The notes beneath the pieces are model-generated. The model saw only the letters and a program-made list of their open reading frames with translations. It had not been told where the DNA came from and did not search any database. A DNA stretch of 64,000 nt. Source: Marsupella aquatica (lineage: Eukaryota > Plantae > Marchantiophyta). Positions 1-64,000 of the stretch are shown here, piece by piece. How positions within the stretch are numbered: position 1 is the stretch's first letter; each line of letters begins with the position of its first letter. The stretch lies in NCBI GenBank assembly GCA_973895155.1, contig OZ316894.1, positions 11,944,828-12,008,827 of the forward strand. Reading direction: 5' to 3'. The translations under genes were made by a program, and so were the position numbers.

Positions 1-429
1 CATGACTGACTCACCCAGGACTTGGGCGCGGTGCAAGCAGATCTCAAGAAGCTAGACGACATTGTGCTTCAGCTGCGCTCAGAGTCCTTGGCTCAGGTTA
101 CCAGCCTGACCGACCTCAACAAACAATTCTTGCAGGCAGCTCAGCAGGTGTCTAGTCTCTCCGCCGAGCGAGATAAATTGCTGGCGCACGACGAGACCCA
201 TCATGACTCCATCGGCCAGCTCAACCTAGAGGTAGCACGGCTACAGACCGAGACCGACTAAGCTGCAAACAAGGCAGAGGAGGCGGTACGGGATAACAAG
301 GCCTTGCAGGAGCGCATTACCTTGCTCATAAGTCAGCGCAATGGGCCTGGACCCACCTCTGATCAAGACGGCTTGAGGTCTCGTCCCGACAAGAGGACAA
401 ACCCTGGACCGACGGCAGCTCACACGTAA
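1..429 (+). pseudogene. 3' end of a coiled-coil extra ORF of an LTR retrotransposon (internal TAA at 259-261)
   Basis: Heptad-rich ORF 22-261 continues in frame after TAA to a stop at 427-429. It lies upstream of a PPT and LTR. Confidence 0.5.
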
Positions 430-929
430 GGGGTGGTTAGCGGAGGAAGCAGGCAGGCGCCGCTCGTTACAGTTGGGTCAGTGGCATCTTTTTTTCATTA
501 GGCTTAAACGATAGAATAACTGTCATTAGGCGCCAATTAGCGGCACAATAGGAAGAATTAGGACATGATTAGTTAGGATCATCCGGCGTATCAACGGACT
601 AGAATTTTGGTCAGTAGACTTAGCTATTGACACCCTGGTCAGTGCCCCCGCCACTGACGGTCAACCGGTCAGAGGAGATGCGGCGGGCTAGTCAGAAGGT
701 AGTTAGTCAGTAGGCATTACCCCGGAAGGTAGTATCTTCTGGTTCCTTTCCACAAGCGTAGTATTTAGGCTTCCCCTTCCGTTGTGGAGGGGGAGAAGAC
801 TTAGTTCATCTTTAGGGTAATGACAAGCCATTTAACAAACTGACATTTAGCTAGGATTAGAATAGACTAGAATTTGAGCACGTGACCATTAGTATTTAGT
901 GCACCCCCGGTAGAGGCAATAGGGGGGAC

Positions 930-1574
930 TGTAGGTTTTGAACCGGGTATCAGCGGATGTGCGGGGAGTCTTGACCTTAGTGAATAGGAGAGTACCGCAA
1001 AGTGAGGATACGACTAAGCTTGTCGGGCAAGTGCGGAGCCAGGCTCCGTTGTAGTGTACACCTCATTGCCGTTGGGCTATTCGTTCCCAAAGAAGTCGAG
1101 TCAACCCTGTATGTACAAATGACGGATTTATAATTCAAAGTCTTTCCCCACCATTTCCTTTGTGTAAACCGAGATTGTATGTGTGTAATCTGTTATGTTC
1201 ATTAGTCTCGTCTACGGGTTTAGAATGCTTGGTCGAACGCATTATACAAGTTGCGCATGGGGTGACAGTTGCGGATAGTGGTTGCAAGCCCGGGTTAGAT
1301 GCCCTATCATCGGATCCGGATCGGAGGCGGATAGCACAAAGGCTTAGAAGTCCTTAAGCTGGGGTCAATCCCGTTATCGACTTAAAGTACATTCCGGCAA
1401 CGAAATACAAAATATACCTATGATGTGCATAGACATGAAACCGGATGAGGGTAGCATCAAGTTACATGAATAAGTGCAGTTTGCGCATCCCTCCTTGCCC
1501 GAAACCTCAATATTAACAAAGTTTATGGCCGCCTAAGCCAAAATCCAATTAAGGATAAACCTTTTGGCGTGACA
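930..1574 (+). mobile_element. 3' LTR of a Gypsy-type element
   Basis: Purine tract AGAGGCAATAGGGGGGAC immediately precedes TGTAGG at 930, and the segment ends GGCGTGACA at 1574. It shares blocks (e.g. AGAAGTCGAGTCAAC) with the inverted LTR at 5539-6125. Confidence 0.7.
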
Positions 1575-1891
1575 ACAACACTTGCAAATTCTGTTGGAGA
1601 GATTGAGAGAACATGGGTTGAAACTCTATCCTGGCAAAGTAACTTCTTCCAAGACCAGATTGAATATTTGGGCCACACTATCTACCGAAGGGGATTGGGT
1701 GTGTAGCAAACTAAGGTGAAGGTCATTACACAAATTCCTTGTCCTACTGATATGAGTAGAGTTCATGCATTCTTGGGATTAGCGAGCTACTATAGGAGGT
1801 ATGTTAAAGGATTTAGCCAGCTTGCTAAACCTTTAACCATACTCACTAAGTTGGATCAAGAGTGGATTTGGGGTGATGATCATGAGCATGC
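1575..1891 (+). pseudogene. Ty3/Gypsy reverse transcriptase C-terminus/connection fragment
   Basis: Translates as LREHGLKL..IEYLGH and AFLGLASYYRRYVKGFSQLAKPLT..W.WG, with a frameshift and a stop. Confidence 0.85.
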
Positions 1892-3208
1892 CAGTTGCAA
1901 AACTTGACTACTTTAACACTTAGCTCCAACATTGCTGACTCCGACGCCAAGCTCCCCTATGGTCTAGGCCCGGAATGGCCATCCGTGGAGGACTTAGCAT
2001 GGGGAGACTTTTGGGCAATGGGGCGTGGCACTGGAGAAGGCAAGGTGCTAAGTTGGTGACACACACTAAGGACATAGACTAGCTGAGGGCTCAAGGTCGA
2101 CCGTCCGGACCCCCAAACAAACTTTGAGTTCTGAGGGCTTGAGTGAGAGCTCTTCTTGGGACCAAGGCAAATGAAGTTTTCTCCATGGGCAACGGACGCT
2201 TGGGGCACGAGTTACGACCCGATATGGGTTTGGCCGATTGGGGGTCCCGGGAGACAACGGGATCTGAGGGCCTAGGCATGAGCACTTGGTTGGCCCAATC
2301 ACAATGGGCTTAAGCACTCCACTTATGGGCGCTTAACTAGAAAATTATGGGCATTGCCAGTTAGTGGCGCACCTAGACATGCAGGTTGTAGTCCAGGTGG
2401 GGGGCCAAAATTTGGGGACCAAAGTAGGTCCAGGGGTGGCAGGTCTCCAAAAGCATATAGGAGGGGAGTGGTGTCTCCTTGAGAGCTAAGGGCGAGCCAA
2501 AGTCGTGAGCCGTTGTGGTCGCGACACTAAGGAAAAACGTCAAATAGAAATGGTGATAACTTCCCAATGGGAAATCTGTTGAAGGACCTCTTGGGTGATT
2601 TGGAAAGCTCTCAAGGAGGAATACATCCTCTTGAGATCATCTAGGTCTAGGGGTGCCATGGGTTCTCAGGGTTTGCGGGGGCTATCTTGCCCGCTTGCCA
2701 AATCCTGCTGAAATAGTAGCCAAGTTGTGTTCAGTCTCTCAAGGGAGCTTGCATTGGGGAGGCAAGGCCAAGTAGGCATGGAGGTTTAATTCCAAGATCA
2801 CTTGGACCCTAGACCATCAGTGGGGCAAGAACCGGGAGTTGGTTACTAGAGTTGGGGCCATTCTGGTCCTGACGTGTTGGGACAAGCTTGGAATAAGCTT
2901 TAGGACAAGCTTTAGGACAAGCTATGCTATTTGGGCCATGAGCATGACCTAGGGGTAGGGCGGTCAGTTGGCAATGGATAGGTACGAGAGAGAACCCGGG
3001 CTGCGTGTTAGGTATTTACTCAAGGTCTAGAGTTACGACATGTAACCATAGTTAGGCTAACCATAGTCGAAGATGTGGTTAGGTTAACTAGGATGCACGT
3101 TATATGCCAAGCGGTGTTTGCTTGGATAAGTGGAACTTAGGCTCATTGTTATAGAGCCACTTGAGAGATGAGGAGAGCTTACACTCTAAAGACTTGGTAT
3201 GGCCGATG

Positions 3209-5057
3209 TGAAAGAGCCGTCAGCTTCGGACTAGACAGCAATGCGGAAACATGAGAGAGACTCACTCAATCAGACGCTACACCGACAAGACACCCCGAGT
3301 GAAGAACCTCCTGAAGGCTCCATACTCGCTCCATAGCAAATGAGAGTACATGTGAAGAATGAGGGAGAGAGTGCTCTCCCTCCAGCCTATACCCCCCAAG
3401 GGGGCCAAGATGAGTGGGTCTAAACTAAGCGGATCTTATCCTAATGTAATCTAGGGTTAAAACTAACCCTAGTAAGGCCAAGCTAACTATGTCGGGAACT
3501 AGAGTCAATTCCTAACAATCTCCACCTTGACTCAAGTTCACACAATGAGTCAGGTGATATACAATATGTAACTAAGTAACATATTTACATAGTCACCGGT
3601 TTGGCCCTAACATTAATAATATCCACACAGTGACTAAAGCTACTGGTAGGTAAAACTTTGGTAAGCATGTCTGCCGCATTCTCCTCTGAAGCCACCTTCT
3701 CCAGAAACATCTGCTGTGTCTCAATCACCTCACGGATGAAGTGATAACGAATATCAATGTGCTTTGTCCTGGCATGGAACACAGGGTTCTTAGCCAGATG
3801 CAAAGCACTTTGACTGTCGCACAGCAGCACCGGTCTTTCAGGTGAAAGACCCAGATCACTCACCAATCTCCTTAGCCAGATCAGCTCCTTGGTTGCCTCA
3901 CATGCAGCCATGTACTTAGCCTCAATAGTAGACAACGCAACACAAGATTGAGTTGCCGACTTCCAGCTGATACAACCTCCACCCAGCATAAACACATAGC
4001 CTGTAGTAGACTTCCTGTTATCCAAGTTACTAGCATAATCTGAATCTACAAAACCTTCCAACTCTAATGTAGAGTCTGCTTTACCGTCAAATAAGATCCC
4101 ACAATCTAAGGTACCTTTCAGATACCGCAAAACCCACTTCACTGCTTCCCAGTGAAGCTTACCAAGATTTGCCATAAATCTGCTTAAAATGCTAACAGCG
4201 TGAGCAATGTCAGGTCTAGTGCATGTCATTGCATACATCAAACTACCCACAACACTATCATAGGGAACATGTTTCATCGCCAGTCTATCACTCTTACTAG
4301 AAGGGCAATCATCCTTTGAGAGTTTAAAGTGGGAGGCCAATGGAGTACCAACTGGTTTTGCATTCTCCATTCCATACTTGGCAAGTACCTTCTCCAAATA
4401 CTGCCTCTGAGAGAACCATAATTGCCTTTGCTCCCTGTCACGATGAATCTCCATCCCTAGTATCTCCTTGGCCTGACCCAAGTCCTTCATTGAAAACTCC
4501 TTACTCAACATTGCTTTCAGATGGGCAACATCAGACTTATTCTCAGCCAGGATCAGCATGTCATCCACGTACAATGCCAGCACAATGTAACCAAAGTGTG
4601 AGTAATTCTCCACCTCCTTCATATAAATACAACAATCATGTTCACTTCGTGTGAACCCCTGAGATAACATGAAGGAATCAAAATGCTTATTCCACTGTCT
4701 GAGACTCTACTTCAATCCGTATAACGAGCGCAAGAGCTTACACACCAAGTGTCTGGTCTTCTCAACACTCAAGAGCTCCGGACTAGACAGCAATGCGAAA
4801 ACATGAGAGAGACTCACTCAATCAGACGTTACACCGACAAGACACCCCGAGTGGAGAAACTCCTGAAGGCTTCATAGCAAATGAGAGTACATGTGAAGAA
4901 TGAGGGAGAGAGTGCTCTCCCTCCAGCCTATACCCCCCAAGGGGGCCAAGATGAGTGGGCCTAAACTAAGCGGATCTTATCCTAATGTAATCTAGGGTTA
5001 AAACTAACCCTGTAAGGCCAAGCTAACTATGTCGGGAACTAGAGTCAATTCCTAACA
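3209..5057 (-). mobile_element. Internally deleted Ty1/Copia element with both LTRs
   Basis: TSD CGATG at 3204-3208 and 5058-5062. 3' LTR 3209-3517, PPT AGGTGGAGAT at 3518-3527, truncated 5' LTR ~4775-5057. Confidence 0.9.
3585..4760 (-). pseudogene. Copia RT (C-terminal part) and RNase H
   Basis: LYVDDML, MKDLG, TRPDIA, RKSTTGY, CDSQSA, HARTKHIDIRYHFIRE and ADMLTK motifs in ORF 3585-4670. SLYGLK*S lies just upstream. Confidence 0.95.
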
Positions 5058-7236
5058 CGATGGGCTTAGAGTTCAGTAAAGCTCTCTTGTGTGTTCCCGT
5101 GGACGTAGCCTCGAGGAGGTGAACCATGTATCTCTTGTGTCGACTACTTGCGCGTTGGATGTCTCATGTGCTTACCGTTACGAGTGTCGTCTATGCTCAA
5201 CACTGCGCCCAAGGAAGGAGTTGTTCTAGACAAACACTGAGTGTTGGTTCTGGTTCCGGCTTATGGCATCGGGAGGACCTGTCGTTGACCTACTTACCAA
5301 TGTCTGTTGCATTGAGCTTGAGTCAGGATCCTAGACTTGGGAGATCTAGATCCTAAGGGGATACTTACTGGAGTGCTTGGTTGCTTGTGCAGACAGTGAG
5401 GACTGTTGAGCGATGGTCACACTAGGGAGCGAGTGCAACTTTGTATGGGAGGGGTCGCAGATGGTGTTGAGGGTGCCAAGTTGCTTGCTCAAGGAGTTTT
5501 CTGGAGGCGTTCGAGCACTAAGGGCACTTAAGCGTTGGTGTCGCACCCATAACCCTGGCCTTAAATCCGAGTTAGTTCCCTGGGGCGACCACAACCACCA
5601 GTAGGGGTGAGGGTTTGGGCAAGAAGGTGTGTAGTGGTCCTAATTAGCCCTAAGTTGGGCTAAGTCGATATACTTACCCGTATAATACTTACGCAACTAG
5701 CACTGGTCATAGGTATATTTGTTTTCCACCGCTGGAATATTCCCACAGTTAGTGACTCGGACTAACTCCCGGCTTGGGGCTTTCAAGCCATTGACGCGAC
5801 TTAGAACCTTGCAACATGCAATTTGTGGCAATCCCTACCATTAGTCCGCACCCGGTACGCCCTTTGAAATGGTGCCTTTGCCCAGACAAAGCATACACAC
5901 AACACCAGTTACTCGTGATAGAATGAGAGGGAAAAGACTACATTTACTCAGCAAAGAATCGGTTTACATAGTTGACTCGACTTCTAAGGGGTCAGCAGGC
6001 CTAATGGCAGTCGATGCCCAGTCTCTACGAGGCCCACCCCGTGCTTGCCTAGCAAGCTCGACTCCGGCTCTCACTCCTTAGTGCACTCTGACCCTGCTCA
6101 GGCCGGGACTCCCCGTGCATCGCCTTTTCTTGCGCTAGATGCCTCGCTAAAGAAAGGTTGATAGTGCCGCGTTAACTAGTTTTGGCGCTTGTCGGCAATG
6201 TCTAATTTCCATGGCTAAACCTACGCTACTCTAAACTCTCCGCCCTGCCTAATGTCTGGCACGTTTGTTAGTCAGATCGGTCGAGTGGGACTTGGAGTGG
6301 CCGTCCCGTTGCCTCCTCAGTCGGTCAACGTCTTGCTTGAGGATCGGGACCTGGTCCATGAGAGAATCATTCTCTTTTTTCATTGCATCCGTCTCCTCCA
6401 TGGCCTCCTGGCATGCCTCTTCCAACTGCTGACCGTCGCTTGTCAGTTGGGCCACCAGTTGGTCTTGTTTAGCGGCTTCCTATTGAAGGGCCGTGCCACC
6501 TCTGCTTTCAGGGTGTCCACCTTGACTGCATCCCTTTGGGCTTGAGCGTCGGCCTCCTCTACTTCCTTCTGCTAGATCACTGCTTGCCCCTTCAAGCTAT
6601 CAATCTGGGCCCGGAGCCATGAGATTCCGGCTCCGGCCTGCTTTGCCAAGGCTAACTTGGCTTTGGTGTTAGCGACCTGGGCGAGGGTGGTCGTAAGCTA
6701 AGGACGGAGACGCTGCAACTTGGTATCTTGGCCGGAGGCTTCATTTAAGAGTTTGGTTAACTCGGCCCAATATCGCTCAATCTTTGTTGTGGCTTTAGCC
6801 TGAGCCCGTCTTGCCTTTACCGCCACCACCAGCTCCTTGCTGAAGAAGTAGGCCACCTTGTGGGCCATGAACTCCCCCGTTTCTTGACTAATTTGTTGGG
6901 AGAAGTCTCCCAGTAACCCGTTCAAATATGTGCCTGGTGCAAAGAGCTTTGGGTTCACCAAATTGTGACCACTCGAGTTTAGGCAAGGACAAACCTCAAC
7001 CCGGGACAAGGCCGGGTCATTACGTCCAGTCCAGAAGTAGGATGGTTAGAGGGGGTGGGGAGTCAAGCAAGGGGGTCTACTGGCACTGGTGTGGAAGGTA
7101 CCACAGTTTCCTTTGGATTAACGGCCTCAGGTTAGGCGCCAGCTTTCTCTCGCTTGATTGTCACTGCATGGGCCTAGTTTTGGGCATCCAGGGTTGCAAT
7201 TACTGCCGTATCTGGCATAGAAGAAGGTGTCTCAAT

Positions 7237-7523
7237 CTCGGGGGGTTGACTATCAAAAATCTTAGGAACCACGTGCGATCCAAAATAGATATTTTTTGCA
7301 GATTTTAACTAAAGTTTTTAAAAGCATAGGAGGCAAAATAAGGTATTATAAACTCATGTTTATAGAATATTCTTTAATATATACCCTTTATAAAGTAAAA
7401 TAGATTATGAATATTGAAAATAAAGAATATTCTTGGAATATTTTCTTTATAAAATAGGTCTATTTATATTAGGCTAGGATTGCACGTGGTACCCCAAAAT
7501 ATGCACTTAGTTAACCCCCCGAG
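7237..7523. mobile_element. 287-bp AT-rich MITE
   Basis: TIRs CTCGGGGGGTTRACTA and an exact 8-bp TSD GTCTCAAT at 7229-7236 and 7524-7531. Confidence 0.9.
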
Positions 7524-9165
7524 GTCTCAATAGCTCGTGGTGGGGTTGGGGTGGGCATCACTGGCGCCGTACTCCGGGCTTTGAGCTACAGCCGTCATTC
7601 TTGAGCCGGGAAGACCCACCGGGCCGGGGTGAGCTTGGGCTCATTGAGCTTTGGAAGGTGCGTCGATCAAAATGGGCATACCATTCAATAATAATCTCTA
7701 TGTGGCTTGCAAGGTACGCCTTCCCCCCAAATTACATGGTCTTCCTTCGTTGCTCCATCTCTTCATGGAACTTCTTGGTGAAGAAGGAAGCCCACTTTCT
7801 AGGCTGGTAATTCTTGACCTGGATTACCTAGGCGGTGGATATCTCACCCTACGGCTCCATCATATGGAGGGCGTACCGCTAAAACTCCAGCCGCTCTGCA
7901 ACCTCCGGGCTGAGGCATGTCCTCATCAGGAAGCCGTTGTCCATGGAACCCTCGGCCGGGAAGCTAGAGGATCGGTACTTTGCTCCCTTGCCCCCTTGGG
8001 CCCATCATTCTACCCGGTTCTGACCCTTGGATAGGCCAAAAATGAGCTTAAGCCGCTCCTTGTTCAGGGACATTACTAGTCTGTGCACACGGGTCTGTTG
8101 TTGGGCCTTGTCGAAGTTTAGGATGAACTCCATCATATCTTGCCCGTAGTACTTGCAAGTGTTCCAAGGGAGGGCAACGAGGTGTTCAAACCCTTGGGTC
8201 TTTAGGTACGCCGCATGTTTTTGATGGAGGATGTTCTCACGACAACACTATCAGCCGGTTTTGCGAAGACAATCTCATCGCAACTAACAAGCCCCTGATT
8301 TTCATAATTCTGGCCATTGCGAACATACGCGCATCGCACCACCTTTGCACTTTGCGAACCTAATAACTTTGCACGTGGACCATCGCAACGGCATCGCAAC
8401 ACCATGGCAAACTGCGAAGCTGAGAGATTCGCAAGATTCAATACTTGTGCGATCCATTATACGTCGCATAAGGTTCGCAAACATACACGCACACGTCCCG
8501 CGTGGGCGTCGATATTTGAGAAGGATTTACCATCGCATCATATTTGCAAAAGATACTGGTTCAATTGTTTTGATGGGGATTGTATGACAAAGAGCGATAC
8601 CGGTGATTTCAGAAGTTTGTGAACGGTTTCGATTAGGAAAGTGCGATCCTAGAAGTATCACAAAAACCCGACATATTTGGATCTGAAGTTTTGAAGTTAA
8701 TTGACTCAAAAAGTGCGACGCCTTGGGGTTTATATTGTGCGATGGGAATGAGTTCTTAAAGGGTTCGCAAAATTATGATCATAGAGGAGATTCAATACAT
8801 TATTTGCGAGGGGTTTTCCTTGGGACCCAATGTGGAAGGCAAAATTGTTGTTTTATAAAATGGAAAAGCATGAACAAAATGATAGGGCTTCAAAGAACCC
8901 TATACATGGACAAGAGGGGGGAAATATCTGATGCTAGGTCCGCCCTTCTAAACCTATGCTGCCTCTTCCTACCCTAAGCTCCGGCATGACAAGTCACTCT
9001 CATGCATGTATCTCTACAAAATAACTAGAATGGGCTCTTGCGGCTCCTCTTGGTTGGCTTCTTGGCTGGCTTCTTGCCCTTATCCTTCCGGGGATCCTGT
9101 TGGTGACGGGTGCGTGATGGCCGTCGGCGCTCCTGCTCCTACTGCTCCTCTGGCTCCTCCTGCCC

Positions 9166-11076
9166 CTATTGCTCCTCCTCCTCCTCCTCAGGGTCCTCCT
9201 CTTCCCCCTGGTCATCAACGTGTGCTGATGACACACGACTACCACCACTACCACGGTGGGAAGAACCTACCTCACGACTACTCCCCCCCCGAGCACCACT
9301 AGTACCAGGAGTAGCCCCCTCATCATCATCACTACTGCTCACATCAGCACCCGACCCCTCAGACTCATCCGAATCCTGCATCCATTACATATCATTAGTT
9401 TCCGCAAGACATAAAGGGTCACTCACAATGTTCGCATGCTAATCATATGGTTCACACTTAGACACTTACAGTAGCCAACTCGGCATCTACCATCGCAAAG
9501 AGGTACTTTTGTCCATGCTCTATCGCCACCTCAATATGCTTTTTTGATATCTTTCTTTTGTACCTCCGATACTGCCATGCATAAAACCAATTAAAATTGG
9601 TTAAATTTGCCCTTAAGCATACCCTATAGCCACAAGTGATGCCTAAATCCTCAACTACTAAACACGACCCCAAAAAAATTTAAAATTCAAATTTGCGAAC
9701 CTATAAGCATGGCAACTTGCGAACCACATTTTTTGCGAAGGCGTTGCGATGGAGTTTGCGATGCGCATTTGTTCGCAAAGGCATCAGAAAATTGAAATGG
9801 AAAAAGTCCATGATAGAATTTGCGAGGGGTTTGCGAACAAATGCGCATCGCAACACCTTCGCAAACTGTGTTCCCGAGAGTTTTTAAAAATTTGCCAAAA
9901 ATTCTAAGTGTCAGAGTTTCCCTAAACTAGTAACCAAGCAAGCATGCACAATAGCAAGAACATTCGGGGATGTCATTCACTTGCATTGCACAACTCTGAA
10001 AGGAATAGAGAGGTTAGGGAGGAGCAAGAGGCACTCACAAAGTGTGACTTGAGGCCGGGGAGCCCGCCTTGACCCAACTTGTGGACTGGATTGGGGGTGG
10101 ATTTCACTCGTTTGGCTGCATCTGTGAAACGCTTGGGTGGCTTTCCCTCCTGGTCGGCCACCTTCTGCATCTCAGCTACCTTTTGCTCAACTGGCTTCAG
10201 GTCGTGGTCAGGGGGGAGCTTCCCGGCCTCCTTTGCTTTCAAGGCTCGATCTAGATTGCCCTTCCACTCTTCCAACTCGTGAGCTGCCTTAATTTGCACC
10301 TCAATCTTGTAAAACGAATTCCAGATGTCCTCGGTGAAGTGGAGGGGTCTGCACAAGTTCCTGTATGATCTCAAGTCTTTCAGGTGGGCTCTAATCTTCA
10401 TCCTGTCATGGTATCGCATTTGAGACATAGAATTTGAAATCTTATCTGCCAACCATTGCTCATCTATGTCAGGCCAATTGCAAAATGCATCCTTGATTTG
10501 GTTGATGACCCTCTTTCGCTCTGCCTTCTCAATCTTCCCCCACTGCATGCCTCGTGAGAAATTGCTTGTGATAATCTGCTTGATTGTGCTCTTAGCCCTT
10601 GCATACGCTAGCTCAGTTGGAGTCCCACTCGTCTCCAAGGCAATGAATGGAAGTTTTTTTCTTGCTTCCTCTTTCTGACGTTGCTCCTCCCTCTGTTTTC
10701 GAATTGAATCTCTCTCCTCTCTTCTCTTCTGCTTCTCTAGGGGTTGAGGAGAGGCAACTCCCGACTTAGTTCTTTCCTCTCTCTTCCTTTTTTTCTCTCT
10801 AGCCTTCTCTTCAGCTGTGGCCCTCTCCTCCCCCTCTCTAGTAGCTTGTCCTGCTACAATCCCAGTTTGCAAAACCTGTCCAAGAATCGCACTCAAAGAG
10901 GCAAGCCCTGCTGGAGAATTGAGATTCACTTCTCCCAATTGTGCAGCACTGAGATGTTGGGCCACTAAGTCTGCCCAGGCATTCTTCTCTTTCTCTGGAT
11001 TTCCCCCATTGCCACTACCACTACCACTACCACTACCACTACCACCTTGCCCTCCACTCCCCTCACCGGTAGCCAT
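9166..11076 (-). CDS. CACTA second ORF (TnpA-like accessory protein), probably three exons
   Basis: 367-aa open ORF with a GTGAGT donor near 10038. Putative downstream exons at ~9470-9571 (YRRYKRKISKK...) and ~9166-9375 (acidic/Gly-rich) are flanked by AG/GT. Confidence 0.55.
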
Positions 11077-11232
11077 AGCTCCCCTCTCTCACAGTCTCCC
11101 TCGTACTGTCACGCGCACCCCGGCCCTTCTCGTCTTGCTCAAAAACTGAAATGAGCCTGAATGCGAGCTCCCGCCGATGTTTACGCCATTCAAAAATGAA
11201 GAACTTTTGATTGTGGAGTTCAAGGGCAGTTC

Positions 11233-11655
11233 ATGCAAGATTCACAAAGTAGTCGTCATGACACTAATGTGATCAGAGATGTGGTGCCTCACTATGGGAA
11301 GATTGAGGAGATCTTGATCATATCCTATGATGCCGATTCCAAATTTGAAGAGTATGTCTTCAAGTGTAAGTGGTTCAAAATTCACCTGGTTGGTGATAAT
11401 CGCACGGTACTTCTTGATGAGTGTGAGTTTACTCGGCTGAAGACATCAGCAACTAGCTTTCAACCATCTCATTGGCAAACATCTGAACCATTTACATTCC
11501 CAAGTCACCTTGAGCAGTGTTTCTATATTCCGTACCCACCAGACCCAGAGTGGTCAGTTGTTATACCGTATGTGCCACGGTCCCATTCCATTATCTCGGA
11601 AAAACCTGACGTTATTATTGTGTCAAATGGAGGAGAGGATGAGGACCAGGTTTGA
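11233..11655 (+). pseudogene. CACTA transposase C-terminal DUF4216-like fragment
   Basis: YGKIEEIL...FKCKWF...EPFTFPSHLEQCFY..P...WSVV pattern typical of the TnpD C-terminus. The rest of the transposase is absent. Confidence 0.8.
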
Positions 11656-13253
11656 TGCACTAGTAGTAAAACTTGTTGTGGGCCCAAAATTTGACCCTAA
11701 ACTAACTATCGTGGTTTTATTTATATTAACATATTAATTTTCTTTTTTTGTTTTACAAACACTTAATTGGACTTTGAAATTTCATCTCATTGTTATATAT
11801 GCAACCCTAGCCGTTTCCAAAGCTATCCTCATGCATGCCACCTTTTTGAAAACCCTAGCTGTAACCTAAACACATGCATTCTCCATCTTGTAAAGAAACT
11901 CTCTCAAACATTTCCATTCTACAAACTTTTCAAACAACTCTCTTTGCAAAACATTTTCAAGCTTGTCAAGAAGCAACTTCTAAACACTTTGTGAATAACA
12001 CACCATCGGTAATTGTGATGCCAATGGGTTCTCAACTTTGCGAATCAATTGGCTTCGGTAACTTGCGACTATTTATACTTCACAATATTGTGCGAAGCTA
12101 ATAGGTTCACAAGATATATTTTAGAACCTTATTATCGCTAAATTATGAAACAAAAGAGATCCAAATGCAGTCGCGATGGTCGCGGATCCACAAATACTTT
12201 GCGAGACGAATAGTATTTGAAAGAGTTGCGAATTCAATCCGGTCTCAAACAAATTGCGATGTATTTAGCTTCGCAACACTATGTTGCAAACCTTTGAGCA
12301 TGGTTTATTGTGATGCGTGTTTGATCACAAAATATCTGAAGTCGATGACATCGCAAGACCATCCCGGCGTAAAAAAAAAGCTTCACAAAAGGGGCCAATA
12401 TGTAGTAGTGTCTTGTGGACATTCTCCCCCATGTGATGCATGGTTAACTTGGCCACGGCGACGGTGGCCACGGGCAGCCGGCTCCTTCCTCTTCCTACCC
12501 CAAGAATTGTCCCCGGGGTGACTCATAGAGGGGGACATCTCCCCGTCTTCCCTATCTGGTAGGGGTAGTGCAACTACTGTCAGAACTGGTGTTTGGGGCC
12601 GCAACGATCACCGTGTGGTCCATCAAGGCCGCCTCTTGGGTCCGGGCTTGCTGAGGTGGTGGTGTTGTCCCGATGCAATAAGTACCCGATGGGTTGCGGT
12701 TGAGGGGAGGGGCCTCATCCTCCGAGCTGAGATTGACCGCATTTACCATAGACCATACCCGAACAGGCGGTATGACTGGTGGTGGAGATTGGCTTGAGTG
12801 AGGCCGAGGCGGTGTTTGGTTATTCCCGGGCTGGATGGATGCCATAGTAGTCAAGGCGGAACCGTACACTTGGGTTGTAGTATGTCCTGACTGGGCGAGT
12901 GCTTGGGCTTTGGCGAAGATCTCGTTAAAGTGGTGTTGTTGTAGGTCGATGGTCCCCAAAATCTGAAAGACCTCATAGGGGAGGTAGAGGATGGCTTCCC
13001 CAAAGCCAAGGTACTTATCTCCGTCAAAGAAGAGCTCGGATATTTTCTTGTCCTTGCAGTACTTGCTCTCAAAGGCGAGCCCCAAATCACAGATCCAATG
13101 GGAATGGCCTAGCAGACGGACTTGTCGTTCAAAATGCTTCTCAATGGCATACCTCCGTGGATTGATATCTGCAAGCAAAGCCGCAAGATGGCTTCCTATT
13201 GTAAGGAATCAATACCAAAACTAGAGGGCTGAGCTTGACAGGATAGGGCCAGA

Positions 13254-13800
13254 CCTCACCTGATAAAAAATTAGTTCTCCATAAGTGTGGACAATGTACA
13301 CAAGAACGCACACATGCAACATCCAATAATACAGCAGGTCTAATCCAAGACCTTACCTAATGAACATTGACAACAATCTGCTGATGATGATCACCCAAGA
13401 GTGGCACATTCTCCAAAATGTAGGCTGGAGACTGTGTCTGATGCAACTGAAGATAACGCAACACCCGTAACATCTCCCAAAATAATGCAAACCGTGGATC
13501 ATGAAGTCCATGTCCAACTCCAGCTCTAGATTGGCCCTGACATGGCCAACCAGCAATCACCAAATCAATGGGGCCAACACAACCCAAATAATTTGCCCCC
13601 AACAATGAAATATCAATAGGCAATGCATGCTGATAGCCACAAATGGCATCCACTGGTAACAATTGTGGATAACAATCCACCAACAATGCGACATGACGCA
13701 ATTTGTCTCCACATACAAGTAATGACACACTAAAATTCCTACCTTAAGGACAACAGCCAATCCAGTCTAATCCCACCAAATAAATCCAACAAACAAATAC
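13254..13800 (-). pseudogene. DNMT3-like C5 cytosine methyltransferase domain in the retroelement polyprotein (frameshifted, truncated after motif VIII)
   Basis: Motif I LLDLFGGI (~13769-13795), motif IV DLVIAGWPCQG (~13534-13566), motif VI YILENV (~13405-13422), motif VIII-like LLDVA.V.S.VH.P.LW.TN (~13270-13330). Confidence 0.85.
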
Positions 13801-14199
13801 CCTCCAATGGATACTGCCATTCAATGGGAGTGGTATCCAATGGTGAAAGCATCATCGGCCCACCTGCAAAAGATTGCTCTGCTCCTAGATGTGGTGTAAA
13901 AGCATGACGCCATGCATCATGTACCAATTGTGCTCTTGACCGTGGCAAGGATTGGCTAGTGCCCCACACTAGTGGCACAACACTACTAACAGGTAACCCA
14001 CTCATGACCTCTTCCTCATGTGACTCCTCTATTGCTGAACCATCTGTTGCATGTGTGTTACCCTCAATCAAATCATCAGGATCAACGATCATAGCATTGA
14101 ATGCTGCCAAAGACAATGGTGACATAGGTTTAGGGCCTCTCATAGGTCTACTAAATCGCACTGGCAATCTGCTCAATCTAGCATCTCCTGATTGCCAAT

Positions 14200-14530
14200 A
14201 AGGTTGGTATGAAATAGATTCATCCCAAAAATCAAGAATGAATCCCATAGGGTAAAGCATTGTACATCCCACCAACACATCATACGACTTTGCCTTAGTC
14301 AAAATAGCTTGCGCCTGTATGGGAGAGCTATCCTTTGCATGACGCACGTAAATCTGCAAGTTAAGTGGTCGTCTTGTGATGTGCTATGTGTGTGTAGGTC
14401 CCCCCAATGAAGTCTGAATAGGAAAGGGACACTCCTCTAGATCATCTAGATGCAATCCCAATCCTTGTACCGCAGACTTACCCAACATCAAGGGCTAGAC
14501 ACCAGTATCCAATAACACCCTCTCTGGCTA
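14200..14530 (-). pseudogene. Retropepsin-type aspartic protease
   Basis: RVLLDTGV*PLMLG ... IQTSLGG ... YDVLVG in a single frame with TAG stops, continuing in frame to MTase motif I. Confidence 0.8.
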
Positions 14531-15787
14531 GTATATTGCTCTAGTAGACCCAACTAATCGAAAGATATCGCTCTGATTATCCAATGACACAATGCTAGGT
14601 TTAAACCTAGTCCTCTCAAATGCAGGGTGTGCTAACAAGTCCATCAACTTTGTCACTGCTGCATGCCATGTCTCACTAGTAGCAGTAGGTGGTGTCAACT
14701 TTGCTGCTCTAGAATTGCGTGTTGCCTCTGCATGAGAAACCAAAACTGGAGTATCCTTGCATAATGTGGTTGCCAATCTGAACGTACACATAAGCTGGAC
14801 CAACTCCCAATGTCAGCATATTTGTCGCTAAAAATAATGGGGTGCGCACTACGGTAGTAGCCGCCCCAGCAAGGTACCTGTCATCCTTGTTGTAACATCA
14901 TGTGATTCTGCCAACTTGCCCACACTAGGGTTTGTCCAAATTGGGTTCATAGAGGCAGTCAGAAATATCTCTAACATTGTAAAAGACTGAGAAAGCTTTG
15001 TCTGACGACGTGCATCTCGCCTCTATGGATCTAGCTCCTCGAGGCTCAAGAGCTTTGGCTGCTCCACATGTCAAAGCTGCTGATGCATCAATGTGTGCAA
15101 TGCCACACATGAATCCCATGGTGGCAAGGTCTTCATTAGCCCCATAAGATGTGGAAGCTCCATAGGATGTAGAAGCCCCATCACCAGAAGCAAGTATCAC
15201 CTGAGAACTAGACATGATAGCTAGTTTTTGCTCTAACTGAGGCGGAACTGAGGCGGAACTTGGACCAGGAAATAGGAGACCTAATCGATCACAACTTTGG
15301 CGATTAGGATCTTCAATCAGGAATTTCTAGTGCAACGGGATCGGGGGAGCAAGGGGATTCTTCTGATAGCATCGAAAGATGGATTGAGCAAGGCTAGCAG
15401 GAGCGGAAAACCGGATGAAACTGGCCAAGGGACAACTCAGCGTGTCCAATCGACAGAACTGTAGGGCAAGTGGCTTTTTCCTGAGCGATTGTTGGTACTC
15501 GAGAACGCTACAGAGAGTGGAGATCACATTATACCCGTAAGCTAACTTAAGCTTTGGATTGCAAGTGACGTCGAAGGAGTGGCCTGTGGCCTCGTCGGGA
15601 AGAGACAACGCTTAGCGTGCAGCTGAATTTTACTATCGTGGTGAGAAGCTGCAACAGGAGCACCATCGAATCGATACCGGGCACACTGAATCCAAAACAG
15701 GTAAGACGACTAGTTGCAAGGTGTCAATCCAATTAAGAGATCTGCTAAGTGCATAAGGACATTCTATAATACTAGGGTCTTTTTGGG

Positions 15788-17926
15788 ATGGAACACGCCC
15801 GGGATCCTCGGTCCCTCTTTCCCGATGGGGTTTCTGGTGGCCGTGCTCTGGCGGGAAGAAGTGGTGGTAGATCGCTTGGTGGGCGTACTGGTGGAAGCCA
15901 AGGGACATTACCTGATCGCTATAATAGGAACCCTCAGAATTTCCTGATGAATCAACAATACTCAGCTCAGGATGCGCGCACCGGCGGGGTGTCACTGCAA
16001 CGGCCCTTTGATTTGGCATACAACGAGATGGGAGCTCGGTCGTCTGCGCAGGTGAGGAAGGAATCCACTACTTTCCTATCAGCACAGGCAGAATGGGAGA
16101 AACAGAGAACAGCGGAAGATGGTGGGCACGAAGAGAATGAATTCAACTATGGAACTCAAGTGGGGCCAGCACAAATTGAGCATCGAAGGGAAAACATGTA
16201 TAGGGGTCACATGAGCTCCTTCAGCGGCAGGCACTATGGAAACAATCGACCTCAAGATGCAACTATGATGGACCAACGGGAGACTGAAGAAGTTACAGAA
16301 GAATGTGTTAGAATTCTAAAAGGGATCGCAGAGAACTCAAAAGAGAAGTGGGAAGACAGCCTCTATACTACTATGGAATGGAGCCTAGAGGAAGCGGCAG
16401 TTAACATCCATCAACTGTACAACTGTGGAGCTTTGTTTTACTTCACCGAAAGGACACCGCTGCTGCAGGTTTTCAGAGAATGGATTGAAGAGACAATGGT
16501 TAAGGAGATGAGGTGGCCGGTGGTCCAGGTTAAGTTTGTAGGCAGGAACTTCTACCTGGTGGTCTTTGAGCAGCCCGACCACAGAGATGAAGCACTTGCA
16601 TCGGCCCCTTGGTTCATGGAGAGGAGATTTGTATATGCATTTGCATGGGAACCAGCGTTTGATGTTAAGAATGAGAGCTTCACCAAGCTCCCGGTTTGGA
16701 TTGAAATTCCGTTTAGAGCTTTGATTTTGGAAGGATGCCGCCGGAGGATTGCTAAATCTTTTGGACCACTCTTATACTACATACAAGGAGAGGAATACAG
16801 CTCTTACCCGCATGATAGAGCTTGTATCTTATGGGATACCGAAAGAGAAATACCGGCTAGCGTTCGGATTCAACTGAGAGAAGACATTGTGATATGGCAA
16901 CCAGTCATTTTCAGGAACATTCCCTTCCATTGCTACAAATGCAACGTCAAGGGACACCTTGCACGAGACTGCACTACGGAATTGCAAGAGAATGACAAAG
17001 CTGGGAAGGGGCAAGGTGGGACTTCGGGCCCGGAGAAGAAGGAAACAGGACAAGATTTCAATAACACGACCACAGATTTCAATAACACGATCACAGAGAT
17101 CCACGGACCTGAAGAGATGGGCCCTCCCTCGGCTGTTTGTGCAAACGCCACCTTACGCCATGAAGGAGATGCTTTTGAAGGAGAGGAAATGAACCAAAAT
17201 GCAGAAATTGAGCAAGATATAGAATCTCAGGTTGCACGATCTAACTTGCTTGTTGCTCATAGTGGTGGGGTTATCAATTTGAGCCTGCAGGGCCGTGTGA
17301 GGGAGCCCTCGTTCCCTCGCGAGGGAACAGACTACAGGTCCATTGCACCTCTACAAGTCTCAGGGAATGCCTCGAAGGAAAGCAACACTGTAAGTCGTCC
17401 CATGGGAAGACTTGACCTGGGAGCGTCGAGCTTTGAACCTGTGCCCTTAGGACGAACTGTAAAGCCGTCTGGACAAATCCCTGCTACTCCTAACTCAAGC
17501 GTTGGAGGAGAGGAAGCGTTCTCCTATCATGGGGACTCAGATATTGAGATGTCTGAATATGACGAATACATCCTCCGGAGCCAGGCTAAGGCGCGCGCAC
17601 GAAAGCAGGAAATGAGGACACCCCAGAGAGAAAAGATTAATAAAGAGAAATTAGAAGGGAAAAAGCAACGTTCTCTCCTGTTCTCACACGATAATCTGAT
17701 GGATGCAGGTTCTGAGGAGCAATTGGAAGGGATCGATCGGGAGCAAGGACGCTGGGACAAGGAGAGACTTAGATCTGCGGATGGTAGATCGGAAGGGAGG
17801 ACCTCGCCTCTGAAGAACCTGGCTATTCGACCCACTGATAAGAATGGCTATACTGTGTCCTCACGGCCTTCAACGCCCATGAGTGGTGGGGGGGGTGCTT
17901 CTCCTGGAGGGCGCCCCCGTATCTAA
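15788..17926 (+). CDS. LINE ORF1 (DUF4283-like domain plus CCHC zinc knuckle)
   Basis: 712-aa open ORF with APWFM...WEPAF...LPVWIEIP and CYKCNVKGHLARDC. Confidence 0.85.
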   Translation: MEHARDPRSLFPDGVSGGRALAGRSGGRSLGGRTGGSQGTLPDRYNRNPQNFLMNQQYSAQDARTGGVSLQRPFDLAYNEMGARSSAQVRKESTTFLSAQAEWEKQRTAEDGGHEENEFNYGTQVGPAQIEHRRENMYRGHMSSFSGRHYGNNRPQDATMMDQRETEEVTEECVRILKGIAENSKEKWEDSLYTTMEWSLEEAAVNIHQLYNCGALFYFTERTPLLQVFREWIEETMVKEMRWPVVQVKFVGRNFYLVVFEQPDHRDEALASAPWFMERRFVYAFAWEPAFDVKNESFTKLPVWIEIPFRALILEGCRRRIAKSFGPLLYYIQGEEYSSYPHDRACILWDTEREIPASVRIQLREDIVIWQPVIFRNIPFHCYKCNVKGHLARDCTTELQENDKAGKGQGGTSGPEKKETGQDFNNTTTDFNNTITEIHGPEEMGPPSAVCANATLRHEGDAFEGEEMNQNAEIEQDIESQVARSNLLVAHSGGVINLSLQGRVREPSFPREGTDYRSIAPLQVSGNASKESNTVSRPMGRLDLGASSFEPVPLGRTVKPSGQIPATPNSSVGGEEAFSYHGDSDIEMSEYDEYILRSQAKARARKQEMRTPQREKINKEKLEGKKQRSLLFSHDNLMDAGSEEQLEGIDREQGRWDKERLRSADGRSEGRTSPLKNLAIRPTDKNGYTVSSRPSTPMSGGGGASPGGRPRI

Positions 17927-17969
17927 TCGCTAACTTTGAATTCTGGGAGCCTCCTTGCGCTCTAAGAAG

Positions 17970-20900
17970 ATGGAGGACCGGCTGAGAATGGCTTCATGGA
18001 ATGTATGTGGGTTAGGTGAACCAAATAGGAAACAACTAGTCAAACAGTGGATAAAAGGATTAACTGCTCCACTTGGAGCGCTGGCTCTTCAAGAAGTCAA
18101 GACAGATAGCTTTAGATTAGATATAGCACTTCGAGCAATTCTACCTGATTACCACCACTTTATGTCTGAACCAGAGGAGGGCAGAGGGGGATCAACGCTA
18201 TCTATTCACCCAAAGTGGAAGGTGCTTAATCAGGGAATCTTAGATTTAGGAAGAGTTGTATGGGTAATTCTAGAACATAAGAAAGGGCCGATTGGAATTG
18301 CCAACATTTATGCACCAAACTCAGCCAGATCTCGAGCGGTTGTATGGCATGAACTCAAATTGGCTCTACCTCAGGCGTATTGGATTATATGCGGGGATTT
18401 CAACATGACGGAAGATCGTGCGGACTCAACGGGAGGATCTTCGCTTATTAGGGGGCTGGAATCAGAATTTTGGCGCTTCCTGACAACCAGGTTTGATCTG
18501 GTGGATGCAATGAAGATCGGAGGGCTAAAGTTTGGTTCTCTATTCACATGGAGGAGGTGGAGAGGAGAGGAGCTGATGCAATCAAGGTTGGATCGCTTCT
18601 ACGTTAGCGATGGAGGCTGGTGGGTCTGTGGTCCGGTCTGCCTCATGCACGATGGTGGGTCCACGCTTTCTGATCATGACCCTATCCTATTGGAACTTCG
18701 ACTCCAGGAGGCTGGGGAGTGCGAAGGGTTGGACCGGGTTCACCTCTTTAAGGCTGACCCCACTGTACTGAGAAAAGAGGAAAACAGGGAGAAGCTCGAA
18801 GCTGCCTGGAGGAGCGGAAAGGACAATGCTAGGGATCCACACGCGAGATTTGCCATAGCTTGCAGCGCACTACGGAAGGCTTACAAGGAAATACAGGCGC
18901 TACCAAAGAAGAAGGAAGAAGAAATGAACTTCTTAAGAGCCCAACTACGGAATCTAAAGGAGACGTTAGAAGAATTCAACTCTGAGGAAACAGTGACGGA
19001 GTATGTCCTGGCGGAAGATCAGCTTCACCTGGCTGAAATGGAGGAAGCGATGCTAGGCAGAAGATTGGCACGAATTAAATGGCTTGGAGAAGGGGAAGAA
19101 AGCACTAAATTCTATTTCGCTACGATTAAAGCCAAACGAGACCGAGAGAAGATGTCCTTCCTGCAAAGGGAGGATGACTTGACCATAGTGGACCCAGCGC
19201 TGATAATGAGAGAAGTGGAAAAGCACTGCAACAATCTATACTCCCCTGAGTCACTTTCTTACTCGGAACACCAGGATTATTTGGTTGCTCGGAAGCGGCT
19301 GCTGGAGAAAACAAGACACTCTCTTACTGCAGCTGAGATTCGCATGATGGAAGGAATCCCATCGGTAAAAGAGGTTAAAGATGGACTTTGGTCTCTCCCA
19401 CTTGATAAGACTCCAGGACCAGACGGACTAACGGCAGAGGTCTTCAGGGCAGGCTGGGATTATATTCACACGGATTTGCTGGAGATGATACAAGACTACT
19501 GGTTAACAGGCAAGCTAGCGGCAAGCATCAAGCTGGGCATTATCAAGCTGATACCCAAGAAAGAGGACAAAAGATTCTTGAAAGATTGGAGACCACTGAC
19601 CATGCTAAATACGATTTATAAATTGATTGCTAAGCTTTTGGCTGCCCGGATGCAACTGGTCATCCCTAAGTTGATTAACAAGCAACAAACTGGGTTCATC
19701 CCTGGCCGTCACATCTTAGAGAATATATCGGTAGCATGGCTCACTGGCGAATGGGCTCGGAAGACAAGACGTCCGACACTCTTTCTGAAGCTAAACTTCG
19801 AAAAAGCTTTTGACAGGGTAAATCACGATTACTTGTGGGAAACAATGCTTCTCCTGGGGTTCAGTAGTTGGACCATTCAGCTAGTTCAAGTTTTGCTCTC
19901 TTCGCTGCTTCTTCACGGGTGGCTGTGAATGGGCTTATCTCAGAGGCAATTGTGTTGCGTAGGGGGGCGAGGCAGGGCTGCCCCCTCTCTCCCTTACTCT
20001 TTGTGCTGTCCACCCAACCGCTGATGACGTTCTTAGATTCAGAGATCAAAGAAGGAAGAGTGCAGGGAGTCAAGATCAGCGAACAATGTACTATCTGCTT
20101 CAGACTCTTTGCAGACGATGTTGGAATGTTTATCCCTGCATGTGAGACTGCATTCTCTGAGGCTAGAGCAGCGCTGGCCTGCTATGAGTGCGCGTCTGGT
20201 GCTAGACTGAATCTCCAAAAATCGATTATCATACCATTTGCGCTTGAGCACATTCCAGAATGGCTAAGCAAAACTGAATGCAGGATCAGCAAAGCAGGAG
20301 AGCTGCAGATCTATCTTGGGGCGCCATTCGGACTAGAGCTTGGGGCGGATCAAATTCACAAATTCTGTTTAGACAAGATCGCTAAGAGATTGGCTTCCTG
20401 GGCTAACAAACTGATCTCATTCACTGGAAGGACTCTATTGATTAAACAGGTTTTGTTGGCTATCCCTATCTACCATGTAATGCACTTGCGATCATCTGCT
20501 GGGCTGGCAAAGAAATTGGTGGCGCTTTGCAGGGACTTTCTGTGGGGCTATAATCATGAGGGGAACAAGAAAACTCCTCTGGTGGCCTGGACGAAGATGG
20601 CAAGGCCTAAAACAGAGGGCGGACTTGGTTTCAAAGACTTCCGCACTCACTCTGAGGCTCTACTTACCCAATGGTTCATGAAGGCTCTGGATTGCCCCAC
20701 TGCTGAATGGTCGCTATTGCTGCAGGCTAACCTTGATCTCATGGGCTGGAGGCTTTACAAGGTGATACGTCGGAACAATTACACTTTCCAGGATAAGCTA
20801 CTGATGTGTTCGCCACGGGCTAGCGGAGGAATGCCTTACACATGGGGCCTGTGGATGGCTTGGGAGGCCTTAAGGCGTGGCCTCTCTTTTGTGCCCGGTG

Positions 20901-21847
20901 TGGACGGTATACCTGGCAGATGGAGCATTCAGGACTCTATTCGATGTCTCGTCGGGCCCCACTCCTGGCCAGTCACTGATTTGGAGGAGGTCACAAAGAC
21001 CTTAGGGAGACTAGGAATCAGGAAAATAGCTGACTGCTGGTCTGGGGGCTCAGGGGTATGGATCGACCTTTCTTGTCGCTGGCATTATCTTAGAGGTGTC
21101 TCTGAAGAATGTAAGTCACAGTGTGCACTCATACTGGATGTCATCCTTCGTGGCCACTCCTGCTGGCTGGACCTGGAACCGCGTGCTAGGCAGTGGCGCT
21201 GGGCTGACACTCGGGATTTCTCAAAGTCCTTTCGAATTAACAACCAGCGAGCTTACGAACTCTTGAGGGACAAAAGCACTGACTTTGAGAGATGGAATCG
21301 AATTTGGGGATGCAGGCAATCGGAAACAGAATGGAATTCTGTCTGGACTCGAATTTGGACTTCTGATTTGTCTTCCAGGGCAAAAACATTCATTTGGCGC
21401 TTGATAGTTGGTGGTCTCTTCACGGGATCTTGGGCTGCTAAGATTGGTGCAGGCTCAGGTATATGCCATGTTTGCCCTGGGAGAATTGAAAGCATCCCCC
21501 ACCTTTTCTTTGGCTGTGCTCACGCCATGCTCTGTTGGGGAATCGGAGAGTCCAGCTCCTTGAGACAACTGTTTGGCAAGGGTTGGGGTAGCCTGGAACT
21601 CCTTGTTGCTACTGATTCCAAAACACACACCCAATCTGCCTGCCTTTTCCTGCATTATCAAATGCTGTGGGCTCTTTGGATGGGACGAAATGAGCAGATT
21701 TTTGAGAAAAAGGTGATCCGAGTATTTGACTTTGGGCTGGTCCTATCGGAAACCGAGACTCACTTGCGGGCTGCGGGCTGGTGCCTCCCCATTGGTGGGC
21801 GGCGCATCAGACTGGCTAAGGCTAGGGATCTCATAGCTTTAGAATGA
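17970..21847 (+). pseudogene. LINE ORF2 (APE endonuclease, RT, zf-RVT), frameshifted near 19890
   Basis: SWNVCG, LQE, GDFN, SRLDRFY, SDHDP; PGPDG, WRPLT, RQGCPLSP, FADD; C..C....ESIPHLFFGC. Split over ORFs 17955-19928 and 19868-21847. Confidence 0.95.
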
Positions 21848-22162
21848 CGACAATGGTTTGCTAGGAGTACTGGCAGAGTCACCTCTGTGGCTGCGTTGCT
21901 GGTCTAGGAGTGATAGCTATTGGAAGAGGTTGAATGGGATACCTCGCTTTACCGGCTCTAGGGCTCTTGAAGTTGACATGATGTATGGGTCACTCACATT
22001 TTGGGCCACTAGGTTTAGTCCCCCCTTTTTTCTTTTTTTATTGTGATTCTGGCCTTTGCTTTTGCCGCTGGCCTCCCTGAGGGAGTTGTTCTGATGTATC
22101 TATGGGGCTGTTTGCTTCCCCCCGACCGTGGGGTTTTCGCGGTCTCACCTTTTATTATAAAA

Positions 22163-25100
22163 AATATTTTCCCAGGAATATTAGCATCCTTAGGTTATGT
22201 AGTTACAATAGGAGCAACATCACCTCCCTGCCTTCCTACATGTGGCATACCTCAGCCATGACCACACCCTCTACCTGGCCTCCTCTTCCTTGATCATGTG
22301 TGTGTTGTCCTTCTCTTCGTAACTTAGGATGTAGTGAGAAAAAACTATCCTTGGTGTGTCCAGGAGCTCCACAATGATCACATTGCCGCTGATCAAGTGC
22401 TAAGGCCCCTCTTGACCCTCTATCATCAAGGCAATGCCGTTGCGCATGATCCCCACCATAGGTCTAACATCCTGACTATTGTCCAGGATAGGAAGGCACA
22501 GGTCTCTGACTGGTAGATTTTTGTGCAGTGGGCTTCTTTCTTTGGCTCTTACGTGTAGTAGGCTGTGATGTGGGTGTGAATGCAGCCTTTGGTGCTTCCT
22601 TGGGAAATCCGAAAGTCACTACTTTCTCATTCACCATATTGAGCTCAATGTGCTTGGTCAGTAAAAAAATAACTAGCAATGTGAGATTTGCATTCCTATA
22701 TACACTAGTAGAAACCGGGGGGTATTTAGACCCCATTAAACGACTATTCAGTACCGTACATAGGACTTGGAAACAACTGGGAAGGACTCCAGTCCTTTAT
22801 AGGATTGTGAGTCATATGTTTTGTTACTATAATCAACTGAGTCCTTTATAGAACTAGTTCATAAGTCGTTTAATAGATTAGATTTTCAGTCTATTGTAGT
22901 CTTTGTTTGGGTAGCTTTGGTGAGTCATTTTCAGTCTTTTAAGGGGTGCGATGGTGAGTCGTTAGGAAGGACTAAAATAGTTATGGAGGGTAGTCTTTAA
23001 GTATACTTTGTGGGTTTATAAAATGACTAAAGGATCGGAGACACTTCATGGGGTATGTATAAGTCTTTCATGTCAACTCGAAATGAGTGATGAAGACCCC
23101 ACTATACTCTTTGGAATGAACTCACTCTTGTGCACAAATAACACATTCCATTCATGTTTTTTAGTGTACTTGGTATAGTAAAAGTGGTAGTACTTCTAGT
23201 AGCGCAACCAACTTGCTATGAGGATGTCCGGAAAAGCACAAAGGCTGAAAGGTGATAGATTCCATGCTCAATGTGACAGGTTTTTTCAGCTGATCAAGCC
23301 AAGGTGCAGAGGAAAACTGATTGAAGGTGACATGGGAAAGTTTTTGGTTCAAGTGCAAAAGAAACTCTTGCCTTACAGTGCTTGACGCTCCTTCAGCTGG
23401 ATAGGGGCAACTCCAGCTACACGGTTTGGTGCAATCACCGTCTGCTCTGTTAAAAAAGTATGGCTAAAAGTGGAAGGCCAATGTTGCACTTGTGAACTTG
23501 CTCCCGCGTCCAGCCCTCAGTCCCCACTTTGTGGTAGCAGCAAGCTTACCTCTGAGAAGAAAGCCATAGCAAAGGGTTTAGCAGAAATCCCCGAGAAAAT
23601 CCCCACTCTGAAATCCATTGCTCGTGGTCACAAATGATGGCAGCAGAGCATTCGAGCACCAACAGCTGAACTGACCTCAATCACACTTGCCTGGGGCAAC
23701 AAAACAATGTTCTGATTGCCCTTTCAGCTCAATGATCCCCCTTGCACAACTACTGGGTTAGATTTCCCACCACAAATGCAATGAAGTCTATGCCCAACAC
23801 ACTCCAACGGTACATGAGAGCAAGATTGGGAGCTATATATACTTTGTATGCAAAGAAAGATTCTACCAATGCAGCACAATGACACAGAAGACAGAAATCA
23901 AATTGAATGGGTCATAGTAAAGTTGCCCACCGTTCAATAGGGGGCCACCAGCATCACAAATCCTCACATTCCTCCCACGTAGACTCTTGCATAGACTGTC
24001 CAGGCCTCCGTTGGTGGATGGAGCAATGCAACACCAAATACCAAGCTCCAAGGCAGCTCCAAGGTTGAATGTCGCGATGCACAACTCCGTGGTCCTTGGT
24101 TGCAACTAGGAGAAGCACTGAATGCAAGTTGATGCTCTTCTCTACTGTTCAAGCACCCGACTCGTAGATCCACAGACACTGATCGTAGCTCCAGCTAAAG
24201 ACATCGTTTGAACAATAGCTGCAACACACTAAGGAGCTCCCACAACCTCCCTCTTCAAAGCTCAGTTGACCTGCACCTTACCACCTTCGACGTAGGGCTC
24301 CCAATCCATGAACCAACAAAACAGAATGGCACCAGGAACATAAGGGCGCCAAATAGGTTGTCTCACCTCACCCTTCGAGAGCCGATCATCGCAGCATCCC
24401 TAAACTCCCAATCCCTCTTCTCGGATTCCAAAAAGCTCACGCACATTCCAAGACTATAAAAAATGGCCATTTCACGTTGTTATCGATTGTCGCTCCCCAC
24501 AAAGTCCACAATCCATAAAACACCCATAGCGCGGCTGTAGAACAGATGCAACCCGCATGCAGCTTCACCAGCTCAACGGCAACTTGACAACTTAAGGGTG
24601 CAGCTAAAGGGTCTAGACCACAACTGTGACCAAGATTGTCACCCAGAACCTTGAAGAAACCCCAACCTCCGACTCCTCAAACTCCGACAAGCGCCTTGCA
24701 AAGGTTGCAGCAGCCACAACCTTCTTTGCCCTACCAGCCAAAACCTAAATGTCCCTAAAGGAGATCGAGCAGGAATGCATCTCTACTAGTAGACTGCAAG
24801 CGCAAGGTTAGATCACCGCAACTGCCTAAATACTGCTCCTCAAGAGCAAAAACAAGCACATTACGCGCGGGAAGTTTAGTCCGCAATGGTTGCAAAGTGG
24901 GCAACACTGAAAGGAAAACCCTACATAAAACCCGAACACTCCACCCCTCATGTTCTAAGTTCAATGACAATGGCAAACACTCCAAAGAGACTCCCAAAGT
25001 GAAGTTTAGTGCCTGAAACCAAATTAGGGAAAGCCACTCAGCCTTACCGTTTGAGTGAGCCGTTGAGTGTCACCCAAAGTGGGACAAAGCTACAAAGTGT

Positions 25101-26480
25101 TACTGCATGGCCAACTTACTTAGGTATATTACACATTTTTCTTGGCTTGGAAAACTTCAATAAAGCCAGATGTTGGATGAAGTAGAGCCGACTGTGAACT
25201 GAAAATCATGCCAGCCCATAATCTTGGCTATGCGTGCACATAATTCTTGGCTTGGCAAACTTGAATAGAACGGGATGTTGGTGAAGCCGAGCACCCTAAA
25301 TAGAAATTGTATGTTGCCCACGCATAGCAAGGTTGATGAATGAATTGAGCATAATAGGACTTACTATTTGGCAATCTGACCCATGCCCTTTTAGGGTGTC
25401 GGACAACTACGTCTCCATTGAGTCAAATCACTATGAACACAATGAAGAGGTGTGTTAATCCGGTGCGCAAGTTAACCCCATGACCATTATCAGTAGTCAA
25501 CAATTCAACCATTGACATCCTAGAGTGTTCATCCTTCACAAAGTAGCAAAGTTACCTAACATAGTCTTTTCATAAACCATTAAACACTGACAGTCTATCC
25601 TAGTAGTTGTGTGAACCGGTGCAATGCTTCCCAGTCAAGTCTGTCAAAAGGACTTAGTAGGCTTAGTCCTAAAAGGTTCAGTCTAAACTGGCCCGGTTTC
25701 TACTAGTGATAGAGTGACATGTCTCACTCTGCGTCGCAATTCTCTGTCAAGGATTGTATACCAAAACTGGACTGCTTGGGCCTCCGTCACTCTCTTGGTG
25801 ACAATGATCAATTTTTGCATATGGGTGTATGCCTTACGTAGACTCTCTCCAATCTTGCGTTGAAACTCCTTGAGACCCTTCAACTTATCGGGCCTCACAC
25901 CCTAATAGTTTTGCTTCAATACTTCAAAGAACTCCACCATAGGGTTAAATGTTGGCGCAACTCCAATCCCTGCCACAATTGCACCGGTAGGAATAGCGGG
26001 GGATGCTACTAGAATGCTACTAGTGGATGGTGTGCCACTCTGGCTAGTGCTGCTAGAAGAAGAAATAGTTGTGGTAATGGATTGGGCAACTGCACTTGTG
26101 CCATATGTGATGGACACATAATAAGGTGACCAATGTTGTCTCCATGCCTCAATCTCAATCAATGAGTCTTCCAAAACTCATGGTAGTCATCCATGGGTGG
26201 CCCCTCCACATACTAAAATAATCTTTTTCATGCCATGAAAGGTGTGAACAACGTGACGTTATGCAATGTCTGTATATCGCACCATGTATCAAACTCCTAG
26301 ATGAAATCATCCAAATCAATCATGCCAATTGCACGAGAGTATCTCCTTGGGCTTTTCGTAGCCCCATATATCTCTTTTATGTCCCACAACAAAGGTGCAA
26401 TCACCCAATGACAAGGAGAACTGGTCATAGAGTCCTCGTCAGAATCACTATCTGAAGTTGCGCTGCTGACTGCTACCAAT
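22163..26480 (-). pseudogene. Gag with two degenerate CCHC zinc knuckles (interrupted by CACTA 22703-25708)
   Basis: LDDFI*EFDTWCD, EFQRKIGESLRKAY..M, FWYTILDRELRRRVR. Knuckles C*TYGGDHAQRHC and CDHCGAPGHTKD lie at ~22350-22470. Confidence 0.7.
22703..25708. mobile_element. Non-autonomous CACTA element (3006 bp)
   Basis: Perfect 17-bp TIR CACTAGTAGAAACCGGG and 3-bp TSD ATA at 22700-22702 and 25709-25711. No transposase ORF is seen. Confidence 0.92.
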
Positions 26481-29019
26481 ATTGTTGGTCAAAACTGCAC
26501 CTCACTCTGAGTAAAACCGGTCTGTTGTCCATTGGGTAGCTCCGCAATACTAGAAGAATCTATGATGACCAATCACTCAAACTGTAGTTATCAATTTAAT
26601 TTATGTGCTAACCCTAACGGGGCAATCTGTCCCTGCCAGCACCACAAGCACTCACCATGGTGTGTTGGGCATCACTTCAACATCACCATGAAAAACATAT
26701 ACAACATAACTAGAGTGTTTAGTTACAAACCTGAATCACTCCTATGGAATCAAGCGCCCACACAACACTAATATGGCGCATAGGCAGGTAGCGTGTGCGA
26801 AGAGGGTCCAACAACAAAAGTGGTTAAACAACAACTCTCCACACCAAGAATGATCATAAATTGATCAAACAATGTTCATAACGTTCAATGTAGGGCCTTC
26901 ATACTAGGCCTCAAGGATCCAATGTCAATTGTCCAAGAATCCACCGCAAATGAGTTCAAACTAAGTATTTAGATGGATTCAAAAGTACATAAAAGCCTTA
27001 GGGATTCATTCCTTGGAGTCCACCAAATATGGAAGGAAGCATGTACAATGCACCACACAAGAACTAGCTAGTTAAGTGCATGAGGGAAGGAATAGCTTTG
27101 GGATGGTGACCTCTCACTTGTCATTATGCACCAAATCTGGCACTCAAAATTGCAACACTTGCAATTTCTCCTCACGTCCTAAGTGACCACAAGTTGCCTC
27201 AAAGCCTCAAAATGCCAAGATGAGCCAAAGAGTGAGCCCTTCATGCCTGCTATGTTGGGACTCAATTCAGATTTGGCAACATCCGCACTCTATTTCTTCG
27301 TAGAAAATGCAGTCAAAACAACAATGTCAAAACCTGTTGATCACTCTCGACCTCCACAAAACTGTTGCGCACGGTATTGGGACATTCACGAGCGTACTGT
27401 CACAATAAAAATGCAATTGCATGCGAGCACTCAAATTGATGTTGTTGTGAACTCAACAACATTCTGATAGATCTATCCACAAAACAACAGCACAATAGAA
27501 ACGACATGCTCTCCCCATCAAAATAGCAAGCTTTGGCCGCCACTTTCCTTCACAAAAAGCATTAGCTATTCCCACTCCAACTCAATCAACAACCTCTGAA
27601 CTATCAGACTGTCAATCGACCAGATCCAACAACATTCAAGCTCGGCCAGAACCAGATCAAATAGCAATGGTCTACTGAATCAATAGAACCAATGATTCGA
27701 GATACCATGAATCCACGTCAAACACAAATCCAATTGATTCAAGCAACACGAACCGTCAACAGCAAAATCAAAATCGAATTGAGCTTTTGTCCGCACAATA
27801 GAGTACAAAGCTCCTCACTTCTTTGATGTAATCTCAATCCAAACAAACCACGATTGACGCCAATCAAACATCCAATCCTGTCCAAAATGATCACATACAG
27901 ATATCGAGCTAAACGCACCTCACGCTTTGAGGAATCCACGTTACGTATACACGAAACCGGCCAGCCACACCATAGCCACCAAAGCTCATGCTCAAAGGCT
28001 CAACATCAAAGAAGTGAGGCCTTTGAGACACAACAAAGGGATAACTATCCCTCACAAATGTGAACTGAACCCTATCAGCTCATATAGCACACATGCTAAA
28101 ATATATAAACCTAGACAACATGATATACTCTAATGCTAAGAATGGTGTGACAGAGAATTTCTCCCACTAATTTCTTGTGCACTAAATAGTTGTCTCCAAC
28201 AATTGATCCTCGGGTCATTGAATAATTTCATTGCATGGTTGTAGTCATGTAAGTAGTCATTGTGAAAGCTTACTAGTGTTCTAGTTAAGAAAGTGTTGTC
28301 AGAGTGTAGTGGGGCATGGAAGCCCAAAATGGGTAGGGAGAGTCAGGGCGTCGTGGGGGCTGGGCAGACAAACCTCCATTGACTCCCTTGACTCTGACCT
28401 TTTTTCCCTTTTTCCCAATTTTTCCCTATCTTTTTTCCCTTTTCCCTTCCTTTTCCCTTGCTGTTTTCTCCTTTTCCCTGACCTGCCCTTCTCCTGTCTC
28501 CGCCCTCCTCTCCTGCAGGTTCATCATCGTGTATATCCTTCCCCTTTGTCGCAACTATTTTCCTCCCTCAACCTGAGATGCGTTCATGGCAGACTATTTT
28601 GTGAGCGATTCTGTGAGGTAGAGGAGGCAAGGAGAGGTAAGGACTAGAAGTGGGGTGGGGAATGTAGAATGTGAGTCACATTCAAAGACTCCCTCGATAC
28701 TCCCCCGATGTTTCCCAAAGGGAATGACCGGGAATGCCTAACCTCGCGGATCCGCCATTCCCCTAACTATACGTCCTTCCTCTTATCTCCTTTCCCTTGC
28801 AGTCCTGGACGAGAAGAAAAGAATCTTGAAAAGAATATTGATTCCTCTCTCACCTGATGTGCCGGCCCCCCATGTGGCTTGCTCAATAACCCGCCTAGTC
28901 ACCACACACAACTGCCTAGATATACCTCCTTTTGAAAAATCAATCAGGAATATTGATCAAATAAATCAGACAACCAAAAACTGATCGCACCTGTTTTGAC
29001 TTTGTAGCCGAACCTCTTG

Positions 29020-29745
29020 GCAGGATCACTAATAGTTGTTACTCCCACACTAATTTGAGAGCATAAAGTTTTGGGCTCTACTTATGAATTTACTTAAACA
29101 CACTTATTCTAGCTGCTATAACACTAACTCTGTGCACATGAAGTAATGTTACTTTGGACTCAAAATTGGGAAAATAGTAGGAAAAAACTATTTAGAAGAA
29201 TACACAAAATTAGTATTACCTTGTACTCAAGACCAAGTTCACCAGAATTAGTGTTACTGGTTGTAATGATGTAGTGTATACTGGTTGAAATGATGAGTCA
29301 CGAAGCGTGCTGTACTTGAAAGTTAAACCTTTGAGTTTAGAAATACTTAGAAGTGATACATATTGATAGAGTTACACCATTCACCATAATTAGTGTTAAG
29401 TAAGAAGTAGTGTTCATAGCACTTATTTTAGTGAAAGTAATCTTGAGTCCAAAGTACCACTAATTCGTGTTGGTTTTTCAAAAAATATATATTTTCACCT
29501 TTATTCAAAGTGCAGTAGAAATGGGTGATCTTCAGTCCAACATAACACTAGTTATGGGGGATTTTTTAAAACAGTTTTTTCTCCGCTTTCTTCCATTCTT
29601 GGGACCAAAGTAACACTAATCCACACATGTAGAATTAGTGTTACAACAGAATTTGTGTAACAACAATTCATGGGCAGAGCCAGGAATTGGCTTCTCTCAA
29701 ATTAGTGTGTGTAACACTAATTGCTGCAAATAGTGTAGTTGGCAG
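29020..29745. mobile_element. Foldback-like element with long degenerate inverted arms
   Basis: CACACTAATTTGAGAG (~29046) is mirrored by CTCTCAAATTAGTGTG (~29694). Many AATTAGTGTTA/TAACACTAA units occur in both orientations. Confidence 0.5.
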
Positions 29746-29749
29746 TAGA

Positions 29750-31346
29750 CTCTCATTATTAAATTAGTGAATTTCCCGACACCACTTGCAATCCTAACCA
29801 AATAAAATTACCCCTATTTTATGCAAATAATATTCTACAAATATTTCTATTTTTTATTCAAAAACCCATTTTACATGATAAGGATATAAATAATGAGGAG
29901 CTTATTTACGGACCCCCATGAGAGGTCTCTTGCAAATTCCCTGCCACGAGGTTGAGCCACATCATCACAACCCAGCCACAAACAGGAATGATCATACTTT
30001 TAACAATAACAAACGTGCACATTCCTGTTTGTGGCAAAAGCAACGTAATTTTTGGGGCGCCATACCGTAAATATTGAACATAAAAAAACCAAAATACAAA
30101 GGGAGATATGTCATTTAGTAAAATAAAGTTACCATTTTGATGTTTGTCAAAGATATATCAGTGTTTTATATCAAAATGCTTGTATTTTTTAATTGTTTGC
30201 AAGCTTGAAAAAACCAACCAATAAAAATGTACATAGTTAAAACCCCTTTGGCTTCACATTGTAAAACTAAATAATCAATCTCCTTAGTACTTGATAAAAT
30301 CTATCAATGTTTGATTCATTGGAAAGCTAGAGAAATTCATATACTCATGATCTCTGTAATTCTTGACGAATAATCTCAATGTCACACATTAGAAAGCTAG
30401 AGAGATTGAAAACCTCATGATCTCTTTAGTAACGTGACAAAATCTGACGTAAAATTTGTCAATGTCGGACTCAATCATGTTGGAAAGCTAAAAGAATTCA
30501 TGGACTCATGATCAATATTTCTTATACTCACTCATTGGAAAGGCAAAGAAATTCAAAAACTCATTTGGAACTTGACAAAATTTGTCAATCTGAGGCTCAT
30601 TGGAAACCCTTTCTCGATTAAGAGATATCACAATCTCATCACTGTCACAAACTTAGCCGTTGAAAATTGATTTCTTTGATTACGTCGCCATCCCTTGTCC
30701 ACAATGCTTGCTTCCCGGCTTGAATTGTTTGCATTCCTCTAGTCTTCAACTGAAGCTCACTCTGAACACAGGTTGACGCCAAATGTAGCTTCTATGTCAA
30801 AGAAACAATCATTGGTCTCCCTCTCACACCATAGCTTTCTTAAATAAAAAAACTACAAATCCTTCATGTGAAGCGATGACTTGTTTGTTTTGTGTGTTCT
30901 TCCCACCAAATCAACAAGCGCTCTTTTGCCAATAGCTAAGTGTTGTCCTCCAGTCTGTCTTGTGGCGGTAATGCTCAATGTAACTCACAAACTATCAATC
31001 ATGAATGATAGAAACATGATTTCTCTAATGTGTAAGCAAAAACCATCAAAAAACTCCATTCTTCCATATTCAACTTTCCGTTGATAAATCTCCTCCATCT
31101 TTTGAGCGTTACTTTTCTTTTGTACGAGCACACACCAAGACCATCGGGAGACTCAAAACTGTCGATTACCCGGGCCATTACCGCCTTGTTGAAAATTGAT
31201 TTCACTTCATCAAACACACATTCCTTGGATGAACATGGGGGTCCACGGATTAATTTACTTCTTAAGATTTGAGAAACTTCGACAAATTAAAATACCTATT
31301 TTGAATCGCATATGATTGTAATGGTTTTTGTAGTTGACCCTCCAAT
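29750..31346 (-). mobile_element. Older, longer relative of the 7237-7523 MITE with a decayed internal ORF and ~70-bp internal repeats
   Basis: 29783-29875 and 31290-31346 match the reverse complements of the two MITE ends. CATTGGAAAGCTAGAGAAATTCA-type repeats lie at 30317-30610. Confidence 0.55.
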
Positions 31347-31366
31347 GTAGGACAAAGAGTGCATTA

Positions 31367-31766
31367 GGGCATCTCAAAGCCTGGCTTTAACAAGATAACG
31401 GTCTCCCATAACACCAGTATTATGGGAACTCTCTTGAAAGTTATGGGAGCCAATCTTCAACTACCGTAAGGAAAGACCGCAACTTTAGGTGGAAATATGG
31501 AAATCCGGAACTCTGGAAAGTCGCAACTAAAGGCAAGTGGGCTTTGCGCCTGACGTGGTGATGGTTGCTGCATTTGAGGTGGCCGCTGATCAAGAACGGA
31601 GAAGTAAACATTTAGGCGATGAGACAGGTGACTCCTGCCTTACGAGGTGGGTCAATGCTACCTCCAAACATTTAAAAATTTCCATAATGGGTCCCATATA
31701 TAAATGGAGTTATGGGATATACCACAAATCTGTAACTTTCACTAATCACCCAGCTTTGAGATGCCC
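31367..31766. mobile_element. PIF/Harbinger-like MITE
   Basis: 14-bp TIR GGGCATCTCAAAGC / GCTTTGAGATGCCC. Flanks are TTA and TAC (imperfect TSD). Confidence 0.55.
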
Positions 31767-32497
31767 TACTATAGTCATAACTTGCTTAGACTTTTGTCGA
31801 TGGCCACTAAAAAAATTACAGTCAAAGGGTTATCTCCCTGTAAGTTTTGGGGGATTTTTGCTGATACCTAGCCAAAACATGTGTGCAGACTATTTCAACA
31901 AATCACAGCAGTCTCCGGGGCATTCTACCGGATATAAAAATTTTCCAGGCTACTGTTTAGAGTTTAATTTTTCCCCATTTTCCCAAACTGCCCCACACTT
32001 GTCTATCCCACCGGCCGGTTTTGAAACCTCACATCTTTGTGAAAGGCATCATTTCTTTAAAATTAATAATTTATTGCGCAAATTGTGTTTGGTTGACTTG
32101 AGGGATCCTCGCTGGGTATATTTCTTTTGGGTTTCATGGTTGGTTTTCCTTTGTCTTGAAAGCTATTTTAATTGGAATGTTTTTGCAGAATTTTTTCTTT
32201 TTACGTGTGAAACCCACAGATGAAGGAAAACAAACAGAGTGAACATAGGTTAATGCCAGCCGCATGGGGGACTGGCAGTGCCCCAGATATTTATTATTAG
32301 GCAGTTAAAACTAAGAATTGCACTGTTGGTTTGGCGTTTGGTTTATTCTCTATGTTTGGTTGGCTTTTTGGTTTTGATGCATGACTGGGGCTGCTCCCTT
32401 CTTTGAGGCTGATCTCTCCAAAGGCCATTTGTACCCCTCTCCTTCTCTTTGGGATCTTTGAGGAAAAACAAGAATTGTTTTCTTCAGAGGTTTTGAA

Positions 32498-33052
32498 GGA
32501 GGTATATGCTTGATGAGACCCTTGACAAAACAAATTTAAGTGAGTGGCCCCTAAGAAACTTTTGTTACAAACTAGATCCCCCCACAAAAATGTTGTTACA
32601 AACTAGGCCCCCTACATAGGTTCTGTACACATGGTTCTTATGTGGTGCCTAGCTTATGGTCAACTGTAGGCATCACATAGGTCAAAGTGAAGACAATATG
32701 GTTCATGAACGGTATGGTAAGCACCACACAAGAACCTAAAGACGGACAGTATGGGAGAAATTCAAATGTGAAGACATGAACCATATTGTCTTCACTTAGG
32801 AACTTGTAATTTGCACAACGGCCACCACTACTCCGTGGTTCCCCTCACGATGTAGTTTGTCTTTCAGTGTGGTTTGATTCTAAACTTTATGGTAGCTTTT
32901 ATTGGTGATAATATCAAGGTAAAATGCCTTATAGAAACTGTTACAAGAACATCTGACACAAAAGTGTCAGAGGGGCCTAGTTGTAACAAAATTTTTGTGA
33001 GGGCCCATCATATAAAATTGTTTTGCCAGGGGTCCCATCAAGCATAAACCTT
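32498..33052. mobile_element. Mutator-like MITE
   Basis: ~100-bp imperfect TIRs (GGTWTATGCTTGATG.GACCC...) and a 9-bp TSD GGTTTTGAA at 32489-32497 and 33053-33061. Confidence 0.8.
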
Positions 33053-34710
33053 GGTTTTGAACTCTAATGTCATTATCAATGTCTCTCAGTCATGACTATG
33101 TGCAAAGCAATCATTTCACTTACAAAAACTGAAGCATATGTTTGGTAATATGAGGAGGCTATTTGAGTCGTGGTAAGGAAGTTGTGAGGGATATTCATTT
33201 AACTAACACTTGTGTACATGTGTAAATTATGGTCATTTTCCAAATTCAAACAACCATTTGCTTGTTTAGCAAACTGCAAATCAGTTAGGACATCTACAAA
33301 TGGGGCTACAGATTGGGTTAACTAAACAAATTTGTGTATGAGCTGTACCATTCACATCTTCATTTCTAGAAACGTACTTCCATGATTATGGAAGCTTAAG
33401 CAATGGGCATTGAGTTGTTGCAACATTAATGTTATGTAAGGCCTCTCATCCACTTTATTTGCAAAATTGAAGATTTAATAAAAAATCTGATATGAAATAA
33501 AATGTCGCCAACCCAACCAAGCAATGATTGGGAACACAAATTAACATCAAAGAAACCTATGTTGTGTTAATTTCTATTCATTTTTTTTGGTCAAAAGGCA
33601 GATGACCATGCTAATTTACTCAAAACCTACTTTGTATATTGTGTGTGATCAAGAGCAGCAAATTTCCACCTCAGCTTTTAATTTTCAGTATCAATCAATG
33701 CCTCATATTGTACAGAACCTACAACAAAAACTTTTCAGAAACTGAAACCTTGCTTTCGTTGTTGGACACTTGTGAAAGGGCTAGCTTGGGCTATGAGTTT
33801 TAGTCGTGCACCAGCTCTTTTCAACCATGATGATTGCGCTTCCATTTTTCTTGTAACATTTTGCGGTGGTGGAGGAGGCAGGCTTGGAGCCTTGTTTGAC
33901 AGGCTGGAAAAGGGCCTTTGCAAAGGCAAGATTTCATTAATTTGTTGTACATTTTCCTTCCTCTTTCCGGGTGACCTTCTATTATTTTCAATGGTCGTCC
34001 TTAATCTGCTGCAAGAAATACCATTCAGTGCAATTGATAAATCAAAATCAAGTGATGGGTTGAACAGCATTCTTTATCTAATTTTTAAATACATTTCATT
34101 AGACTCATTCCTCACTCATCTTTGTGCATGACTTTTCATGCTTTCCACCTGGAATTAGAGAAATTAGCCAACTTCACCCATTCTTTTAAGACAATATTGC
34201 CAGCTTGATCCATCACTTCAACGTCTGCTGCACAAATGTTTGTTTCAACTTCAAAATCTATAAAACACTCATTAATAAGAAGATCAAGCTTTATGTAATT
34301 TTGATTTATTGGTTTTGCCATTCTGTGGAGGTTTTGCAGATACTCTTATTATGTACAATTGTTATATACAAGTTATCAAAATCTCCCACTTCAACTCTTA
34401 TTTTTAATTTGTGTTCTTCTTTGTGTTTGGCTATAGCTAATTGTAGTAATTTAAGTTACACTCTCCTACTGCTAGTTATAAACTTAATTAATAGGTCCAA
34501 TTACCATGGAAAAAGTTTTGTTGAAGAGTGCCAAGCCTTTTCAGCTTAGTGTCTGAAGTCAACAAGCTTGGCACCACATGGAACCTAACAGGCTAGGTTG
34601 GCTAGTTTCTCAATTTCAAGGACTCAAAGCAAGTGGATCCAGGGAAAAAAATTAGGCACCCCAAAAGGTGCATGAGAAGATAAATAGCTTGAATATGACT
34701 TGCAAAAATA

Positions 34711-36356
34711 TCAAGCAGGCCCGGCGCTAGCACGGAACTTAGGCCGTCGTTGGGATCTAGAAGACACATCTTGCTCTTGGCGCTCCTTTTCCCTTAATTT
34801 CTTTCTGATCTCCTTCTTACGTTGCACAATCTCTTGATACAATCTCTCACGATACTCTACTATTGTAAATCTGCAAAAGTATGTCAAATTGATAGTTCTG
34901 ACAAGATAATCACTAACTTGAGTTCTACCATGCCACAATGATTCACTTCAATCTCTTTTTTAAGATAACCATTCAAATTGAAGCAAAAACTGGTTTATGT
35001 TTGAAGCTTGAGCAAGTGACACGATTTGATCAAATTCTGAAAGGCATGACATCATGATCGTGACCTTGAAAAAGCTTCCAAACGTGAATACATAAGAAAG
35101 ACTGAAGCAAGAAGCTTAATAATTACTTGGTATTGTCATCAATTGGAATCTGGATAGTCCGAGTACAGATTGGCTCTTCACTGGAATTGTGAAACTGTTG
35201 AATATATGGATGTCGCAAAGCACCCTACATGCAAGATTGTATACCATATTTCACTGTTAGAAGCACAGCATGAAATGGTTTTCAAAACTAGATTAAATTC
35301 TATAGCCCTCTTAGTATCTTGACTAGTTAACCTTACTCAACTGAGCAGCTTAGGTACACTATCATGTCACTAATCAGGCTTGAGAGTATTGATAACACAT
35401 ATCCAATTTAAATGCTCCTTGTTGTAATCTACTTTAATTTGTCTTCTAAAGCTTGCATCATGCACCTCGGCTGTTAATCTTTTCAGAGGATTAAAATGTA
35501 ACAATCTGCGTAACAAGTCCTCTGCCTCTGGTGAGGCTGTAGGGAAGACTTGGCTGAAAGGTCTGCCAAAATATCAACAAATAGACGAGATCACTGAAGA
35601 TTACTTTGCCTTAAGACATATGGAAGACTAGTTGTTGGGCCGCTTTGATAGTCACCGTGGTCTGAAATTATTATTATTATTACCATGACCAAAAATTAGA
35701 TAGAAGCCTGGATGGACCAAACTGTTTAGCAATCAACTGGGATGGACCACCCTGACCCAAATGGACTATTTTCTGAACATGTATAGTATAAGGTCTTTGT
35801 ATAAATGCTCACATTTTTTACTCTCAAAAGCTTACTAGGTCCATTCAAGTTGCTTGATTACACAGTCCATTTGAGCATCAATTTTCCAGATTTAAGTGAG
35901 GGGTTGACTTTATTGCTAGTGCACACAACATGTCAATTATGGGGACTTTAAAATAAAGTGAACTACTAATTAAACAAATAGTACTATGGACACATGATTT
36001 ATTGTATTAATCCTTCACATTCCCTATAGCAAATTCTTTCTTTGATCCTGCAAAACAGTGAATTGTTTGAGAGAATTGTTGGGGCTTATGAGTGATAACG
36101 AGAATCAATTGAGACCTTGCATGTAGCAACACTGTTGTTGTTAAATGTGTATGTAATAAGCACAGATTTTGTACCGGGTAGTTGTAGGTATATTCTCCAA
36201 CATTGTCATTGCAAATGGCGACTCTAAAGCAGCTACATCTTCCTTTGTTCACCACACACATTCAAGTCATATTACTCATCTGACTTGTCAGAGTAGTGAG
36301 CTTAGTTATTCATCTTTAGTTTTACTACTGTTACAAGCAAGCATGGAAAGCATTAA

Positions 36357-36410
<54 letters not shown>

Positions 36411-36411
36411 A

Positions 36412-36467
<56 letters not shown>

Positions 36468-39400
36468 AAAATAATGGGACTTTGCATAGTCAATACAAAC
36501 CAATCTATTGACTTCAAGTCCTTAAGAGAAGTACTGACTCCTACCGGAGCAGGGCGACCAATAACTTCTAAAATCTTCTCAATTTGATTCATTGTTGATG
36601 TTCCTGCATCTCAACCACAAAACACCATAAGGTGGTAAATTGTACTTGAGAGTTAAGAGCATTCTCTACTTAATTCTTCTAACAACAGACCCTCTTGTCG
36701 CTATCTTTTGTACCAATAAATTCAAGCTCATTGTATTGACAAATAAATCCAAAGTTATCCCAGTAGAAAGCATTATAGAAAGGAATTGGAAGACAAAAAG
36801 ATACCAGGGAAAATTGGCTTCCCGTCAATAGTTCTCCCAAAATGCAGCCACTGGACCACACGTCAACACCAAAGGTGTACCTAGCTACCACATGAGCCCA
36901 TAAGCCAATATCATAACCCAAAAATGTATCTAGATACAACCGGATACAAAAATGACAATATTCAAAATGGTTGATGTAGATAACTTGTTCAAATATTATT
37001 CATGCTTGTGCAATTATAGTTTTGGGTAATTGCTGGTTTGGTTTTACTCAAGAGAACATCCCCATAGTTCTACAAGAATGGGTGTGCGAAGTAGGACTGG
37101 AGGTAAGAGCCGAAAGATACTCACTTTGTAGAACCAAGCAAGATTTCAGGTGCCCGGTACCTGATTTGCAACAGTAACACTTTCAGAAAGTTTAGTCTAA
37201 ACTGGGTGAGGAAATGCCTCTAGACATTTTATGGCACACTTTGTTACCATTCATGGAGATATACAGTTTCAACTAAAGAGATGTTTTCCTTGTCCTTAGT
37301 TGTGTGCTTTGGCTTTGAAGGAGTCCTAAAGTTATAGATTCTTTGGGGGTGACGACAGCCCACAAATGGGAAGTATGGAAGCAAAATGAATCCAAACTAT
37401 GAACTCAAAAAGGCCAACCCACAGTAGGGCTACAAAAGAATTCGTGAGAACAATGAAACTCAGGGGTTGAAGGGAGCACAGATGGATGTTGCAGTCTGTA
37501 AGTCTGGCGTATCTTATTTGCTTGTAAACATTATTAGTAAGGCAACTACCATGACCAGCAAAAACAGAATCTTTCAACAAAGATACCAAGTTAATGCATA
37601 CCAACGAGTTGCTACATAATCTGTAAGAATTGGCGTGTTTCCTATGTCGTCCTTAAGTTGGGCCACCTGTAAAGAGTCCATTATTTTTGTTAGTGCACTT
37701 TTAGCAATCTTTCTCATATCTCTATACAGCTATATCCTTCTATTAATTATCTACAATGCCTTCCTAGTATCTTAGAAAATGATGCTCCCATGGACGGTAG
37801 ACAGACACCATACAATTGGGATGGACTAATTGGGAATATTGCCTGTGACATTGTGAATAAAATGCGGTCCGCTTGAGTTGCAAAAATCCATGGGGCCATT
37901 TTGACAAACGTAGGGGTCTATCAGGGCTTCATTTTCTAGTATTTTAACTTATTAAAAAAGTTTATTAAACTATGTTATCATATCATATTTACAGTAATTA
38001 AAATAATCATCTGGGATAAATTAATGGAAATGAATAGAAATTTATTTTAAAATTTCACATGAAGAAAATTGAGGTGCAGCAATCTCAAACACTGAGCACA
38101 AGACAAGGAGACACAGACCGGGGTGTGCAAGCCACAGGAGAGTCATAAAGATTCATGAAGTATATTACAATATCAGAAAGACTATGCGGAATTATGGTGT
38201 AGGACATCTTTGGTGGTCATTGGTCGGACATGAGAGCTCGAGGGCTCGAGCCTTATTTTCATCAAGGTGATAGGGCTTGAAAAGGGGAAAATTGGGAAGT
38301 AAATATTGAGAAAAGGATTATGGAAGGGCCGCAGAGGAAGAGATGAAAAACATATATGGGAGCTCAATTAAATTCAAAATGGATGGAATAACAAAGAATA
38401 GATTACTCATAGGCCAAAATATAATTAAAATAATAATAAAAGAATGGCTTGAGAGACCGAAACAGAGACGTCGCATGTAGTAGTGTACAAAAATTCTTAA
38501 CCAGGCTCCTTGTAGTCAAGAGCTCACAAAAAAAAGAAAAAAGAAAAAAGAAAAAAGCTCACAAATTTCTACTGTGGATCATTGGCTATCATTAGCTTTG
38601 TTTGCGCACTTCTAATAAAGTTCTCCATATCTCTATTAACCAAGCTTCTTGTAGTCAAGAGCTCACACATTTGTACTAGAAATCATTGGCTTAAAACCCA
38701 TGATCCCCTAATAACAAGGCCCCAATACACTTTAATCCCTCAAAGATTGAAGGGACAAATCTCAAAATGCCCTTGCAGAGTTGGCATGGGCATCCTCTTC
38801 CATAAAGTACAAAGACAAAAATCTTGCAAAGGATGTTCTTTTCCATAAAGTATTTCCATAAAGTACAGAAATATACAACGACAAAAATCTTGCAAGGATG
38901 TAAGTGAATGAGGCCTCTATAGAACTTACTGATCTTGCAAGGCCAAAATCGGCCAACTTGACTTGGCATTCTGAATCCAGGAGCAGATTACTTGGCTGCC
39001 TCCATCAAGACAATTGGAGCTAAAATGTGAATGAGCTGGCTTACAATAGATCACTCTTCCATTTAAAATCCTTTTCTTTAGAATAACTGGCCCCTCAACA
39101 GTCCTCTCTAGTCAAGGTAGTTGCTTGAGTACCCCGCACCAAACTTGTCACCCCAATTGACCCATGTGCTTTTGGGTGCATCGATTCAAGGTCTATCAAC
39201 AGTCTGGATCACTCAGGGGTCCCATCAAGTAACATTTTTCATTTTGGGGGTTCCATCAAGCACCCACCTCCCTCTAGTTGTGGTTTGATTTAAAGAAATA
39301 GTGAACAAATAAACCACATCTCACTACAATTGAAAACAGTCCAAGGATTAGTCTCTTCAAAACCAAGACAACAAATTAAGTAACTTGCAATACAAACTTC

Positions 39401-41968
39401 AATGGCTGGATGCTGCTAATAGATGCAGAACTTTATGCAGGAGCACCATCACGATTTGCCAACAAGAGTTATGAGAGCATAAGATGATCTACAAAGGACA
39501 GTCACTTTGTCATTTCTTGCTCCTAATTATTTGTAGGTATTGTCATTTTGAAACTGAACTGTCACTTGAGCTTGCATGGTTGTGATTTGGACGATAGATT
39601 TGTGGTATGGATAACTAGCCTTACCTTAATATCCCTATGAAGCAGCTCGGCTGAATGCATGTATAATAAACCCTTGAAAAGCTGATACATGATAAACTGC
39701 ATTGGAAGCCGTTTTGTTGACAAACATCATGTCATCAGTACATGTCTTTGTTACTGCACACTTTTTCCTGGAACAACAGGCATCACAACAAATTGCTACC
39801 TGCTTGTGCACATCTTCAAGTATTTGAGCTCGTATCACAGCATGCAGATCAGTCTCTGCAATCATACATGCAGGAAAGCTCATGGACTCTGTTTCAAATT
39901 ATTTGTGTTTCGCTGCAATCATTACTCGAGGTGGGCTATTGGAGAATTGAGTTCCGAAGAAAATCAAGACTACAATTATTAGATACTGAATTTCTCCTCC
40001 CACCCACTACACCCATGCATCACAAGCACATTACTCATGCCTATTGAAGGCGTCCTAGGAACGAATAGGATGGTGAAATTGCAATCTGATCACTAGCCAG
40101 ATCAAAGGAGGTGGATGCATCAAGACCCCTTTTTGCTCCGTTAACAACACTGTTTGATTACTTGGCGATTAGTAGTTAAAAGTGGAATAGAATTGACACC
40201 TCACAATTAGAGAAGTGAAAGGAAGACATCATAAGGAAAGTAAATGCGATCTTCAAAGAAAAGAAAGAGGAGAAAAGTTTGTCATTTCGTGTGTAGCTGG
40301 ATCTTCAAAGTAGATGGTTGAGAACAGTACCCATGTATTCAAATATAAGATAGAGATCCCGATCGTTCTCCGCCTTCAATACGTTTAGCAACCTAGAACA
40401 TCCCGCCCACGAATAAGATCAGTCAAGGATTCTAAGTTCTTAAGTAAGCTTTAGATTTTTGCTGATGCACAACATACTTCACGGCCATTACTCCAATATA
40501 TCAAAATGACATTGCACGAAATGCCAGACATATGACGGAGATTGAGGAGAGGTCAAAATACTTAATAATGTTGTCATGATCATTCATCTCTTGCAAGAAC
40601 ATCACCTCTCGAAATGTCCTCTGGAAAACGAGAGAAGAAAGAGTCAACAATTGCTTCAATGGCCCACATTCATCAAGATATAGAGTGAGAATGCAATACT
40701 GATTGAGCTCAAACAGATTTTCTTGAACATTTAGAGTTCCATCTTGAAGGTCGCCAACTACAAAAGCATATGCGGACATGTGGACATGGGGAAAAAGAGT
40801 TACCTGAGCATCTGTTGCATTTTGAAAAGCATCAAATATCTTCTTAAGAGCCACCACCTCATTTGTTCTTCTATCAATGGCTTTCCACACAATCCCGTAG
40901 GCCTAGTGATGGTGTCGACATTGTCAAGCACGTCAGGAATGATTATAGTGCGCTTGTATGACTTAGGTGGCCAAACAACCATTGAATGATGTCTACAAAG
41001 CTCATATGTCAGCACGCACTACTGGAGGCATGATCATTAAGCTTCTCGCAACTTTCTCTTACCAAAATCGCTAATATAGTTTACAAAAGCTAAGCACAAA
41101 ATGATGTCAACCTGTCCTTTGTCACATATTAACAATCATTCATTGGGGTTTCTTTCCATCACCAAAACGTTTAGTTGTTAAGGATCCGACATACAACCTA
41201 AAACCTATGATCAAATTAACATTTGATTCAAACTAAGGAAACAGAGGAGCGTCAACTATTATCTCTAGAAACATGCGTTAGGCATAGAAAGAAAACTATG
41301 TGCTCATTGTGGACAAGAGATTCCGATATTTCAAAGCTGAACAATTTGCATGCCTGAAATAAGTTCTAGAAGAATTTGACTCCGAAGATAAAAGATCAAG
41401 TCATTGATCCAAGAATTTTGAGATGTTTTGTTACCCCTTTTCCCAGCTTCTGGCACACATGATATTTGCGGAGCACATGCTTGTCAATGTCTTCTGTCAT
41501 TTGCACCTCTAAATTAGCCTGAGAGGCACGCCTTGCTTTCGACAATTTTTTGGATCCACGGGACCTGTAGTTTTTCGAAACCTTAACTAGCTTCAGAGCG
41601 TTTGTCTCCACATTCACATTCTCCTTCATGTCCCATGTAGAGTCTTCGAATTCCCATGGTATCTGAGGTGTAGATCTTATGTTCTGTGGAATTTCCCCAG
41701 AAGTCTCACCTTCTTGGTGTGATGGTTTCTTCACAAGCGCACTTGAGTTCTCTTGTGTTTGCTGCTTCTTCGCCAAGTTGCTTTTCGTAAGTTCCTTGGC
41801 TTGTTGGGGTGGGCTTTTTGAGAAGCTTGATCTTCTTTTCGCGACACTATTCTTTGAAGACTTTTCTGATCCCTTATCTTGTTTTCCGGAAGATGAGGAT
41901 GCCTCTGTCGTGGTCTCCACTGTCACAATCTCCTTTCCCTTTGCATTTGGCTTGGATGACATGGACAT
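34711..41968 (-). CDS. MAPK15: Mitogen-activated protein kinase 15 (ERK7/8-like, TDY motif). Exons: 41968(or 41500)-41435, 40902-40804, 40620-40562, 40392-40331, 39855-39800, 39696-39625, 38995-38930, 37666-37602, 37160-37125, 36880-36805, 36603-36545, 36242-36175, 35562-35466, 35224-35127, 34870-34711
   Basis: GT-AG exons splice to [85 protein letters not shown], which is diagnostic of ERK7/MAPK15. Exon 10 is one base short as given. Confidence 0.9.
36361..36466. repeat. Compound (TA)n-(GA)n microsatellite in a MAPK intron
   Basis: Directly visible. Confidence 0.95.
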
Positions 41969-44620
41969 TCCAGCAGCGCATCGTTCTTACTCCACTCATC
42001 CAAAATCTGCCCTACTGCAATCAAACTCTCATATACATCCATCTTGCTTGCCTGACCCTACCATATTGCTTGAATATGTTGCGACGATTTTATACTGAAG
42101 TGAGGTATGCCACCAGGGCTCTACTGGTTCTCAAAAAATCCATAGATATCGTCACTTGTTTGGTAAATGTAAAGCATTGTCTAGCTTCAATCGCTGATCC
42201 TTAAAACGCTAGTTGTATCGTAACCTCTCAAAGCATGCCGCGGAATTACCCTGCCCCTTGGTAAATCTCGTGTGCTTGATTGGCTGTCATAATGGGATGA
42301 CCCGCCATTCCACCACAAAGTTCATTACATCAATTCAAGTTTGCTCTCCTGCTGCTAAGTTTTCCCTAATGAATGGAGAGGTATGTATGTCAATGTAATA
42401 TAATAAGTCATAAAACGATAGGCAAGAACGGTTCCCAGTAATTTTAGGCACAAAAAGCAGGTCCCTCCACTTGAACGGAATCGAGAACCTTTACCAATTA
42501 GATACAAAATGGGACTGGGAAGATAGAAAATTTCTCATGCCTGACCCAGAGGATTCTTAGCTGCATTCCGAGAACATTCTGCTATTTGAAATTCCCGTAC
42601 TGAATAGACAACCGCCCGTTTGCTTTCATGCTCAGTATCATAATTAATGTGAGCAAGATTTGCAAACTCGACACAAATTCAGAAAGTCCCAGTGGTAGTT
42701 TAGAATAAATTTTAAATGAGATATATGGTTAGTTGATCAGCCAATCTTTTTTTAACAGCAACCTTTTCTATCCGTGGACTGGACAATCGCGAGAGGAACC
42801 ACAAGAGGAAACCCCACAACAACCTTACAATGTCTCGGACTTACCTGAAAAATAGGACATTCTCATGGGTTTTGCACGCAACAGAGTTTGACAAGGCATC
42901 GGCATTTCTCAACGTTCCTCCTGATTTTCCTGCAGTCCCATGAAAGTTTCAGGTGCCATACATTTTGTACCCCCTTTCGTTCAATGTCTGCACCAATAAC
43001 GCTCTGCACTCGTTAGCCTTCCAGTGTATTGGATCGGACGAAGTTGGATTTGAGGCATTAACTACTCGAGGACGATAGAAAATTTATCAATCCCAATGTC
43101 TTGTATCACCCGGAATCTAGGACGTTCCCTTTCCTGCAGACGCACATCGGATAGACAAAGAACAGCTTCTAACTCATCGCAAGCTTACAAAAACTAATAC
43201 TCTAAAGTGATCATGGATCTCTTGGGAGAGTTTGATGAAGATAACTTAATGCCGTAAATTTGTTCATTCTAAAGAGACTCAGAGTACTGGGAATGTACAG
43301 ATCAGCAGTACGTTTATGCGAGATCAGCAGTACGTTTATGCGAACAATCTACAGCCACTCCGAGCAATGCATTGTTTAGGTTGAAATAAAATATGTGCTA
43401 ACAAGAAAGTTAGGAAACCAAGCTATCGGCTCCTGCAACAGTTCAGCTGAGACAACATAAGAAATGTCGGTAAACTTACTAGAAGGGTTTCAGAGTTACT
43501 GATCACATCAGCATCTTTGATCTCTCCTTCACTTTCTTCCCCAAGGACCGTGAGACGAGTAGTTCAGAATTCCCCTTTCAGTAACTTTTTTGGCTACGAC
43601 CTGCACCATATTGTCAGACAATAAGGCAGCAACAACAATTTGTTGTTAAAATCTTGGGCAGGGCTCACAAAACCTGACACAAAACCTAATTCATAAGATT
43701 CGGGGATTTCTTCCAATCTGCTTTCCATCCAATGTTGTCGCGAAAAGAGACTACCAAATCCGGGTCCTAAACTAGAAGTAGCAGGTTAAGATGGTTGTTT
43801 GACATGTGCATAATGTAATATTTCTTCCCACTGTATTGGGCTGGATTGGGGGGCTAGAAACTGTTCTTCAAAAACAATTCACAGTGAAAGTACATAAATT
43901 TTGAATACGGATGCTCAGATACCATAGACGGATTGGATGACCAGTGAGACACACTTTTTGTTCTGCTCTAAGATCTGTAATTTCCTTAACGCTGAATTTT
44001 TGCTCCTCAGAAAGCTTTTTCTCTACACACATAGATGAAGAAGATAAAGCAGATATGAGCAACTCACCTTGCCAATCAACGAAGCAAACAGAATTGCCTG
44101 ACTTAAGCTTAAGGCCAATAAAGGCGAGGATCATGGCATTCTGGCAGTAGAACAGGAAACAGATCTGCAATAGCACCACAGGTAACAAGGTAAAGCTCCA
44201 AGACGAGAACAGAGACAAACTCAGCGCAAATAATTGGACAAAGACAGCTGAAAGCGCATCCGACTATAGAGTTGAGACCTTGAACTCTGTAGAAATCAAT
44301 TTGATCTAAATGAGGCAGAAAAATCTCTTCTGCCTCAATAGAGTCAGATATCTTACCGACTGAAACTCAGTGCCGTATGCAGATCTACAAATTAGGGTCT
44401 AAGCTTTGCCCTCATGGATCAATTACAAATATTCCAACAGCTTGGAAATGAGCTTATAATTGTGGTCACAAACATATGACACAAAAGACGAAGAATGCAA
44501 TACTGAGACTTCCCCCAAAGATTATTTTGCCACATCGCCTGAGATGATGCATGACTATCCTTTCAAACAAAACATTTGTGAATCATTTGTGGAGCAAAGG
44601 ATAGTCATGCATTATCTGAG

Positions 44621-44915
44621 ACCAGTCATGAGGTGGTCTAAACTTCTAAACAATGGTGAATCATGACCATGTGTAATGAGTGGAAACTGCTACAGTCGGG
44701 TGTCTATCAATCTTACATTTAAATCATGACCACCTCATGACTGGTGTGAGACACTGAGACCATTATCATCTGAGACCAGTCAAATGATTAACCTTAGACC
44801 ACCTCATGACTGGTGTCAAACAAAACAAACAATCCACAGCAGCATTTACTTGGGGCCACTGTTTCCCATGTAAGATTGACTGACACCCTACTGTAGCAGT
44901 TTCCACTCATTACAC
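44621..44915. repeat. Two interleaved inverted-repeat sets
   Basis: ~48-bp IR at 44671-44718 and 44868-44915. ACCAGTCATGAGGTGGTC at 44621 has reverse complements at ~44728 and ~44798. Confidence 0.7.
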
Positions 44916-46689
44916 CGTCTAGATTTAATCCTACAAAGAATGAGTAGAAGGCAATGTGTCAACCTGAGTAGATTTCATATTCCCCCTCTTTCCATGCTTA
45001 AGCATCTGAATTATAGAAAGCACTACAAGTCACGTAGGTCAAGTTATTTGCCTGGTTATTTGCAAACCATGAGTTCTTGAAAAATATAAATGAAGGGTAT
45101 TCCATGCCTGCAAGCCAGTTGTGCGGCTTGTTCAAAAGCAGTACCCAACATTGGTTCTTTAATTACCATATAGATTACAATCTTCAAACCTTTAACATCC
45201 ATCTCTCTAATAATTTGGAGATCTACAAAGTTTGGGAGCTGACTTTGCTCTCAACTTAAAGAAGCAAGCTTCATATCAAAGACTTGTAAGATGGGGCTTG
45301 TTAGTAGAAGCAAAAGGAACAGATCACAACAATATTCAAGCGTACCTGTAGCATATCCTGAAAACCACCAATGTCTACATATAACAAGACGTGTTTTAAA
45401 CATCTACTGGAGGTGTAATTGTGCATAAAAAAGCAACAGCATACAATGTACATAATTAAGTATGGGCATGGATTTTCCGTACCACAATTGTTCTTGTATA
45501 TCACTGAGTGTTGTTCCTTCTAAGTGTCTGACTATTGCTATTTGTTTTGCACTTATCACAACCCCACATTTTTATATTACTTTCTACCTCTGTCGGACCT
45601 CTGTCCTCTACAATGCTTCCTTTGTTCCATGATTTCAGGAGAACCTACACTTAGTGAATCATGGACAAGCAGGAGATCCCATCCAATCCTAAATCATAAC
45701 AAGGAGCCAGTTCAGCTGATTGACACCTACTTCCTCCTATCTTGGACTTTGGGATGGATGAAAAGCCTCTACATTCAAGGCTTTTCAGTTAAGTTCCTAT
45801 CTCTGTAGGGCTTTAGTTCTCTTGTTGTTGTTGAGGACTCTTGGGCTTTCTGGCTTTTGGGTATTTTTTCTTTGTTTTTCGTTTAAAGGTTTCTTGCCTT
45901 TGGAATCTTGTCTCCTGGTCTGGTGCCTATGGTTCTTTGGCAGTCTTTATCTACTTTAAAGTATTGCTTCTCTTATACATGGAGTTAGTCTTGCTTTGTC
46001 TTATTTGATTACAAACACAGCTCAAGAAAAATGTGCCCAGATCCTAAGAAAATAATGCCTGGCGCTCACCAGACCAAATCAGAGCTAAATCTATCATAGC
46101 AAAGGGAGGCACTCCAAAATATTTCAATAATGTCAGAAACCTAATGGCCAGAAATTAATGCAGGAAATTATATAAGGAATATTCAAACATTATTTGGGGT
46201 GAAAATCCCTAGAAGTGCCATAGTGGCATTGTCAGGCTGTGGCCTGTTGCCCAAGCCCTGGGCACATTCAGGGAGACGAGTCAGTGAGAAGTCATGAACG
46301 GCTTTTGGACGTCTGTTGCCCGGCCGTTGCCCCTAAACCCAGATATGGTCTCTGAACCCCACCCAAAAGAGGGTGTTCTGTGTAAAAAACAATATGCCGC
46401 CATAGATTTGAACCCTGCACCTCAGCCTCCCCACTCAAGTCATCTACCACCATGCCAGAGCCTGTTGGAAGGAAGACGTTCCTCATCCCAGGGTTTTAAC
46501 CTCTGATCTGTTCTTACTTTGGGCAGCAGGTACTGAGAGTCATAAATGACTTTCCAGGGACAGTTCCCCCCCCCCCCCAATCGTGGCACATGGTATGGAT
46601 CAAATACTAGCAATGGGTCCACTCTTTTTTAGAGCAAGCTGTGGATAAGTAATAGATCATCCCAGTGTAAAAGTCAAGGTCAACCTAAT

Positions 46690-47300
46690 CTTTAAGGTTT
46701 TTCCTTTTTTGCTAGTGTGGCATATGGCAGGTAAAGCAGACGATGCATTAGAGAAATATTCTTCATCTGTTTTTCCTGCATTGTTTCCTGACCCTCAGAT
46801 CTCCCTTGATTCAAGGATGACTGCTAGATTCTAGCCAATGGGGCATATGGCTAGGTGGGAAACTAGTTAATGAGAGACATGAAACCAAGAGAATTTTTGC
46901 CAAAAGTGATGAAACTTTTTGGAGAGGTGGAATCTAGCAAAGTTTAACCACTAAAAGAAAAGCTGGTCAAAGTTATGAGTTTGAATCCCCGGCAGGTGCT
47001 TTACTTTTGACACCAACCTCATTTAAAAGTGGGGTTCAGTCTAGCTTATGTTTAGATGCAAACTGTTGCCACAGTCCACCTCCCCCAAAAGCTAAAAATT
47101 GACCAGATTATTTATTGCCCACTAGCCAGTTTTCCATCTGGTAGAGACCACTTCCCCTAGAATCTGACAGTCATCTGTAAATGTAGGGAGATCTGACCAT
47201 CAAGAAATAATTTAGAAAAAACACACAGCAAATATTCCTAGCAGCCTACATTCGCACCGACATTCGCCACACTGGCGAGAAAATAAAAACGTTAAACAAT
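46690..47300. mobile_element. Degenerate TIR element (~180-bp inverted arms)
   Basis: CAGATCTCCCT..GATGACTGCTAGATTCTAG is mirrored by CTAGAATCTGACAGTCATC..AGGGAGATCTG. Confidence 0.5.
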
Positions 47301-48829
47301 AGGCTGGGTCAGACAAGTGCTTTGACACTCTGAAAAAAGCATGACATGATTTCATCGGTTTGTGTCAGCAGCGCGCAATCCGAATCTGATAAATGCAACA
47401 ATTCCAGAGTACAATTCGTCTCCCATAATGTGACATTCGCCCTTCTCTCCAAAAAGGTAAAGACAATTGCACCTGATTCTCTGGGCACTCAGTGACAGTG
47501 CTTTACTGTAGCGTGGTCCCTGATGGATGGAATCTTGCGAATAATAGGACTGTAATACAGGCCGTCCGCCAGTGTCAGGCTTATCTTACAAGATGTGTAC
47601 TGTAACAGGTACCAAACCGTATTTCCGTGGAACACGAACAGTTCCTCTATGCACGGTCTTTCGGGGTCCTCCAGTCCTGTCCAGCGTTTTTTTTAGTGGT
47701 GAAAATTTATTGGCTTTCCGTGTTCTCATAGCGATGTTCGACACCTAGCAAACACTGGGTCAGCCAGCATCTGACGGTTACCTTTAGATACACGGAAATC
47801 TAACGGTCAGATATTCCTGAAGTTAGTCTACGAAAATGGGTAAGAAAGACTCGTACCATCTTTTCGCTGATAGCACTTTGGGATTTTTGGTTTGTGATTT
47901 TCAGGGCATTATTTTAGAAGAATGCAAGGTGAAGATTTGGATACCTATTATGAAAATTATATTCCAACTTTACTCAAATTAGTATAAAAGTTTAAGGTCA
48001 TGTTACTAGAACATGATAGGCAAATAATAGCTCTTCAAAAACTTGAGCTGAATCTCTCTTTAGGGGGGCACTATATCACACAATTGCTGTAAACAGGTCA
48101 CTATATACAAAAGGTGACACTTATCCGTAGAACATTAAAAATGACCCCAGATCTTACTATGTACACATGGTGACATCTGTCTATAGAACATTCAAATTAC
48201 CCTGTCATCCGGTCAAGCATTTGTTTTAGTGGCAATTTGTTTTAAGTACAACTCCAGGGGCTTTCTATGTTTAACTAGCCAAAATTGGATGGTTTTCCTT
48301 TAACATCCAGAAAAAACAAGCAGTCAGAAATTATTCTCAGAAACTACTCAAAAAAATAGATGTGCAAGCCTCGTAGCATCTTCTCCTTGTCACACATGGT
48401 GACATTTGCCTATCCAGCTCAGCATTTTTCTAGTGCCCAGTATTTTCCAGATCTCACCCCACTGAAAAGTATTCCGCCACTTTGGCCTAAAATTTCCAGG
48501 CCTTTTGTTTTCTATTAGCCAGTTCACGCAGAGCACAAACCCACTAGCCAAATCTGATGGTTATTCTTGAACATTGGAAGAGCTAGCATTCACAAATCTA
48601 ACTAATATAGCACAATCAAAAGCTACTCCCTGGCCTAGTGTCTAGAGTGAAGCCTCTAGACACTGACTCTAACTAAGGGCATAACTGAAAGTGAAAGTAC
48701 AGACCTAAAACATGGATAGGGTAAAGACACAAGGTTCTGCAAGGTTTTTTCTCCTGGTCTCTATTTGCTTTCAAGTAATGGGTAATGAGGCTAAAAATGT
48801 AATATATACATATAAGAAAGACTGTTAGC

Positions 48830-49260
48830 ACCTTCTCCTTCACGCAATAAGACATTGGCCCCTAGAACATTAAAAATGACCCTAAAATATACATGTAAGA
48901 AAGACTCCTAGCCCTTCTCCTTCTCACAAGGTGACATTGGACTGTACAACATTAAAAATGACCCTTTACCCCCTTCTCCTTCACACAAGGTGACGTTGGC
49001 CTGTAGTACATCAAATATGACCCTCGATCCTCTTCTCCTTCACAGAAGGTGACATTGACCTCCAGAACATTAAAAATTGGCCCTCTACCCCCTTCTCGTT
49101 CACAGAAGGTGACATTGACCTCCTCTATTAAAAATTGACCCTCTACCTCCTTCTCCTTCACACAAGGCGACATTGCCTTCACAACATTAAAAATGACCCT
49201 CGGCCCCTTCTCCTTCACACAAGGTGACATTGACCTCCATAGCATTAAATAAAAATTGAC
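48830..49260. repeat. ~60-bp tandem repeat, about 7 copies
   Basis: Unit CCTTCTCCTTCACACAAGGTGACATTGACCTCCAGAACATTAAAAATGACCCT, with related units at 48110-48205. Confidence 0.85.
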
Positions 49261-52200
49261 GCTCTAGCCCCCACCAGCCCCCCTCCCCCACCAGCCCCTC
49301 ACCAACAGGAACAGGACCCCTCCCGTGCCCTTTTCAATTCGGGGTCCGCCGGTCGTCCCTCCTGAGTCCTGAGCCCGCCTCGTGCAGACCGGGGACGGCG
49401 TGAACAGAACGGGGTCCAGTTCCCCCGATGACACGTTTGCTGTTGCCCAGCAGTCGATTCCCGAGACGAGCCCACACTCTCTCCGCAGAGCCGAACGTGT
49501 TGTGTTGTGTTGTGCTGTGTTGTGCGAGAGGGAAAGACAGAGAGAGAGAGAGAGAGAGAGAGAGGAGATGACAGAATGATGGCAGTGCGAAGGGGAGGAG
49601 GTGGTGCGGGCAGAGGAGGAGGAGGAGGAGGAGGAGGGGAGCCGAGGCAGCGCGAATGATGAGCGGGATTGGGGGGCAAGGGGGCGACACTGATGATGGA
49701 GGAGGCACAATCATCAATCTGAATCGGGCACAGAGAAGAATGGAGCTGAAGGGATCGGTCGGTTAGGCTATATTTGGAGGGGAGGGGAGGGGTGAATGTT
49801 GGGTTATGGGTGTTTGGTTGGAAGGCAGCGGAGGAAGCTGGGAGAAAGGAAAGGGGAGAGAGAGGGGAGGCATCGGAGGGGCGCTGGACACGGGGTGCTG
49901 CTGCATCATGGGTCGCGTTGTTGGTGAGCGTTGAAGGAAGAGATGAACAATGACAATAGCAGGAGGCGGCGGGAGGGACGGACTTGGGAGGCATTGACTA
50001 TCGACTGCCAGAGTGAGTGAGCAGCATTTAAAGGGAGGATTCCGGAATGGTTGCGCAAATCCGTTTTGGCGTTGCTGGTTTCCGGCGGTGCAACGACAGC
50101 CTCGCTCCTCTCATCTGAACAGCTGTGGCGACAGGAAGTAGGGCGCGTCGCTCTTTAGGTCAGAACGATTTTGGGAAGACCTCCCGCCACCCATCGCCCT
50201 CCTGCATTGGTGGTCACACCCATTTTCCCGGTATTTGTATTGCATTATTATTTCATTTGTTTGAAATTGAGGTTGGAGGTCTGAATTCTGCCTCCGCAAG
50301 ATCAGCGTCCGGGAGGTTCATTTTGGGGGGTTGTTATGTTTATCTTGGACATGCCCTTTATTCCCCTGCACGGAGCACTTGAAAGGGATTTCGTTCGCCG
50401 TTCTTTAGCTCGGCGACAGGAAAAACTCAGCTGCTCGGACAGAGGTCACCGGTTTCTCAAGTAATTTACTCTTCGTTTCGTTCTGCACGAATGAGTGCTA
50501 CAGATATTTGGTTTCGGTCTCGGTTTCCTATCTACCTTGGTGTAGCGTCAATGATGTGGTTTGCAACCTGCAGTCCATCCGATCTGTGATAAGGCACGGT
50601 GCCAAAACCTACTTTTGTCAACGCTGTGATGTTCCAAGCGTGTGGCGTTTTTATTGGTCATTCTATCTGGTCGCATAATTATGTCGTTTCAAACTTTTCC
50701 GTCTACGAAGAGAGTGTCTCAAGGGCTTTTGGATTACCCCATAGACTGAGTTCCTTGACCTACGAGGCTCAAGAATGACTTGACACAAGATCTGATACAC
50801 GGACATTCTGAAGTTATATTAACTTCAAGCGATCTTTCAAAGCGAAGCACCTTCGGAAAATTCACAATCGTCCGCCTTGGTTGGAACGAATATGATCGAG
50901 AAATGCTCAAACCTGCCCGAAACGTGTTGGTTGTTGCGAAAACGTCTATCTGGTTGCAATGTCACGTAGTTGTGAGGAGTTTCACTCACATCTATAGCAT
51001 GCGTTGGTATCACTGCTATGAGCACATTGACTAAGTGGGTTATCATCGTTACATAAGTCATTTGTGTGGAACCAACTTCGAAGTGATTTCCCCGAGAGCC
51101 GGGGCGCTATCGTGGATGGCATCGGTGGTGACTATTTAGCAGGGTCTCAGAATGTTGCCCGATTAGGTACATGAATTTCATTGGTTGCGGGTTTCTCAGA
51201 TTTATCAAGAAGTGATCGTCCTTGCGTCAATCAGGCGGAAAGATGTGGAATCTTTAGAAGTAAATGTCCGTGTAACTGTAACCTCAAGATCCCGATTTAG
51301 GTCGGGAACAGAATGACAGTAAATTGTTTCCAATTCTGCTTTGTGTATTTACCTCTGCCATGTAGAACTCAAGTGCCCTTGGCGTTATTTTTAGAGGATA
51401 TCATAGTCAGTGTTCACAGAATATTTTTATTTGGATATCACTCAGGTGCCCTCCGTGTTCTGTTTAGGTGATTTTTATTTTTAATCTAATATTTAAGAGC
51501 GGATACCGCACAAGTTGCCCACCTGCATTCAATGGCAGCCATCCTTCATCTCAGCGAAGGTTGGTATCTAGGGCATGAACCATTTTGTCGAATTGCATAC
51601 ATGTTAATTTAGTAACCTATCCCGTTGTCCATCTGCAGATATTTATTTTCACTTTTTGTGTTTTATGGGTTCATGTCCTGGATTTATTAGTCTCCATATG
51701 AGACCCTGTAAGACAAATACAGGATCAATTCAAATGGTGGGAATGACAGCGACCATGTGCATTTCCGAAAAAATGCATTGGATGTTTCCGGTGTCCCGAT
51801 CGTATGCTCTGGGAGCCGGCCTTGTGTTGCGTTAGGTTCTTTGCTAGGATGCCATGACTACTTCCAAAAGCTGATCATTTTTTTCGGTGATGCCTAAGCT
51901 GATGGTGTTGGAATTCCTGTCATGTGTTACAGATCAGATCCCGAGCGTGTGACAGAAGCTGTTCAAGAGGCGATATTGCATTTGGAAGTGATATGGTGGT
52001 TAGTAGAAAGCTCATTTCCCCACTGTACTAGTTGGACAGTTCCGAATTACTACTGGCAAATAATATTTTATGATTAGCCACTCGCATCGGAACCTGGGGT
52101 ATAGACCCAGCGAGAGGCTGCGACTGTAAACAGTTCTTTCAAAATCCCGACATTTAAGAGCGCAGTTTGCATGTGATTCATCTGTCAGCCGGCTAAAAAG

Positions 52201-52309
52201 GAAGTTTGATCTTTTGCAAATAGGAAACTGATGGTTCTGAAATTTGGCAGCTATTTCGAGAAAACTGAGTTTATTTAGGCCAAAATAGAGACTTGTCGCT
52301 CGTGGCACG

Positions 52310-54696
52310 ATGTCAGCTTTGGTTGCTCGCACCGGACGTCATCAGCAGCGTTATGATCAAGGGTATCGCCTTGTTGCTGGGTAATCCCTCAGAGGCTTTC
52401 TACTTTACGTCAATATTACCATCCTCTTTCTTGTCCAATTTCGTTCTGCTCAATAAACAATCCTTCTGCACTGGGTTTTCAGTGGTCCCGTTGGAATGAT
52501 GTAATTCACTTGAGATGTTTAGTGCTTTCCCTCGAAAGAGTTGTCCTGTAAAGAGTCCATGTATGAAGTTGTCTAGGTTATGGATTAGAACTTCCTCTTG
52601 TACCCGGTTCAATTACTGATGTCCAGGCAAATTTTTGTATCAAACTGGGCAGGTGGAATGAAGTTTCCCACAGCATTTCTCCCGCAGTTACTGAAGGTTG
52701 TCCTCTCGGCATCTGTACTTGCAAGTGCTAGATGTTGGGACTTCATTTTTTTCTTTTACCAAAAGTTTGACCATCGTGCTCAGTGTGGCATCTATATTGG
52801 AGTCTCCTGGTTGCAATACTTGAGAATACCCTCCTTGCGAATAATGTGAATGATCAACAATCTGTCTTGTGTCTCAAGGTGGATTGCAATGGCGAGTATT
52901 TTTTTGGAAATATTCATTTGGCTGATTATCATCTTTTTAGTTTTTTAGTTTTGTGACCTACTTCTTGATAATAGACCATCTTCACCTAAGGCACCTAAGG
53001 GTTCTCTTAATCCTGCAGTGTTTCAGCCTCTGAGGTATCATTTAGGGTTTAGGGTGGTAACCCTGAACGTCGTCTGAGGTGGGTAACGTATGTCTAGTCT
53101 ACGAAGTGCCATGAATATCCAGCAGGGGCTGAGATAGCGAGCTGACCAGCTGCCGTGCAAGACAATCCCAGTGTCAGATTAACCATTCCCTCCCGTCTGC
53201 ACACCCTAGTCATTGATGAATGTGAGTCTTAGCCTGTGAAGCGTTGAACCTTATCGAATGGGAAACCTGAGATCTAACAAAGCCTCTGGGTTGCAATGTT
53301 CTGCAGCTGCATACCTTACAGAGTCGTATCATCAGGTCTGGCTAATGGCAACTCAGAGCAAAATGTTGAGGTTCTCATGATCACCTCACAACGAGGTGAA
53401 GGTTTACTATTCCCGAAGGTATATTTCTGGACGGGTTGTATCATGGACTTATATGAGATTTGCTGGAGACAAAGCTTTTCTGGGAGTGTTGTAGTGTTGT
53501 AATGGAGCTGATTCGAGCTATCTTTTTTTGGAATAGATGTATATTTACTTGGTTAGCTTGCTGACAGTCATTTGTATCTTCATGGCTCTATCTTGGATTT
53601 TAGGGTGGGTGGGAAACTGATGAGACAGTGGAAGAGGCAGCTTTGCGTGAAGCTCTTGAAGAGGCTGGTGTGCGTGGAATTCTTAAGGTTGCTGGCTAAA
53701 TTCTTTTCTAGCACTCCATTTACCCCGTTTCCTTTGGATGAACGTGTTCCATAGCTACACATGGAACTAAACCACATTTTGTAAAAATGTTTGCTTGCAA
53801 CTGCAGCACTTATTTCTGTAGGGTGGATGTTGTTAACTCTAATTTGTAGTGGAAACAAGGGGAACTTATTTTAAGGCAGTACTGATTCGAGCGTGGAATA
53901 TTGACTACAGCCAATGTAAAACTTCGGAAAGGTAAAGCGGTGGGAGAATGATCATGACCTACACTTCATGAAGATACTTGAATTCGATGGAGCTCTAGGA
54001 CTTGTGTGTTACGACTTCTAAGCACACGTTTCTTGTCAACAGGAAAAGCTTGGTACTTGGGATTTTAAAAGTAAGCGGCAACAAGGGGAATATTGTCCGG
54101 AAGGCCTATGTCGGGTCAATATGTTTGCTCTCTCAGTCACAGAGCAGTTGGATACCTGGCCCGAACAGCATGCACGCCAACGACAATGGGTTAGTACTCT
54201 CGTTTTGTGAATGCAATAGCTCATCAAGATTTATTTGAGAAACCCATTGTAAGTATATGAAATGGATGACCTCAATCCTACCTCAATCCAATCGTTTAAT
54301 TCTATTACTTGAGAGGGATCGTTCTCGTTCTCTTCTAATTCCGTAAGTAATATAAAGTCTTAACATTTCTTCATCTACGAAGAATTCGCTTCTTCCACTG
54401 AGCTTAGTGTCTACGAGTCTTCAGTTTAAATGGGAAGGCAGTGTTATTGTTTCCATCTTTCGGCTGAATAAAAGCTTGGTCTGATTTGTTAGCGTGATGT
54501 AATTTGACGGAATGTTGTGATCTTGTTACAGTTTACGTTGGCAGACGCACATGAGCAATGCCGGGTGCAGTGGATGCAAGATGCTCTTGATAAGTGCAAA
54601 ACTTATCTAGCAATCACACCAAGTAGTTTGTCTCCATCTACAGTCCAACACTACAATCATTTGCCGAACCGTTTGCCAAGCCAGGCAGGTCATTGA
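52310..54696 (+). CDS. Nudix hydrolase, DIPP/Ap6A type (AtNUDT12/13/16-like). Exons: 52310-52380, 53307-53418, 53604-53687, 54043-54189, 54532-54696
   Basis: Splices in frame to MSALVARTGRHQQRY..RLVAGCIPYR..EVLMITS..LLFPKGGWETDETVEEAALREALEEAGV (Nudix box)..WPEQHARQRQW, with all introns GT-AG. Confidence 0.92.
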
Positions 54697-56624
54697 CATG
54701 ACTAGCACCAGTTTTTTAATTTGAAATGCACTAGATGGTGCATACACTAAAAAAGGTAGTCAGGTAGCAGTCCTGAGACGGGTTAGCAAGCGTAGCTTAG
54801 GTTTAGGCTCCTATGCTTTCGTGTCACTATCTTTGTCCAGCAAGGATCAAAGTGACCGGCATTGCAGTAATTGGGGACTAAAATTTGGATTTCAGAGAGA
54901 ATAGGCGGAAAAAGGACATAAAATTGATTATATCCATTCCAAAATTCTAGGAAACCAGCTGCTTGCTACTCCTGATTTTTGACCAAGTGAGCGCTGCAGT
55001 CCCTTGGTATCTGAAAACTGCAGATGGAACCAGATTCCAGACATGAAGGGATTGTGACTTTGTAGGCGGCTTATGTTTGTGTACTCATTGTTTTTAAAGT
55101 GTGGGCTGGACACCACATCCTTGCTTTGATAAAGAAATAGTCCAGTACATGGAACCTCTCCTGATTTGTGATGCAAAGTTTGAAACGGGCAGTCGTACGG
55201 TGAAGAACCTGTCTGAAGACAATAGTCCAGAGTGAGCTCCACATTCATTGCAGTTTGGTTGCAAATATATTATAAAACTGAAAATACTTTGACCTTTTGA
55301 TTTCTGGCCTTTTTGACTTCTGGAACAAATCTCCAGCTGGAGCTCATGAATTTGGGATAGAATTGTTCTAGATAAGCGGTCAAGATTCCGCTTCGTCAAG
55401 TTTTCGATTCCTCCATTGTGGCTCAGTTGCAACGAGTTTCGAAAACAGTGGGCAAGGTATTCAACTCAGGGCTTAGGTGCATTTCCTTTCACCAGGTGTA
55501 GTTAGAAGACCTGTCTCAACGGCAGGGTAATTGCTGCGCGTGATGGCTGTACTCTTCACAGTTGGGAGGGGCATGATTTGCGCCAAGCCATTCAAACATG
55601 AACGAGCTCACTTCTCATCCTCACTTGAGTGCGAGCAGCAAACTTCACATCCGATCTGTGCTTGAAGGAGACTTCAATTCTGCAGTAGTACTGCTGTAAT
55701 CTGGAAGCATACATCTCAATTTCCTAGTAACCATTAAGTTATTGAGTCTCAGTAACGAGAGCTGAACTGACATAAGTACAGTGCATGTCGTGATGCGATC
55801 TAGTTCCACCCGTGTTAGGTTCTCATGGCAAGGTTTTAATAACCGGCCTCAGAGTTCAGTAGTTTGACAAACTCGAAACTGGGACTCGGACTTAAGATCG
55901 GAGCTCTTTGGGTTGCTGACTTGAAGGACGACTAAGCTTCGAGATACTTACAATAGGTGACATAGTTTGTTACAAATAGTTAGTTGGCTTGGTAAAGTCT
56001 TTCACCTAGACTCACTAATTTCCCTGACCTAATGAATTTTGAAGAAGCATCTTCCAATTGCTTACCAGAAAGATTCTCAACCTAAAGGTCTCTACCTCCG
56101 AGATCTTTACGCTATTTATTAATTGTTTGCACAATTGACTTCTACATTTGCAGTTTGCTCCCCAACTGCCAAGCCTGATCTGATACTATAGATATTTTTG
56201 AATATAGTAATTGACCATTGTTATTTAAAATTCTGCAAGCAGAACTTGGACAACTTAACTTTGCCAATATCAGCAACAAAAACCTCTCGTGTTAATCCTC
56301 ACCCGTGCCGACAATATCACTGCTTACTCAGGTCATGCAGCCGCTGTAACTTAATTCAATTGATGGATCCATAACAATGACTCTCAGAAATCACCCAAGA
56401 TTACACAACGACAAAACTTCACACATGCATCCATAATCATCCAAAGGCGAACGGTGCTCGCCAGCAACATTCATGTGATCCGCCGTCCAGGCCCAGAACT
56501 TGAGAATTCTACAGAAAAAATTAGGACAACTCAGGCTACGCCTTTTGGCCAGACAGAAGTGCCGTATGCCAAATTCCTCAACTTGTCAAAAATATTTGAA
56601 TCTTTCGAGAAATGCCTCCCAAAA

Positions 56625-57368
56625 CTAATTCCGGTGCCTGTCTCGCCTTCTGAGCTTCCTCTGCTTGTGCTTGTTCATTTTCTTCTTCCGCTTTCGCTTT
56701 ACACTGCTGGCCTCTAAAGGAGTGATCTCACTAGTTTCCTCGAGAAAATCTAATGACGAGGAAGATAATAGTAGAGGAGGGGAACTACTTCTGCAATTCT
56801 GTCTAGTCACCGATAGGAGTCCCTCCATGTCTACAGCAGTCCCGGCAGCTGCTTCTGGAGTACTCTGAGACTCCATTAAACTCACTGATCTGTCGTAGCT
56901 TCTCCACTGCAGATACCTTGAAACGAAATCCTGATCCCTATAAATTAAGGCTTCATCTCCATATTTTGTGGCGGTCGCCCCGCCGTTCCAAAGCTGGTTC
57001 CCCTGCGAAAACCTGCAGCCATGTATTACGCCAATGCTCCAGTCGTCTGTCGACCTATCCTGCGAATTCTGCAAGTGCCAGCTGCGAATGCCTAAGGAGT
57101 CTTTCACCGAACACTTCTGCGCACTTTCAACACTCGACGCCGCCAGATCCAGCAGCTTTCTGTTGACATACCACAGCTCTAGTTGCCCTTCATCGATTCG
57201 CCCTTCCACAGAGGGACAGGAAGAGGAAGGGGAAGTCGCAGAGGAGGAAAACACAGCCAAGTTTTCAGAACAGCCGAGCGGCAGCTGCCTTCCATGATCG
57301 CAATGAAGCTGCCGACGAAGACAGCGAAGTCCAAGGGACGCAAGGGAGCGCCCTACCCGAGTGCCCAT
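56625..57368 (-). CDS. Mitochondrial mS38/COX24-like (DUF1713) protein, single coding exon
   Basis: N-terminus is Arg/Ser/Leu-rich and presequence-like. C-terminus SSVKRKRKKKMNKHKQRKLRRRDR is the family hallmark. First ATG is at 57368. Confidence 0.85.
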   Translation of the reverse strand: MGTRVGRSLASLGLRCLRRQLHCDHGRQLPLGCSENLAVFSSSATSPSSSCPSVEGRIDEGQLELWYVNRKLLDLAASSVESAQKCSVKDSLGIRSWHLQNSQDRSTDDWSIGVIHGCRFSQGNQLWNGGATATKYGDEALIYRDQDFVSRYLQWRSYDRSVSLMESQSTPEAAAGTAVDMEGLLSVTRQNCRSSSPPLLLSSSSLDFLEETSEITPLEASSVKRKRKKKMNKHKQRKLRRRDRHRN

Positions 57369-58259
57369 CGCCACCACTACAGATCTATCGCTCACTCTCT
57401 CCCTACAAACCGATCGAATCCCAGCTACCCAACACTAACCCACCCACCTCGATGACAGTCTCGCACCTGCTCTGCATCAAAAGGAGGAAGAATCCCTTCG
57501 CATTTCCGGCACCGTCTTCAGCGACCTCATCAAGGTGGGGGAGGCTGCAAACTCCAAACTCCGCAACATTCGAATCGCACTACTGAAGGACCGTATTCGG
57601 AAGAATGCTGCTGAACTCGAGGGCCAACACACTATGCAGCGAAGCAAACTCAGACGAGTGCGAAATTGCGAATGACAAGGAAGACATGAAAAGGCGAAGT
57701 CTCAAAGTCGAAGGGACAAGAGTTGGAGAGTCATAATAAACTGGAAGAGTAGTTTTAATTAGGCCATAATTGTAGGGGATGGTGATGATCCACTAGGGTT
57801 TTGATATTTTGTGCCCAAGAGTCTTTCAGTTTCAGGGCAAATAGAGAAGTAAACTATCTGGAAGAAAGAGTGGTTTAGGCCATAATTGTAGGGGATGTTG
57901 ATAATTGTAAGGTTTTGATATTTTGTGCACTATAGTCTTTTGGTGTCAAGGCAAAAAGAGTACTAAACTGGAAGAGTGGGTTAGGCCATGATTGTAGGGG
58001 GTGGTGATGATCCACTAGGGTCCCGCTAGGGTTTTGATATTTTGTGCCCAATAGTTTTTCATTTTGAAGGCAAAAAAAGTACTAAATTGGAAGACTAGGT
58101 TAGGCCATGTTGTGTGGGATGTTGATGATCCAGTAGGGTTTTGATATTTTGTGCACTATAGTCTTTCAGCTTCAAGGCAAAAAGAATATTAAACTGGAAG
58201 AATACTTTAGGCCACATTTGTAAGGGAATGTTGATTTTCCAGTGGGGTTTTGATATTTA

Positions 58260-58609
58260 GGCTCAACTCGCATGTGAGCGGCCTTTTGACAATATCGCCC
58301 TCAAACTGAATGATGGCAGAATCTAACTGATCCAGTGAACATTGCTGTGCCCCTCTCCTGTGCCAGGCCTGACAGCTATAATTAAGGATTTACATTGGTA
58401 ACTTTCTGGCCCTTAGAGGTCCTGACTTCAGCCTTGGGAAGAAGACAAAAAGGAGCACACTGACAAACAGAACAGAGGGGCACCAACTGCCTTGCAGGTG
58501 CACACGCTGCACTTGATCAGATCCTGCAAGCTAAAAAGGATCTGTTTTTTGCTACTTGTTTAGCTCTTGCAAGGACTGCACTCAGGACCTCCCACATGCG
58601 AGTTGGGCC
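58260..58609. mobile_element. Tourist (PIF/Harbinger) MITE
   Basis: TIR GGCYCAACTCGCATGTG and TSD TTA at 58257-58259 and 58610-58612. Confidence 0.88.
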
Positions 58610-58897
58610 TTAGTGCCCATTAGGCTTTCAGTTTATGGCAACTAGAAGAGCACCAAATTGGAAGAGTAGTTTAGGCCATTAATTGAAGGGTTGTTGATGA
58701 TCCAGTAGGGTTTTGATATTGAGGGTGGGTTTTGATATTTAGTGTCCAATTGTCTTTCAGTTTAAAGGCAAACAGACTTCAAGAGTACTGACCGGAAGAG
58801 TAGTTTAGGCCAGAATTGTAGAGGATGTTGATGATCCAGTAGGGTTTTGATGTTTTGTGCCCAACAGTCTTTCAGTTTCAAGGCAAAAAGAGTACTA

Positions 58898-60138
58898 CAG
58901 TGGTGGACCTCGCCACCCAGCGCCCTCACCAATCCCAGCACTTGCGCCTAAGTGCCCTTAGTGCCCGAACGCCTCCACGGAATACCTCGAGCAAGCCTCC
59001 CAGTGCCTCTAGCACTACCTGCGGCCCCTCCCATACGAAGCCGCACCTGCTCACCTACACGACCGCTACCCAACGGTCCTCACAGTCTGCACAAGCAACC
59101 AAGCACCTCGGTAAGTAACCCCCCGTATCTAGAACTCGCCAAGTCTAGTCTCCTAACTCAAGCTCAACAGACGTTGGTAAATAGGTCAGCGATAGGTCCT
59201 CTCGATGCCATAAGCCGGAACCAGAACCCACACCCACTGTCCGTCCAGGACATCTCCTTCCTTGGGCGCGGCCCGGGTTCCCCCTCGTACCTATCCATCA
59301 CCAACTGACCGCCCTGACCTCAGGACATGCTCATGGCCCAAATAGTGTAGCTTGTCCCAAAGCTTGTCCCAAGCTTGTCTCAACACGCCGGGACCAGAAT
59401 GGCCCCGACTCCAACAACCGCTCCCGGTTCGCCCCACTGATGGTCTAGGAACCGAGCGCCCTTGGGACTCAGTCTCCATACCTACTTGGCCTTGCCTCCC
59501 CAATGCAAGCTCCCTTGGGAGGCTGAACGTGGCTTGGCTGCTGTTCGGCAGGATTTAGCAAGCGGGCGAGCTAACACCCGCAAACCATGAGAACCCATGG
59601 CACCCCTGGACCCATCTGATCTCAGGAGGGCGTTCCAACGCACCCAAGAAGTCCTCCAACGGACTTCCTATTGAAAAGATATCGTCATTTCCGTTTGGCG
59701 GTTTCGGCCTAGGCCCAGTGCTCATGCCTAGGCCCTCAGGTCTGATCGCCGCTCGGGGCCCCCGACCGGCCCAACACGGATCGGGCCACAACTTGCGCCC
59801 CAAGCGTCCGTTGCCAATGGCGTCAACTCCATTGGCCTTGGGCCCAAGAGGAGCTCACTCCCAAGCCCTCAGAACTCAAAGCCCATCTGACGGTCCGGAC
59901 GGCCATCCTTGAGCCCGGCCCATTTGCCCTTGACCTGACCAGCCATAGGCTAGTCCAAGTCCTTAGTGCGTGTCCCCAGTTTGGCCCCTTGCCTCGCTAG
60001 TGCCACGTCTCATTGCCCACAAGTCTCCCCGTGCTATGTCCTCCCCGGATGGCCTATCCGGGCCTGGACCATAAGGGAGCTCGGCGTCAGAGTCAGCGAC
60101 GCCGGAGCTAAGTGTTAAGGTAGTCGAGTTCCGCGACT
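58898..60138. mobile_element. Non-autonomous hAT-like element, copy B (complete, ~1.24 kb)
   Basis: Imperfect TIR CAGTGGTGGACCTCG / CGAGTTCCGCGACT, with AGTACTA on both sides (7 of the expected 8 bp). Homologous to 1892-5538. Confidence 0.75.
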
Positions 60139-61391
60139 AGTACTAAACCAAAAGAATAGTTTAGGCCATACACAGCGGGGTTATATTCATTCCCCAATCA
60201 ACCATGGATCATGATATATAGTGTTTGATCAGTTTCCAAAATCACCATATTCTACCCAACCCAATTTTTTGTCTTGAAGATTTGCCCATGGATTAGGCTC
60301 TCCAAGGACTGAATTTCTCTTTTCCCAAGCCCAAATGTCCATGATTGAGCTATCCCATTGATTTTTGTGGGGGTCTCCCTTACTTAGCAGTGTTGATACT
60401 TGCCCCAAAACAATGCTTAAGTCTACTTAAGCCCTAGTGGGCTCTTTTCTTTCTCAAGGGGTACGAGGATGTGTGGCCCAGGTTTTTAAACAAGCCTCCT
60501 CAATTCATGGTCGAATTGAGGAGGAAACAAAAATGCCCTATTTGAGGAATGAAAACAATGAATAGATACAAATTCCTTGAATGAAGGAGCCTATACCAGC
60601 ACATACTTGGGCCCGTTGCTTGCCATGTAGGATCAGTAGACACGTATCATAGTTAAACGCCATCCAGTTCTTGTAAAGCCAACTGTAGCCTTTTCCAGTC
60701 ATTTTGTGGTCCAGATTTAATCTCAGAGTGAATATGAAGGTGTGCACATACACATTGTTACACAACATACATCTGAGCATACATCGCAATGTAAATCACT
60801 AACATATTTTTGCTTGGACACATCCATTTAACCTAAACACGTTGGTCCATTGTGTTAGGATTTACTCTTAGGTCTAGAGTAACGACTATACTGTAGTTAA
60901 GACTAACCTTAGTCGCAGACTTGGTTAGGTTAGTCATGTTGTGTACACTCTATACGCAAGCGATGTTTGCTTGGAGTGGAGGAACTTAGGCTCATTGTTA
61001 CGGAGCCAGTTGAGAGATAGGAAAAACTTGCATTATGGATGTTTGTGTTAGATATTTCTCTAGTCTTGTGACTCATGAGCTAACCACAGTTAGTCTAACT
61101 CGGGTTAGGACTTAGCTAATGTTAGCGGTAGTGCTGTTGTGCATATAGCCAGGGCTGATGCCAGACCCTGGTGGAACTTAGGCTCATTGTTACGGAGCTG
61201 GTGGAGAGATAGGGAGAGCTTGTGCTGTGGATGCTTGGTATGGCCGGTTGGCCTAGAGTGCAGTAAAGCTCTTGTGTGTTCCCGTGGACGTAGCCTCATG
61301 TGGAGGTGAACCACGTATCTCTCTGTGTCGACTATTGTGCGTTGGATGGTTCATGGGCTTGCCGTTACGAATGTCGTCTATGCTCAACAAG

Positions 61392-61403
61392 TGGTATCAG
61401 AGC
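61392..61403 (+). other. Primer-binding site complementary to initiator tRNA-Met
   Basis: TGGTATCAGAGC, 2 nt after the LTR end. Confidence 0.9.
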
Positions 61404-62925
61404 ATGCGTGGGAGGTGACGAGGTTTTTTCATGATAGGTTTTTCCAGCGTTCATTGTCGATGGTACATTCGGAGTTTCGTCGCATGAAACTCAAATGTAT
61501 GTGGTTGTGTGGATTGGTTAGTGAGAGGGCTTTCTAACGGTGGTTAGAACTCGTTGATCGGTATCCGTGGTGCGGAGGATTTGATGTTTGCGTCGTTCAG
61601 GGTTTATTCATGTTCGACGGTATTTTGGGGGAGAAACCAGAGATCGTTTCTTCAACGGTGTGAGCTGTGCGGTGTGCGGGGCGTCACATGTGATAGTGAT
61701 AGTTTGAGTTGAAGGTTGGAGTGTGCTGGTCGTTTTGGTATCTAGTTTGCTGACGTTTGCGGAACGAGTGCGTCGTGACGAGTGAAGGAGGCGTTCTGGT
61801 TTTTTGACAAGCTATGGTGCTTGTTTTTCCCTGAACCGGATTACTCGTCGTGACGCTTGACTCGGAGGAAGAAACGCGAAGTGCTGAGGCTCAACGGAGA
61901 GATCGTGGCGAGACGGTCGTTTTGAGTCCAGGATTGGCACTTGACGCGGAGTGAAGGCGACGCAACAGAAGTTCTTTCTCTGGTGGAGCTTCAGACGTGC
62001 CGGTGCAATTCGGAAACATTTTCATGTCGGCGGTCATCACTTTTCTCATTGGAAACCAAAGCGGAGGCGGCTGAGGTTTGTAACACGGCCTTTGTGTCAT
62101 TTTGGGCACATTTTTAAGGTTAGTTTAGGGCATTTTTTGCCCCAATACGGATCCAATACCCGACAAACCAGGTTTGCCATACGCCTCGGCGCGCACACCG
62201 GCCTCCCACACCCCTTTAAGCGTGAAAATGTGCTTTTTTGGGGCCAAATATGGCCAAAAACGCCCATATACGGCCCAAATATGCAAAAATATGTGCGTTT
62301 TGACCCCTTTAAACCAGTTTTTTCACATTTTTTGTTGTTTATACGTGATTCTGGCCGCGAATATGCGCGTGTTGCCACGAATACGCGCGCCTTTGCCAGG
62401 GGCTTTAAGACCCCTTTAGAGTGTGTTTTTCTGAATATTTTTTTCTCTCCTCCTCCTCATTGGTTGTGCCTCATCCCGGGCCCTGTGACCCTCCGTTTTA
62501 ACCGCTCCGACAGGGGGAACGGCCCCCTGTGAGCCCTGTTGGACTGTGCAAGAATATTCCCACAAAAACAGAGAGCTATTTTTTGGCCGTCCGACAAAGA
62601 TTCCGTCCGCCGAATGGTAGCTTTTTTAGTTCTTTTTCGGCAAGGACGTTGCCACTGGAGTTAGCAACGCGGCGCACCGATCACATCGCGATTCCGACGA
62701 CGGGTTGTACTTGGTATTTTGGTTATTCTCCGAGGTGGTCAAAACGGGGGAGTTTCCCAAGGTTTTACCCACCCCGACCAAAATTTGAATAACTTTTCCG
62801 TCGAATTTTGATTTTGATTTTGGCTTTCAGTATTGGACTCCTAGCTTCGTGGGCTACGCGGCGATGTTGAGTTTTGAGTTTTATGAGAAGTTTTGAAAAA
62901 AGACATTTTTTCGTGATTATTTCAT

Positions 62926-63900
62926 ATGAGTGACTCGGAGGATACTGGAAGAATTGGCGTCGGTGGAGCTTCAGGATCGCGACGATCAGACAGTGAGTCT
63001 GAGGAGGAGCTGCTACCGTTTGAGGAGGAACTAGTGACACCGATACGATCACCAGTGCGGCGTGCAGTGGAGGAAGCTGTGTTACTACCAGAGCTGTCGG
63101 TAGTAGGGAAGAAGAGGGAGATGGCTAGATTCGGAGGAGCAAAGTTTGAGGTGGAGAAGTACGATGGTCGTACTGATTACTTGCTATGGGAGAAGCAAGT
63201 GAAGGGTGTTCTATGGGCCATGGGCTTGGCTCATCTGCTCTCTTCGCGAGAGTAGTATGATGGAGAGGAGGAGATTTCTTTGAGACAGTGGAGACAGGAG
63301 CAGGTGATTGCTGTTAATGCAGTGATGCTATATCTCAAGCCGCACATAATCAAGCAGCTGGATGATTATGCGGATTGCACGTCACTGTTCAAGGCTCTAA
63401 GAGAGAAGTACTACCGGGAAGATGCGTCAGACCGGCTGTACAAGAAGTCTCTCTTGATGAGCCTTAGGCTCAAGGAAGGGAACAAGATGCAGGATCACCT
63501 GGATGAATTTGATAGTCTAGCGGTGGATCTGTCAAACCTGGGAAAAGGAGTTGAAGATGAGGATAAGGCCTTGCTTCTGCTAAGCTCCTTACCGCCGTCT
63601 TATCAGGGCTTGAAACAGGTGCTCTTGTACAGAGATTTGAAGTCCATTTCGTATAATGAGGTGGTGAGCTCATTACTGTCTGATGATGCTCAGAAGAAGT
63701 TGGGTTAATCATAGACAGCATCTTCTTCTGGCACTGTGCTGAATGTGAACAGGGGAAGAGCAGCGCAGCGCACGAATGGGCAGAACAAGTTTAGATCTAC
63801 ATCACGGGGAGATCTAAATCCAGAGGGAAATCTCAAGAGAGGAAGCCTCTTGCATGTTGGAATTGTGGCAAGCCTGGCCACATGAAAAGGGATTGTCGAG
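62926..63900 (+). pseudogene. Copia gag (stops at 63253 and 63706, frameshift before the zinc knuckle)
   Basis: KFEVEKYDGRTDYLLW, DHLDEF..L..DL, DKALLLLSSLPPSY and CWNCGKPGHMKRDC. Confidence 0.88.
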
Positions 63901-64000
63901 TAAAGGTCCCTACTGCCTCTGCTAATGCTGCATCGAGCTCGCATGAGGTAGATTTACTCGATGATGATGACATATTGTGATGTCAAGGTTATGCTCTCAA

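Follow-up and report, generated by a model that had tools for sequence, protein, structure and literature searches.

We consider it fairly probable that bryophytes and streptophyte algae carry a lineage of Ty3/Gypsy-type retrotransposons in which the Gag-protease (PR) ORF ends in a DNMT3-type cytosine methyltransferase (DNMT), and that this enzyme probably enters the particle and probably methylates the new cDNA. In the bryophyte families, the DNMT ends the Gag-PR ORF and a stop separates it from reverse transcriptase (RT), RNase H (RH), integrase (INT) and a PHD finger; from the sequence around the stop, we infer that these later domains are made by readthrough of the in-frame codon. DNMT3-bearing Gypsy elements are a known kind, from Klebsormidium; the occurrence in land plants and the conserved stop after the DNMT appear to be new. 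The window, by which we mean the whole 64,000-nucleotide stretch of Marsupella aquatica DNA analysed here, contains a decayed copy.

The copy in the window

The original prediction placed protease, linker and methyltransferase motif I in one minus-strand frame, with two frameshifts ahead of motif IV. This was confirmed: LLDTG (14515-14501), YDVLVG, the linker and LLDLFGGI (13792-13769) share a frame on the minus strand, and the frame changes lie near 13767 and near 13701. A PF00145 search, proposed at the time as a check, matched 13252-13698 with E 1.9e-10 and 41 bits (cut-off 22), while the protease piece gave a weak match to Asp_protease_2 (E 0.076). Motifs I-IV-VI-VIII follow one another in unpermuted order, with GWPCQG at 13551-13534, ENV at about 13413 and, beyond another TAG, a decayed motif VIII region at about 13308-13270. 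The catalytic Cys is intact as predicted, but the enzyme is catalytically incomplete, because both motif VIII arginines (HRxR in relatives) have been lost. Three in-frame TAG stops lie in the protease part, and the flagged stretch (13254..14530) has four in-frame stops and two frameshifts altogether. Homology to relatives stops at 13252 by tblastn, ahead of motifs IX-X. The copy is a dead, 3'-truncated element remnant, only a fossil, as had been supposed. At least one public run bears the truncation out: a single contig of run X2 covers 13136-13414, across the truncation point, without any difference. The DNMT piece is 72% identical to its closest homologue, P0001, and 55-66% identical to the majority of the named homologues from bryophytes.

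Gag with two zinc knuckles had been placed upstream in the same orientation. It is real and so oriented, but it lies 7 kb off instead of adjacent to the protease, and its knuckles (22469-22431 and 22382-22344) are decayed, with no Pfam match remaining. An antisense L1 of 6.9 kb parts the knuckles from the protease, and a CACTA-type element splits gag again (Table 1). The gag N-terminal part aligns to residues 4-221 of Marchantia Mp4g09160 with 47-71% identity (tblastn, E 1e-59). Judged by these alignments, the gag N-terminus, the gag middle and the gag end-PR-DNMT segment are one element in pieces, whose gaps are later insertions. The L1 is near-intact, with ORF1 (15776-17923) encoding DUF4283 and a zinc knuckle, ORF2 (17940-21844, one frame change near 19900) encoding endonuclease-RT-zf, and an 8-bp target duplication. 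Its ORF1 knuckle at 16931 was considered as the gag of the element and ruled out, as it lies on the other strand. The CACTA-type insertion contains no open frame of 130 aa or more.

Table 1. The element copy in the window and the insertions that interrupt it
Feature	Position	Strand	Basis
5' terminus (TATCATG at 28125) and 5' untranslated region	26396..28125	-	terminus motif of relatives, contig depth
gag N-terminal part, decayed, one frame change	25686..26395	-	tblastn to Mp4g09160
CACTA-type DNA transposon inside gag	22703..25708	.	17-bp terminal inverted repeats, target duplication ATA
gag middle part, two decayed CCHC knuckles	22260..22702	-	tblastn E 8e-22, alignment to 22706
L1-clade LINE, antisense, inserted in gag	15279..22206	+	ORF1/ORF2, target duplication AATAGGAG
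gag C-terminal part and pre-protease region	14516..15239	-	tblastn; frame changes near 15035 and 14785
Aspartic protease (LLDTG...YDVLVG), in-frame stops inside	14180..14515	-	motif reading, Pfam, tblastn
Protease-DNMT linker, frame shared with protease	13793..14179	-	frame reading, tblastn
DNMT3-type C5 methyltransferase, motifs I-VIII	13252..13792	-	PF00145 E 1.9e-10

At its 5' end, the copy reads TATCATG where relatives begin TGTCATG, and the summed depth of public-run contigs drops at 28120, coinciding with this terminus. Only the 5' terminus of the repeat structure survives; the 3' half of the element was not found in the 64-kb window, which yielded no DNMT C-terminus, integrase match, second A repeat or 3'-end candidate. 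An RT/connection fragment at 1573-1961 on the plus strand, 59-62% identical to the pol of the DNMT-bearing family, was considered as part of the same copy and set aside, being on the opposite strand; it is likely a remnant of another copy of the family. The flagged stretch is multi-copy in the host, because 802-2979 contigs of varied identity per run fall on 12800-15600 in all four public runs. The high summed depth over this interval, which is not a measure of copy number, ends at the L1 border.

Several other features were recorded in the window. Directly past the truncation point is a 218-codon open frame (12555-13208, minus strand) with no Pfam match, inside which 12894-13175 is a separate repeat according to public-run contigs. 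A DUF4216 fragment (11200-11652, plus strand), a 371-codon frame (9976-11088, minus strand) and, at 11658, the motif CACTAGTAG are probably CACTA transposon remnants, spanning 9976-11666. A Copia-type RT/RNase H frame (RVT_2) occupies 3588-4706 on the minus strand, and a copia gag with a zinc knuckle 63256-63900 on the plus strand. The minus strand also carries exons of a protein-kinase gene at about 40500-42000, which we take to resemble the ERK7/MAPK15 group, and a frame ending in a COX24_C domain (56628-57434). Self-comparison revealed degenerate tandem repeat arrays at 57733-58903 and 48912-49271.

The methyltransferase in related elements

Homologues longer than the DNMT piece of the window numbered 41 among 381 candidates, including 15 from Marchantia polymorpha, 4 from Calypogeia fissa and 2 from Sphagnum troendelagicum. 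The cluster of Mp4g09160 has 18 members, of which at least five among the 15 listed are Gag-PR-DNMT ORFs of 1278-1281 aa with intact motifs; two of the five full-length Marchantia ORFs sit on the V chromosome. Of 466 metagenome stretches scanned, 134 were confirmed; the 80 loci kept belong mostly to one subfamily and include some duplicates. On the same strand, these loci match the DNMT C-terminus (75 loci, with motifs IX-X kept, which the truncated window copy lacks), PR (62), RT (56), knuckles (46), gag (44) and RH (41). The domain order is gag-PR-DNMT-RT-RH, after which Pfam identifies an integrase (rve and Integrase_H2C2) and then a PHD finger, followed by the repeats. The main metagenome subfamily groups with a Sphagnum protein (support 100/99); viral contigs gave one weak locus among 13 stretches (42% over 62 aa).

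Relatives of the pol part were found in Calypogeia, Marchantia, Riccia sorocarpa, Klebsormidium, Closterium, Tetraselmis and Haematococcus, with three Closterium models carrying the DNMT before RT. On a 7,497-bp contig of Klebsormidium nitens, the gene model KFL_013780020 (knuckle-PR-DNMT) is next to KFL_013780010 (RT-RH-INT zinc domain), an arrangement that suggests the domain order of the bryophyte elements. The original prediction of a multi-copy land-plant family with the methyltransferase between PR and RT is supported, with homologues in Marchantia, Calypogeia and Sphagnum. The family is not confined to land plants, the order being found in Klebsormidium and Closterium as well. A DNMT profile search returned 393 clusters at E up to 1e-30, with two Closterium proteins and one Mesostigma protein, the last known as a protein alone, among the matches. 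Among the 134 top representatives with a near-full DNMT domain, 89 carry retroelement domains; the DNMT follows RT/RNase H or directly precedes integrase in 79 and lies after PR or before RT in 10. A large radiation of Gypsy polyproteins (P0066, P0069-P0073 and P0232-P0373) has the DNMT between RNase H and integrase, plus a PHD finger, and is a second placement of the same methyltransferase family, in a sister radiation. Domain order and recurrence together show the DNMT to be a family module of Ty3/Gypsy-type elements in bryophytes and streptophyte algae.

The enzyme class also agrees with expectation, as the unpermuted motif order is that of DNMT3 and not of DRM. A ten-sequence family profile found DNMT3A as its best match among solved structures (E 6e-15), ahead of DRM (1e-7 to 2e-4) and HhaI (1e-4). 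An AlphaFold model of a related intact DNMT domain had a moderate pLDDT of 65, with a poor target-recognition region, and its top Foldseek matches were all DNMT3 chains, along the domain, at E 1e-14. Profile and fold place the element methyltransferase in the DNMT3 clade, with DRM, DNMT1/2 and bacterial methyltransferases more distant. In a DNMT tree of element-borne and other retrieved sequences, which holds 40 hand-chosen rows of 187 and in which the window row fills 46% of columns, the window DNMT falls in a clade with bryophyte elements (100/98); deep nodes, including the relation to the Klebsormidium DNMT, have support of 51/53. The RT relatives, Klebsormidium included, fall together in a broad group whose backbone is weakly supported. 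That the DNMT was captured once, in ancient times, appears likely. Lack of a PF00145 match, a single-copy methyltransferase, its absence from relatives and grouping with a host DNMT3 had been named as contrary outcomes; the profile matched, the domain is multi-copy and relatives carry it, and the trees were built without host DNMT3.

Purifying selection on the DNMT was indicated by the proposed comparison among copies, with dN/dS of 0.12-0.19 between families, where dS is near saturation (window against L001, 0.288/1.70). Within subfamilies the ratio is 0.37-0.59, values that include post-insertion decay. The pN of the DNMT (0.23-0.28) is lower than that of PR (0.30-0.37); the linker, with too few alignments, was left out. 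Motifs IV, VI, VIII and IX were matched in nearly all of 30 hand-picked proteins, and PC, ENV, HRxR and motifs IX-X are retained across families at about 50% identity. The DNMT of the relatives keeps its catalytic residues under purifying selection.

The relatives have the Ty3/Gypsy order gag-PR-RT-RH-INT with an HHCC/DDE integrase, of which the window retains only gag-PR-DNMT. DIRS elements integrate via a tyrosine recombinase; the relatives have rve and Integrase_H2C2 in its place. Contrary to the original prediction, they do not form an LTR family in the usual sense: instead of paired LTRs and a tRNA primer-binding site, complete relatives have split direct repeats in the arrangement A1 (about 337 bp)-ORFs-polypurine tract-B1 (about 115 bp)-GC-A2-B2, with the polypurine tract ahead of B1 and TG...CA ends (TGTCATG...CAYGACA). 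No TGG-type primer-binding site directly follows A1 in the loci examined, and a hairpin after A1 is not significant (z -1.0). Eight loci with both ends displayed five exact 4-bp target duplications, two with one mismatch and one without any. Of 15 3' ends with a polypurine tract, five run into A2, nine stop at B1 and one is cut by the contig end. The nine that lack A2-B2 are L013, L021, L031, L033, L034, L040, L041, L048 and L050, and at least two of them have exact target duplications. Recombination between B1 and B2 could produce this short A-ORFs-B form, as could a collapsed assembly or a cut made at the internal junction. In a rearranged copy (L049 12587-13483 / L051 4923-5819), an internal segment is inverted and the end reads A-short spacer-B.

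The stop codon between methyltransferase and reverse transcriptase

A codon census found an in-frame stop after the DNMT in 54 of 57 loci. The position ranking second, a decay-prone Gln codon, is a stop in 17 of 52, and the mean over 911 positions is 1.2%. The junction stop is TAG in 36 and TAA in 16 of 55 loci, followed by CAACCC in 50 and CAACCA in 2. The evidence covers three DNA subfamilies and protein ends, the junction itself being absent from the window: 26 of the 30 hand-picked proteins end 286-396 aa after PCQ, six Marchantia proteins at exactly 306 and P0001 at 286. The original prediction had envisaged gag-PR-DNMT-RT-RH-INT in one ORF, with the DNMT as a pol module. The conserved stop leaves both points unsupported and assigns the DNMT to the Gag-PR ORF in the bryophyte families; that the window copy is truncated before RT was rightly seen, yet the position of RT in a one-ORF pol is not upheld.

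UAG CAR YYA is a tested plant readthrough context (PMC2754532, accessible text). The divergent locus L027 has this context exactly (TAG CAA CCA), with no ATG for about 47 codons; another divergent locus, L075, has TAG TAG CCA and an ATG five codons after the stop; the main subfamily, with CAA CCC, departs from the context in base six, and an ATG follows its stop by three codons. In all eight junctions folded, from all three subfamilies, a long stem was predicted that begins some 12-15 nt 3' of the stop, with z of -0.3 to -2.5 (mostly not significant individually) against -0.3 to +1.3 in four control stretches. If the stop is read through, the DNMT would be as abundant as Gag and well above RT and integrase. 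Such Gag-level expression is not required everywhere, because DNMT and RT share one ORF in some relatives (P0064, P0065, P0242 and the Closterium gene models) and most placements among the top representatives are between RNase H and integrase.

The same element might instead express pol with no readthrough: ribosomes could reinitiate at the nearby ATG, or pol could come from an internal promoter or a spliced RNA. We hold this possibility to be real though not the likely one. It concerns a different step from the other alternatives and can be combined with them. The early ATGs of the main subfamily and L075 would suit reinitiation, gene models start several pol ORFs at an early Met, and the accessible account of Candida Tca2 shows that it can be undecided how a gag stop is passed. 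Against this, both ORFs keep strictly to one frame, the preferred stop is TAG, CAA follows it, the 3' stem recurs, and L027 combines the exact context with the lack of an early ATG. In retroelements generally, RT must reach the particle, and fusion to Gag brings it there.

Proposed function and relation to known systems

In the model that we favour, leaky readthrough of UAG CAA CC(C/A) would yield RT-RH-INT-PHD, and ribosomes would mostly make Gag-PR-DNMT. Fusion to Gag would bring the DNMT inside the particle at capsid level, where the protease may free it. The DNA met by the DNMT there would be the cDNA, which is likely methylated in the particle. The copy would then integrate pre-methylated, passing as host chromatin, or the methylation would protect the intermediate. 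Reverse transcription alone cannot define the final ends because the polypurine tract precedes B and not A; the integrase likely cuts the CA/GC/TG B-A junction to make the A...B ends. Self-methylation of cDNA is the hypothesis of de Mendoza et al. (PMC5890265, accessible text), to which the stoichiometric argument is added here.

The main target of the DNMT might be host chromatin instead of cDNA, whether around the insertion site or in trans, for example to silence rival elements or the promoter of the element itself. We regard this as unlikely: although Gag-level expression would leave spare enzyme, and the PHD finger of the integrase is a domain of chromatin-reader type, fusion joins the DNMT to Gag-PR instead of to that integrase, and Pfam detects no targeting domain on it. 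Host DNMT3b of moss methylates CHH and de novo CG (PMC6453930, accessible text), which would also suit action on chromatin. A non-catalytic or non-DNA role, such as nucleic-acid binding in the particle or RNA methylation, seems improbable. The inactivity of KnitGypsy-Dnmt3 in yeast and the modest AlphaFold confidence, poor in the target-recognition region, would fit such a role; the retention of PC, ENV, HRxR and motifs IX-X and the match to the DNMT3A fold along the domain speak against it. Capture of a host DNMT3 as a one-off, or chance juxtaposition of fragments, to which the fragmented window copy and trees without host DNMT3 might lend colour, is refuted by the homologue set, the same order in dozens of loci from at least five named genera, the retroelement domains of most nearest full-domain representatives and the multi-copy signal in the host runs.

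A more far-reaching version of the packaging model deserves little credence at present: an ancient streptophyte lineage in which an amber switch loads DNMT3 at capsid stoichiometry, priming does without tRNA, and cDNA methylation steers the cutting of the CA-GC-TG junction by the DDE integrase. The internal junction would have to survive for a copy to be fertile, and nine of the 15 3' ends stop exactly there. If true, young Marchantia copies with intact Gag-PR-DNMT ORFs make it testable.

De Mendoza et al. (2018, PMC5890265, accessible text) reported a retrotransposon-borne Dnmt3 in KnitGypsy-Dnmt3, a Gypsy element of Klebsormidium nitens, and placed its acquisition within that lineage. Like the bryophyte elements, it has an intronless, unpermuted Dnmt3 in a Gypsy polyprotein, a DIRS-like A/B layout and purifying selection (same text). 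In the sole test of a Gypsy-type DNMT, the enzyme was inactive in yeast, an outcome that the authors call inconclusive (PMC5890265). The accessible text puts the DNMT in one ORF with RT and RNase H, whereas the bryophyte families have the stop and would share that ORF structure only through readthrough; 4-bp duplications, the CA-GC-TG junction and the PHD finger are absent from that part of the paper. KnitGypsy-Dnmt3 is known from K. nitens, whereas related elements are found here in land plants and Closterium too. SymbioDIRS-Dnmt3 of Symbiodinium is likewise a retrotransposon-borne Dnmt3 with split direct repeats and methylates CG de novo in yeast (PMC5890265, accessible text); it is of the DIRS type, whereas a DDE integrase and 4-bp target duplications mark the bryophyte elements. 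The fold and motif order are those of host DNMT3 (human DNMT3A/B; Physcomitrium DNMT3b, accessible text of PMC6453930), but the element DNMT is about 21% identical to DNMT3A, intronless and fused to Gag-PR, and has no PWWP/ADD.

Canonical plant Ty3/Gypsy elements resemble the bryophyte elements in PR-RT-RH-INT, TG...CA ends, polypurine tract and 4-bp duplication (PMC6317226, accessible text) and differ in having paired LTRs and a primer-binding site. In the accessible main text of Neumann et al. 2019 (PMC6317226), the words 'methyltransferase', 'PHD' and 'Marchantia' are absent. Readthrough of TMV type similarly uses an in-frame UAG followed by CAA to split an abundant from a rare product (PMC2754532, accessible text). 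The bryophyte stop differs from this type and from that of gammaretroviruses in following PR and DNMT instead of Gag, and its readthrough is a prediction. Gammaretroviruses pass from gag to pol by amber readthrough. The accessible text of PMC12344493 refers to the 2018 work when it names 'streptophytes and dinoflagellates' as having DNMT3 in their retrotransposons, and that of PMC11244446 also mentions the retrotransposon DNMTs of de Mendoza 2018. In the literature covered, mainly open-access text, we found neither a land-plant DNMT-bearing retrotransposon nor a stop after the DNMT; bryophyte copies may already sit in subscription papers, figures, supplements or Repbase-type TE libraries.

The role of retrotransposon-borne DNMTs has been open since 2018, the hosts being intractable algae and the Gypsy-type enzyme silent in yeast. 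The full-length Gag-PR-DNMT ORFs of Marchantia polymorpha, which annotation lists as hypothetical proteins, allow the question to be asked in a transformable plant. Acquisition of the DNMT looks far older and wider than one algal lineage, and counts of 'DNMT genes' and readings of TE methylation in bryophytes may be confounded by element copies. The stop after the DNMT predicts that capsid-level expression is spent on a methylase, which argues for a real function.
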